From contig JAUCBJ010007575.1 of NCBI GenBank assembly GCA_032718475.1, forward strand, positions 1 through 59,846: 59,846 nucleotides of DNA, given 5' to 3'. Source of the DNA: Nemertoderma westbladi (taxonomy: Eukaryota; Animalia; Xenacoelomorpha). The notes beneath the pieces were generated by a model. That model searched no databases and was not told the origin of the DNA. It saw nothing but the letters and a program-made list of their open reading frames with translations. Made by a program: the position numbers and the translations under genes. Below, piece by piece: positions 1 through 59,846 of this stretch (positions are counted from its first letter, which is position 1; each line of letters begins with the position of its first letter).

Positions 1-546
1 CCAATCAGCTAATTAACTCAAACCAATCAGCTAATTAACTCAATCCAATCAGCTAATTAACTCAAACCAATCAGCTAATTAACTCAAACCAATCAGCTAA
101 TTAACTCAATCCAATCAGCTAATTAACTCAATCCAATCAGCTAATTAACTCAAACCAATCAGCTAATTAACTCAAACCAATCAGCTAATTAACTCAAACC
201 AATCAGCTAATTAACTCAAACCAATCAGCTAATTAACTCAAACCAATCAGCTAATTAATACTAAACCAATCAGCTAATTAACTCAAACCAATCAGCTAAT
301 TAACTCAAACCAATCAGCTAATTAACTCAAACCAATCAGCTAATTAACTCAATCCAATCAGCTAATTAACTCAATCCAATCAGCTAATTAACTCAATCCA
401 ATCAGCTAATTAACTCAATCCAATCAGCTAATTAACTCAAACCAATCAGCTAATTAACTCAATCCAATCAGCTAATTAACTCAAACCAATCAGCTAATTA
501 ACTCAAACCAATCAGCTAATTAACTCAAACCAATCAGCTAATTAAT
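1..546. repeat. 22-bp tandem minisatellite (CCAATCAGCTAATTAACTCAAA), about 25 copies, runs off the window start
   Basis: Near-perfect 22-bp period with AAA/AAT variants; ends about 30 bp beyond the MELK stop codon. Confidence 0.97.
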
Positions 547-576
547 CCCAAAGATTCCTGTAGAACAATTTTGCCC

Positions 577-1674
577 TCACAATCTCGCGTTGTTCATAAT
601 GTCCTGGGACACCCGTTTAAACGCCCACGTATCCCCCTTAAGTCGCTTCCTATGAACCCCGTACAATAAGAGGTGCGGCAGGGAGCAAACCTCCAACTCG
701 AAGGCTAACAGCTGTTTCCCCCGGGAGTCGGTAAGTTTGCACCTCAGCGTATAACCGCCTACCAACTTCCACCGCATCAACGGCTGCTCGTCTAGAACAC
801 GTTGTAACTCCCTTACGACGTACTCAGCACTGTGCGTAGAGGTCGACTCCATATTGTACAACGCCTTCACCCTACGGGGTTCCTCCTCGCGAACAAACAA
901 ACTCCCTCGTTTACTCGGAGTTAGAATCGAGATTACCCTGTCGATGCCCTTCTCGAAGGATCCGAAAAACTGCTTAGCGCGTTGTTTGCGACGCGCTGAG
1001 CCGGGCGTCGTGCCGAGCTGGTGGAGGTGGGTGTCCACGGATTGGGCGCGTGACGGGCTGGGTAGATCGAGGGCGGGATGGACGAAGATGCGAGGCGGAT
1101 GCGGGATGGAGCCGCCGCGGGGCGTCGCGAACAGGGAGGAGAAGGGGCGCTCACCGCCGGGCGAGTAGGGCGTCGAGTGCGGGCGTTCCAACGATGTCGG
1201 GAGGTTGTACGGAGTTGTCGCGTGGTGATTGGACGTGTGAGCGCGCGGACGGTTCGCTAGATTTTCTTTATGTTCTTCTATCGCAGAACCGTAGAACTCA
1301 GATGATGGCAGGTCTGTTAGACCGTCGCCGTCTAGATAGTCTTCCATCGACGTCGCTTTACGCAGCTGTTTGTGTCGCGGTGTGTCTAGAAGAGGGTGAG
1401 CCACCGCGGATTTAAGTCGGAGGGGTAAACCTTTGCGTTTGCGAGAGAGTAAGAGATTGTATGTGGTTTGGTCGTGGTCGAACGGGTTGGAGAGGATATG
1501 CCGGGAGACCTCGGCAGTCGGGGCCCCCGAGTGGAGGGACATCTGGGCGACGCAGTCCGGGTCTACCACACGGCGGTCTATCCTAGAGGCGAGGTCTACC
1601 GAACATCCGTGGTTCCGTAGGAGCCACGGATGTCGGGCTAGATGGGGGAGGGTGATACGTCGTGTGGGGTCAAC
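577..1674 (-). CDS. MELK: MELK kinase, coding exon 2 (end of kinase domain, UBA, linker, C-terminal KA1 domain)
   Basis: Acceptor TTCCAG at 1680-1675, then VDPTRRITL...HPW. Contains FDHDQTTYNLLL (UBA), FGSFEKGIDRVISILTPSK and the KA1-type LAFELEVC...RKRLKGDTWAFKR. Spliced product is 610 aa. Confidence 0.9.
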   Translation of the reverse strand, partial: VDPTRRITLPHLARHPWLLRNHGCSVDLASRIDRRVVDPDCVAQMSLHSGAPTAEVSRHILSNPFDHDQTTYNLLLSRKRKGLPLRLKSAVAHPLLDTPRHKQLRKATSMEDYLDGDGLTDLPSSEFYGSAIEEHKENLANRPRAHTSNHHATTPYNLPTSLERPHSTPYSPGGERPFSSLFATPRGGSIPHPPRIFVHPALDLPSPSRAQSVDTHLHQLGTTPGSARRKQRAKQFFGSFEKGIDRVISILTPSKRGSLFVREEEPRRVKALYNMESTSTHSAEYVVRELQRVLDEQPLMRWKLVGGYTLRCKLTDSRGKQLLAFELEVCSLPHLLLYGVHRKRLKGDTWAFKRVSQDIMNNARL

Positions 1675-2475
1675 CTGGAACAAACGGGGTTAATTTAAGA
1701 TAATCAATTATATTATTTTTCGACCAGGATCTTAAAATCAAGTTGAAATCTAGTGTATTTAAAACACTTGGCTTAGCTTTCTAGCCTTCTAGAACATACA
1801 AACCACACTGCTCAGTGCTCAAGCTCAGCCCAACTAAATGGACTTGAAGAGGGGTACAATTCTGCGTACTACGTAAAAGATATATATGTTGCCCCCCCCC
1901 CAGCCCTTCCATCTAAGAAAATTCCTTACTATGACAGAGGTTCAGATTATTAATCAATAAGTATATAATATATACAGATAATTAATTGTTATACAAAAAT
2001 AGACATGACTATGATGATAGTATTAAATAACGTGGTGGTTAACCTACTGAACTAACTAACTGTCAATTAAAGTTGTACTTGTTGAAAGCAAGCTAATTCC
2101 AATTTTTTTTAATTAAAGCCAACCGTTGGCTCACTAACCTTCAAACTGTCATTTTCACTTTATAGGAAGACTGTAATCGAACTTACTTACCTACCCTTCT
2201 GTATAGCAGAACCCCGTTTAAAAACTATATACCGGTAATAACAATAATATAGATAAAAAAATTCGCCCATGTGAAGAATGCCAGGGATAAAATTTTCAGT
2301 CGGATTTTAATTGAAATTTTATATAAGAAGAATTTGTATTTTTTTAAAGTGTTTTATAGCGCTTAATTGCAGACTGACAGACATGAATTCATTTATTAGG
2401 AGCTGCTTATTATAGTTACCGGTCTAGTTAGATAATTAAAGTGAAATATAACAGCAGAAAGTCTGGTATACTTCA

Positions 2476-3297
<822 letters not shown>

Positions 3298-6256
3298 CTA
3301 AATCATTAAATATATAGACTTATCAATCCTGACCTGCAATCTATCATTCACTGATTTTAAACTAGGCCATTAAATACAGAAATATGCATTAATTTGGCAG
3401 TGTTCTGGTGTTTACGATTATCGGTAGGCCTATTGAAATAACTAGGCCTAAACTATACTTATTATCATCTATTACACCATAACCATAACCCTTAATACAA
3501 CAACCATTTTTAGGGGGTCGGAGCCCCCTCCCTAATTTTTTTCAAATTTCAATAAAATGCTACGAAATTTGGTAGGGCCTATGGGCAATTCCACGAAAAG
3601 GTCACCCCCACTAACAAAAATTGAAATGATTCAATTATACATATGATGGGTGTTAAAGTAATCCAGATATCCCAAATTGTTGGAAAAACACACACTGACC
3701 CCAATATATTTATGTGACTTCAAAAAAAAATAGGACTGAATATGAAGTAAATATATTCAATAAATCATATTGAAAATTCATTGAACTACTTTTGCAATTA
3801 TCTACACCTCATGGGGACAAGGAAAAAATAAAATAACCAATTACTAACAGAAAAACTAATGGAGTTACAGTGTCAGAGATTTGGAGATTTCATATATCTG
3901 TATATAGGGTATAATGTTCTACTATGCGGTTGTAATAGACCAAGTTAAAAATTACGTCCGTTACGGAAAAAGGTAAAATTTTTAAAATACAGGAGGAAGG
4001 GGTGATGTATTAAACTCATCACTTTCTGTGCAAAGCAGATTTATTGTCTAGTAACTTTCGACAAAAAACTAACATCAATGCAGCATGTCTTTGTTGTGTA
4101 TTTATCGTAACGGACGTAATTTGTGTTGAATTATGTTTAAGCGAGGAAATTGATACAATGACAATTACCGGTCCTGTGGTGTTTTTAGGCATTATTGGGG
4201 ACTGTTGAATATAAATTAAGTGAATCAGAACATAAATAACAATAATTAATGGCAAGAATTTGGGACAAAAATTGTATGTATGGCAATAATTTTAGTTTCC
4301 CGAGACAGGTTGATCTTCGTTTAAGTTTTCTGTGATTTAAACCCTTAACATTGTATCCTCGGTCAGTAATGGTTGACCGATGCGCCTGTAAATAGCCTCT
4401 CGTCAACAAGTCAACCCCACCGACTAGCGGTACTGGCTGTTTTTGCTGACGGGGCTCTGTCGAACAACGCGTCCCTGATAGCAGTAAAGGGGGTCTCTTT
4501 ATTGAGAGGCAGTATTATTATTGCCGCGGAACTGCCCCAACTCATCACCTCTCCCACTCTCGCTCTCTGACGAAAATGAACATAAAATCAACATACACCA
4601 ACCCACTACCCTACCCCACACCGCGACACCCACCCACACCTACGATCTGAAAGATTGTACCCAATACAAAAAAAACAGGATAAGTTGAATCATACAACTA
4701 AAGCGGTAAGCTTGCAAGACGAATGCATGATTTACTGAGAATATCAGTCATAATCTCACTTAATGGAATACTGTACATATTGTTCAAAACTTTTACTAAA
4801 TTAATTGCAATGCTCACCTATCATTTCGCCGAGTGTCAATACATACTCTTACATACTCATGCATGTTAAAAATTAAGGTAATTGGTACTGTACAAATCTG
4901 ACAAATACTGGGATTGTAATTCATCTAGCATGATATAAACTAACGAACAAATTGGCAATTAATATGGCTGATATTTACTTCTTTTTCATGTATATTTTTC
5001 AGAAATATTTCAATTGCATTAATTTACATATTTTCAGGCCCTTTCATCCCATTTTACCAAATTTTTTACTTTCAGGGATTTTAATTTCCATGCGGTATAG
5101 GGTTCCGCAACTTTTAGTGGCAACACTAGAGACATCTAACCCAGGGTAGGGTATTCCTTAAATACCCCCTGTAGGTGTTGGGCTGGGCACCTATGGGTAA
5201 GATACAGCATAGCGCACTACCCAACTAACAAATTTCCAACTAAATCTTCCACTTTTTTTCTCTAAAACGCTCAAACTACCGTCCCAACTTCAGAAAAACA
5301 GAATAAAATTGGATTAGTTAGTAATAAATACTATTACTATTTAATAAAGGTTCTATACCTATAATGATAACGGACAATATCTCTCCTAAATACACAACAA
5401 AACAATCCATCTAAACACTATTCCCCTACCAATTAACAGATTACCAATACATCTCACTATACCACATCAAAAATCAATGTCACACCACCACTGCCTTTTC
5501 ATGATATCAACAACCCAAAGATACCCCATTTGCTATCATCTTATTGATAAAGCGCGATTTTATACCTCTGTTATAAGATAGAATTATGGAGATAAATTTA
5601 TACCCCTGTTATATTGAATATTCACCAAGAACAAACCAACAACATCTATGGGAAATTTTTTAAAACGAATAAACATGCCAACTGTTGATTTATGACTCCA
5701 GCTAATGGACTATAAACAAACACCAGTGACTCTCGAATTACAGACTTTCCAACCACCACGCAATGCTCCCATTCCTACACTATTAATGAAACACTCATAA
5801 CCGACCTTAGGATTAGCCTCCCCTCCATTCCCCACACGGCGGGCAGCATTATTAGTCCTTCAGAATATAAGTCATCAATATCAATTACTGTCAACCCCTA
5901 CAGGCAACAGACCAACTATCCCACTGACTTATACAAAATGAACCAATAATGACGAGAGCAATATATGAGATAGAGGTTACACATTTAACCTGATAACAAC
6001 CATTACGATCAGGGAAAACATGCCTCATATTAACAAACACCCCCACTCCTTATCACTATTCTACTACTAACTGTTAAACAAAACACCCCCCCCCCCCCCC
6101 CCCCCCCCCTATACTACTAACTGTTAATAACCCCACCCATCACCCTCTATCACTATGTCTACTACTAACTAACCATTAAATTACCCCCTCCCCATCCTCT
6201 ATCGCACTACGTCTACTACTACAGTACTAACCGCGTTAAACAACCACCCTACAAAG

Positions 6257-6462
6257 GTGTAAATTTTTGTGACGTAAATCGCTATAGGTAATTCTAATGT
6301 TTTATTTACTCAATTCTAGAATATTAATTCAGTAGGCCTAATTATGGATAATGAAAAAAAAAGATGGAGAGTTTTAAACGCTCAGCTAAATAATAATTAA
6401 TATTCTAGAATAAAGACAACAAAACATCAGAATTATAGCGATTTACGTCTCTAAATTTACAC
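6257..6462. mobile_element. small MITE-like fold-back element
   Basis: Imperfect ~70-bp inverted arms GTGTAAATTT..GACGTAAATCGCTATA..TTCTAGAATATTAATT versus their reverse complement; TSD not resolved. Confidence 0.5.
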
Positions 6463-7756
6463 ATTAGTATTTTCGTAGGCCTACTGTCAGACTGTGTACT
6501 GACAGTCTGATTAATAAGGCGATTTTCTGTACCGTCTGACATCTGACCGTAGGCAGACCGGCAGATACGGCAAGACGGGCACCGGCGGAAATAGTGACCT
6601 TTTGTTTAGGCCACTTAATGACTCAAGTACAGCAGTATCACAGTAGCAGTAGGCCTATCAATCAGTGATCAGTAAGTACTTCACTCCGCTGCCGCATGCA
6701 GGCATTGCCAGCCTGCATACCTTTAATTAATTTATCTCATGCATCATCTCATCAGAATTTCAGCAGAGAGTCAGATTTTCTGTAACAATACTCTACAGTA
6801 TACTATAATATTCTATTACAGTCTGACAGTTACGGTACGGTATTTAGCAGTGCAGTCTGACAGTTACACAGTCAGACAGTAACTACTCGCACACCCTCAT
6901 AATTCTAACTGAGATCCTATTGTGTTCCTTCACCTCCTAACCTGTTTATGCTTCATTATTGTGCTCATTTACGTAATTATACGAACTTACCTAGGATGGA
7001 TCTGATGGAGGTAAAGGAACTGTATTAAAGAAGAAAATTAGCAGTAAAGGCCTACAGTCTGACAGTTGCTTTGCAATTTACTATTGACTGATTGAGTATG
7101 GAGTATAGCCAAGCCAGCCAGAATAACATTATTGTTATTCGAGATTTAGGCCTATTGTATGTGTTCCTGTTCAGGCTGGAGGCTGCATATTGTTGTACAC
7201 CATTATCAGTCGGGAACTTTGTCAATATTGACATGTTGTCAATATTGACATGTTCCATGTCAAAATTGACATGATGTTAATATTGACATGTTTTGATCAT
7301 AAATTTTTTAAATATTGTGATTTGAAAAGTAAAAAATGTTTTTTTGTAAAGAGAATATCTATTTTAATTAAAATATTGTTGAATCCAACCAATGTATAGT
7401 ATATTGTTGTTTGTAATAATTTTAATAATATGTTTTATTGCATGTCAATATTGACATCTAATGTCAATATTGACATGAACGCTGGGTTCTTATGTTCATT
7501 TCACCCCCACCAAATCTATTTAGAGGCCTTCGAGTAGCATCACAAATACTGAAACGAGCTATCAAAACGCTTTAGTTAGAGATATTCTTGCTGCATTATA
7601 AATACTGAAAAGAGCTTTTGAAACTATTCAGGCCTTCGCGCAGCATGTTAAATACTGAAAAGGGAGCTGCTAAAACTGTTCAGAGTCCTTTGTGCAGCAT
7701 GATAAATGCCGAAAAGTGCAGTTGAAATTGTTCAGAGGGTTTCATGCATCATGCTG

Positions 7757-9831
7757 TTGGTGAGAAGTTCTATTTTGAACTGAGTTGAAATTTCAACTTT
7801 TTATTTTAATTCAACTTTTTATTAAAATTCAACTTTTGGAGTAGAGTTTAAAATTCAACTTTTTTTTTAAATTCACCTTTTGGAGTAGCTTTGAAATATG
7901 AAATATGGAATTGGAATCCATTACTGGTATTCCATTGTATAATAATTATGACATTCAGCGGTAAATTAAATACATCTAATCAATTCCCGTAGTCAGGTAG
8001 TATTTCAGCTAGTTTGCAAAAGTAATCACTTAAGATGTTTTAAAAATAGTGTTCGCGACGGTGAAAGGTTTTATTCCATCGGTAATGAGGGTTAACCCTA
8101 TTAGTACCGGGCTATAAAATGTACAAATACCGGGGGGGTGGTCATATTGAACCCCCCCCCCCCCCCCCCCCCCCCCTCTAAAATCTACAAATCTTTACGA
8201 AAACGTCTGATTTTTTATTTGTACGTAGGTATCACTTGTCTGGATCCGACCGAAAAAAAAAAATTTCGAAAAAATGTACTGGGGTGGTTATATTGCAGCA
8301 CCAAAATTACAAGTAGTGCACAATTTTCACCAAATTTGAAAGTTACATTTTCGGCTAATTATTTTTCAATACAGGTTTTCTGGGGTGCAAAATACATTGG
8401 ACAATATTAAAAAATGATATGATTACTATAAATGGCTGTTTAGTCCTCTCTGCGTAGGAAAAAACAAGTAACCAGCACTTTTCAGTTAGAACACAAAATT
8501 TTTAATTCACTTATACGATGCTATAAATTCACATTTTCAGGTTTTCGAGAGCGCTGATTCTAATGGAATACATTTCTAATATGCCAGATCATTGCTACTT
8601 GTATTTTTCGGCGTAATTTGGAAAATTTTGGTGCTAGCACCAAATTTCGTACCCATCACCAAAAAGTACAAGTTTGCGATGTCCAGCGTGTTTTTATTGA
8701 TTCCATCGGAATCAGGACCCTCATAAACCCGTATAACGCAAGAAACAAGGTGATACTATCTACTTATCAATTTGCATATTTTCCAAAATTTGGTGCTGGC
8801 ACAACAATTTTCACCCACCGGCGAAAAATACAAGTTTGAGAACTCTTATGAAATTTTTACTGATTCCATTGAATTCAGAACCATCACAAACCCGTATAAC
8901 GCAAGAAACAAGGTGACACAATCAATTGATATATTTGATGGTTTTCAAAATTTGGTGCTAGCACCACATTTTGCACCCACATCCGAAAAATACAAGTTTG
9001 AGATGTCTAGTTCGATAATTATATTTTCCATTGAATTCAGAACAGCCATAAACATCTAAAACGCAAGAAATAAATTGTCACAAGCAATTTTATCTATTGA
9101 ATGGATTTTCAAAATTTCGTGCTAGCACCAAAATTTGCACACAGCACCGAAAAATACAAGTTTGATACGCTTGGTGCAACTCGTATATATTTCATCGAAT
9201 CCAGAAACCCAAAAAACCCCAATTGCGTAAAAAACAAGTTTCAAACGATCAATTTACAAAATTGACTTATTTCAAAATTTGGTGCTGGCACCAAAATTTG
9301 GCACCCACCAAAAAAAACAAGTTTGAAATTTCTAAATCAATTTATATGAATTCCATCAAATTTCTAACACCAAAAAACCGGTGTAGATCCAAAATAGAGA
9401 TGTTACAATTCATATTTATTGAAATGTAATTTTCAAAAAACGTCTCAAAAAAAGTGCCAAAAGTAGGGTTAAAAAATGGTGCTATAACTCGAAAAGTACC
9501 CAATATTTTTGAAAACGGTTTTTACTACTAGGAAGACAATAGATTTTTAGGAAAAGTCATAAAATTTCAGATTCCCAACTGCGTTTGTTTCAGAATTATA
9601 ATAAAAAAAACCACGGGAGAGGTCATATTGACCCCCCCCCCCCCCCCCCGGGTTTAATAGGGTTAATTTTTCGAGTTACACCCATAAAAACAATGAAAAC
9701 ACCCCTTCTGTCACATCTTGGGGGCCTTCTGCGCCTCCTGCCATTTTAGAGTTGAATTTACAACTTAAAAGTTGAATTTAAAAAAAAAAGTTTTAAATTT
9801 CAACTCAGTTGAAATTTGAACTTCTCCCCGA
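7757..9831. mobile_element. non-autonomous TIR element interrupting a degenerate ~58-bp tandem repeat; hosts the piggyBac-type MITE
   Basis: ~65-bp imperfect TIRs (GAGAAGTTC..AACTGAGTTGAAATTT..). Possible 3-bp CTG TSD. The same degenerate GCAGCATGATAAA..GAAAAGAGCTG repeat flanks both sides (7520-7755, 9835-10010). Confidence 0.55.
8096..9662. mobile_element. piggyBac-type MITE, copy 1
   Basis: TTAA on both sides; termini CCCTATTA..CCGGG / CCCGGGTTTAATAGGG; subterminal GGTCATATTGACC motifs; no transposase ORF. Confidence 0.85.
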
Positions 9832-10338
9832 CTGTCATGAGAAAAACCGAAAAGAACTGATAAAACTGCCCAGAGGTCTTCGTACAGTTTGAAAAATACA
9901 TAAAATATCTCTCAAAGCTGCTCAGAGACCTTTGTGCAGCATGATAAACGCTGAAAAGAGCTGTTGAAACTGTTCAGCGGTCTTCGAGCAGCTTGACAAG
10001 GACTGAAAATGGGCAGTGCTAAAATGCACAAAGACCCACACGGACTCAAAAAATGACTATTACATTACGAAGCAATGAGGCACCAACCCACTCCGACACA
10101 GGAGATGTTGCGCAGTGATAAATTAATGCTATCAAAGTTAATTCTGCGACAAATTATGCAAATATAAGGAATAAAGCACTTGAGCCACAAAGAGCCAAAA
10201 CCTAATTTTTTGGATAAATTTGGATCAGCTGATTGATTCTGACTAACTTGTCCATGGTGATTTCTTATTGGTTACTTTGTATACCATCTACTGTACCCTG
10301 CCCTATTCACCTACTAATGTTAATGATGGTAATAATAT

Positions 10339-13300
10339 GTTTGCAAACGGACCCAAAGGATGTCATATACTTTGCACACGGACCCAAAAGATGTCAGATA
10401 CTTTGCACACGGACCCAAATGTTGGCAGATACTTTGCAAACGGAACGAAAGGATGTCATATACTTTGCACATGGACCCAAAAGATGTCAGATACTTTGCA
10501 CACGGACCCAAATGTTTGCAGATACGTTGAACACGGACGCAAAGGATCTCAGATACTTTGCACACGGACCCAAAAGATGTCAGATACTTTGCACACGGAC
10601 CCAAATGTTGGCAGATACTTTGCACACGGACCCAATGGATGTCATATACTTTGCACTCGGACCCAAATGTTGGCAGATACGTTGAACACGGACCCAAAAG
10701 ATGGCAGATACTTTACACACGGACCCAAAGGATGTCATATACTTTGCACACGGACCCAAAAGATGTCAGATACTTTGCACACGGACCCAAATGTTGGCAG
10801 ATACGTTGAACACGGACCCAAAGGATCTCAGATACTTTGCACATGGACCCAAAAGATGTCAGATACTTTGCACACGGACCCAAATGTTTGCAGATACGTT
10901 GAACACGGACCCAAAGGATCTCAGATACTTTGCACACGGACCCAAAAGATGTCACATACTTTGCACACGGACCCAAAAGATGCCAGATTCTTTGAACACG
11001 GACCCAAATGTTGCCAGATACTTTTGCACACGGACCCAAAAGATGTCAGATACTTTGCACACGGACCCAAATGTTAGCAGATACGTTGAACACGGACCCA
11101 AAGGATGTCATATACTTTGCACACGAACCCAAAGGATGTCATATACTTTGCACACGGACCCAAATGTTGGCAGATACTTTGCACACGGACCCAAAGGATG
11201 TCATATACTTTGCACACGGACCCAAAAGATGCCAGATACTTTGCACACGGACCCAAATGTTGGCAGATACTTTGCACACGGACCCAAAAGATGTCAGATA
11301 CTTTGCAAACGGACCCAAAGGATGTCATATACTTTGCACACGGACCCAAAGGATGTCAGATACTTTGCACACGGACCCAAAAGATGTCAGATACTTTGCA
11401 CACGGACACAAATGTTGGCAGATACTTTGCACACGGACCCAAAAGATGTCAGATACTTTGCACTCGGACCCAAAGGATGTCATATACTTTGCACACGGAC
11501 CCAAAATATGTCAGATACTTTACACACGGACCCAAATGTTGGCAGATACTTTGCACACGGACCCAAAGGATGTCATATACTTTGCACACGGATCCAAAAG
11601 ATGTCAGATACTTTGCACACGGACACAAATGTTGGCAGATACTTTGCACACGGACCCAAAGGATGTCATATACTTTGCACACGGACCCAAAGGATGTCAT
11701 ATACTTTGCACATGGACCCAAAGGATATCATATACTTTGCACACGGATCCAAAAGATGTCAGATACTTTGCACACGGACACAAATGTTGGCAGATACTTT
11801 GCACACGGACCCAAAGGATGTCATATACTTTGCACACGGACCCAAAGGATGTCATATACTTTGCACACGGACCCAAAGGATGTCATATACTTTGCACACG
11901 GACCCAAATGTTGGCAGATACTTTGCACACGGACCCAAAGGATGTCATATACTTTGCACACGGACCCAAAGGATGTCATATACTTTGTACACGGACCCAA
12001 AAGATGTCAGATACTTTGCACACGGACCCAAATGTTGGCAGATACTTTGCACACGGACCCAAAGGATGTCAGATACTTTGCACACGGACCCAAATGTTGG
12101 CAGATACTTTGCACACGGACCCAAAGGATGTCAGATACTTTGCACACGGACCCAAAGGATGTCATATACTTTGCACACGGACCCAAATGTTGGCAGATAC
12201 TTTGAACACGGACCCAAAGGATGTCAGATACTTTGCACACGGACCCAAAGGATGTCATATACTTTGCACACGGACCCAAAAGATGTCAGATACTTTGCAC
12301 ACGGACCCAAATGTTGGCAGATACTTTGCACACGGACCCAAAGGATGTCATATACTTTGCACACGGACCCAAAAGATGTCAGATACTTTGCACACGGACC
12401 CAAATGTTGGCAGATACTTTGCACACGGACCCAAAAGATGTCAGATACTTTGCACACGGACCCAAATGATGTCAGATACTTTGCACACGGACCCAAAGGA
12501 TGTCAGATACTTTGCACACGGACCCAAATGTTGGCAGATACTTTGTACACGGACCCAAATGTTGGCAGATACTTTGTACACGGACCCAAAGGATGTCAGA
12601 TACTTTGCACACGGACCCAAAGGATGTCATATACTTTGCACACGGACCCAAAATATGTCAGATACTTTGCACACGGACCCAAAAGATGTCAGATACTTTG
12701 CACACGGACCCAAATGTTGGCAGATACTTTGAATACGGACCCAAAGGATGTCAGATACTTTGCACACGGACCCAAAGCAAGTCAGATACTTTGCACTCGG
12801 ACCCAAAGATGTCAGATACTTTGCACACGGACCCAAAGGATGTCATATACTTTGAACACGGACCCAAAAGATGTCAGATACTTTGCACACGGACCCAAAT
12901 GTTGGCAGATACTTTGCACACGGACCCAAATGTTGGCAGATACTTTGCACACGGACCCAAACGATGTCAGATACTTTGCACACGGACCCAAAGGATGTCA
13001 GATACTTTGAACACGGACCCAAATGTTGGCAGATACTTTGCACACGGACCCAAAGGATGTCATATACTTTGCACACGGACCCAAAAGATGTCAGATACTT
13101 TGCACACGGACCCAAATGTTGGCAGATACTTTGCACACGAACCCAAATATTGGCAGATACTTTGCACACGGACCCAAAGGATGTCATATACTTTGCACAC
13201 GGACCCAAAAGATGTCAGATACTTTGAACACGGACCCAACTGTTGGCAGATACTTTGCACACGGACCCAAAGGATGTCATATACTTTGCACACGGACCCA

Positions 13301-14120
13301 AAAGATGTCAGATACTTTGAACACGGACCCAAATGTTGGCAGATACTTTGCACACGGACCCAAAAGCTGTCAGATACTTTGCAAACGGACCCAAAGGATG
13401 TCATATAATTTGCAAACGGACCCAAAGGATGTTATATACTTTGCAGACGGACCCAAAGGATGTCAGATACTTTGCAAACGGACCCAAAGAATGTCATATG
13501 CTTTGCACACGGACCCAAAAGATGTCCGATACTTTGCAAACGGACCCAAAGGATGTCATATACTTTGCACACGGACCCAAAAGCTGTCAGATACTTTGCA
13601 AACGGACCCAAAGGATGTCAACATGTCATATACTTTGCACACGGACCCAAAGGATGTCATATACTTTGCACACGGACCCAAAGGATGTCAGATACTTTGC
13701 AAACGGACCCAAAGGATGTCATATACTTTGCACACGGACCCAAAGGATGTCATATACTTTGCACACGGACCCAAAGGATGTCATATACTTTGCACTCGGA
13801 CCCAAAGGATGTCAGATACTTTGCAAACGGACCCAAAGGATGTCATATACTTTGCACACGGACCCAGAGGATGTCATATACTTTGCACACGGACCCAAAG
13901 GATGTCATATACTTTGCACACGGACCCAAAGGATGTCATATACTTTGCACACGGACCCAAAGGATGTCATATACTTTGCACACGGACCCAAAGGATGTCA
14001 TATACAGTACTTTGCACACGGACCCAAAAGATGTCAGATACTTTGCAACCGGACCGAAATGTTGGCAGATACTTTGCACACGGACCCAAAGGATGTCATA
14101 TACTTTGCACACGGACCCAA
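10339..14120. repeat. 31-bp satellite array (ACTTTGCACACGGACCCAAAGGATGTCATAT and variants), about 120 copies
   Basis: Strict 31-bp period with three or four interspersed variant monomers. Confidence 0.98.
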
Positions 14121-16214
14121 CCCAACACTATTACAAATTTATAAATCAAATTCCTAAATTCCATAAAACTGTATCTTTGATAAACATTTGTTATTTTATT
14201 TGCTATAATTATATTGCCTTTTCGTTTCTTTTAAGTTTTAAATTCATGAAATAATTAATGATATTGTATTAATTATCCAAAATATAACTTTAAAAAAAAA
14301 CATAATACTGTAATAGTTATAATAATATGACATGCAACCATAAGACATCTCAACTGCTTATGGTGCATGATTTATTTAAACTATATTTCAGATTGAGTTT
14401 TGGTGTATTGGAAGGTTTGAGGTACTTGAAGTTTTAGCATTCTTCTTTATAAACCTTTCCAACTAAATATACCGAATAATGTTGAAATTTAATAGGCAGC
14501 CATATAACGAATCATTATAAAGAAAAATTTATAAAATTGTGCATTAATACTAGATACAACAATTATTGTATTTTTATTTTTATTCATATTTTAAATTGAT
14601 AAAATAATATTTCATAATGTTTTAATTAAAGAAATAAGGCTTTTAAAATTATAATATTATTTTATTTATTTGTAATAATTGTATGGAATTAATTTCGCAC
14701 AAACAAATCGCCAGGGCGACATATTTTCCAGCTTTATACCGCAGTGCGACATGTGCGCAGTGCACATTAGTTATGAAATAAGACATGCAACCATAATACA
14801 GTCCCAGTGCTTAAGGCTGCATGTTTTATTTAAACTTTACTTTTGAAGCGAGTTTGTAGGTACTGGTTGGTTGAACATTGAACTAAGTAGATATTTCTCG
14901 AATAATTCGAGAAAATTCAGATTTATTTTAATTTTAACATATTAATTCTGACTTTCTGACCGTTTGTCTGTTGATCTGTTTTACATAATATAGTATCTCT
15001 CAACCCATAGCAAAAACCTATGGCATGGAGTTTTCCTAGTCTGTGATTTCATTCCCGATTACGGTTTTCATGTTTGGTGGCATCTAGACTGTCTGTATGT
15101 CTGTCCGTTTGCCCGCCTATGTGTCTGTCAAAATAGAATATTTCACCATACAAAGCTAAAATCTTGGGCATCTGTGTTTTATCGTATCAGACTTCATTTT
15201 AGTGGCATATAAACTGTTTTCGATCAGTCTTACATAATTAAATTTCGACCACAAGTTATTATATCCCAGAATACAGGAGTTTTCGCACCAAATATACTTT
15301 TTTACCGCCCCAAATAGGTAAAATAGCCCCAAATTTCAGGTAGTCAGTCAGCCAGCAACGATTCGGTTCCTAATAACGGATGTACTAATAGCTAAATTAT
15401 AATTACTTAGTCAAGCTGGAAATCCCATTATTGCTAATTAAAGTTGTGTGGTTTAGCGGTTCACATTACTTATCAAAGGTCAAGCAGATTATTGTATTGG
15501 AAACCGATTGCTTATTTCAGTTGTTTTCATCCAAACCCAGTAGCTAATACACGGATTACGTATTACACACGTGCTGTCAAATAAGTCACTGCAAACAAGT
15601 ATTGTACTTTCTGTTTTGGTCGGCCTCCACCATACGAGTTTCGAATTATGTTTTTTTTTGAGAAGCCGTTCTGTAGTGCAGATGATCGTTGGATCCACTA
15701 ATATGACATGCAACCATAAGACAGCTCCATTGCTTATGGCTGCATGTTTTATTTAAACTTCATCTCATACACGAGTCTACATGCAATGGGTGGTATATCT
15801 AAATAGATTGAGGCACTTGAATTAAGGTTGAAATATGATATACAGCCGTATAACAGTGTAATTAGACTTAAAATAAACAGAATATTATTTAAAATAAGAC
15901 ATGCAACGCAATGCATTGAAATTTCCAGTGCTTATTTCAAGTTCCATGCACATTTTATTAAACTATATTCCAGTCTAGAGTTTGTAATGTAGTTCGTGGG
16001 GGCTGGTTTATCTAAATAGATATTATTCTCAGAAAAGTTCGAATAATTTCGATTTTATTAAAGTTTTCATTTTGCTATTGGAATAACTAGGAATATTGAT
16101 GTAATTAATATCCAATTTAATTTGTATCACTAATTAATTGCAGTTATTACAACAAAGTTTCGGTAAACAATCATAAACTTAGCATATAATGGTTGCTATA
16201 AAGCTAGAGTTCAG

Positions 16215-17160
16215 ATTTTATTTACGGTATCAATTTTCATGTTTGGCAGCATTTGTAAAGTTTTATGTCTGTCCGTTTGTCAGTCGATCTGTCTGTCAAA
16301 ATACAATATGACACCCTACAAAGCTAAAATCCTGGGAAATTCTGCTTTCTTGGATTCTGACTTAATTTACGGTAGCAGTTTTCATGTTTGGAAGCATTTT
16401 TACAGTTTGTATACCTCTGTCTGTTTGTCAGTCGATCTGTCTGTCAAAATACAATATGACACCCTACAAATCTTAAATCTTGGGAATGTATGTTTTTTCG
16501 GATTCTGACTTCAATTACGGTATCAGTTTTCATATTTGGCAGCGTTTGTAAACTTTGTATGTCTGTCCGTTTGTCAGTCGTTCTGTCTGTCATAAATACA
16601 ATATGACCTCCTACAAATGCTAAAATCTTGAGAATGTCTATTTTCTTGGACTCTGACATCATTTATGGTATCATTTTTCATGTTTGGCAGCATTTTTACA
16701 GTTTTATGTCGTCCGTTTGTCAGTCGATCTGTCTGTCAAAATACAATATGACACCCTATAAAGCTTAAATCTTGGAAATGTCTGTTTTTTGGACTCTGAC
16801 TTAATTTACGGTATCAGTTTTCATGTTTGGCAGCATTTTTACAGTTTTATGTCGTCCGTTTGTCAGTCGATCTGTCTGTCAAAATACAATATGACACCCT
16901 ATAAAGCTTAAATCTTGGAAATGTCTGTTTTTTGGACTCTAACATCATTTACGGTATCAGTTTTCATGTTTGGCAGCATTTTTACAGTTTTATGTCGTCC
17001 GTTTGTCAGTCGATCTGTCTGTCAAAATACAATATGACACCCTATAAAGCTTAAATCTTGGAAATGTCTGTTTTTTGAACTCTGACTTCATTTACGGTAT
17101 CAGTTTTCATGTTTGGCAGCATTTGTAAAGTTTGTATGTCTGTCCGTTTGTCAGTTGATC
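16215..17160. repeat. ~146-bp satellite, array 1
   Basis: Tandem units CAGTTTTCATGTTTGGCAGC...GTCTGTCCGTTTGTCAGTCGATCTGTCTGTCAAAATACAATATGACACC; degenerate monomers also at 14940-15200. Confidence 0.92.
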
Positions 17161-18269
17161 TATTAGTCCGGTGGTTTCAGAGATGTATTCTAAAGCTTTG
17201 AACTTTGGGCCATGTGCCCTTTCTACTACAACCGTCTCATTTGTCGATCTTGTGTCTCTCTGTACTAATATTTAGTGTGAAGTTTGTGCTATCTAGCCAG
17301 ACAACCTGTGGTTAGTGAGAACTAAGAATGCGGCGCCTGTCCTTTCTCAAAATTAACTATGGATTATATAAAACATGCAGCCATAAAACCAATTCATTGC
17401 AGTTATTAATTAAACAGACTCTTTGATAAAATTAGTAACTAAAAATTATTGTACTTTCATTTCTTTTATATTTTCAATTGATTAAATCATTTAAATAATT
17501 CAACTAACTAACTAATTTAACCATTTATAATATTGTATTTATTAATTGACCAAAATATGACATAAGAAAAAACATAATAATTATTATTATAATATAACAT
17601 GCAACCATAAGAGAGCTCCATTGCTTAAGGCTGCATGTTTTATTTAAACTTTATCTCAGACGTAAGTTTAAATGTAATAACGGCTGGTTTATCTAAATAG
17701 ATTGAGACACTTGAATTAAGGTTGAAATATGATATCTAACCGTATAACCGTATAATAAGACTTAAAATAAACCTAATATCAGTTAAAATAATGCATGCAA
17801 ACGTATTGGAAGTTCCAGTGCTTATGGCTGCACGTTTTATTTAAACTGTATTCCAGAAAAGAGTTGTATTGTAGTGGGGGCTGGTTTATCTAAATAGATA
17901 ATTCTTAGAAAAGTTCGAGTAATTCCGAGTTTTTTAAAGTTTTCATTACTTGATATTGGAATAATTAGGAATATTGATGTAATTCATATCCAATTTAATT
18001 TGTATCACTAATTAATTGCAGTTATTACAACAAAGTTACGGTAAACAATTATAAAATTAGCTAATAGCAGAGGTGTTTAAGAGATTATTTACTAAGTTAG
18101 TGATAGTTAGTTATAGAAGTATAAGTACGTTCGTCCTATAGGCCGCAAATCTGCAATAAGGTACTTTACTGCGCTACGAGTAAAACACCAGAACGCTGAA
18201 AAGTTCGCATAATATTGTTGCAAATGTACCAATTGTTGATATCGCACGTAAACCTTTTAGAGTTTATTT

Positions 18270-18705
18270 AGGGCAGCAGTAGAGACAGCCTTCTTAGATG
18301 GGAGTCCATGCTGGTCTCTGACTGACTGCAGAGTATACAAAACTTCTGGATGGCACATTCACAATAATGCTACGCCGGGGTCATTGTGTCAAGAAGAACG
18401 AACACATCTCCATAACCAGACTGTGAACAACATCGGAAGTGTTTCATTAGTCTCCGAAAGCTTTTACTTGAACTGAGCTGCCACCGCCTTGTAGGACATT
18501 GCTTTCACAGTGTGGACCAGCCTGTGCATAATCTCGTGCTTTGGCGGCCTCATGGAACGACTATGTATGGTGGTAAGCCCATGACTTTCTTGAGACGCAT
18601 TTTAAAGAACACTGGACTTGAAGATGCGGATGATCTAGCAAATGTCATGGGTGATAGGAAGTTGAGGTGGAGCAATTTTATCGACAAGCCGACACATCTT
18701 TCTTA
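18270..18705 (+). pseudogene. degenerate 3' end of an RTE-like non-LTR retrotransposon; contains the empty Polinton site
   Basis: Translates in pieces as VETAFLDGSPCWSLT..LLDGTFTIMLRR..GHC..PVHNLVLWRPHG..LANVMGDRK, resembling RTE ORF2 C-termini; frameshifted. Confidence 0.6.
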
Positions 18706-18869
18706 ATATATTTGATATAATTAATGCAGCCGCAATGCAACATGCCGATAGTAGTAGTAGTAGTTATAGATGTTTGTTGATACCAATAGAAAGATAGAAG
18801 AAATATTGGGTATAAAAGTTTCATCAATTATTATCTGATTGTAGCAATTAATCTATATTTGTACCGACA

Positions 18870-21510
18870 TTTGCAGGGGCTCATATCCATATACAATATA
18901 TTAGACCAGACAGCTAAAATCTTCCATATGTAGTTTTTTTCATCACTGATTTCATTTCCCATATCAGTTTTCAAGTTTGGCGGCATTTGTACAGTTTGTA
19001 TGTCTGTTGGTTTGTCAAAATACAATATGACACCATACAAAGCTAAAATCACGGTAATGACTGTTTTCTTCGACTCAGACTTCATTTACGGTATCAGTTT
19101 TGATGTTTGGCAGCATTTGTAAAGTTTGTATGTCTGTCCGTTTGTCAGTCGATCTGTCTATCAAAATACAATGTGACACCCTACAAATGCTAAAATCCTG
19201 GGAATGTCTGTTTTCTTGCACTCGGACTTCATTTACCGTATCAGTTTTCATGTTTGGCAGCATTTGTACAGTTTGTATGTCTGTCAGTTTGTCAGTCGAT
19301 CTGTCTGTCAAAATACAATATGACACCCTACAAATGCTAAAATCCTGAGAATGTCTGTTTTCTTGGACTCTGACTTCATTTACCGTATCAGTTTTCATGT
19401 TTGGCAGCATTGTACAGTTTATTATGACTGTCCGTTTGTCAGTCAATCTGTCTGTCAAAATACAATATCACACCATACAAAGCTAAAATCCCGGGAATGT
19501 CTGTTTTCTTGGACTCTGACGTCATTTACTGTATCAGTTTCATGTTTGGCAGCAATTGAACAGTTTATTATGTCTGTCCGTTTGTCAGTCAATATGTCTG
19601 TCAAAATACAATATCACACCATACAAAGCTAAAATATCGGGAATGTCTGTTTTCTTGGACTCTGAATTCATTTACTGTATCAGTTGTCATGTTTGACAGT
19701 ATTGTACAGTTTGTATGTCTGTCCGTTTGTCAGTCAATCTGTCTGTCAAAATACAATATGACACCATACAAAGCTAACATCCCGGGAATGTCTGTTTTCT
19801 TGGACTCTGACTTCATTTAGTGTATCAGATTTCATGTTTGGCAGCAATTGAACAGTTTGTTTGTCTGTCCGTTTATCAGTCGATCTGTCTGTCAAAATAT
19901 AATATGACACCCTGCAAATTTTAAAATCCTGTGAATGTCTGTTTTCTTGGACTCTGACTTCACTTACGGTATCAGTTTCCATGTTTGGCAGCAATTTTAC
20001 AGTTTGTAAGTCTGTCAGTTTGTCTGTCAATCTGTCTGTCAAAATACAATATGGCACCACACAAAGCTAACATCCCGGGAATGTCTGTTTTCTTGGACTC
20101 TGACGTCATTTACTGTATCAGTTTCATGTTTGGCAGCAATTGAACAGTTTATTATGTCTGTCCGTTTGTCAGTCAATATGTCTGTCAAAATACAATATCA
20201 CACCATACAAAGCTAAAATATCGGGAATGACTGTTTTCTTGGACTCTGAATTCATTTACTGTATCAGTTGTCATGTTTGACAGTATTGTACAGTTTGTAT
20301 GTCTGTCCGTTTGTCAGTCAATCTGTCTGTCAAAATACAATATGACACCATACAAAGCTAACATCCCGGGAATGTCTGTTTTCTTGGACTCTGACTTCAT
20401 TTAGTGTATCAGATTTCATGTTTGGCAGCAATTGAACAGTTTGTTTGTCTGTCCGTTTATCAGTCGATCTGTCTGTCAAAATATAATATGACACCCTGCA
20501 AATTTTAAAATCCTGTGAATGTCTGTTTTCTTGGACTCTGACTTCACTTACGGTATCAGTTTCCATGTTTGGCAGCAATTTTACAGTTTGTAAGTCTGTC
20601 AGTTTGTCTGTCAATCTGTCTGTCAAAATACAATATGGCACCATACAAAGCTAACATCCCGGGAATGTCTGTTTTCTTGGACTCTGACTTCATTTAGTGT
20701 ATCAGATTTCATGTTTGGCAGCAATTGAACAGTTTGTTTGTCTGTCCGTTTATCAGTCGATCTGCCTGTCAAAATACAATATGACACCCTGCAAATTCTA
20801 AAATCCTGTGAATGTCTGTTTTGTTGGACTCTGACTTCATTTACGGTATCAGTTTTGATGTTTGGCAGCATTTGTAAAGTTTGTATGTCTGTCCGTTTGT
20901 CAGTCGATCTGTCTGTCAAAATACAATATGACATCATACAAAGCTAAAATCCCGGGAATGTCTGTTTTCTTGGACTCGGACTTCATTTACGGTATTAGTT
21001 TTCATGTTTGGCTGCATTTGTTCAGTTTGTATACGTCTGTCCGTTTGTCAGTCGATCTGTCTGTCAAAATACAATATGACAACCTGCAAATGCTAAAATC
21101 CTGGGAATGTCTGTTTTCTTGGACCCTGACTTCATGTACGGTATCAGTTTCATGTTTGGCAGCATTTTTACAGTTTGTTTGTCTGTCCGTTTGTCAGTCG
21201 ATCTGTCTGTCAAAATACAATATGACATCATACAAAGCTAAAATCCCGGGAATGTCTGTTTCCTTGGACTCGGACTTCATTTACGGTATTAGTTTTCATG
21301 TTTGGCTGGATTTGTTCAGTTTGTATACGTCTGTCCGTTTGTCAGTCGATCTGTCTGTCAAAATACAATATGACAACCTGCAAATGCTAAAATCCTGAGA
21401 ATGTCTGTTTTCTTGGACTTTGACTTCATTTACCGTATCACATTTGCGGCATCAGTTTTCATGTTTGGCAGCATTTGTAAAGTTTGTATGTCTGTCCGTT
21501 TGTCAGTCGA
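18870..21510. repeat. ~146-bp satellite, array 2, with a 584-bp (4-mer) higher-order duplication
   Basis: 146-bp period; identical spurious ORFs at 19746 and 20330 are offset by 584 bp. Confidence 0.95.
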
Positions 21511-22689
21511 TCTATTAGTCCGGTAGTTTCAGAGATGTATTCTAAAGCTTTGAACTTTGGGACATGTGCCCTTTCTACTGCAACCGTCCCATTTATCTAT
21601 CTTTTGTCTCTCTGTACCAATATTTAGTGTGAAGTTTGTGCTATCTAGCCAGACAACCTGTGGTTAGTGAGAACTAAGAATGCGGCGCCTGTCCTTTCTC
21701 AAAATTAACTATAGATTATATAAAACATGCAGCCATAAAACCAATTCATAGCAGTTATTAATTAAACAGACTCTTTGATGAAATTAGTAACTAAAAATTG
21801 TACAAGTCCCTAAAAGGTGCCACCCTGCTCCATAGCGCGGGAAATTCAAATGATTGAAAGACATGCAATTTGTACTGGAAAGGGTGGCAGATCAGATCTG
21901 CCACCTATATTTTGGCGGTAAATTCAAATCTGTTTTAACATTGAATATATGAATAGAGTAACCCAGGTAGCAAATATAGTTAACTGAACGTACCATGGAT
22001 TAAATGCACGTTCAATTTTCGTTATAGTTAGTGAATGAATAGAAAATTGTGAATGTAGTAAAGGTTCACTTTGCGTAATTTGTATTACCGTCATGCTAAT
22101 AACTAAAAATGGACGTTGAATAACCGTTTGTTAATTGTTGAATAACCGAATTACCGTTTGCACTGAACATGCAATACCGTGATTTGCTTGTACATGAGAA
22201 ATTATATCGCACTGACTGCCAAATGTGTCACTACGAAGTCCACATTGTACTAGTACTATTCCCTGTTTCGGTTTAAGTTCCGCATTTAGGATTACACGTT
22301 CGTGGGGCCTTCGCGCAGCACGAGGCCCAGTTATGAGATACAAATTAAAATTGTGCGACTGTATCACAAAATCAGGTTATGAGAGATTAACCAACACCAC
22401 CAATTAATCAAAGAAAGGGGGACAGTACGTGTTCACCCCTTTTAATCTGCACCCCCCCCCCCCCCTCCCTTCCCACCCACCAATACATAACCGCGACATC
22501 TACCACCCACGGAAGGGTAGCACGAACTTATTTCCAAACGCACGTTCAATATGCAAAGCCAGTTGGTTTATAGGAATATAATCAATGCAGTACTCGTCTT
22601 CATTATAAGCCTCATTGCGTTCGACCTGTTTTGTATTAAAATATATTTATTAAACGCAGGCTGACGCTCTTTATAATAATAATACCTAG

Positions 22690-23026
22690 GGATGTCAGCT
22701 TCCAGACTTTCAATCTTTACTGCCGCGCAAACCCCGCAGAGGAAGTTTTGGTTTGAGAGATCAAGCCCATCGGCAATTGGTGTTTCAATTTCGGTCCAGG
22801 AACTCTGACAATGGGAGCATTCAATCTTAGCTGTGGTCCATTCCCGTGGTTTCGGCTTCCTTTTCTTCGTCCCAATGACAGATTCTTCTGAAGACGTTCG
22901 ATTCGCTTTCAGTTTATTGTTGGCGTTTGTGTTTTGAAGTTGTATTCGAGTGGACAGTCGCGCCGGTTTCGAGGTAACCATACCGATCTGTGATAAGCGT
23001 TGGTTTTGTTGAGTGTCGGTATTCAT
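22690..23026 (-). pseudogene. probable 5' fragment of a LINE ORF1 (PHD-like Cys cluster)
   Basis: CSHCQSSW...FLCGVC pattern followed by the start of a coiled coil; breaks off into AT-rich DNA. Confidence 0.35.
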
Positions 23027-24299
23027 CTTCTCTCACCTCTTCAATGTCAGATGTTGCAAATACTGATAACACGAATAACGGTATATATTTCAATACTTGT
23101 CAATAGTAATATATATAATTTAGATAACTATTTTATATCTGTACTGTTGAGCAAACTCTACATAAATTTCAACCTGTGTATCGCCGGTAGGGCTGTTGCT
23201 GTGCAAGTGCTAGTTGCCACCGGTCAGCCGGTACCGGTAGTAGGGTGGTACCATGGCCTACTACACACAGGCCATGAAGGACTTTGCTGTGAAATTAGCG
23301 TAGGCTGACTGGTGACTGATGAATTATCAAATATTATATTTTCCATGAATGCAGGGTCCATATTTAAAAGAAGATGACTAGATTTTCGTAAAGAATTTAA
23401 TTGAAACAGTATTTAATAATAAATAAATTAATTATCACTCGAGTTCCTGCAGCTTTTATTCGTGGCAGGAATGTTTGAACGCGAATAAGTCGGTCAATCA
23501 TGGATGAAATGGAACCAAACTTGGTACACTTGTAGTCTTAAAAAAATTTAGAAATTCTACACACAGACAGACTTCTACAGTTCCCCGGTCTGCCGCTAGG
23601 GGGCGAATTAACAGAAACGTAAAAATAGCTGTAATTATAGAACCAACGATCAGATTCATCTGAAATTTAGTAGTAGTTACCTAAGAGCATTGCTTAATTA
23701 GAAATTCTACAGAGACTTTTACAGTTCCTGTCTGCCGCTAGTGGGGAATTGTTAGAGCTCCAGTTCAACGTGCTTAGCACGGTTTAATAAACAATCAATT
23801 AATTATTTTATTAAATACAGTAATTATAACAGTAAAATGCAATGTATTCTATTTTTTAGTGAAATCAAGAGATAGGAGGGGGGTGGGACTGGACGCAACT
23901 CCCATCTTGGCGAATTAATATCCCGCCTCAATATTAATTTCTAAATTTTGGGAAAGGAACAGGTTACAGTGGCACGTTATTTTAACCAAAACAATAAAGT
24001 AAACACAATAGAACAGGTTACAGTTTTGTTTTTGAGAGTAATCAGCTGTTGTTATTTGCGTCCAATTTCCCCTGGAGAGGGATGAATTTTTATTGCGTCC
24101 AGTTCCCCCCCCCCCCCCCCCCCCCTATCTTGAAATCAAATACCAAAAATATATTTATTATATGAACAATCTATTTGGAAATTGTAAGTTCGGCCTATCT
24201 CTTTACCATAAGCTCAGTATCTTTATCTGGTGTGTTTTTATTATTTTACCAATTATTTAATATGTTTGATAGAATTGAACAACACCGCCCAACACAACC

Positions 24300-24898
24300 A
24301 ACTCTCTATCCGCCTCGAGCATCGAGAATACGAGAAACTCGATCGAAATACCTGCTTATCCCAGTAGTATCCGTCCGTACTAGTCACCGGACCGCTGCGG
24401 TTTACTCCCGTAGAACAGTAGAATTCCCGCAGGTTCCGACCCAATTCGACAACGAATTCGCTTCACACTTTCGCGTCACAGAGAACGTAATCCAGTGCGA
24501 TAACGTCTGCCCAACGTTCAACCATTTCCCCCAGGCGATCCCAGGATCTGGGCCGCCGCTAAACCCAGATCGCAATCCTCGTCGATTCGTCCAGTCGTCG
24601 ACGTAAGTCAGTAAGTGGGACTCTTCCCACCGCACTCCACGGTGGGTGACCGGAGTGAGGCATGATGAACTTGGCAGTGGCCCGCATTACGATCTGACCG
24701 ACCGCCGTATTCCCAGTGTCTGAGTGTAGTAAATACCCAAATAGAATCGTACTGACAAACAAGCAATTCCGTAGTATTCCCCCGTTAATCACCTCTTGAA
24801 GCAACTTGGCTGCTCGGGTCCAGATACATCGGACTGTCGGGAGCGTTTCAGACATCAGACAGTAATGGAGCGGCATTTGCGAATATTTCCAATGGTTT
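24300..24898 (-). pseudogene. ALDH3: frameshifted fragment of a class-3 (fatty) aldehyde dehydrogenase
   Basis: Switching frames gives KPLEIFANAAPLL..PMYLD..VINGG..TTELL..TGNTAVGQIVMRATAK..LTPVT..VECGGKSPTY..DEDCDL..IAWGKWLNVGQT..IALDYVLCD..LREFY, colinear with the ALDH3 core (TG.TAVGKIVM, ELGGKSP, WGK..N.GQTC.APDY). Confidence 0.8.
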
Positions 24899-26357
24899 TA
24901 TAATAAATAAGGGGATTCAACAGTTCAATGCTAAAACAAATGGATTATTCCTAACCCCACCCCAATACAGCAATATACCTAACAGTATATAGCTTAGGTA
25001 CCACAGTCTGACTAGCTTTAAATATTAGAGTATGAAAATTATTATAGGACCCTCATGGAAACGAGGTATATAGGCCTACCTCATGAGGCTATCCTTACAC
25101 CAGAACCTTTTATTTAAGTAAATAAACATTTTATAAGTTGACTATCTACATAAATCAGTATTGGTGCTCCTAAATATCTAGTGTTATTACTTGTACTGTA
25201 GGCCTAATATCGTAACGTAATCTTTATAAATGTATTATTGTGAATTTTAAAAGGTTTAATTATGTGTAAAAAACAATCAATCAATCAAACCATAATCAGC
25301 ACAGTCAGCCTACGCATGGGTGGTACCTACGGTGCGCACTACAACGGCAGTACATCAATACGGTGTACCGTGCCAATGACTGAATGATTAGCGGTAACTA
25401 CTGAACTATCTAAACTATTATATTATTATTACCGGTACTAGGCTAATTAGGCCTAAACTATAATCACCGCAACCGCAAGGGTTTCCGGGGCCATGTTTAG
25501 ATTACATGATATGGCATGTCTGCAGTGTATGGTACCGGCTGACCTGTATTGCAGTAGTGACTGATTGCAGAATTCTCGATTCAGGAATTGAGTACAGCCT
25601 GACAGTACCGGTACAAATGGTACATGCAGATTGGCAGACAGCCCCTATGTTTTGCAAAATTTGTCAGAAAACCAGCTGATTTATCCTACAGTAATAATAA
25701 TTTAACGCATGTTAATTTTGGATAAATAAATATATTATAACTACAATAACAGTTACACTGATGCTGCACGAAGGCCCCACGCAAATTCTACTTGGAAAAT
25801 TTTCAAACTTTTGCCAAACAACATGTGTACCAAGTTTGGATAGATTTCATCAAGGATTGGCCGAGTTATTAACGTTTAAAATAAAATACTGAAAAAAAAC
25901 GCGACAGAACGACAGAACGACAGAACGACAGAACGACAGGTTGATTAATGGTACCACTACGCTAAGGCTCTCTCACTTCGTGGCTCGCCCCACAGTTTCT
26001 GAGTTAGTAGCGCATTGTATTTTGTCACGAGTTACTAAGAATAATAATGTTCATTCATAATAATATTTTATCATATTATATGTCATAGACAAATATAGCA
26101 GTATAGGCAGAGGCATTATACACATTGCTATTATAGTAGGCCGCCTACCTGCGATATATTTTACTATCAATTCCCTGCTGTACAGCTGTATATATTTCTT
26201 ATGAAATTACACTACACAATATTTCTTAGTAGACCTAAATAAGATAATATGTCTGTAGGCCTATTGCACATGCAGTAGCAGTAGCTACTACACTACAGTA
26301 AGAAGTTTACAGTATGAAGTCTACTGCTCTAGCTCCTTGACCTTTTAGTACGTACCT

Positions 26358-27075
26358 TTAGTTGTTCACGTGGTGCTCGAAGTCCCGGACTAGTTAACCA
26401 GTCAGCTTAGTTGTTCACGTGGTGCTCGAACCCCCAGACTAGTTAACCAGTCAGCTTAGTTGTTCACGTGGTGCTCGAAGTCCCGGACTAGTTAACCAGT
26501 CAGCTTAGTTGTTCACGTGGTGCTCGAATCCCCAGACTAGTTAACCAGTCAGCTTAGTTGTTCACGTGGTGCTCGAACCCCCAGACTAGTTAACCAGTCA
26601 GCTTAGTTGTTCACGTGGTGCTCGAAGTCCCGGAGTAGTTAACCAGTCAGCTTAGTTGTTCACGTGGTGCTCGAACCCCCAGACTAGTTAACCAGTCAGC
26701 TTAGTTGTTCACGTGGTGCTCGAAGTCCCGGACTAGTTAACCAGTCAGCTTAGTTGTTCACGTGCTGCTCGAAGTCCCAGACTAGTTAACCAGTCTGCTT
26801 AGTTGTTCACGTGCTGCTCGAAGCCCCAGACTAGATAACCAATCAGCTTAGTTGTTCACGTGCTGCTCGAAGTCCCAGACTAGTTAACCAGTCAGCTTAG
26901 TTGTTCACGTGCTGCTCGAAGCCCCAGACTAGTTAACCAGTCAGCTTAGTTGTTCACGTGCTGCTCGAAGTCCCAGACTAGTTAACCAGTCAGCTTAGTT
27001 GTTCACGTGCTGCTCGAAGCCCCAGACTAGTTAACGTGCTGGTTTATTTATTCACGTGCTGCTGGAAGTCCCAGA
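26358..27075. repeat. 49-bp minisatellite, about 14 copies
   Basis: Unit TTAGTTGTTCACGTGGTGCTCGAAGTCCCGGACTAGTTAACCAGTCAGC with alternating variants. Confidence 0.95.
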
Positions 27076-27237
27076 AATAGATAAAACAACAACAATAACG
27101 GATGAGTGAGTTAAACCGATAAGAAATAATTTATTCTGATTCAATGAATTACATTAGTCATACTCTATTCATATATTCAATGTTAAAACAGATTTGAATT
27201 TACCGCCAAAATATAGGTGGCAGATCTGATCTGCCAC

Positions 27238-27296
27238 CAAGGTGTACTAAATAACTTAGTACATAATTTTAGTAATAATAAATTTAGTACACCTTG
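27238..27296. mobile_element. 59-bp mini-MITE with 8-bp TSD (hAT- or P-like)
   Basis: 15-bp TIR CAAGGTGTACTAAAT / ATTTAGTACACCTTG; TSD TCTGCCAC (27230-27237, 27297-27304); absent from the matching left TIR near 21890. Confidence 0.85.
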
Positions 27297-27602
27297 TCTG
27301 CCACCCTTTCCAGTACAAATTACATGTCTTACAATCATTTGAATTTCCCGCGCTATGGAGCTGGGTGGCACCTTTTAGGGACTTGTAAAAATTGTAGTGT
27401 ATTGAGGAGCGAGTAGTCAGGCTGTCAGGCTTAGGACGGTACCGGTAGATCGGGAGAACAGTATATGTATGTATCTGTACCGGTAGGAGAGAATCCGTGA
27501 TTATATTATACCGCTGTTAATACTGTTATATATGTTCAATGTATCATATCTGATTCGGGATCAATATATTATAATCCGAATAAAGGCTGTAGAAATTTCG
27601 CA

Positions 27603-27765
27603 TTGTTGTGTCCCTAGGCAAGACACTTTAGACATTAGTGCCTACGCCAACCCAGCGGTATAATGGGAACCTAGCTTTGCTGGGGTAATGATAATAAAAG
27701 CGCTTTGAGTATGCTGAGCGTAGAAAAGCGCTATATAAATAACCAATATTATTATTATTATTATA
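27603..27765 (+). mobile_element. 5'-truncated CORE-type SINE with an L2-like tail, inside the LTR
   Basis: TGTGTCCCTAGGCAAGACACTT core, AAAGCGCTTTGAG...AAAGCGCTATATAAAT tail, (ATT)n end. Confidence 0.55.
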
Positions 27766-27781
27766 TTATATTGGCGACGAA

Positions 27782-28730
27782 ATGGGCGAAGCTCAAGCCG
27801 GAGGCACCGGTTATCACGGTTTAGGAATTGGTAAATTTACTGCCACTGACCCTTTGAATTCGGGTAAAGAGTTCACGAAATGGTTACGATCGCTGGAACG
27901 AGCGATGAGGTTAGCGAGATTTGTGGATCCTGAAACTAAACTCGATGCATTATTCTACGAATCGGGTCGATCATTGAAAGATATAGCGGAGCACCTACCT
28001 AACCTGCCTGCAATAGAACCGCCACGAAACGCGTACCAAGAAGTGACGGACAAGCTTACTGAATACTTCACTCCGCGCAGAAACGTATCGCACGCTACAA
28101 TGCTGTTCATCGATTGTTCGCAGTTCGAAGATCAGAGCACAGTCGATTATGTGGTTAAACTTCGCGAGTTAGCTGTAGACTGTGAGTTTGGCGACTTACC
28201 AGCAGTTAATCGCCGCTTGAAAGAGCAAGTTCTGTCAAAAGGAACAAATATGCGGCTGAAAGCCAAGGCAATTGAACAGGACTGGACAATCGACGAGATT
28301 GTAAGACATGCAAAGATTATGGAAGACTCTAAACTTCAATTGGCCGACATGAGCGAAACTACACGACTACTGCAGAAAGTCAAACTCGAGGAAACCGATA
28401 AGGCCAAGGAAGCCAAAAAGATCCAGCACCGATATTCTCACCTGAATATGAAAACCCGATTCGGAAATACAAGACCTGGAATATCTCAACAAAGTTCCGG
28501 TTCACAACAGAATCCACACAATGAGAGGAGTCAAGTTGACAACAATTATCGATACTCACACCAAACCAATCAGGCACCACAAACCGAATGATGCCTTGGG
28601 TGTAATAAACAACACAGAGGGCGCTATTGTCCAGCCCATAACAGTAGCTGTTTTATATGCGGACACACGGGCCATTGGCGGACACGATGTCCGCAAATTA
28701 ACCCACAAAATGCGTCCCTTTCAAGCTAGA
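27782..28730 (+). pseudogene. gag: Gypsy gag with a premature stop before two zinc knuckles
   Basis: Gag-like YFTPRRN..Q..DQSTVDYVVKLRELAVDCEFG. TGA at 28589-28591 is followed in frame by CLGCNKQHRGRYC and CFICGHTGHWRTRC. Confidence 0.8.
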
Positions 28731-30743
28731 GGAGGCAGATCTAATTATCGCCAGCAGTTTCATATGAACAGACCCATGGGTGGGCCACACTACAGCAAAA
28801 GAATAGATGGAGAAGATCTGGAAGAACAGGTTTTTGATGAAACTGGTACCGGTACCGGTGATCATTACTGCTCCTGTGTTGATGATTCCTACAAAGAGGA
28901 CCCCCAGTTTCCAGACGAGGATCCAGATTATTTCGGTGAATGGTGCCACAAAGTTATTGGCGACCCCTTCGAGGATGTTAGCTTACAACTGAAAATTAAT
29001 GGAACTCTGATATGGGTTGAAATAGACTCATGCTGCTCTGTAACGATGATGGATGCATTCACGTTTAATAATCTCTGGCCCAACGCCCCACGATTGCATC
29101 CTCCCTTACGACCAGCATTTACTTATTGTAATCATAAAATTCCTATAGAAGGTTGGTTTATGGCGGAAATATCAACCAAAAATGCATCTATACAAGACCG
29201 TATAATGGTTGTATCTGGTAAAAGTTCTTCAAAACCGCTAATTTCGGGAAAAACTGCACTTAACTTGGGTATTCTGGCTGTTGCCAGGAAGAATCATTGT
29301 TTTAGTAACAGCCCTGACTCTTTTGGAAACTTTTACAATTTCAATGATATCGCCAATGAATTAGTGTTTAAGAAAATAGATGCAGAGAAATCAACTAACA
29401 ATGCTGATAAGAATATGTTACCAATGAACATTGTACATTGTAATGAAATATTCAGATCCACCATTGGCAAGTATCTTCATGGTCAAGTTGAATTAATGAT
29501 AGACACGACGGTCAAACCCATTACCCAAACTCCACGGAAGATCCCATTCTGTTACCAGGAACGCCTAGAGCAACATTTGGACAAACTGCTAAAAGAGGAC
29601 ATCATCGAACACGCCCCAACTAACATCCCAACGACATGGGTATCCAATATTGTATGTGCTCCCAAACCGAAGGATTCAGACCCAAATGCCCTGAGATTTT
29701 GTCTGGACTGTCGAGCGGCTAATACAGCTATATACCGTAACAAGAATGATCTGCCCACATTCGATGATATACTGTTTGCTGTTACAGGCAGCACAGTTTT
29801 CAGTCATCTAGACCTCAATAATGGATACCATCAACTAGAACTGTCTGCAGAAAATAGACCTATCACTACCTTTTATACACACCTCGGAAACATGAGATAT
29901 AAACGCCTCCCATTTGGTATAATATCTGCCCAGTATGAGTTCGATTGGGTGATAAGGCGAACTATCTCTGGAATTACAGGGGCGAGGAATATCTCCGACG
30001 ACATAATTGTCTTTGGGAAAACCGCCCACGATCACGATATAGCTCTGCAGCTAGTATTGGAAGCATTACTAAGCGCTGGGCTTACACTGAAACGGGAGAA
30101 ATGCGAATTCAGAGTCTCTAAAACCAAGTTCTTTGGGATTATCTTGAGCAAGGACGGCATATCACCTAATCCCAGTAAAGTACAAGCCATAAAGGATATG
30201 CGACCACCCACATGCAAAGAAGATGTGAGATCTCTCTTAGCCATGGTAGGAGCATCCCGTATGTTTATTCCAAATTTCGCCATCCTCACTGCTCCACTGA
30301 GAGAATTGACCAAAGATGACGTGCCCTTCATCTGGAACAATGATCTAATGGAATGTTTTGAAGCGATTCGCCATTGCTTATCAGAACATTGTCTTTTGGG
30401 CCATTTTGACCCACAATCTCAAACGGAGCTTCATGTGGACTTTCACAAAACTGGAATCGGTGCCATTTTGGTTCAACTCGACAACAAAACTGGAGAATGG
30501 ATTCCAAAAATGTATGCCAGTAGATCTACCACAGGCCCAGAATCTAGATATAGTCAAATTGAGGGAGAATGTTTAGCTGTAAGGTGGGGATCAGACCGGT
30601 TTCGACTATTTCTATTGGGTAACCCATATACCATTATAACCGATCACAAACCTCTCGAGATAATGTTATCCAAGAAACACCCTCTAAAGAGTCTTCCTCT
30701 AAGAATAGAGAGATGGATCATGTATCTCCAAGAGTTCGACTAC
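28730..30743 (+). pseudogene. pol: Gypsy pol (protease, reverse transcriptase, RNase H), truncated
   Basis: Protease IDSCCSVT; RT LDLNNGYHQ, RLPFGI, NISDDIIVFG; RNase H YSQIEGECLA, TDHKPL. The last ~40 codons of the listed ORF are read-through into host repeat. Confidence 0.9.
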
Positions 30744-31397
30744 GAATTAAGGTTGAAATATGATATGCAGCCGTATAACCGTATAATAAGACTTAAAATA
30801 AACCTAATATCAGTTAAAATAATGCATGCAACCGTATTGGAAGTTCCAGTGCTTATGGCTGCACGTTATATTTAAACTGTATTCCAGAAAAGAGTTGTAA
30901 TTTAGTGTGGGCTGGTTTATCTAAACAGATAATTCTCAGAAAAGTTCGAGTAATTCCGATTATTTGAAAGTTTTCATTACTTGATATTGGAATAAATAGA
31001 AATATTGATGTAATTCATATCCAATTTAATTTGTATCACTAATTAATTGCAGTTAATACATCAAAGTTACGGTAAACAATCATAAAATTAGCATATAATG
31101 GTTGCTATGAAGCTATGCAGAAGAATCCAGACGTGTTTAAGAGATTATTTACTAAGTTAGTGATAGTTAGTTATAGAAGTATAAGTACGTTCGTCCTATA
31201 GGCCGCAAATCTGCAATAAGGTACTTTACTGCGTTAACAGTAAAACACTAGAACGCTGAAAAGTTCGCATAATATTGTTGCAAATGTACCAATTGTTGAT
31301 ATCGCACGTAAACCTTTTAGAGTTTATTTACGGCAGCAGTAGAGACAGCCTTCTTAGATGGGAGTCCATGCTGGTCTCTCACTTCAGAGTATACAAA

Positions 31398-32051
31398 AGT
31401 AGTAGGGTCTTGGTCCTCTCTGCGACAGTTAGACCACACTGACACCCATTGGGTGTCATATGACACCCAATTATCACCCTATGGGTGTCATTGGGTGTCG
31501 TTGGCGCCAGACTGTCTGGGTGACACCTCCCAATTAGGCTAATTAGACCCTAATTGACAGGTGTCATCAATTAATTAGTACAATTAAACCCTAACAGGTG
31601 TCATATGACTCCTAATTAGGGTTTAATTGATTATCCTAATTAATCAGACTGATTAGCGCCCTGACACACAATGGGTCATCAGTGTTGTCTAACTGTCGCA
31701 GAGAGGAGCAAGAGGGTGTCATAAGTGACACCGCAGCTCTTTTATTTATTAATACTTATTTATTTGTACCTAATTTTAATTAATTATTTGTATTCTATTT
31801 TACTTTATTTATTCATTTGTACTTTATTTTAAATTAATTAATTATTTGTATTCTATTTTACTTTATTTATTCATTTGTACTTTATTTTAAATTAATTAAT
31901 TATTTGTATTCTATTTTACTTTATTTATTCATTGGTACTTTATTTTAAATTAATTAATTGTATTACTTTTACTTTATACATTGATTTCTATTTTTAGATT
32001 AATTAGTTTTATTTTACCAACGAGATCACTATGACATAATGTCTATATTTA
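31398..32051 (+). repeat. left TIR of the Polinton-like element
   Basis: Reverse complement of 47710-48301, with three rather than two copies of a 58-bp AT-rich subrepeat. Confidence 0.95.
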
Positions 32052-32539
32052 TCGTTATAATGGCTATGGTATACGGCTCCCTACTGGCAACTATCAACTA
32101 CGTTCATCGGCGGGGAGCCCTCCTCTGCCATCATTATTCATTAAGTTGCACAACATGCATTGGATCTACACGTATACCCCCAAGGCAAATATAAATGAGC
32201 GGTCCCGTCTGTTAGCAGCCCCCTCGATGACTCACTAATAATCCCAACGCAGCTTTGACTACAGCAAATCCGTATACCGCTCAAGGCTATTGCTCTAGCG
32301 GCCCTCCTTTGTTCTCACTATAGCCGGCATCACTCGGGTCCTTTCCTATATCCAGGCAGCCCGTATCATAACAATGAAGCGCCTCTAATTACGCATTCCT
32401 CTCTACTAATCCCTTTCCTTTGCACCAGACCTGCTTCTGTTATATAGTCAACTCAACATAATTAGTCAAGATGCCTACAGGAGTTTTCTAATAGATTCAT
32501 CAACACGAGAAGTTGCCCTGGTTACCGCTTATGCATGAA

Positions 32540-32660
32540 CAACCAATCAGCGGGCTTCATTTCTACTGCTGCGTTCTGATTGGCTCATTTAAGAGACAAG
32601 GGCCTCCCTTACTAACCGAATTGCTATTTAATACATCCCCGCCAATTTATTAGATCATTA
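32540..32660 (+). promoter_or_regulatory. putative Pol II promoter for the pPolB transcription unit
   Basis: CCAAT at 32543, inverted CCAAT at 32579, TATTTAA at 32625, and Inr-like TCATT at 32655, 30 bp downstream. Confidence 0.5.
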
Positions 32661-32785
32661 TTTCAATTGCAAGTTACGATTAACATCATTTACCATTATT
32701 TTGTTTTTGAATTTAATATTATTTATTAAGAATATTTATTTGTTATCATCAGTCAACAACCCACTTATATAGTTGTATTATTGTC

Positions 32786-33595
32786 ATTTCGCCGCGTTAT
32801 CGCTCATCGTCGACAACAAACTTTCCGTGTATCCGTCGCGTAATATTCTTCCGATACCATTCCGTTCTATCGCTGTATCGGTAAATAAATTCTCTCGTCG
32901 TCCACATCAACCAACTTCCTCATCGCCACCGAACTTCCAAACTTCTTCTTTCCGTGAATATTAACTGCCACCGTAAGTCAAATCTACCTTCCACCATCTG
33001 ACGATACTATCGATGCCGATAGCAAACAATTCACATTTAGGCCTAATGTCTACCGATACAACAGTATTGCAGTAGGCTCATTATTAATTACTGTCAGACT
33101 GTGGTGGTAGCGATAGCCTAAACCGTGATCGAGGCATTCGATCAATAGGCCTACAGCTGTTTATCTGCTTACAGTATTTTTATCTTTTTACAAATAATCA
33201 ACTTATTTTTCTAGTGTAATTTCGCCGCGTTAACGCTCATTGTCAACATCGAACTTTCCGCTTAGCCGTCGCGTAATATTCCAATATTTCTAATTTCCGA
33301 TACCATTCCGTTCTATCGGTTAATAAACTCTCTCGTCGTCCACGTCAACCAACTTCCTCACGAGCTTCCAAACTTCATCTTTCCGTGAATATTTACTAAC
33401 ACCGTAAGTAAAATCTGCCTTCCACCATCTGACTGTACTATCGATGCCAGTAGCAAACAATTTACATTTATTATCTACCGGTACAACAGTATTGCAGTAG
33501 ACTCATTATTAATTACTGTCAGAATGCGGTGGTACCGATAGCCTAAACCGTGAACGAAGCATTCGATCAATAGGTCTACATTACCTATCTGCTTG
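32786..33595 (+). repeat. ~433-bp tandem duplication carrying putative non-coding leader exons
   Basis: Two copies (32786, 33219), each with a GTAAGT donor (32973, 33404). The acceptor block ending TTTTTCTAG at 33214 recurs at 34115. Confidence 0.7.
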
Positions 33596-34122
33596 TCTAC
33601 CCAACTACCGCTACCGGATCATTCGAGTTAGCCTACTGCCACTATAGTAGCGATATAGACCCTACTGAACAACAATGAATACTGCAGTTTTCACTATATA
33701 ACATACTGACTAACTGAGTTCTCACACAGCGATTAGCTAGGCCTATTGTTGATTTGTATTGGTTAACGCTACCGCTACGTCTGACTTCTAGCAGACTTTT
33801 CACTAGCACTATTGCACTGACTGACTGTTGACTGCTGTTTATAGACCCTCTTTCCACGAATAATAACTGCCATCGCTATTATGTCTTGGTTATCGCCACT
33901 ATCTAACCGCTGGTACACTAACACTACCACACTAGACACTACCGACCGTCTGCTTTATGTTTCACTGACTGATTGTTACAATACAGCAATAGGCCTAACT
34001 GTACAAACACAGTATTGTTGCCTAGTAACCAATTAATAACTACTGTTTTACTTTATTTTTAGCAAGTATATAGTATTTTTTTATCTTTTTACAAATAATC
34101 AACGTATTTTTCTAGATTCAAG

Positions 34123-37100
34123 ATGCCTATGTCTAGCAATAAAGTTAGCTGCCCCATCTGCGACAAAGAGATGCGGAGCGATACTTTATCCCGCCATATT
34201 AAAATTCATTTCGCGCAATATCGATGCGACTGCTGTCCGACTTGGTCCTCGGAAAAGAAGACGCTGGTTGGCCATCTTGTTTCGTGTCCTCAGGGGGGAA
34301 CAGGATTTAGTTACGTAAACGAGCCAGCCGATTGCCGCTGCGGGGATTCGCTCACCCTATCTTCCTTCACTGAGCATGAATGCTACACTCGACTTTTTTC
34401 GCGGAAACGCAAAACTCCGACTACCTCCCACTCATCCCCCATCAACTCTACTCCAGAACAAGTCGGCGGTGGCGACTCCAATAACGAACCTTCAACTTCG
34501 CGAGATTCTATTTCCCCAAACAATCCATTTCAACCACCCTCTAACGGAAGCGCACACGGACGACTGTTTACCTATAACAACGACCTCGCAGAAACAAGAC
34601 TCGACGCTGAATTAACATTAAACGAAAATTTTCCACACATTCAAGAACACGTTAGTAGCCATCTACAAAGTGCTTTGGGAACTTTTTTAAGAGTCTGGCT
34701 TACAATCAATATCGTAATGGAGCGTGAAACCAGCGAGGGTTTTCAAATTGAATCATTCTGTTTTAAATCTAGCGGTAACAATAATCAAATTCTAAGTAAT
34801 AGCGACTTTAATAACTGGTTTTCTAGCGCCGTCAATCGTATCGATCAGCTGTTAAGCGTGTTTCTCTGCCTCGGCTCGGGTTGGCGCATAATAGCCATCG
34901 AGCGAATAACTATTGAGATTGCGCGGTCCCAACGCAACCCCTATTTAAAGGGTCAAGGCTTCAATAATTCTAAATTATTATTAAATAAAAAATGTACCGT
35001 AAGCGTAGACTGCCCGCTGGGGGAATGCTTTAAATACGCAGTATTGGCCGCCGCAAATTATAAGAAAATTGATAGAAAAAATAATAATATTAGTAGAATT
35101 TCAACGTATACTCCTTTCCTAAACATGTTTGATTTTTCCAATTTAAGTTTCCCGGTGGACAGAGTAACTGGTATTCCCCAGTTTCTGAAAGCAAACCCTA
35201 TATACTGTATAAACCTTCTTTATTGGAGTAATACGGAAGAACTCTCCATTCTAAGTCAGCCAGATAGCGCGCACTGTTCCGGTAAAACTGTACTAAACTT
35301 ATTATTTATCGAAGCCACAAGCAAAAACCCCGCCCACTACGTAGCTATTACTAACATAGATAGACTAATAAATTCAAAAGATTCTAACGGTAACAAGACG
35401 CACTGCGAACGATGTCTCAGAGGCTTTTACACTGACAAATCATTGGAAGAACATCGAGAGCGGTGCTATACGGGTAATCGCCAACTCGAGTATATGCCCG
35501 AAAATCTCTTGGTTAAATTTGACAGATACGATAAGACTCTATCCCCTCCTTTCTGTATATACGCCGACATTGAAACTATTCTAGAACCTACAAACAATAT
35601 TAAACTCCCACAGAAACATATAGCTAGCGCGGCAGCCTTTTATACAGTACCAAATCAGAAATTAATTAACCCTCCTAAAACAGATGTTCAAATTTTCCAT
35701 GATGATGGCAGTAACCACGTAATGCGCAACTTTCTAACCGCTATGGAAAGTCATTGTAGGGAGTTATACGATTGGTCCATTTCTAGCACAAACACGCACG
35801 CCCCCATGCAACTCACTACTAGCCAACAAACTGACTTTAATAACGCTACACAATGCTACGTCTGCAACTGTAATTTAACCCCCGATTCGCATAATTTAAA
35901 CCTCAATGACAATCTCAGCACCAAAGTCCGCGATCACGATCATTATAGCGGGGAGTATCGAGGGGCTGCTTGCGTCAGCTGCAACAGGAAACTTTCCCTA
36001 AAACGGAATAATTTTTATATTATATTTCATAACTTGAGGAAATTCGATATGCATTTACTGCTAAAAGAAGGAATGACCGATAGTTCTAGAACACACTGGA
36101 AAATGACTGTAATACCAAAAAACACTGAAACTTATATTCACCTTAAAGTTAGCTTTCCAATCGATCCGAGTACACCAACAGCCAACGCTAAAGAAAGTAT
36201 CTCCATTAATTTTCTAGATTCCTATCAATTTATGACTGCCAGCCTAGATAATCTTAGTAGTTATCTCACTAAAAATAATAGTAACCTAGCAACAGCCATA
36301 CCCCATACACTAGCTCAAATGACCCAACTCTATCCCAATATTAGCGATAACACAATAAAAAACAAGGGCGTATTCCCATATTCCTACATTCAAAATATTT
36401 CAAACCTACACGAAACTACACTCCCCCCAATAGAAAGCTTCTATAATGATCTCAAATTGGAACAATGTAGCGCAGACAACTATCAGCGCGCGCTTACTAC
36501 TTGGGATGAATTAAACTGCGCAACAATCTTCGACTATATGATTGGCTATTTGGTTCTAGACGTTACCCTATTGGCTGATACTTTCGAGCAGTTCCGATCC
36601 CTCTGTCTTACTAATTATGGACTCGAGCCCGTAATGTACTTCACTGCCCCGGGATTAACTTACGACGCGGCGCTGAAATTTACGCAATCAGAAATTCAAT
36701 TACTATCAGACGCTTCCATCTACTCGGACTTTGAAACAAATATTAGGGGTGGTCTAGTTTTCTTGAATACACATTCCGTAGACGCAAGTATTCCCGATAA
36801 ACCCGACTACGACTCCAGTCTCCCCGAGAAATATCTAATTCCCATCGATGCGAATAACCTTTACGGCTGCGCCCTGAGCCAGAAACTTCCCTACGCTAAT
36901 ATTAAACTCGTAACTACCCCCATAGACCTAGCTACAGTAGACGCGAGTGGGGACACTGGTTATTATTGCATAGTTGATCTACATTACCCGAAAGAAATTC
37001 ATGATTTGACCGCCGATCTGCCTCTAGGAGCGGAGAAGATGTCAGTCCCTAAATCCTTTCTTAGCGAATACATGGAAGATCTTTGGGAGCATTACAATCT

Positions 37101-38175
37101 CACCGATACGGCTACCTGTAGACCATACAACGATACCTGTACTAAGCTACTACTACATCAGTTTAATAAGGTTGAATACGGTATCCATATTAAGCTACTT
37201 CAGCTCTATTTGAAGCTCGGTCTTAAACTTACACAAGTACATAGGGTCTACTCTTTCTCACAAAAATATATTTTCAAGGACTACATTAGTTTTAATACGA
37301 ATAAAAGACAGTCGGCAAATAACCCATTCGAGGTTCTATTTTATAAGTTGATGAACAATGCCTTGTATGGGAAATGCCTCCAAAAGGTTAGAGACCGCGT
37401 TTCGTTCAGGTTATGCAATAGCGACGAACAATGCGATTTGCTCTTAGCCAAGCCCAATCATGAATCGTTTGTTGTCTTTACCCCCAACTTGAGTGGTCAT
37501 ACTTTCACTAAAGAGGCTGTTTGCCTAAATCAGGGCGTGTTCATCGGTTGCACTATACTAGATCTATCTAAGCTACAGATGTACGACCTATTTTACAACA
37601 AACTGAAGCCTCTAGAACAAAAACTGGATTGTCAGATTCGCTGTCTTGCCGGTGACACGGATTCTCTAATGCTAAGCGTAACTAATGCACCACAGCTAAC
37701 CTTTCTACGGGCAATGTTTGAGGGTGGTTTCCTAGATACTTCCAACTACAGCACAACACATCCACTCTATACCATTAAACACAAAGCGGCTCTCGGCTTC
37801 GTAAAAAATGAGAGCTGCGGTCTGCAGTATAAACAGTGGGTTTTCCTTAAACCAAAGGTCTATAGTTTTCAATCCTATGATGCCCCAATCAAGAAAACCG
37901 CCAAAGGTGTATCTAGATCTGTTGTCGCTAAGCAACTAACACACGAGGATTATGCAGACTGTTTTGAAAACGAGGCAATGCTCTTCCGCTATAACTCTAC
38001 CTTCACTTCTAGAAAGCATCAAATTTTTACTGGTCATGTCTATAAGAAGGCACTAACGCTCTGGGATACGAAATCATATTGGAGTAGTAAATATAGCAGC
38101 AAACCATACGGGCACTATAGCACTAAGCTTGTTAGACCGGCGAAACGAGTAGTAATCCCCCCTACTAGGATTTAA
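34123..38175 (+). CDS. pPolB: protein-primed family B DNA polymerase (Polinton type), 1350 aa
   Basis: Exo motifs YADIET, FHNLRKFD, YLVLDV; polymerase motifs RGG, DANNLYG, KLMNNALYGK, GDTDS, KPKVY, KGV. Endonuclease-VII-like insert CYVC..RDHDHYSGEYRGAACVSCN. N-terminal zinc fingers and GSGW region. ORF uninterrupted. Confidence 0.96.
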   Translation: MPMSSNKVSCPICDKEMRSDTLSRHIKIHFAQYRCDCCPTWSSEKKTLVGHLVSCPQGGTGFSYVNEPADCRCGDSLTLSSFTEHECYTRLFSRKRKTPTTSHSSPINSTPEQVGGGDSNNEPSTSRDSISPNNPFQPPSNGSAHGRLFTYNNDLAETRLDAELTLNENFPHIQEHVSSHLQSALGTFLRVWLTINIVMERETSEGFQIESFCFKSSGNNNQILSNSDFNNWFSSAVNRIDQLLSVFLCLGSGWRIIAIERITIEIARSQRNPYLKGQGFNNSKLLLNKKCTVSVDCPLGECFKYAVLAAANYKKIDRKNNNISRISTYTPFLNMFDFSNLSFPVDRVTGIPQFLKANPIYCINLLYWSNTEELSILSQPDSAHCSGKTVLNLLFIEATSKNPAHYVAITNIDRLINSKDSNGNKTHCERCLRGFYTDKSLEEHRERCYTGNRQLEYMPENLLVKFDRYDKTLSPPFCIYADIETILEPTNNIKLPQKHIASAAAFYTVPNQKLINPPKTDVQIFHDDGSNHVMRNFLTAMESHCRELYDWSISSTNTHAPMQLTTSQQTDFNNATQCYVCNCNLTPDSHNLNLNDNLSTKVRDHDHYSGEYRGAACVSCNRKLSLKRNNFYIIFHNLRKFDMHLLLKEGMTDSSRTHWKMTVIPKNTETYIHLKVSFPIDPSTPTANAKESISINFLDSYQFMTASLDNLSSYLTKNNSNLATAIPHTLAQMTQLYPNISDNTIKNKGVFPYSYIQNISNLHETTLPPIESFYNDLKLEQCSADNYQRALTTWDELNCATIFDYMIGYLVLDVTLLADTFEQFRSLCLTNYGLEPVMYFTAPGLTYDAALKFTQSEIQLLSDASIYSDFETNIRGGLVFLNTHSVDASIPDKPDYDSSLPEKYLIPIDANNLYGCALSQKLPYANIKLVTTPIDLATVDASGDTGYYCIVDLHYPKEIHDLTADLPLGAEKMSVPKSFLSEYMEDLWEHYNLTDTATCRPYNDTCTKLLLHQFNKVEYGIHIKLLQLYLKLGLKLTQVHRVYSFSQKYIFKDYISFNTNKRQSANNPFEVLFYKLMNNALYGKCLQKVRDRVSFRLCNSDEQCDLLLAKPNHESFVVFTPNLSGHTFTKEAVCLNQGVFIGCTILDLSKLQMYDLFYNKLKPLEQKLDCQIRCLAGDTDSLMLSVTNAPQLTFLRAMFEGGFLDTSNYSTTHPLYTIKHKAALGFVKNESCGLQYKQWVFLKPKVYSFQSYDAPIKKTAKGVSRSVVAKQLTHEDYADCFENEAMLFRYNSTFTSRKHQIFTGHVYKKALTLWDTKSYWSSKYSSKPYGHYSTKLVRPAKRVVIPPTRI

Positions 38176-38189
38176 ATTTATTTTTCTAG

Positions 38190-38705
38190 AATAAGAAATT
38201 GAACAACAAAATAGAAATAACCAATAAACAGTTTACCGGAAAAAACATTGCCAAATTTGAACTAGAGAAAATTTCACAGCAAATTACAGGTCAAAGTTGC
38301 TTAAAACCAAACATGTTTATCTACAAAGGTGACGATTCAACTTTAATGCTATTTCCCAGCGGCGCAGTAACAATTGTAGGCCTATGCAATAATTTAGCTA
38401 GTGAATTGCTTTATTTAAAACAAACTATTGGTATACAATTACAAAATTTGAAACTTAATACCGAAACACGAACTATTATTTTTCCAAGTGTTAATTTTAA
38501 ATTATTAATGAAAAAATGTGGACATCATACAATTAATAATAAAGCAATATTTATTAGCTATACCCCCGAATTATTTTGCGCGATTAGAATATATATAGGA
38601 CGTGCATATTTCAGTGTATTTCATAGTAATAAAATCGTTTCCATGTGTCCTGCCGGTGAATTCCCCGGATCATTATCTATTTTACAAACTTTATTATTAA
38701 ATTAG
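38190..38705 (+). CDS. divergent TATA-binding-protein-like protein (~170 aa); no ATG at the ORF start, probably spliced
   Basis: Two TBP-like repeats: IEITNKQFT..FELEKI..TLMLFPSGAVTIVG and LKLNTETRT..VNFKLL..SYTPELFCAIRI..FSVFHSNKIV. Preceded by TTTTTCTAG (AG at 38188-38189). Confidence 0.7.
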   Translation, partial: NKKLNNKIEITNKQFTGKNIAKFELEKISQQITGQSCLKPNMFIYKGDDSTLMLFPSGAVTIVGLCNNLASELLYLKQTIGIQLQNLKLNTETRTIIFPSVNFKLLMKKCGHHTINNKAIFISYTPELFCAIRIYIGRAYFSVFHSNKIVSMCPAGEFPGSLSILQTLLLN

Positions 38706-38759
38706 TTTATTTACTATGGTATACATGAAAGTTTACTATATTATTTATTTTGTGTTGGT

Positions 38760-39665
38760 TTTTATTTCTCCATGAGTGGGGTTTGAATCCGTGACCATCG
38801 CCGTGTTACCTACTTTTTATAATTGCATTAGTAGGACTCGAACCCTGGTTTAACTTATTTTGTGTTGGTGTTATAATGGTCGCGAGTAGGGCTTGAACCC
38901 GTGACCCGCTGTTTTCCCTATTTTGTGTTTACTTTTTATAATTCCCATAAAACGGGATATGAATAGGGATCGAACCCGTGACCATATGTTTTTCCTATTT
39001 TATGTTTAGTTTAGTCTAGTTATTCTATGTTTACTTTTTATATTTTCATGACTAGGATTCGAACCCTGGTTTAACTTATTTTGTGTTGGATTTATAATGG
39101 TCGCGAGTAGGGAATGAACCTATGACCTCCTGTTTATTTTCCATAAAACGGGATACGAATAGGGATTGAACCTGTGACCATATGTTTATCCTATTTTGTG
39201 TTTAGTTTAGGTACTCTAGTTATTCTATGTTTACTTTTTATATTTTCATGATTAGGATTCTAACCCTGGTTTAACTTATTTTGTGTTGGATTTATAATGG
39301 TCGCGAGTAGGGATTGAACCCATGACCATCTGTTTATCCTATTTTGTGTTTACTTTTTATATTTTTCCATAAAACAGGATACGAGAAGGGGTCGAACATG
39401 TGACCACCTGTTTATCCTATTTTATGTTTAGTTTAGTTACTCTAGTTATTCTATGTTTACTTTTTATATTTTTTATAAAACGGACACGAGTAGGGATTGA
39501 ACCCGTGACCATATGTTTTCCTAATTTATGTTTAGTTTAGTCTAGTTATTCTATGTTTACTTTTATATTTTCATCTCTAGGATTCGAACCCTGGTTTAAC
39601 TTATTTTGTGTTGGTTTTTTAATGGTCGCGAGTAGGGATTGAACCTATGACCTCCTGTTTATTTT
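38760..39665 (-). repeat. degenerate tandem array with about 13 tRNA B-box-like motifs
   Basis: Minus-strand GGTTCGAGTCC (38834), GGTTCAAGCCC (38889), GGTTCGATCCC (38966), GGTTCGAATCC (39055, ~39580) and GGTTCAATCCC variants, all in one orientation. Confidence 0.75.
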
Positions 39666-40335
39666 CCATTGGTTGTTTTATATTTAATATGTCACGCTCA
39701 TCTCTCTTTTTCTTTTCATCTTCACTAAAAATATCTTCGGATTTTTTAAATTTTTTGGTAACGGAGCCATTAGTTTTCCTTTCTATGTGTTTCCATATGA
39801 CGAGATAAATTGTCTTGTCTCATTTCTTTATTACAAACCAAACAACTTTTATGTCTATGCATTATAAAGCAATGTCAATTGATAATATTGAATTTTCACA
39901 TTATATTTATGTTAAATTATAAATTTATGCTACAATTATTATTTATATTATAAAAAACAGAAATATTCGAGTTATATTGCATTATATATTTTGCATTGAA
40001 GTGGAATACTTTAGATGTTGGGGGAATCTGGTTTGCGAGGGATATTTGAATGGTGAGTATAACTATCCTTGAGAGCTAGTGCAACGCTATCTCACTATGG
40101 ATGGGCTTTACCATTGTACTCGCATCTGCTCTCTCATTGGCTGCTCGATGCCTCCGATTAAGGGTCTAAGACCTTCAAGCTGACCTTTTGCTTAGTTTTC
40201 TAATTAGAAGGTCGTGAGTTTGCACCCTAGAAGAGCATTATTCTTTTTCCTAGCTCTCGGCTAACTCTAGTACACTCTAGCTTTGACTTTCCCGGCTATA
40301 GTGATAGTATGCAACCTTGGGAGTTAATGTGAGTA

Positions 40336-42634
40336 CATATTTCAGTGTATTTCATAGTAATAAAATCGTTTCCATGTGTCCTACCGGTGAATTCCCCGGA
40401 TCATTATCTATTTTACAAACCGTTAGGAGCCCGCTTGACAGCGGGATACTTACTGTAAGAATCTTCAGGATACATTACATTGACTGACACTGACTGACTG
40501 ATAATTATCTAGGTTAAGGCACTTCCTGCCTGGCGATTTTGATGAAATTTTGCAAGTACATTGCTTTTGAGGTTCATAATCGCGTTACAAAATTTCAGAT
40601 CGATTCTATGTGTGGTATTCGATATATTTAGTTTTTTGACATTGTTTTGTCGCGAAATTAAAAGCAATGGTAAAATAACAGCTGGTGTTCATGATGAAAT
40701 ATGGCTTAATATGTTATACACAGTCATAGTAAAACGTATTGGTTGCCAAGTTTTACTAGTAGGCTATAAGGAAAGTCAATGTTTACTCACACATAAGCTG
40801 TTGGTTTCTAATGTATTACCCCATAAGCTGATTGCTCTCCCAGTGCTTCCTAAGGGTATATCTACAATAAGGTTACTCACTCTGCTATGTTAGGGGGTGG
40901 ATCAGGAGAATGAATTTTAGTTACACAAAGCAGTGTGTTGTGTCCTATTGCAGTCGATACTCACTGTGGATTGCAAAATGTTTTATAGTTGACCTACACT
41001 ATAATACAGTAGTTGCATGTATTTAAGGAGCCCGCTCTGGCCTACTGCCTAACTTAGCAGTAATACCTATATTACATATACACATATTAATAATATTCTT
41101 ATTTTTTTTATTACATACGATTTTTTAGCTGAAACGATTTTTTAGCTGAAGCATTAATAGTGTAAATTAATTTAATTATATTTTAATACCATTACTACAT
41201 TGGCATACTGTAAGATAAGTTTTAATATTTCTTACAAATAGTGGTGCGAGCATAAATCAAATCACGCAAATTTAAAAGAACCGGGTGTGTTGTCATAGCA
41301 AAGTTTCAGTTTTTATTATGTGGGACGAGCCACAAAGTACTGCTGAGAAAGACTGAAAGGTTCAAAGACTGTATGTCAACAATGTTATTATTATTATAGT
41401 CTGCGCCACAAACAGAATATGCCAAATAATTAAATTAGCAATATAAATTTCAGAAAAATAGCTATCGGACTTGGCTGAAGAAATCGAATTATAATCCACT
41501 TAGTTTGTTATATTGATGATATTATTACTCTCTGGGAATGTGTTGGAATGGGAGATTGTAAATTATTATTGAACAGCAAATATTACATATCCCATAAAAG
41601 TCGTCATAATTAATTGTGTAGAAACAATTGTTCACCTTCTCGTTTAGATTAATTAGTAAATAAATAAATTAGTTTAGATATTTTCTGTTAGCGAATTTAT
41701 TTCGAATAATAAAAAAGTGTGTAGGCCGATTGTATGGTTGTTTAATTTGCGTTATTATTTTTCGCCGCGACCTAGACTTCTATTAATTGTTAAATCTAAT
41801 GGTTTTCAAAAAGAAAGGTAACCGTACCTGTACTGGTAAATCTAACTTGTTATTTATCTGGTTGTGAATCATGGGCATTTTCTTATAAATATTCGGTTGT
41901 TAGTGGCAGCAAAGTTTCATTTTTTATTATGTGGGGCAAGCCACAAAGTCAGCTATGTATCATCACACCATTTAGACAATTGTTTAGTTTAGTATTGGCT
42001 AGGATTCTTCCCCCCGGGCTCCTTCCAGCCAGCTTGCTGGCTCTCTAGTTTACTATGGTATGCATGAAAGTTTACTATATTATTAATTTTGTGTTGGTTT
42101 TTATTTTTCCGTGAGTAGGGTTTGAATCCGTGACCATCTGTTTATCCTATTTTGTGTTTAGTTTAGTTACTCTATGTTAAAGTGAATTTTCACATTATAT
42201 TTATGTTAAATTATAAATTTATGCTACAATTATTATTTATATTATAAAAACAGAAATATTCGAGTTATATTGCATTATATATTTTACATTGAAGAGGAAT
42301 ACTTTAGATGTGGGGGGGAACCTGGTTTGCGAGGGATATTTGAATGGTGAGTATAACTATCCTTGAGAGCTAGTGCAACGCTATCTCACTATGGATGGGC
42401 TTTACCATTGTACTCGCATCTGCTCTCTCATTGGCTGCTCGATGCCTCCGATTAAGGGTCTAAGGCCTTCAAGCTGACCATTTGCTTAGTTTTCTAATTA
42501 GAAGGTCGTGAGTTTGGACCCTAGAAGAGCATTATTCTTTTTCCTAGCTCTCGGCTAACTCTAGTACACTCTAGCTTTGACTCTCCCGCCGGCTATAGTT
42601 ATAGTATGCAACCTTGGGAGTTAATGTGAGTAAA
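40336..42634 (+). repeat. second copy of an internal duplication of 38605-40335
   Basis: 40336-40420 repeats the 3' end of the TBP-like ORF (38605-38689); 42049-42140 repeats 38705-38800; 42183-42634 repeats 39889-40335. Confidence 0.85.
40423..42048 (+). mobile_element. non-autonomous Helentron-type (DINE/HINE-like) element nested in the Polinton
   Basis: 5' subTIR AGGAGCCCG with an adjacent hairpin, (ACTG)n tract, 3' inverted subTIR CGGGCTCCT, stem-loop AGCCAGCTTGCTGGCT, ends CTAG before TT. Confidence 0.7.
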
Positions 42635-45600
42635 GACCAAGAGATTAGACTTCAGGCTCCCTCTATTGGTTCATTCTTCTTAACTTTATAAAATAACTCA
42701 ACCCATATTTAAAGTTTTAAAAATTATGACTTAGTCGACTAATTTTCCAAAGTATATTATAAAAACATATAATTTCTTGAATTAATAGACCTAATAGTAA
42801 TAAATAATGTGGGGGGTAAATACATTTATAATTCTAATATAATTATTAAGGATAAATAGTCCTAATACTAATATAATTATGTAATAGTAAGCAAAATTTT
42901 TATGCGCAACCATCAGAGATTATTTGGATATAAAAGATCACATAGCAGGAGGCTAACTTGCTGGGATCGACAAAGGCTTTGTGTGCGGTGTGCCGCTGTC
43001 TTATATCGGGTGGATGAGAGAGCCCCCTCGGGCGTAACATTGTGAACATGGGCTATATTGCTAGAGAGAGAACTACATATAAGACCATGGCCGGCCCTCA
43101 TGCAAATTTAGCGGCGCCAAGGCTAATGGGGCACCTCGAAGACAGTATGGCTATAGTAGAGTAGAATCGACATACGAGTCCATAGCTAAAATACATCTGC
43201 CATGGAGCCTTCGCGTAGCACTATGCTCACCAAATATATTTATAATTCTCTATCCGCGAAATTTTCAGGAATTTTAAATTTTTGCCGTCGCTTCGCGGAA
43301 AAAATAAAAAGTAAACACAAAATAGGATATACAGATTGTCATAGATTTGATTCCCTACCCCCCGACCAGGGTCATTATGACCCTCCCCGGTGTTTGTACA
43401 ACATTTTATAGCCCGGTAGTATTGGGGTTATTATGTGACTCATGAAAATAAATCTTAAATACAATACAACTGTTCCATCTTGGTGAAGTGGATGCAATGT
43501 ATTTACAAATCGAGTGTGGATCAGGATAGTTTTCGTTAAGGTTTCACCTTGGTGAAGTGGAAGCATTGTATTCACATTTCGAGTACCATTTTTATTGAAA
43601 CTATGGGGCATTTTATATTAGCCGATTTTTCAAAATTTGTAAAGTTTTGAGGGTTTTTATTGAAAATATAGGGATTTAGGGATTAACATTCAAATTGACT
43701 ACGAAGAAGCCATAGGGATCATTAATGGTATGTTGAGACTCAGAAATTTTCAGGAATTTTAAATTTTGGTCGTCGCTTCGCGGAAAATATAAAAAGTAAA
43801 CACAAAATAGGATATACAGATTGTCATAGATTCGATTCCCTATCTCGACCAGGGTCATTATGACCCTCCCCCGATATTTATACAACATTTTATAGCCCGG
43901 TAGTATTATGATTAAAGCTACTAAACTAAAACATAACAAAGTGCAATTATCCTATCTGTTCCAACTCAGTGTCACTAGTTTAGATAATATACTATAATAA
44001 TAGTGATAGCAGATGCTTTTAATTTCGCGATGAAATAATGTTAGCAAACGAAATATAGCGAATACATCATAAATAGAGTTTTAAATTAGTATGGTTTTAT
44101 CTGTAATTTTTTATTTTGAACGCAATAGTAAAAAGATTATTATGTGACTCATGAAAATAAATCTTAAATAAAATACAAATGTTCCACCTTGGTGAAGTGG
44201 ATGCAATGTATTTACATCTCAAGTGTGGATCAGGTTTGTAGCCAGGATTTTTAGGTTGGGTAGACCTGGGAATATCAGAGTAGGCAGGCGGAAATGTTAA
44301 TTTGGATAAATTTTACAATAGACTTAACTGATTAAATGTTTACAGCGGATAGAAAGCAAACCTACAGTAGGATGTACATGGAGTCCACCATTAGTTCATC
44401 ATTTGTATACAAAGCATAATTTAAACAATGGACGAAATCGCGTAGATCCGCGTCTACTAGTCTACTGACGCATTAACTGTCTCCTTGAATGGCTTACTAT
44501 CAATCATACTACTAAAAATTCATTGGAGAGTGGGATTGAACTCGTTGTATAGTAAAAAAGTAAAACGAGTGAAATACTATATGTATAATTACAGGATGGC
44601 TGGGTGCAACCTTCGTTCACCTACAACCTCCCCCCAGGTGCAATCTTTGTTCGCGAAAATTTTCAGGAATTTTAAATTTTGCAGTCGCATGGAGTGATAA
44701 CCCTTAGGTGAAAGCTAAATTTGCTCTACTTTAATCAAATGGGGCATTAAAGCTATGAGTATATTTTCCTTTACATCCTCCCCCCGATCTTACACAAATC
44801 TGGGTAAAAGGCAGTTGAAGGGCTATCATTCCCAACATATGCGGTCCTCCCTTTAATGTTTCATTGTTCTATTCATAGTCGCCTTTGAGAATTTCTCGGG
44901 AAAATAAGGATGAGGGGCTATCACTTTCAACCCATGCGGCCCTCCCTTTCACGATTTCATTGAACTATCCATAGTATGAACAATCAAACCAAAGCCTTTG
45001 AATATAGGACTGAATATCCTCGCGTCTTATCAGCAGCGCCATGGCTAACGGCTTAATATTAACAGTGAAGCATCTAAAAGACAGAGTATCTATGATAGGG
45101 CAGAACAGCATACTTACAGCTTAGAGGTGGGCGCGCTGAAAACTTTGCTCGCCATCAATACACACAAAGCATCGCCTGATGGAATGAGTAATAGCGTGGA
45201 TATTTTCATTTTGGTGAATAAAATTTATAGCATTAATCACGAAAATCGCTAAATAATATATTTTAACTAAAATCAACTCTGATAAACAACTTGCATATCG
45301 AGTTTGTAAAGGGATTGGCTGTTTATTTAGGGGTTAACATTCAAAATGATTATGAACGAGCAATAGGGTCATTAATGGTATGCTGAGACTCACTTATTTC
45401 ATGGCTCGCTCTCATAGTATAGATTAACTAATAGAGAAAAATGAAAAATAATCGGTTAAATATCTTATATTTTTTAAACAATATGGGGAAACAAGAATAA
45501 ATAATTTACCGACAACATCAATATTAAATAATATAACAACAACGGATAAATAATTTACCAACAACATTAATAATAAATAATATAAGAACATCAACAATAA

Positions 45601-45647
45601 CAAAAGATATAATCAGAACAGTTTTTAATAAATAGAGACTGTTTACA

Positions 45648-47360
45648 TTAATAGGGTTGCTGGCCTCCGAGAGTAACGTTTGGTTTAACCCTTTTAGGGC
45701 CCGATACTATTAATGGTTGCGATAATTTTCTCTTTAATAGATTGTTGAGATAGCCTTTTCTTGGGGGGTGAAATAGATTAAGGTGTGTTTGCTGCGGGAG
45801 AAAGATGCCTTCTCTGAGAGAACGTTTTAGTAATTCGAAAAGGCGCGCGATGGTAAAGTCGTTGGATAGGGTGATAGTGTTGGTATTTTTCGTATTGGTG
45901 AATATAATTTCTGTTGGTTTGTTCTCGATATGAATGTAAGGACTGAGATAGTAGTGAGAGTTGGGTGGGTTGGTTATATTTATCGTGAGAAAATCGCTGC
46001 CCCTAATATTGAGACCGTTGGTGAACTGAAAAGTGGTATTCTCTTCGTCTTTCATTAAAATGGGCCAGATACCGACATATTTTTCGGATTTGAACTTATA
46101 GATAAAGGCTGCGATACTGCTATTTATGAGATAGCGCTGGTGATTGGGGATCGTAATCTGCTTTGGTTTGAAAGTAAATTGTATAGCCATTTCCTTGAAG
46201 CTGATTAGAGCCTCGCGCGCTTGAATCGTGTTAGCTATAGTAAAGGATTCGTTAAATTTTCTCTCGGTTATCTGTAAATCAATTTCTGAATCACTGATAC
46301 AACTTTGTATCGATATTCGCTCGGAAATGTTGTCTTTGTAGACGTTAAGTTCATCGCAGCAGACACATTCACTATCCTCGATGGTTGAATCGAACCATTT
46401 CAATTCGCCGACCTCGGTTGGTGTAAGAAGAATCATGCCCCTAGAAGAAACAATAGCCTTTCCATCGTCAACCTCGTAGCCATTGGTGATCGCTAAATTG
46501 CGCTCATTCCGAATATTTGTAACAAACCCAAAAGTGCAATAGTCAAAAGCAACCCAATTGCCCGGTTTTAGGACAAGGTGAGTAGTAGGATTAATAAAAG
46601 GGCGACAGATGTTTACATATTGTTGAAATAAATTGGCGCAGGCGACGGAAAATGTGATCCATGAACTGTTTACAGTGTCTTCCAGCTTTATTAACTCGAG
46701 TGGTTTCATTGGGTTAATACTTCCATAGGTGCCAACTCTATAATTGAATCCAAAGTAATAGGAGACTTTATTGGCGAAAAAGCAAGTGAGCTCATTCAAT
46801 TTCTCGCCGAAAGCGAGAACATCCTTGTCGAAAAGTTTAAAGAAACGAGTCTCCTCTTCCTCGGTCGGAGTCGACGAGTTCCAGATGAGAAGAAGAATCG
46901 AGTTTGCGATACTATGAAAATCAAATAAGCGATCATCGGAGAAGAAGGAGGTTACAAGAGTGGTTAAACCCAGTAGACGATTTGCCACATCTTGGTTGAT
47001 GTTTTCTCGAATAAAATCGACTATACTAGTTGGAATCGTAAACGTCTCGGGCGAAGTAGTTAGATTGAACGTTATTTTGTTGTCCCTTTTTAAAAGTTTG
47101 AAACCGTGGTTGGAGGAATGAAGTTTATTATCGTCGAGGGTTTGATATTGTCCATCGTGAAGTTCGTAGCAGGCACGGAAAATAAAGTGCGCGTAGTTTG
47201 CCGGAATCGGGATGGGTTGGTTTAAGGTTGTATTTATCGTTAACGGGAAGAGTTTGTTCGCCGAATCGAAATATAGACCAAACGAGTTGTCTTGTAGCAT
47301 AAACTGATTTTCGTTGCAAACCAGATCGTTGCTTGAATAGCTGATTTCTGAATGTGCCAT
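45648..47360 (-). CDS. 570-aa hypothetical protein of the Polinton-like element; possible PC4-like segments and C-terminal NLS
   Basis: Long intact ATG-initiated ORF in AT-rich DNA with upstream promoter motifs; basic tail KRKLSQPLIVSGPKRVK. The ORF is well supported; the function is tentative. Confidence 0.8.
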   Translation of the reverse strand: MAHSEISYSSNDLVCNENQFMLQDNSFGLYFDSANKLFPLTINTTLNQPIPIPANYAHFIFRACYELHDGQYQTLDDNKLHSSNHGFKLLKRDNKITFNLTTSPETFTIPTSIVDFIRENINQDVANRLLGLTTLVTSFFSDDRLFDFHSIANSILLLIWNSSTPTEEEETRFFKLFDKDVLAFGEKLNELTCFFANKVSYYFGFNYRVGTYGSINPMKPLELIKLEDTVNSSWITFSVACANLFQQYVNICRPFINPTTHLVLKPGNWVAFDYCTFGFVTNIRNERNLAITNGYEVDDGKAIVSSRGMILLTPTEVGELKWFDSTIEDSECVCCDELNVYKDNISERISIQSCISDSEIDLQITERKFNESFTIANTIQAREALISFKEMAIQFTFKPKQITIPNHQRYLINSSIAAFIYKFKSEKYVGIWPILMKDEENTTFQFTNGLNIRGSDFLTINITNPPNSHYYLSPYIHIENKPTEIIFTNTKNTNTITLSNDFTIARLFELLKRSLREGIFLPQQTHLNLFHPPRKGYLNNLLKRKLSQPLIVSGPKRVKPNVTLGGQQPY

Positions 47361-47474
47361 CGTGATTGTGTACCGGTAACTCGTTTAGGAAATAAAAATA
47401 AATAAATACTTTTACGAAAATAATTAAAACTTTTCAGGAAAACAAAGAGACAATGATTGGGAATGTGGTGAACG

Positions 47475-47580
47475 GGGGCTATTATAGAGGGGGCTAGAAT
47501 GGGTTAGCCAATCAGGGAACAGGAGGGAGAAAAGATTGTATAATTAAACCAATCAGAGAGCAGCTTTGATGACGTCACAT
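47475..47580 (-). promoter_or_regulatory. putative Pol II promoter of the 570-aa ORF
   Basis: CRE palindrome TGACGTCA at 47570-47577, CCAATCAG at 47549 and 47508, TATAAT on the minus strand at 47486-47481. Confidence 0.55.
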
Positions 47581-47709
47581 CAGGCGAGATAATGATTGCC
47601 CAATGTTATTCAATGGTAGACAGAGTGGCGCCATTGAATAACGAAGACAAAGGGGCCGCGAGAGGAAAGATTATAAAGTTAACGATAAGGGATCTATAAA
47701 CCATAGAGC

Positions 47710-48301
47710 TAAATATAGGCATTATGTCATAGTGATCTCGTTGGTAATATAAAAACTAATTAATCTAAAAATAGAAATCAATGTATTAAGTAAAAGTAAT
47801 ACAATTAATTAATTTAAAATAAAGTACAAATGAATAAATAAAGTAAAATAGAATACAAATAATTAATTAAAATAAAGTACAAATGAATAAATAAAGTAAA
47901 ATAGAATACAAATAATTAATTAAAATTAGGTACAAATAAATAAGTATTAATAAATAAAAGAGCTGCGGTGTCACTTATGACACCCTCTTGCTCCTCTCTG
48001 CGACAGTTAGACAACACTGATGACCCATTATGTGTCAGGGCGCTAATCAGTCTGATTAATTAGGATAATCAATTAAACCCTAATTAGGAGTCATATGACA
48101 CCTGTTAGGGTTTAATTGTACTAATTAATTGATGACACCTGTCAATTAGGGTCTAATTAGACTAATTGGGAGGTGTCACCCAGACAGTCTGGCGCCAATG
48201 ACACCCAATGACACCCATAGGGTGATAATCGGGTGTCATATGACACCCAATGGGTGTCAGTGTGGTCTAACTGTCGCAGAGAGGACCAAGACCCTACTAA
48301 T
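47710..48301 (-). repeat. right TIR of the Polinton-like element
   Basis: Reverse complement of 31398-32051 with few substitutions. Confidence 0.95.
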
Positions 48302-48670
48302 TACAAAACCTCTGGATGGCACATTCACAATAATGCTACGCCGGGGTCATTGTGTCAAGATGAATGAACACATCTCCATAACCAGACTCTGAACAACATC
48401 GGAAGTGTTTTATTAGTCTCCGCAAGCTTTTACTTGAACTGAGCTGCCACCGCCTTGTAGGACATTGCATTCACCGTGTGGACCAGCCTGTGCATAATCT
48501 TGTGCTTTGGCGGCCTCATGGAACGACTATGTATGGTGGTAAGCCCATGACTTTCTTGAGACGCATTTTAAGAACACTGGACTTGAAGATGCGGATGATC
48601 TACCAAATGTCATGGGTGATAGGGAGTTGAGGTGGAGCAATTTTATTGACAATCCGACACATCTTTCTTA
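48302..48670 (+). pseudogene. continuation of the RTE-like fragment split by the Polinton (left part at ~31335-31397)
   Basis: Near-identical to 18336-18705. Confidence 0.7.
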
Positions 48671-48849
48671 ATATATTTGATATAATTAATGCAGCCGCAA
48701 TGCAACATGCCGATAGTACAGTAGTAGTAGTAGTTATAGATGTTTGTTGATACCAATAGAAAGGTAGAAGAAATATTGGGTATAAAATTTCATCAATTAT
48801 TATCTGCTTGTAGCAATTAATCTATATGTGTACCGACATTTGCTGGGGC

Positions 48850-50560
48850 TCATATCCATATACAATATATTAGACCAGACAGCTAAAATTTTCCATATGT
48901 AGATTTTCATCACTGATGTCATTTCCCATATCAGTTTTCAAGTTTGGCGGCATTTGTACAGTTTGTATGTCTGTTCGTTTGTCGAAAAACAATATGACAC
49001 CTTACAAAGCTAAAATCACGGTAATTTCTGTTTTCTTGGACTCAGACTTCATTTACGGTATCAGTTTTGATGTTTGGCAGCATTTGTAACGTTTGTATGT
49101 CTGTCCGTTCGTCAGTCGATCTGTCTGTCAAAATACAATATGACATCATACAAAGCTAAAATCCCGGGAATATCTGTTTTCTTGGACTCTAACTTCATTT
49201 ACTGTATCAGTTTTCATGTTTGGCAGCAATTGAACAGTTTGTATGTCTGTCCGTTTGTCAGTCAATGTGTCTGTCAAAATACAATATGACACCATACAAA
49301 GCTAAAATCCCGGGAATGTCTGTTTTCTTGGACTCTGACTTCATTTACTGTATCAGTTTTCATGTTTGGCAGCAATTGAACAGTTTGTATGTCTGTCCGT
49401 TTGTCAGTCAATGTGTCTGTCAAAATACAATATGACACCATACAAAGCTAAAATCCCGGGAATGTCTGTTTTCTTGGACTCTGACTTCATTTACTGTATC
49501 AGTTTTCATGTTTGGCAGCAATTGAACAGTTTATCATGTCTGTCCGTTTGTCAGTCAATCTGTCTGTCAAAATACAATATAACACCATACAAAGCTAAAA
49601 TATCGGGAATGTCTGTTTTCTTGGACTCTGAATTCATTTACTGTATCAGTTGTCATGTTTGGCAGTATTGTACAGTTTGTATGTCTGTCCGTTTGTCAGT
49701 CAATCTGTCTGTCAAAATACAATATGACACCATACAAAGCTAACATCCCGGGAATGTCTGTTTTCTTGGACTCTGACTTCATTTAGTGTATCAGATTTCA
49801 TGTTTGGCAGCAATTGAACAGTTTGTTTGTCTGTCCGTTTATCAGTCGATCTGTCTATCAAAATACAATATGACACCCTGCAAATTCTAAAATCCTGTGA
49901 ATGTCTGTTTTCTTGGACTCTGACTTCATTTACGGTATCAGTTTCCATGTTTGGCAGCAATTTTACAGTTTGTAAGTCTGTCCGTTTGTCTGTCAATCTG
50001 TCTGTCAAAATACAATATGACACCATACAGAGCTAACATCCCGGGAATGTCTGTTTTCTTGGACTCTGACTTCATTTAGTGTATCAGATTTCATGTTTGG
50101 CAGCAATTGAACAGTTTGTTTGTCTGTCCGTTTATCAGTCGATCTGTCTGTCAAAATACAATATGACACCCTGCAAATTCTAAAATCCCGTCAATGTCAG
50201 TTTTCTTGGACTCTGACTTCATTTACGTTATCAGTTTCAATGTTTGGCAGCAATTTTACAGTTTGTAAGTCTGTCCGTTTGTCTGTCAATCTGTCTGTCA
50301 AAATACAATATGACACCCTATAAAGCTTAAATCATAGGAATATCTGTTTTCGGACTCTGAATTCATTTGCGCTATCAGTTTCAATGTTTGGCAGCAATTT
50401 TACAGTTTGTACAGTCAAAATATATTTTAACACACCGCAAAACAAAAAAATTCGATACGTGCTTTTTATTGTTCTCTGATTTCATTCCAATATCAATTCT
50501 CATGTTTTATGTCACCTTGACTGTTTGACTGTCAAAATATCATATATCACCCTACAAAGC
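48850..50560. repeat. ~146-bp satellite, array 3
   Basis: 146-bp period (e.g. 49201 and 49347); paralogous to 18870-21510. Confidence 0.95.
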
Positions 50561-50564
50561 AAGT

Positions 50565-50860
50565 TTTCTGGGACCGAATTGTCTGGGACCGAATTGTCCG
50601 GTACCGAATTGTTCGGGACCGAATTGTCCTAGGACCGAATTTTCTGGGACCGAATTGTCTGGGACCGAATTGTCTTGGACCGAATTGTCCGGTACCGAAT
50701 TGTCCGGGAACGAATTCTCCTAGGACCGAATTTTCTGGGACCGAATTGTCTGGGACCGAATTGTCTGGGACCGAATTGTCCGGTACCGAATTGTCCGGGA
50801 ACGAATTCTCCTAGGACCGAATTTTCTGGGACCGAATTGTCCGGTACCGAATAGTCCGTA
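50565..50860. repeat. 15/16-bp tandem repeat (GGGACCGAATTGTCT), likely the subterminal array of a MITE
   Basis: About 19 units; scattered and inverted units continue to ~51135. Confidence 0.85.
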
Positions 50861-52287
50861 TCTTGATAGAAATATAATTCGGACCAAAAACAATTTAATA
50901 TGAAAATTGAATTACAAATATTTATATACTTAGTTAGCATAATATTAATATGTATAAATTCAAGAATAAAAACGTATTAAATCAATAGCTTAATTTAATT
51001 TAATTTGGTCCTGGAAAATTCGGTCCCATTAAATATGTATGTTATGGGACCGAATTTTCTAAGTCAGTATCCGGTCAATTAGGTCCCAAAACACTAAATT
51101 AAAGGGACCGAATTGACCGGGATTGAATTGTCCTGATTCCATTTTCTTGGTGTCTGTCTTATTTTCGATATCATTTTTCATGTTTGGTGGCATCTCAACT
51201 GTCTGTCTGTCTTTCCGTTTGTCTGTCAATCCGTATGTTAAAAGATATTATATCGCACCACATAGTTAAAATCTTATGAGGTTTACCTGGTCTCGGATTT
51301 CATTTCCGATGTTAGCATTATTGATTGGCTGCAATGAAACTGTTTGTATGTTATGTCAGTATTGATGTTCAGACAGACAAAAAATTTCGTCCAGGAAATC
51401 CCATATAATGGCGAATATTTTAGAACAAAGTCGTCGTTGTTCTATTTTAGATTGTTGGTATGCCGTCTAACATTTTGATGGACAAACCAACATGATGGAC
51501 ATGAAAAGACAGCTAGCTAGCTAGCTACAGTATTATAACTCGAGAAATAAAAGATATGTCGTGAGGCCATTTTCACCTACCTATGACATTGTCATTAATT
51601 TAACATTAACATTTATTTGTCTAAAAAGGTTAAGCCTCTTAAGCAAAAAAAATTTGGCATAGAAACCCATAATTTCAATTCTCTTTCAATTTGTTTGAAA
51701 TATGATTGTAGAAATATTTTGTCAAATTTTTCATGAAAATCTTAAGAGACACGAACAAAGATAAAATAAATCATACAGCCAGCTATAAAGTCCATCTATT
51801 ACCTGATTGCTTATGGCTGCATGTTTTATTTTACCATTTAATTTGCAGCCATAAGCCCACAGTGGGCGCAAATGCCCTTATGGCTGCAGGGTAAATTATT
51901 TCCATGCAGCCATAAGTCATTTAAAAAAAATAAAAGTTTCAGTTAAATATATAATATAACATAATTTATATAGCCAATTGTGCCAGATATATGGTTCCTC
52001 CAATTCCCTATCGGGGAATATGAAGCCATAAGGCCGGTCATTTCTTATGGCTGCATGTGACCATAAGGCCATTGTCTTATATATGATGCAGCCATAAGAC
52101 TTTACCCAATCGGGTAAAACCGGCATTATGGCTGCATGTGAGATACATATATATATATTACGTTAGCGGTGAGAAACAATCAAAATTCGAGTTCGATGAA
52201 GAAATAAAAAATTATAGATATTATCAGTCAAATTATATTAAATTATTAGGTTAACATTATGACAGTAAAAACGGTTTTTTTAATAAA

Positions 52288-53424
52288 CTAGAGACGGGCC
52301 TAGCGGCCCGTGAAGCAAGTCGTAGGAGACAGTACGAGTCAAGTAAAAGCTTTTTGTTCAGTCTGATAATAAATTAGTGTGAGGGTAGTCCCGGTGGTGT
52401 ACGAGAAACTTTCTAGGCAACTTCAAACTATAATTATTATGTTGTAATCATCTAATAAATTATAAAAGCTGTTGTGATTATAGAAGATAGAGAGCAGTTA
52501 GCGAAATGATTATTTTGTTATATCGGATAGAGTAGTCGGAGTCTCAGAGAGGAGTCGTGGTGTCAATTGATTAATAATAATAATAACAGCAGTCGTCATG
52601 AATTTAATACAATCGCGCACAAGAAGTGATAAGACAAATTCGTTCTTATTTTTGTAATAAATAAAACAAGTTGAGATGTTTCAATGTAAACCGCGATTAA
52701 CAATTTACACTGTTCAATGTAAACCACGATATTATTATTATAACAGATTTTTATATTTCAAACTATAATGTTAGCCTTATGGAGAATCATTATGAGGCTG
52801 AGTAAACATTCAGCCTTATAAGCATACAGCCTCCCCAGTATTAATGTTGGCACAAAGATTTCAAAATAAAACAATAATGCGATGAGAGCATAATACAATA
52901 CACTGTGTAGCCAACACACTGTTTAACTAACAGTAATTTAGCTTGCACGCCAATTAATTAACATAGCAAGGATGCATTGGGAAAAGTTATGCAGCTGAGA
53001 CTGTAATAGCCAGCTAAACCAGTTAATGTTTTGTTTGATTACTGTCTGGGTTGTAGAGTAGAGTCATAATAAAACTTGGCACACAAAGTACTTCTTTGTT
53101 AGTTGCCCTTCCTATTGAATGCATTACCAGGCCATCTCTATACATTTTTCATGAGTGCCAGCTGGTGTTTTAACATTGCGCCTATGGCAATTTTCGTGTT
53201 TTGGGGCTATTTTTCGAAATAAAACAAGTTGAGATGTTTCAATTTAAACAGCGATTTCACAAGTACCCTTAGAAATCCAATTCCATGGTCCATGCAAAAT
53301 TTCATCAAAATCGTTAGAGCCGTTTTTGCTCTAGGTCAGTAGCCAGTAGCCAGTAGCCAGTAGCCAGTAGTCAGTAGCCAGTAGCTTTTTTTTCTTACAG
53401 TAATCAAGTCTAACGACTTGCTAA
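52288..53424 (-). mobile_element. non-autonomous Helentron-type (DINE/HINE-like) element
   Basis: Inverted subTIRs AGCAAGTCG, terminal stem-loop ACGGGCC..GGCCCGT plus CTAG, (CAGTAGC)n tract. Shares GATTTTGATGAAATTTTGCA with the 40423 element. Confidence 0.7.
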
Positions 53425-54610
53425 TAAGGTAAAAATGATCAAATTAAATAATAATGAGTCAATGCATTTCGGATTACCTCTTCAGGACTATTCAAGAATA
53501 TTCAGGAATATTACGTTATATATTATATATTTTTTTCTTGCGCTGGGCAAAAGTGTATTTCTTTATTAAGGAAAACAATAATTAAAAGCGATAAAAAGTT
53601 TATATTGTGACTGTATTTTCTTTAGCACCCAAAGGTTTGACCTGTAATAAAACTCACAGATGGGATCAATAGTTTAACTTGCGCTACCCACCCCCCCCCC
53701 CCCCCCCCCCCGGCCCAATAAATAGGTTTTGAATATTTTTTTAAAATCTCAATATTGTTTCAGTTAGTTTCAGAGTTTTCACATAAACATGCATATGGAC
53801 CGCGCTAAAAAAATGTTAAACTATAGCTATATGATAAGGTTCATTGACTTGGAACTTCCCACAAAATTGTAAATATGATTTGTGTGTACTCGATTATATT
53901 CAATGTTATTACAGGAAATACAAACCACTGTTTACAATATTGGCAAACCTACATCCGACATTATTATATTTGTGGCAAGTTCATAGAGTGACATTTAACA
54001 AATATTTACATCCAGGGCTTTCAGAAATTCAATTCCACTATTATCAATTTCAGTGATAATGTCGTTTAAATATAAATGGATTTTACGAAAATCGAAGTCA
54101 TCACGGGGACCATAAAAGGTATTGTTATGTACTATATCGAATTACTTTAAGCAATGCTCCGAAAAATGTATGTACAATGGTCCATATTTGCTCTTTAATT
54201 TTCCGGATTTTTTATCAGTCCATGTTATAGTTCCATAAGATCGTACAACTACTAGTTTTTCAGTTTTTTCTCCTGTTCTTTTGGCCACAGTTGCCCTGGC
54301 AACGCGAAATTTGATTCGATAGTTTTGAGAGAAGTAAAAGATTAAAATGTTACAATTAATATTTAATGAAATATAATTTTCAAAAATCGTCTCAAAAAAA
54401 GTGCCAAAAGTAGGGTTAAAAATGGTGCTATAACTCGGAAACTACCCAATATTTTTGAAAATGCTTTTCACTACTAGGAAGACAATAGATGTTTAGGAAA
54501 AGTCATAAAATTTCATATTCCCAACTGCGTTTGTTTCAGAATTATAATGAAAAAACCACGGGGGGGGGGGGGGAGTGGGTCATATTGACCCCCCCCCCCC
54601 CCGGGTTTAA

Positions 54611-55608
54611 CCCTATTAGTACCGGGCTATAAAATGCTGTACAAATACCGGGAGGGGGTCATATTGACCCCCCCCCCTCTAAAATCTACAAATATTTACG
54701 AAAACGTCTGATTTTTTGTTTGTACGTAGGTATCACTTGTCTGGATCCGACCGAAAAAAAAATTTTCGAAAAAATGTACTGGGGTGGTTATATTGCAGCA
54801 CCAAAATTATAAGTAGTGCACAATTTTCACAAAATTTGAAAGTTACATTTTCGGCTAATTATTTTTCAATACAGGTTTTCTGGGGTGCAAAAAACATTGG
54901 AAAATATTTAAAAATGATATGATTACTATAAATGGCCGTTTAGTCCTCTCTGCGTAGGAAAAAAATGAAAAAAACAAGTAACCAGCACTTTTCAGGTAGA
55001 ACACAAAATTTTTAATTCACTTATACGATGCTATAAATTCACATTTTCAGGTTTTCGATTGCGCTGATTCTAATGGAATACATTTCTAATATGCCAGATC
55101 ATTGATACTTGTATTTTTCGGCGTAATTTGGCAAATTTTGGTGCTAGCACCAAATTTCGTACCCATCACCAAAAAGTACAAGTTTGCGATGTCCAGTGCT
55201 GTTTTTATGGATTCCATCGGATTCAGGGCACCAAAACCAAAATTTGGCACCCACCGAAAAAAACAAGTTTGAAATTTCTAAATCAATTTATATGAATTCC
55301 ATCAAATTTCTAACACCAAAAAACCGGTGTGAATCAAAAATAGAGATGTTACAATTCATATTTAATGAAATGTAATTTTCAAAAAACGTCTCAAAAAAAG
55401 TGCCAAAAGTAGGGTTAAAAAATGGTGCTATAACTCGAAAAGTACCCAATATTTTTGAAAACGGTTTTCACTACTAGGAAGACAATAGATTTTTAGGAAA
55501 AGTCATAAAATTTCAGATTCCCAACTGCGTTTGTTTCAGAATTATAATAAAAAAACCACGGGGGGGGGGGGGTCATATTGACCCCCCCCCCCCCCGGGTT
55601 TAATAGGG
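54611..55608. mobile_element. piggyBac-type MITE, copy 2 (internally deleted), nested in the TIR of a relative
   Basis: TTAA at 54607-54610 and 55609-55612; near-identical to 8096-9662 minus ~570 bp. The right end of a related element spans ~54340-54606 plus 55613-55617. Confidence 0.85.
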
Positions 55609-56473
55609 TTAATAGGGTTAACGTTTTCATATCGCATTCCTGATGACATATCTACAACAATTAAACAAATGTATGTAGGTATATTTTTTATTGTCATTAT
55701 TAAGACTTTAACAAATAGTCAAAGCTGCAAAAACAATGAAACAATTAAAAAAGCAATATATATAATACATTATTATATTAATATATGTAATACATATTTA
55801 TACTGTATAATAACATAATTATATGAGTCATCATGTCATTGTACACCTGAGTGAAACCATGCTTTCCCTTTGCGGTTGAGGAAAAGTCCTTTTCCATTTT
55901 CCTATATAGCAGAAAACGTATGACCTACATATCTATGCAAGATATTGTTTGAACTATTGATTAACTGCTGTTCAGTACAGTACTGTACAGTGAATGGATT
56001 TTTAACAAATAAAGTCACACCAAAAAATTGTATTTCACCAATTTAAATAATGTGAACCCAAAAATAATTATTCAACACCAAAATAAAATTAACATTTTTG
56101 TTTGATTTATGGAAAAAATAATTTGTGTAGTTAAAGTTTCCACAAATATTTGGTGCTGGAAGGATTGTTTTGGTTGACAAGTAATCAGCTCTCACACTTA
56201 TTTCACACTAGTAACTATTGTAATAGTTATTTGATCATTTATGGCGATATTTAATTTGGGTTGTATTAATTTTGGTTATTATTATTAATTTGTATTAAAT
56301 ACAAATTTTTGAAAATTTTTCGCATAAATCTATGTCGCGATCATATACAATGCACAATTAACATAAGTAGGTTCTATTGCTACGCGCGCTGTAGTCTAAT
56401 ACTAATACGTATGCTATATTAAATGGCTAACAAATAATTACGTTACTCAATCGTAACCTTCTACAAGACGTTG

Positions 56474-57720
56474 CTATAGTTCGTAGGTCAAACTACTTGG
56501 CCTATGGCGTTGTTGCCCGTAGTTACCAGAATGTTCCCTTGCCAGTTCTAATAAACAAGGACGGCCGGTTGGTCGATTGAAATAGTGTTTTGGTTTGAAC
56601 GGTGGATGATAGTAGTCAATTCTTTTCTTTGTAGGTAGAGTAGTTATTGCCCTACATAATTCATCCCATGAGCTATAATGGTTCATGGCGCGGGCTATCA
56701 GTGGGGTTAGACCTTCTTTAGTATTAGGTAAGTCTGAGACAGCTTTAGTCCGGGAGTGAATACTCAAACGTGGGTCTGAGTTTGGGCTGTCCGATTTGTT
56801 TATATAGTTATTGGTTATTGCGTCAATGTGTTCTCCATATTCGTCCGTATTAAGTCGGGATGTCGGTTGATTGTTGTTGCTGGGTTTACTGGATTCACCA
56901 CAGAATTTTGAAAACTTTGTCCCAAAATCGGGTCCTCCCACCTCGAATTCCTCCGCTTCCACAACATAACCGGGTTTAGGAGAATGGATGTAATTGGTCG
57001 ATATGTTTTCTGAATGAATGTGATTGGTTGATATATTGTCACTAGACATTCTTTCGTTTAAAGTCTTTATCGATGGGCCAGTACAGAACCAACCGATTCT
57101 GGTTCTGCCAGCGTATGTGGTTAAAGGCAGAGGCGAACTAGGGAGTTTTTGTAAAATTTCCAGGGCCTCTGGCGCGTTCTGGCCGATTAATAATCGAACT
57201 CCAGGTCGATCGAGTTTATATCAAGGGATGTTATTACGTTTCACAAAGTCATCGTTGTCCCAGTTAAACGCAGGTGCTTGACTATCGGTAAAGTTCTTAA
57301 TCGCAACCACCTTGATGTTGTCTAATTTACATATTTCATTTATATCACCGGGGTCAGATAAAGAAATTTTGTAATAACGAGTTTGTATAACTGATTGCCA
57401 GGTTTGCATTACGCCGAGATAGATTTAATTTCATTGGTTGTCCGTCTGCCTTGCTAAATAACTCCTCTGCAAGGTCTTGATCAATGAAGGATCCAGAGCT
57501 TCCTGTATCCATTAGGGCGTTTACGATGACGCTACGGTTGTTACAGTGTAGTCGAACTTGCAAAACGGGGAATTCTCTAACACCAAGCGATTTTGGGTCC
57601 GTGGTCTTTAAAGATGTATGTCACGGTTTATATCGGCTGTTCTGGGCGTAATGGTGGCTCATACGTGATGGCTGTACAGACCACTACATTATTGCAACTT
57701 TCCTCGTCCATAGAGAACTC
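56474..57720 (-). pseudogene. degenerate BEL/Pao-like LTR retrotransposon relic
   Basis: Aspartic protease NALMDTGSSGSFI; downstream VRLLIGQN..RTRIGWFCTGP and YSSWDELCRA resemble BEL/Pao polyprotein; stops and frameshifts, RT not seen. Confidence 0.65.
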
Positions 57721-58022
57721 GTCCGTATAGAACTCCTGTTCGGTACTTCCCCTCATGTCATAAGGGGAATAATCGGTAAATTGAACCTTTATTTCCACAT
57801 GGGGGTCTATATCCTAATGATGCTATAGGTAGTGATGTTTTCCATTACACTTAACACATTTGTAGGTGTCCCGTAAATAACACTTGCTTCTATTGTGTCC
57901 GGCGCACAAGCACAGGAAACATACACTTAAAGAGGTTATAGTTTCTCTCCGTTTTTCCAAAGACATTCCAATAAAGTCTGGACACTGCGGGAGCCTATGG
58001 GACTCTTTACTACATAATAAAC

Positions 58023-58629
58023 TATGAAGCGCCGTTTACGCCAAAACTATCTGAATAAATATTATACTCAAGATGTGTCAATAAAAAATATTATACTTAA
58101 GATGTATCTAAACGTATCTCGGCCGAGTTTTCGAGTCTTTTCGAGAGTTTTTTTCGTAACGAGGCCTCCCACCGCTGATACCTCCAACCAGTTCTACATT
58201 GGCCTCAGCCATACAGCCATAGGCATAGCTGCACACGTGTAGGATAGTGAAGAGAAACGGTAGCAATAGGATGCAGGTTTATGTACTGTACTGCTGTAAT
58301 ACTGTAATTATTGCAAATACAATGCCATTTTAAATTTCCCGCCGTTAATATTTTAATACTTTCTCGGCCGAGAAAAACTCGGCCGAGAAAAACTCGGCCG
58401 AGAAAAACTCGGCCGAGAAAAACTCGGCCGAGAAAAACTCGGCCGAGGAAAAACTCGGCCGAGAAAATCTGGGCCGAGAGAAAAACTCGGCCGAGAAAAA
58501 CTCGGTAGAGAAAACTCGGCCGAGAATCTCGGCCGAGAATTTAGATACATCTTAAGTATAATATTTTTTATTGACACATCTTGAGTATAATATTTATTCA
58601 GATAGTTTTGGTGTAAACGGCGCTTCATA
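58023..58629. mobile_element. 607-bp MITE with ~90-bp TIRs and an internal 15-bp tandem of palindromic CTCGGCCGAG
   Basis: TIR TATGAAGCGCCGTTTAC.. at both ends; flanking ATAAAC direct repeat (TSD length ambiguous); tandem at 58363-58537. Confidence 0.85.
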
Positions 58630-58844
58630 ATAAACAGCCGGCGTTATAGGTCGCTGATGTAATTATCGGTTTAATAGTTGTTTCAGGCCTTTACCCCTTT
58701 GATCGCTGCGTTTCTGGCTATCCGAGATATTGGGTTGGGTTGGGGTCTACCAACACCAACACGGACAGCCCCGTAAAACGTTAATATAGCACTGCGTAAC
58801 GGTATACCGTAAACTCATACATGGTTAAATATCGGATATATCGG

Positions 58845-59846
58845 ACTTTGCACACGGACCCAAATGTTGGCAGATACTTTGCACACGGACCCAAATGTTG
58901 GCAGATACTTTGCACACGGACCCAAAGGATGTCATATACTTTGCACACGGACCCAAAGGATGTCATATACTTTGCACACGGACCCAAAGGATGTCAGATA
59001 CTTTGCACACGGACCCAAATGTTGGCAGATACTTTGCACACGGACCCAAAGATGTCAGACACTTTGCACACGGACCCAAATGTTGGCAGATATTTGCACA
59101 CGGACCCAAATGTTGGCAGATACTTTGCACACGGACCCAAATGTTGGCAGATACTTTGCACTCGGACCCAAAGGATTTCATATACTTTGCACACGGACCC
59201 AAAGGATGTCATATACTTTGCACTCGGACCCAAAGGATGTCAGATACTTTGAACACGGACCCAAAAGATGCCAGATACTTTGCACACGGACCCAAATGTT
59301 GGCAGATACTATGCACACGGACCCAAAGATGTCAGATACTTTGCACACGGACCCAAATGTTGGCAAATAATTTGCACACTCACCCAAATGTTGGCAGATA
59401 CTTTGTACACGGACCCAAATGTTGGCAGATACTTTGCACTCGGACCCAAAGGATGTCAGATCTTTGCACACGGACCCAAAGGATGTCATATACTTTGCAC
59501 ACGGACCCAAAGGATGTCATATACTTTGCATACGGACCCAAAATATGTCAGATACTTTGCACACGGATCCAAATGTTGGCAGATACTTTGCACACGGACC
59601 CAAAGGATGTCATATACATTGCACACGGACCCAAAGGATGTCATATACTTTGCACACAGACCCAAAAGATGTCAGATACTTTGCACACGGACCCAAATGT
59701 TGGCAGATACTTTGCACACGGACCCAAACGATGTCAGATACTTTGCACACGGACCCAAAGGATGTCAGATACTTTGCACACGGACCCAAATGTTGGCAGA
59801 TACTTTGCACACGGACCCAAAGGATGTCATATACTTTGCACACGGA
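58845..59846. repeat. 31-bp satellite, second array, runs off the window end
   Basis: Same monomers and orientation as 10339-14120. Confidence 0.97.

Follow-up and report, generated by a model that had tools for sequence, protein, structure and literature searches.

A gene-poor Polinton-like element in Nemertoderma westbladi and its possible dependence on a helper Polinton

How can an element with the ends of a Polinton have been inserted, and how could it spread, if it carries a polymerase gene but no detectable genes for integration or for a particle? This question is raised by a locus in contig JAUCBJ010007575.1 of Nemertoderma westbladi, of which a stretch of 59,846 nucleotides (the window) was analysed. 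We use the terms Polinton and Maverick (polintovirus, adintovirus) as defined in the open texts of PMC10748475, PMC8097293 and PMC8502044. The element spans 31398..48301 (16,904 bp) with both ends intact, and its features are listed in Table 1. The terminal inverted repeats (TIRs) are about 600 bp long; aligned to each other, they match at 586 positions, mismatch at 14 and have 64 gap columns, most of these belonging to one 58-bp repeat unit. The end motif, which the open text of PMC8097293 gives as (AGT)2 or (AG)3 for Polintons/Mavericks, is exact at the left end and has one difference at the right end, the second base being the point where the two ends disagree. TIR length, duplication size and total length lie within the Polinton ranges in the open text of PMC10748475 (100-1,500 bp, 5-8 bp and 13-25 kb). 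The empty site is represented by a paralog of the host repeat (17970-18831) that has no insertion and contains TACAAA once, near 18336-18341, and the same empty-site form is present in sequencing runs X1-X3. The termini, the near-identical TIRs and the exact 6-bp duplication of the preliminary description are thus confirmed.

Table 1. Features of the element (positions in the window).
Feature	Position	Strand	Remark
Target-site duplication TACAAA, left copy	31392..31397	.	single copy in empty-site paralog
Left TIR	31398..32051	+	opens with (AGT)2 end motif
Branched palindrome within left TIR	31408..31718	.	fold -114.9 kcal/mol, z -18.8, 0/100 shuffles
AT-rich 58-bp tandem repeat in left TIR	31776..31959	.	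3.2 copies; fewer at right end
CCAAT-box cluster, predicted left promoter	32543..32646	+	motif positions; function predicted
Duplicated block, 82% identical, predicted non-coding leader exons without ATG	32779..33594	+	splicing predicted
Acceptor-like motif 7 nt before pPolB ATG	34106..34115	+	
pPolB (DNA polymerase B, protein-primed), 1350 aa	34123..38175	+	PF03175, E 3.7e-18
Donor-like site, phase 0, after pPolB codon 292	34999..35004	+	use predicted
Acceptor-like motif; TBP-like frame opens at next base, phase 0	38180..38189	+	
TBP-like frame, 171 codons, open from 38190	38190..38705	+	weak PF00352
Non-coding interior, local duplications and repeats, no gene remnants	38710..45640	.	
Array of 13 B-box-like motifs within repeat	38779..39645	-	copies not independent
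Duplicated fragment of TBP-like 3' end, 98% identical	40333..40420	+	
Orphan ORF, 570 aa	45648..47360	-	third-codon composition resembles that of pPolB; lacks a transmembrane stretch
CCAAT, CRE-like and TATA-like motifs, predicted right promoter	47456..47604	-	function predicted
Right TIR	47710..48301	-	
Target-site duplication TACAAA, right copy	48302..48307	.	

As noticed before, only three ATG-initiated ORFs of at least 100 aa lie inside the element (34123-38175 and 38313-38705 on the forward strand, 45648-47360 on the reverse strand); the coding share is 37%, and no Rfam families or tRNAs were found. The first ORF encodes pPolB, with zinc fingers, a predicted terminal protein and vOTU, an exonuclease, an EndoVII-like insert and the palm (domain order taken from the open text of PMC11161782). 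The Exo I-III and Pol A-C motifs and the vOTU Cys/His are all present, and the catalytic positions are conserved in every relative with a residue there (21-24 of 21-24), which together with the Pfam match upholds the earlier gene assignment. In a tree of 137 sequences, this pPolB falls into a 39-member clade (FastTree support 1.0) that includes locus L001, which carries an rve integrase with chromo, an ATPase, TBP and PLA2. L001 and L008, the closest relatives with gene context, are conventional Polintons.

The second frame did not pass the PF00352 cutoff (E 5e-4), and its first ATG is codon 42, giving an ORF of 130 aa, with homology from near codon 9. The homolog in L001 (E 3e-6 to the element's frame) passes PF00352 with E 2e-15, and a profile of these two sequences matches solved TBPs (E 6e-12) across both TBP repeats. 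By sequence, the frame is a member of the TBP family (PF00352), as had been suggested, and its product may bind DNA. Further relatives were found neither among 4 candidates nor among 96 viral stretches; TBP appears as a gene label in the figure legends on MELD viruses. Since the gene also occurs in L001, a conventional Polinton whose polymerase belongs to the same clade, it is not special to the element; in L001 it sits among the late genes, away from pPolB. The hexamer ATAAAC stands 35-56 nt ahead of 6 of the 13 genes in L001 and of 2 of the 5 in L008; in other loci, only 4 of 100 late genes have it at that distance. We predict that it is a late-gene box in this clade, its link to TBP coming from these two loci. 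It is absent at 35-56 nt before the element's own genes and occurs 89 nt upstream of Met42, a possible alternative start of the TBP-like protein. The element thus retains a TBP-like gene but lacks the predicted late-gene targets of its product.

The 570-aa ORF is an orphan. It gave no match in Pfam, PHROGs, NCBIfam or PDB sequences, and hhalign against the integrase, ATPase and capsid profiles of related loci stayed below 4% probability for all 37 clusters (0.5% and 0.1% in further comparisons with capsid cluster profiles). A word-index search (0 of 7,279 candidates), viral contigs (0 of 28) and a blastp search for internal repeats were negative, phage records gave one weak match (E 0.04), and in the ESM Atlas the whole protein had no usable match and residues 185-340 stayed below 0.8. 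Two single-sequence AlphaFold models had a pLDDT of 30.5 and 28.7, too low to be of use. The sole match among 1.84 billion representatives (HMMER) was rejected, its score being summed over a tandem-repeat protein. Residues 105-205 resemble a TFIIB-like cyclin-fold repeat by eye, and TFIIB/cyclin searches gave no match. The preliminary description had considered a PC4-like gene, for which PC4 profile and PDB-sequence searches with the whole protein and segments gave no match; its proposed replication-plus-transcription module stands for pPolB and the TBP-like gene, a PC4-like gene having no support from these searches.

Genes for integration and particle formation were sought throughout the element. 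With 1,134 ORFs taken from 105 loci, and with 37 profiles of clusters, no convincing match was obtained outside pPolB. The rve integrase (profiles of 43 and 50 sequences, and six-frame tblastn), the packaging ATPase (8- and 30-sequence profiles) and capsid genes (cluster profiles of related loci) gave no match. One capsid cluster scanned corresponds to Pfam MCP_V20, and the minor-capsid cluster matches the adenovirus penton weakly (E 0.02); the L008-type cluster, taken by synteny to be the putative major capsid protein, found no match in profile searches. For the protease, no Pfam match was found in the three ORFs, and a 5-member cluster, presumably the protease, scored 2.6 bits at best. Stop codons occur in the interior at 6.6-7.7 per 100 codons in all six frames, which is random density. 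The preliminary description had seen no integrase, ATPase or capsid gene even as a remnant and had proposed searching the interior for decayed integrase and capsid genes; none came to light. Because the 6-bp duplication is a true one and no integrase is on board, integration most likely occurred in trans, one of two options raised earlier.

The reading that we tentatively prefer is that of a Polinton derivative acting as a self-copying satellite, which is integrated and probably packaged by a separate helper Polinton of the same genome. Its own protein-primed polymerase would copy it, and helper proteins would insert and probably package it. Two inward-facing RNA polymerase II promoters would drive a left unit (spliced leader and pPolB) and a right unit (the orphan ORF), and an alternative splice would join pPolB codons 1-292 to the TBP-like frame, and the resulting fusion with the terminal protein could be cleaved by the vOTU protease near residue 277, where there is a conserved G-x-G site. 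In trans, the TBP-like protein would target boxes in the late promoters of the integrase, ATPase and capsid genes of the helper, so that the satellite would turn on its helper. The non-coding filler may keep the element about as long as ordinary Mavericks, which cluster around ~17 kb according to the open text of PMC8097293, and so fit the helper capsid.

The in-frame terminal-protein/TBP fusion is predicted from splice signals. The acceptor-like 10-mer occurs three times in 59.8 kb, always at the predicted places, with 0.31 expected and three reached in 2 of 100 shuffles. Donors of the form GT[AG]AG number only three in 32050-38700 and share the three preceding bases, the donor motif alone being weak (4 of 100 shuffles). 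Of the three acceptor and donor sites, two are copies that stem from a single duplication; the duplicated block has two donor-like sites, 32973 and 33404, and one acceptor-like site, 33214. The phase agreement of donor and acceptor has a 1-in-3 chance. An equivalent donor before the vOTU Cys was not found in L008, the one clade locus checked. Translation of the TBP-like frame could instead start at TTG or Met42.

In contigs of runs X1, X2 and X3 from two studies, the summed contig depth over pPolB is 48-57 times that of the flank, this depth being no copy number; in X5 (organism B), the listed pieces inside the element are scraps at depth 2-4, and this run was set aside. A two-segment Polinton, in which the element supplies polymerase and activator and a partner with the same ends, lacking polymerase and TBP, supplies integrase, ATPase, protease and capsids, both being mutually dependent, is possible but rather doubtful. 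Such a partner would explain why an intact TBP-like gene is retained though its predicted late targets are gone, and Polinton-related insertions without polB are reported from a butterfly in the open text of 10.1101/2025.02.07.637071. Among the 32 pieces listed of ~34,660, none is a high-depth second pPolB type at 80-95% identity, as expected with such a partner, but a helper less than 80% identical would escape this check. Moreover, no partner was observed, viral contigs gave no TIR match, and the TBP-like gene of L001 lies among late genes rather than beside pPolB; both the host repeat and the tandem AT-rich units confound TIR depth, for which reason a TIR-versus-interior comparison was rejected. 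We likewise regard as unlikely the full scheme of two interdependent integrating segments, in which a spliced terminal-protein/TBP polyprotein would activate the integrase and capsid genes of the polymerase-less partner and filler would keep the packaging length.

It is improbable that the element is a minority deletion or replacement variant of a family whose members mostly keep late genes in the 39-45 kb interval. The closest relatives with gene context are conventional, and most vertebrate Mavericks are defective in the open text of PMC8097293, but no late-gene remnants were found, and 7 kb of non-coding DNA is not expected from a simple deletion. All 10 interior bins have 0.31-8.6 times the pPolB depth (orphan ORF 0.39-1.38 times), and in X1 the interval 41396-42039 is covered, with 1 difference, by a 644-nt contig of depth 1474, the depth over pPolB being 1542-1975. 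Pieces that diverge by ~11-19% are present for pPolB, for the orphan and for 44.7-45.8 kb. Since run contigs cover polymerase, interior and orphan at 0.3 times the pPolB depth or more, the gene-poor form appears to be family-wide rather than a one-off deletion. The lowest bin (44608-45271) has only a third of the pPolB depth, and contigs, none of which spans the element, depart from the reference at 39753, 41897 and 41955, so that other copies may differ in the interior; the interior joints listed shorten the element, though repeats can fake joints. In the two long ORFs, 4 of 12 listed differences fall on third-codon positions by hand count, which says nothing on selection. We regard it as very improbable that the orphan encodes a highly diverged capsid or integration protein, which would leave the element less dependent than it appears, for although the orphan is of a size suited to a capsid protein, intact, soluble-looking and shares its third-codon composition with pPolB, and although the palindromic ends are reminiscent of parvovirus-like genomes, it matched none of the related-locus profiles or databases named above, and both functions are not expected of one protein.

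Non-autonomous Polintons were reportedly described by Kapitonov and Jurka in 2006. Like these and other trans-mobilised TIR elements (PMC6431247, open text), our proposed satellite has kept its ends and would obtain integrase in trans. Unlike them, it is no non-coding shell but has retained a transcription-factor-like gene and a replicase that is intact. The satellite phage P4 trans-activates the late genes of its helper. KSHV ORF24 is, in the open text of PMC12529657, a virus-encoded TBP mimic that chooses a non-standard late promoter, as proposed here. In both cases the difference is that the predicted targets are missing from our element itself, binding and activation being predictions. The pPolB with terminal-protein and vOTU regions, the TIRs, the 6-bp duplication, the (AGT)2 end and the size of ~17 kb are shared with Polintons/Mavericks, whereas the lack of detected integrase, ATPase, protease and capsid genes, the low coding share and the orphan gene are not; intact vertebrate Mavericks are reported to be intronless, in contrast to the splicing predicted here. 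Polinton-derived replicons that dropped the particle module also kept TP-vOTU-pPolB, but our element is integrated and flanked by a duplication, shows promoter and splice motifs of nuclear type and has no RNA polymerase. Bidnaviruses (PMC8502044, open text) have pPolB as well, and their two segments with matching termini are a model for a segmented Polinton, but our element is integrated, and no parvovirus-like capsid or NS1 was found in it. In the open texts of the literature searched, neither an integrase-less Polinton with pPolB and TBP nor a two-segment Polinton is described. Some Polinton surveys retain only integrase-linked pPolB genes (PMC10748475, open text), so that elements of this sort would be filtered out.

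Should the element be a self-copying satellite, or one of the halves of a split genome, Polintons would have life styles that depend on helpers, comparable to those of satellite phages and multipartite viruses. With a TBP-like gene but without its predicted targets, a multi-copy element of this kind allows one to test directly whether the late genes of Polintons are switched on in trans, a point that bears on when Polintons make particles, and RNA data alone are enough to check for the spliced terminal-protein/TBP product predicted here.

A minor observation concerns the palindromes of the TIRs. The right TIR adopts the same palindromic fold as the left one (-110.7 kcal/mol), and TIR palindromes are also present in loci L016 and L072, so they are not peculiar to this element.

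The 16,904-bp element is real. It breaks a host repeat, and because the uninterrupted paralog of this repeat in the window (89% and 96% identical to the two flanks) contains the hexamer TACAAA only once while TACAAA stands at each flank of the element, the 6-bp target-site duplication is real as well; the empty-site form is present also in the sequencing runs X1–X3. The terminal inverted repeats (TIRs) of about 600–650 bp align with 586 matches, 14 mismatches and 64 gap columns, and the near-identical TIRs and exact duplication of the preliminary description are thus borne out. A branched palindrome (z −18.8) is the predicted fold of the first ~310 nt of either TIR, and terminal palindromes are found also in the related Polinton loci L016 and L072. 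Such cruciform-capable palindromes occur here alongside an EndoVII-like insert in the polymerase (residues 575–624), and a role in excision is conceivable.

Only three substantial ORFs are present, as had been described, and together they make up 37% of the element. The 1350-aa ORF is a DNA polymerase B of the protein-primed type (pPolB) with the EndoVII-like insert; this ORF shares the catalytic residues of exonuclease, polymerase and vOTU with its 24 best relatives, and its best database matches are 35–37% identical. In a tree of 137 sequences, from which proteins P0061–P0120 and short loci were omitted, it forms a long branch that is sister to the other 38 clade members (support 1.0). Two clade loci, L001 and L008, have gene context. 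L001 (11226–19002) is a conventional Polinton with an rve integrase with chromodomain, ATPase, PLA2, KilA-N, TBP and a pair of related ORFs of ~150 aa, in which ATAAAC boxes precede late genes. One of these 150-aa ORFs occurs also in L008, whose 423-aa ORF we label, from synteny, as a putative major capsid, a label for which no database confirmation was obtained.

Features of the element and its surroundings (window coordinates)
Feature	Position	Strand	Remark
Polinton derivative	31398–48301
Branched palindrome, left TIR	31408–31718		fold; mirrored at right end
pPolB	34123–38175	+	1350 aa
TBP-like frame	38190–38705	+
B-box-like array	38779–39645	−	13 RNA polymerase III B-box-like motifs, spacing mostly 52–90 bp
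High-depth segments	39960–41287; 42616–43943
570-aa orphan	45648–47360	−
Deletions in some run contigs	45678–45797		3 nt and ~100 nt; near 3' end of 570-aa ORF
Acceptor-like 10-mer sites			second leader block; 7 nt upstream of pPolB ATG; directly before TBP-like frame
Host repeats sharing short pieces with interior	8093–8153; 54606–54670
Uninterrupted paralog of host repeat	17970–18831
Gypsy-type element	27782–30875		PNMA-like gag, RT, RNase H
Kinase-domain and KA1-domain ORFs	577–3246	−
Tandem array	~10200–14500		31-bp unit, ~140 copies
191-aa ORF	56474–57049	−	no match in Pfam search

When 1,134 ORFs taken from 105 related loci were used as tblastn queries, eight scraps were hit outside pPolB (E 0.004–0.05, 18–66 residues), and of the profiles of 37 gene clusters, integrase, ATPase and capsid included, none matched anything but pPolB above 3.4 bits. 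The 7-kb interior has 6.6–7.7 stops per 100 codons in every frame and consists of local duplications, the B-box-like array and short pieces in common with host repeats. The stated absence of integrase, ATPase and capsid genes, even as remnants, is confirmed by these searches and the stop density; for the protease, also not found, the test was weak. Since no integrase, ATPase or capsid gene was found in the element, in contrast to a full Polinton, we class it by gene content as a Polinton derivative. The B-box-like motifs lie within a repeat immediately after the TBP-like gene and had no match in tRNA or Rfam searches. In the left arm the GC skew is negative; it changes sign near 38.4–39 kb, remains weakly positive across most of the non-coding interior and is positive in the right arm.

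The TBP-like frame alone gives a weak match (E 5e-4); it is homologous to the TBP of L001 (E 3e-6, 23% identical), and a joint profile of the two matches both repeats of solved TBPs, which upholds the proposed identity. This homology marks the gene, at the level of sequence, as part of the clade gene set and not a peculiarity of the element. In L001, ATAAAC is found 35–56 nt upstream of 6 of the 13 genes (binomial P 7e-5; integrase, ATPase, minor-capsid candidate, PLA2 and two others), in L008 of 2/5 genes, and in other loci of 4/100 late genes. In the window, the box is absent at this distance before pPolB or the orphan, where a five-base partial match lies at −27, and it occurs 89 nt upstream of Met42 of the TBP-like frame. 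That a predicted late activator is kept with none of its predicted target genes points to an action of the TBP-like protein in trans. The 570-aa ORF has a third-codon composition like that of pPolB and no accepted homolog in any sequence library tried; its resemblance to PC4 and TFIIB was seen by eye only, and the suggested PC4-like identity found no support in these searches.

CCAAT boxes lie immediately inside either TIR. Across the window, one acceptor-like 10-mer is present three times (three were reached in 2/100 shuffles), and the plus strand at 32050–38700 has three GT[AG]AG donors with an identical preceding triplet, the third after pPolB codon 292 in phase 0. The TBP-like frame begins with 41 codons without ATG, yet its homology extends from near codon 9. 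If 34998 were spliced to 38190, the frame would gain a start, and zinc fingers, terminal protein and TBP would come to lie in one frame, given the pPolB domain order in PMC11161782; this frame would contain a G-x-G motif near residue 277, which recurs in relatives and could be the vOTU cut site. This fusion is a prediction, against which it counts that two site pairs stem from one duplication and that the donor motif is weak alone; alternatively, the frame may start at a TTG or at Met42.

Part of the pPolB–TBP stretch is present in five sequencing runs, one of which may come from the window's own source; contigs of four of these runs were compared with the window. For X1 (from study P1) and for X2/X3 (a single sample from study P2), the summed depth over pPolB is 48–57 times that of the flank, all ten interior bins reach at least 0.31 times the pPolB depth, and the orphan reaches 0.39–1.38 times, where run depth is not copy number and no single contig spans the element. 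Single X1 contigs of ~99% identity have depths of 1542 and 1975 over pPolB (flank 64), 1474 over 41396–42039 and 1104 at the orphan 5' end. Among the 32 pieces listed of about 34,660, low-depth ones with 11–19% divergence cover pPolB, the orphan and 44.7–45.8 kb. The gene-poor layout therefore looks common to a family and not like a one-off deletion, but some copies may carry extra genes: depth in bin 44608–45271 is low, and at 39753, 41897 and 41955 contigs diverge from the reference. The two high-depth segments, at up to 8.6 times the pPolB depth in some runs, may also occur in a higher-copy repeat or a shorter derivative.

The element would work like a trans-mobilised Polinton: it would replicate itself from its TIR ends, be integrated by the integrase of another element, be packaged inside that element's capsid and activate its late genes. 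Its 16.9 kb fit the ~17 kb of intact Mavericks given in PMC8097293. We tentatively prefer a one-way dependence on a helper, a separate complete Polinton; this requires only the common (AGT)2 end. A two-way dependence between the element and a second segment with the same ends would account for the TBP retention too, but it requires a polymerase-less partner, and we consider it less likely than the one-way reading. Both remaining readings rank below the helper and two-way ones: a minority deletion variant is improbable, and a cryptic capsid or integrase in the element still more so. Non-autonomous Polintons are reportedly part of the original Polinton description. No Polinton of this kind, with pPolB and TBP but no integrase, came up in the literature searched, including the portions available of PMC8502044, 10.1101/697771, PMC6431247, 10.1101/2025.02.07.637071, PMC11161782, PMC11131425, 10.64898/2026.10.13.758929, PMC10748475 and PMC8097293, whose supplements may list some.

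Elsewhere in the window, the Gypsy-type element, whose PNMA-like gag match is weak, lies immediately left of the element-bearing host repeat, and its presence makes an animal host probable. The kinase-domain and KA1-domain ORFs are probably a single MARK/AMPK-type host gene with two large exons, and the 31-bp tandem array creates several overlapping spurious ORFs.

What the first reader, a model, noticed from the sequence alone, without database searches (positions are those of the whole stretch)
38190..38705. Divergent TATA-binding protein homolog directly behind the polymerase
The ORF matches the length and two-repeat layout of the TBP core. TLMLFPSGAVTIVG aligns with TBP TALIFSSGKMVCTG; SYTPELFCAIRI..FSVFHSNKIV aligns with SYEPELFPGLIYR..LLIFVSGKVV; both repeat-initial Asn residues (ITN, KLN) are present. 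Three of the four DNA-intercalating Phe positions appear retained. TBP is not part of the standard Polinton gene set as I know it. Inference: it may redirect host Pol II/III to element promoters or act as a decoy.
Basis: partly seen in the sequence, partly recalled or inferred. Interest (0 to 1): 0.85.

Follow-up and report, generated by a model that had tools for sequence, protein, structure and literature searches.

The report
Start-less viral TBP behind Maverick polymerase
A virus-like jumping element (Maverick/Polinton) in an animal genome carries, right behind its DNA polymerase, an unbroken reading frame for a strongly diverged TATA-binding-protein homolog that lacks a full-length start codon, is likely expressed by splicing, and likely serves as the element's own promoter-recognition factor.

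Summary
Confirmed: 38190-38705 encodes a divergent TBP homolog. Pfam alone is weak (E 5e-4, below cut-off). However, a profile of the ORF plus its one database relative returns only TBPs from the PDB (33 of 33). A model built from family-only sequences reaches pLDDT 81 and matches solved TBPs (TM about 0.6). The ORF belongs to a small subfamily with a 5-residue N-lobe deletion that removes one of the four DNA-wedging phenylalanines; two near-identical relatives sit beside a packaging-type ATPase and an integrase. It starts directly at an 11-nt acceptor-like word that also precedes the polymerase, so splicing or a non-AUG start is needed (untested; no RNA data). The 16.9-kb element has terminal inverted repeats and a 6-bp target duplication but no detectable integrase or capsid genes. 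Contigs from 3 samples show no stop or indel in the ORF. A TBP label in adintovirus-like elements is already in print (figure legend, Starrett 2021), and this scan reported Maverick TBPs in other genomes five times. Verdict: real, new variant of a known kind; function inferred.

The parts
38190..38705 (+). TBP-fold ORF, 171 codons stop to stop; first in-frame AUG at 38313, near-cognate UUG at 38199
38179..38189 (+). 11-nt acceptor-like word (pyrimidine tract + TAG) directly before the TBP frame; its TAG is the in-frame upstream stop
   Evidence: 3 copies in the window, all in the element on the + strand; 0.13 expected
34123..38175 (+). protein-primed family B DNA polymerase, 1350 aa, with N-terminal zinc finger and EndoVII-like motif; exonuclease and polymerase motifs present
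   Evidence: Pfam DNA_pol_B_2 E 3.7e-18; relatives about 35% identical; motifs
34105..34115 (+). same acceptor-like word, 7 nt before the pPolB AUG
33204..33409 (+). acceptor-like word, 189-nt AUG-free exon-like block and GTAAGT donor-like site (33404); second copy of a ~400-nt duplication
32543..32978 (+). left-arm promoter-like site (CCAAT/ATTGG x2, TATTTAA at 32625, Inr-like TCATT 32 nt later), AUG-free stretch, donor-like site at 32973
   Evidence: function inferred
45648..47360 (-). 570-aa ORF of unknown family, the only other long ORF of the element
   Evidence: no usable hit in Pfam, NCBIfam, PHROGs, PDB or Atlas
47452..47577 (-). right-arm promoter-like site (CRE-like TGACGT, ATTGG x2, TATAAT at 47486, TCATT 32 nt later)
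31398..32051 (+). left terminal inverted repeat, starting AGTAGT, after the 6-bp target duplication at 31392-31397
47710..48301 (-). right terminal inverted repeat (98% identical over the first 300 nt; one mismatch in the terminal dinucleotide), before the 6-bp target duplication at 48302-48307
38710..45400 (.). rearranged interior of tandem and dispersed repeats; longest stop-free frame 115 codons; includes an 88-nt copy of the TBP 3' end at 40333-40420

Best explanation
The ORF is a Maverick-encoded TBP homolog that likely works as the element's own promoter-recognition factor, predicted to bind AT-rich element promoters through its saddle, and is likely expressed as a downstream exon of the polymerase-side transcript. 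SHOWN: TBP homology; membership of a subfamily with a 5-residue N-lobe deletion and a Y[TE]PE[LI]FCA C-lobe loop; position inside a repeat-bounded element; a shared acceptor-like word before pPolB and TBP; no listed stop or indel in other copies. PREDICTED: the two-repeat saddle fold. INFERRED: a host-type TATA/Inr/CCAAT promoter at about 32.6 kb makes one early transcript. Alternative 3' splice-site choice then yields a pPolB or a TBP message. The TBP start would come from an upstream exon (phase-0 donor-like sites in pPolB lie at 34144, 34651 and 34999), from a trans-spliced leader, or from the UUG at 38199. INFERRED: with one wedge Phe gone, an asymmetric saddle would read a non-canonical TATA-like word. 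The family would recruit host Pol II through the retained acidic C-lobe loop and host TFIIB, while the reduced basic helix-2 patch would weaken control by TFIIA, TAF1 and BTAF1/Mot1. Its natural targets would be the capsid and packaging promoters of complete elements, which this copy lacks.
For: PDB hits 33 of 33 TBP with a 2-sequence profile and 35 of 35 with the 7-sequence profile. Profile-profile probability 96.7% against 11 TBPs. Family-only model pLDDT 81, pTM 0.69; the top listed Foldseek ranks (1-43) are all TBP chains, E 2e-7 at best, TM 0.51-0.63; viral TBPs are among the top BFVD hits. 14 invariant columns over 7 sequences from 4 lineages, including F55, F129, F144. L040 and L041 place a family member (Pfam TBP 1e-16) before an A32-type ATPase, a zinc-finger ORF and an rve integrase. 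Acceptor word 3 observed against 0.13 expected. 0 AUG in the two leader-like blocks against 5.3 expected. No promoter words at 37900-38200. 12 variant sites in the ORF: 6 synonymous, 6 missense, 0 stops, 0 indels; P 0.02-0.08 against neutrality. Viral TBPs keep DNA-contact positions and lose N-lobe regulator signatures (PMC7221094); a herpesviral TBP mimic drives late genes (10.1101/2025.08.25.672222, abstract).
Against: No transcript, DNA-binding or partner data. No AUG-bearing upstream exon was demonstrated; the strong donor-like sites at 32973 and 33404 carry no in-frame AUG. The window protein is the most eroded member: first TFIIB-contact Glu is Thr, and two C-lobe glycines invariant in 11 TBPs and in all six relatives are replaced (N147, C153); its tree branch is very long (5.38). 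The selection signal is weak and depends on the transition weighting. The folded alignment rows are themselves TBP-like, and the single sequence did not fold (pLDDT 32). Most viral TBPs come with a viral TFIIB; none was detected here. This copy has no late genes to regulate. The two TBP-bearing relative contigs do not reach a polymerase gene, so TBP-pPolB adjacency is not shown outside this element.
Confidence: 0.5

Rival explanations
1. Decaying passenger: a once functional Maverick TBP gene lost its start and key residues in the master copy of a non-autonomous family. It stays open only because the family spread recently.
For: No AUG before codon 42 and no variant supplying one in 4 runs, whereas all database relatives have their own Met. 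Two invariant glycines and one TFIIB Glu are lost. The window copy differs from the main form at only 4 listed sites in 516 nt, so the family is young. Integrase and capsid genes are absent.
Against: The frame opens exactly at an acceptor-like word shared with pPolB and covers the whole saddle. Synonymous excess, P 0.02-0.08. At about 25% identity to relatives it still keeps 14 invariant positions, which implies long selection at least until recently.
Confidence: 0.22
2. Replication helper: the saddle binds and bends the AT-rich terminal repeats to assist protein-primed initiation, as host transcription factors do at adenovirus origins (recalled), rather than acting in transcription.
For: It is kept together with pPolB in a copy that lacks all late genes. 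It shares an acceptor-like word and probably a transcript with pPolB. The terminal repeats hold AT-rich tandem units.
Against: In L040 and L041 the family gene lies with packaging and integrase genes. Relatives keep both acidic TFIIB-contact residues. Deletion forms lose most of pPolB yet keep the TBP side. Co-retention can be simple linkage.
Confidence: 0.13
3. Decoy or repressor: it occupies TATA-like DNA or sequesters host TFIIB or NC2 without forming a productive complex, damping host or early element transcription.
For: One wedge Phe, the basic helix-2 patch (2 K/R against 5 in the two eukaryote-type TBPs L037 and L032) and one TFIIB Glu are lost. No viral TFIIB partner was detected.
Against: A protein decoy would be expected to keep the outer partner-binding surfaces; here the DNA-facing positions are the conserved ones. 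The known herpesviral mimic activates (abstract).
Confidence: 0.12
4. Not a TBP: chance resemblance of an AT-rich open frame.
For: Pfam below cut-off, second half alone no hit; direct phmmer against PDB found no TBP; single-sequence hhalign only 49%.
Against: The only hit among 1.84 billion representatives is a Pfam-positive TBP; family profile and fold search give TBP.
Confidence: 0.02

Closest known systems
[quoted passage not shown] 2021, PMC8502044; passages and section 3.4 read, figure itself not visible; one supplement searched, no TBP hit)
   Same: A TBP-like gene in a midsize pPolB element.
   Different: There it is only a legend label: no host stated in the text I read, no residue analysis, no function. 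Here it is an animal element, with a defined subfamily signature, no own full-length AUG and a shared acceptor-like word.
Viral TBPs of large dsDNA viruses (Nucleocytoviricota; PMC7221094, passages and sections 7, 8, 11, 12 read)
   Same: Two-lobe core only; DNA-contact Phe kept; N-lobe regulator signatures lost.
   Different: Those viruses mostly encode their own TFIIB; none was detected here. The relatives keep both acidic TFIIB-contact residues. The N-lobe loop is shortened by 5 residues.
Beta/gammaherpesvirus TBP mimics (KSHV ORF24; 10.1101/2025.08.25.672222, abstract and outline only)
   Same: Viral TBP fold proposed to give late-promoter specificity with host Pol II.
   Different: ORF24 has an extra DNA-binding C-terminal domain and viral cofactors and binds Pol II itself. 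This is a bare 171-aa core with no known cofactors.
Cellular TBP / TRF2 (TBPL1)
   Same: Fold (TM about 0.6), three of four Phe, repeat-initial Asn, YxPExF loop.
   Different: 15-20% identity, N-lobe loop deletion, shorter and less basic helix 2, two C-lobe glycines replaced.
Polinton/Maverick (adintovirus) elements of animals
   Same: pPolB with N-terminal zinc finger and EndoVII-like motif, long terminal inverted repeats starting AGT, 6-bp target duplication (family hallmarks recalled).
   Different: No integrase, packaging ATPase, protease or capsid detected in this copy; only three long ORFs.

Membership tests
TBP family (PF00352) | Profile match over Pfam's curated cut-off | tested here: not met
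   20.3 bits against 22.9; five relatives scanned pass at 45-68 bits
TBP family (PF00352) | Homology to TBP by profile methods | tested here: met
TBP family (PF00352) | Two-repeat saddle fold | tested here: met
   predicted model pLDDT 81 from family-only alignment; Foldseek TBP E 2e-7, TM about 0.6; a prediction, not a solved structure
Canonical TBP | Four intercalating Phe | tested here: not met
   three kept (F55, F129, F144); the first lies in a family-wide deletion
Canonical TBP | Two acidic TFIIB-contact residues in the C-lobe loop | tested here: not met
   T125 and E127 here; both Glu in all six relatives; feature from PMC7221094
Canonical eukaryotic TBP | Basic N-lobe/helix-2 patch for TFIIA, TAF1, Mot1, Brf1 | tested here: not met
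   2 K/R in a 23-residue window against 5 in L037 and L032; crude count (feature)
TBP family | Binds and bends TATA DNA | not testable with these tools
   needs EMSA/SELEX
Polinton/Maverick | pPolB | tested here: met
Polinton/Maverick | Long terminal inverted repeats and 6-bp target duplication | tested here: met
Polinton/Maverick (autonomous) | Retroviral-type integrase, packaging ATPase, protease, capsid genes | tested here: not met
   no long ORF besides three; tblastn of 628 ORFs from 22 pPolB loci finds no credible remnant; this copy is a non-autonomous or deleted derivative
Orthogonal viral TBP-TFIIB pair | Element-encoded TFIIB | tested here: inconclusive
   no TFIIB hit for the 570-aa ORF; complete copies were not seen
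Spliced or trans-spliced gene | RNA junction into 38190 | not testable with these tools
   no RNA holder listed

The most novel reading that the evidence does not exclude
Animal Mavericks carry their own minimal TBP subfamily that has deleted one DNA-wedging loop yet keeps the host-TFIIB handle, giving a one-protein switch that reprograms host Pol II to element promoters. In this lineage the gene has no full-length start codon and is turned on only by splicing to a shared acceptor (cis, adenovirus-style, or by a leader-supplied start), so splice choice would set the early-to-late switch.
Probability: 0.25. Interest if true: 0.8.

Novelty: new variant of a known kind. Interest (0 to 1): 0.5.

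Why it matters
How Mavericks/Polintons time their capsid genes is unknown, and whether they lead a virus life in animals is a standing question. A dedicated TBP-fold factor is the kind of late-gene switch used by herpesviruses and giant viruses. Finding one in 15-20 kb elements gives a direct handle: define its DNA word, then look for that word and its activity in host tissues. The subfamily is also a natural experiment on TBP itself (three wedges, no basic patch). The value of this particular locus is tempered by the published label, by five earlier reports from this scan, and by the chance that this copy is a decaying passenger.

Tried and rejected
No whole genome is held, so copies could not be counted or read whole. 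Word-based homolog search with the ORF: 55 candidates, none scored. phmmer against PDB: no TBP. NCBIfam and PHROGs: nothing. Single-sequence AlphaFold: pLDDT 32, unusable. Viral-contig scans for the TBP family found none: 35, 49, 93, 215 pattern matches, 0 confirmed; 0 matches; pPolB single-sequence scan none. Exact cluster look-up: 0 of 7 window proteins. Expression: no RNA holder listed; run X5 (RNA is a guess, other organism) laid 8 low-depth contigs and says nothing on splicing. Contig depth is not a copy number. Tree of 16 proteins (P0159, P0160 dropped as near-duplicates): the family groups at 86/85, unstarred, with long branches meeting, so no origin can be assigned. Read-through or frameshift fusion to pPolB rejected: stops lie in the TBP frame between the genes. 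My first promoter pattern missed the right-arm site; the corrected pattern was fitted after seeing both sites and also hits 2 other places. VIA-align second look never ran. The 570-aa ORF stayed unassigned. No complex prediction was run. Host phylum was not determined. Papers: no characterisation of a Maverick TBP was found in searches; subscription papers, figures and bioRxiv supplements are not visible.

Full report
OBSERVATION. The frame is real: 171 codons from stop to stop at 38190-38705 (+), 14 nt behind the stop of a 1350-aa protein-primed DNA polymerase. The frame begins directly after a TAG that ends a pyrimidine-rich, acceptor-like word.

IS IT A TBP? Alone the signal is weak: Pfam TBP E 5e-4, below cut-off, first repeat only; no TBP by phmmer against the PDB; single-sequence fold pLDDT 32. 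Independent lines then converge. All 30 ESM Atlas hits carry the TBP family set (0.95-0.96; recognition below the tool's mark). The single hit among 1.84 billion representatives (P0122, E 9e-4) is a Pfam-positive TBP. The two-sequence profile finds a second relative (P0158), returns TBP for 33 of 33 PDB hits and matches 11 ordinary TBPs at 96.7%. A metagenome scan confirmed 2 of 77 pattern matches, L040 and L041. With a 7-row family-only alignment AlphaFold gives pLDDT 81 and pTM 0.69 (4 of 5 models near 80). Foldseek then lists TBP chains at all shown ranks from 1 to 43 (TM 0.51-0.63, rmsd 4-6) and viral TBPs among the top BFVD hits. Caveat: the alignment rows are TBP-like and were found with the query. 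Shuffle controls: 0 of 2000 reach the query's score under either profile.

RESIDUES. Fourteen columns are invariant across the 7 family rows, which represent 4 lineages. All share a 5-residue deletion in the N-lobe loop that carries TBP's first wedge Phe, and a C-lobe loop Y[TE]PE[LI]FCA. N12 and N90 occupy symmetric places in the first strand of each repeat. All six relatives keep both acidic residues that contact TFIIB (feature from PMC7221094 section 11); the window protein keeps one. The helix-2 region has 2 basic residues against 5 in two eukaryote-type TBPs (crude count); that patch binds TFIIA, TAF1, Mot1 and Brf1 (section 12). Against function: two C-lobe glycines, invariant in 11 TBPs and all relatives, are replaced here, and the branch is very long.

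THE ELEMENT. The gene lies in a 16.9-kb element (31398-48301) with terminal inverted repeats of about 600 nt, 98% identical over the first 300, and a perfect 6-bp target duplication. These are Polinton/Maverick hallmarks (recalled). It has only three long ORFs: pPolB, TBP-like and an unassigned 570-aa ORF. The interior is rearranged repeats, and tblastn with 628 ORFs from 22 pPolB loci finds no credible integrase, ATPase, protease or capsid remnant. This copy is therefore non-autonomous or deleted; whether complete copies exist I could not test. A MELK gene marks the host as an animal.

OTHER COPIES. Contigs of 4 runs (3 samples; one may be the window's source) cover the ORF throughout, at summed depth near 2000 in run X1 against 4-150 for minor forms, which suggests a repeated family but is not a copy number. 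Twelve variant sites are listed in the ORF: 6 synonymous, 6 missense, no stop, no indel, none adding an upstream AUG. With 20-28% synonymous expectation, P is 0.02-0.08: weak support for constraint. Contigs drop rare variants, and the table does not list every difference of the minor forms.

EXPRESSION. The 11-nt acceptor-like word occurs 3 times in the window against 0.13 expected: before an AUG-free 189-nt block (33215), 7 nt before the pPolB AUG, and directly before the TBP frame. Donor-like GTAAGT sites close two duplicated blocks (32973, 33404). A host-type promoter geometry lies at 32543-32659 and is mirrored at the right arm. The simplest inference is one early transcript with alternative 3' splice sites. 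The TBP start is unresolved: a pPolB 5' exon (phase-0 donor-like sites at 34144, 34651, 34999), a leader-supplied start (spliced leaders can supply NUG starts; PMC9851317 abstract), or UUG at 38199. No RNA holder was listed, so none was tested.

CONTEXT ELSEWHERE. In L040 and L041 (a near-identical pair, so one lineage) a family member with its own Met precedes an A32-type ATPase, a zinc-finger ORF and an rve integrase. TBP is not general among pPolB elements: 0 of 138 ORFs chosen from 21 of 22 distant IMG/VR loci, and 0 of 5 whole records (17 not held), hit it. Those loci are partial and about 35% identical in pPolB.

MECHANISM. Best reading (0.5): an element-specific promoter factor, like viral TBPs of larger DNA viruses, that reads a non-canonical TATA-like word at structural-gene promoters, uses host TFIIB and Pol II, and escapes N-lobe regulators. 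Only homology, residue pattern and gene anatomy are shown; the fold is predicted; binding, partners and targets are inferred. The late-promoter idea was also prompted by earlier scan notes e1-8146902 and e1-9035083, which I did not test. Rivals: decaying passenger (0.22), replication helper at the terminal repeats (0.13), decoy (0.12), not a TBP (0.02).

WHAT IS KNOWN. Starrett et al. [quoted passage not shown] I could not see the figure, and the one supplement held had no TBP hit. Paper searches found no study of a Maverick TBP; subscription papers are not covered. This scan has reported Maverick TBPs in other genomes five times and acceptor words before Polinton genes three times; these are unchecked AI notes.

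VERDICT. Real TBP homolog of a Maverick-associated subfamily; a new variant of a known kind. The start-less, acceptor-abutting layout is the distinctive feature of this locus. Interest 0.5.

Noticed in passing
window 45648-47360 (-): Intact 570-aa ORF, the only other long gene of the element, behind a TATA/Inr/CCAAT/CRE-like promoter; no family found in five libraries.
   Followed up: partly
window 32625 (+) and 47486 (-): Two convergent promoter-like sites just inside the terminal repeats share the same geometry: TATA-like word, TCATT with its A 32 nt later, two CCAAT/ATTGG boxes upstream. 2 of 4 exact-spacing matches in the window, and the only ones with the boxes (pattern fitted after the fact).
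   Followed up: partly
window 32779-33170 and 33212-33594: Tandem duplication (82% identical) of an AUG-free exon-like cassette ending in a GTAAGT donor-like site; contigs show copy-number joints across it.
   Followed up: partly
window 34956-38183 and 38006-38184: Deletion forms in other contigs remove most or the end of pPolB and rejoin at the acceptor-like word before the TBP frame (first joint in 2 of 4 runs, second in 1 of 4).
   Followed up: partly
window pPolB residues 1175-1181: Polymerase motif C reads AGDTDS; 28 of 36 aligned rows have F/Y-T before DTDS, 2 of 36 (this one included) have AG.
   Followed up: partly
window 40333-40420: 88-nt, 98% identical copy of the TBP 3' end inside the rearranged interior; minor contigs also carry a diverged 3' part with different flanks.
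   Followed up: partly
window 577-3246 (-): Host MELK kinase gene with apparently a single coding intron; indicates an animal host.
   Followed up: partly
window 27782-30875 (+): LTR-retrotransposon gag-pol (PNMA-like, RT, RNase H), apparently truncated, ending about 500 nt before the element's left end.
   Followed up: no
window from 10198 (about 140 units): 31-nt satellite array that creates long spurious ORFs.
   Followed up: no
L040 212-3313, L041 240-2743: Metagenome contigs with a family TBP gene followed by ATPase, small ORF, C2H2 ORF and integrase: Maverick-type gene set, polymerase not on the contig.
   Followed up: yes
L005 2362-3237 (-); L019 333-1118 (-); L017 1080-1793 (-): pPolB elements in IMG/VR carrying a Tet/JBP-like oxygenase (E 2.6e-7) or DNA methyltransferase-like genes.
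   Followed up: no
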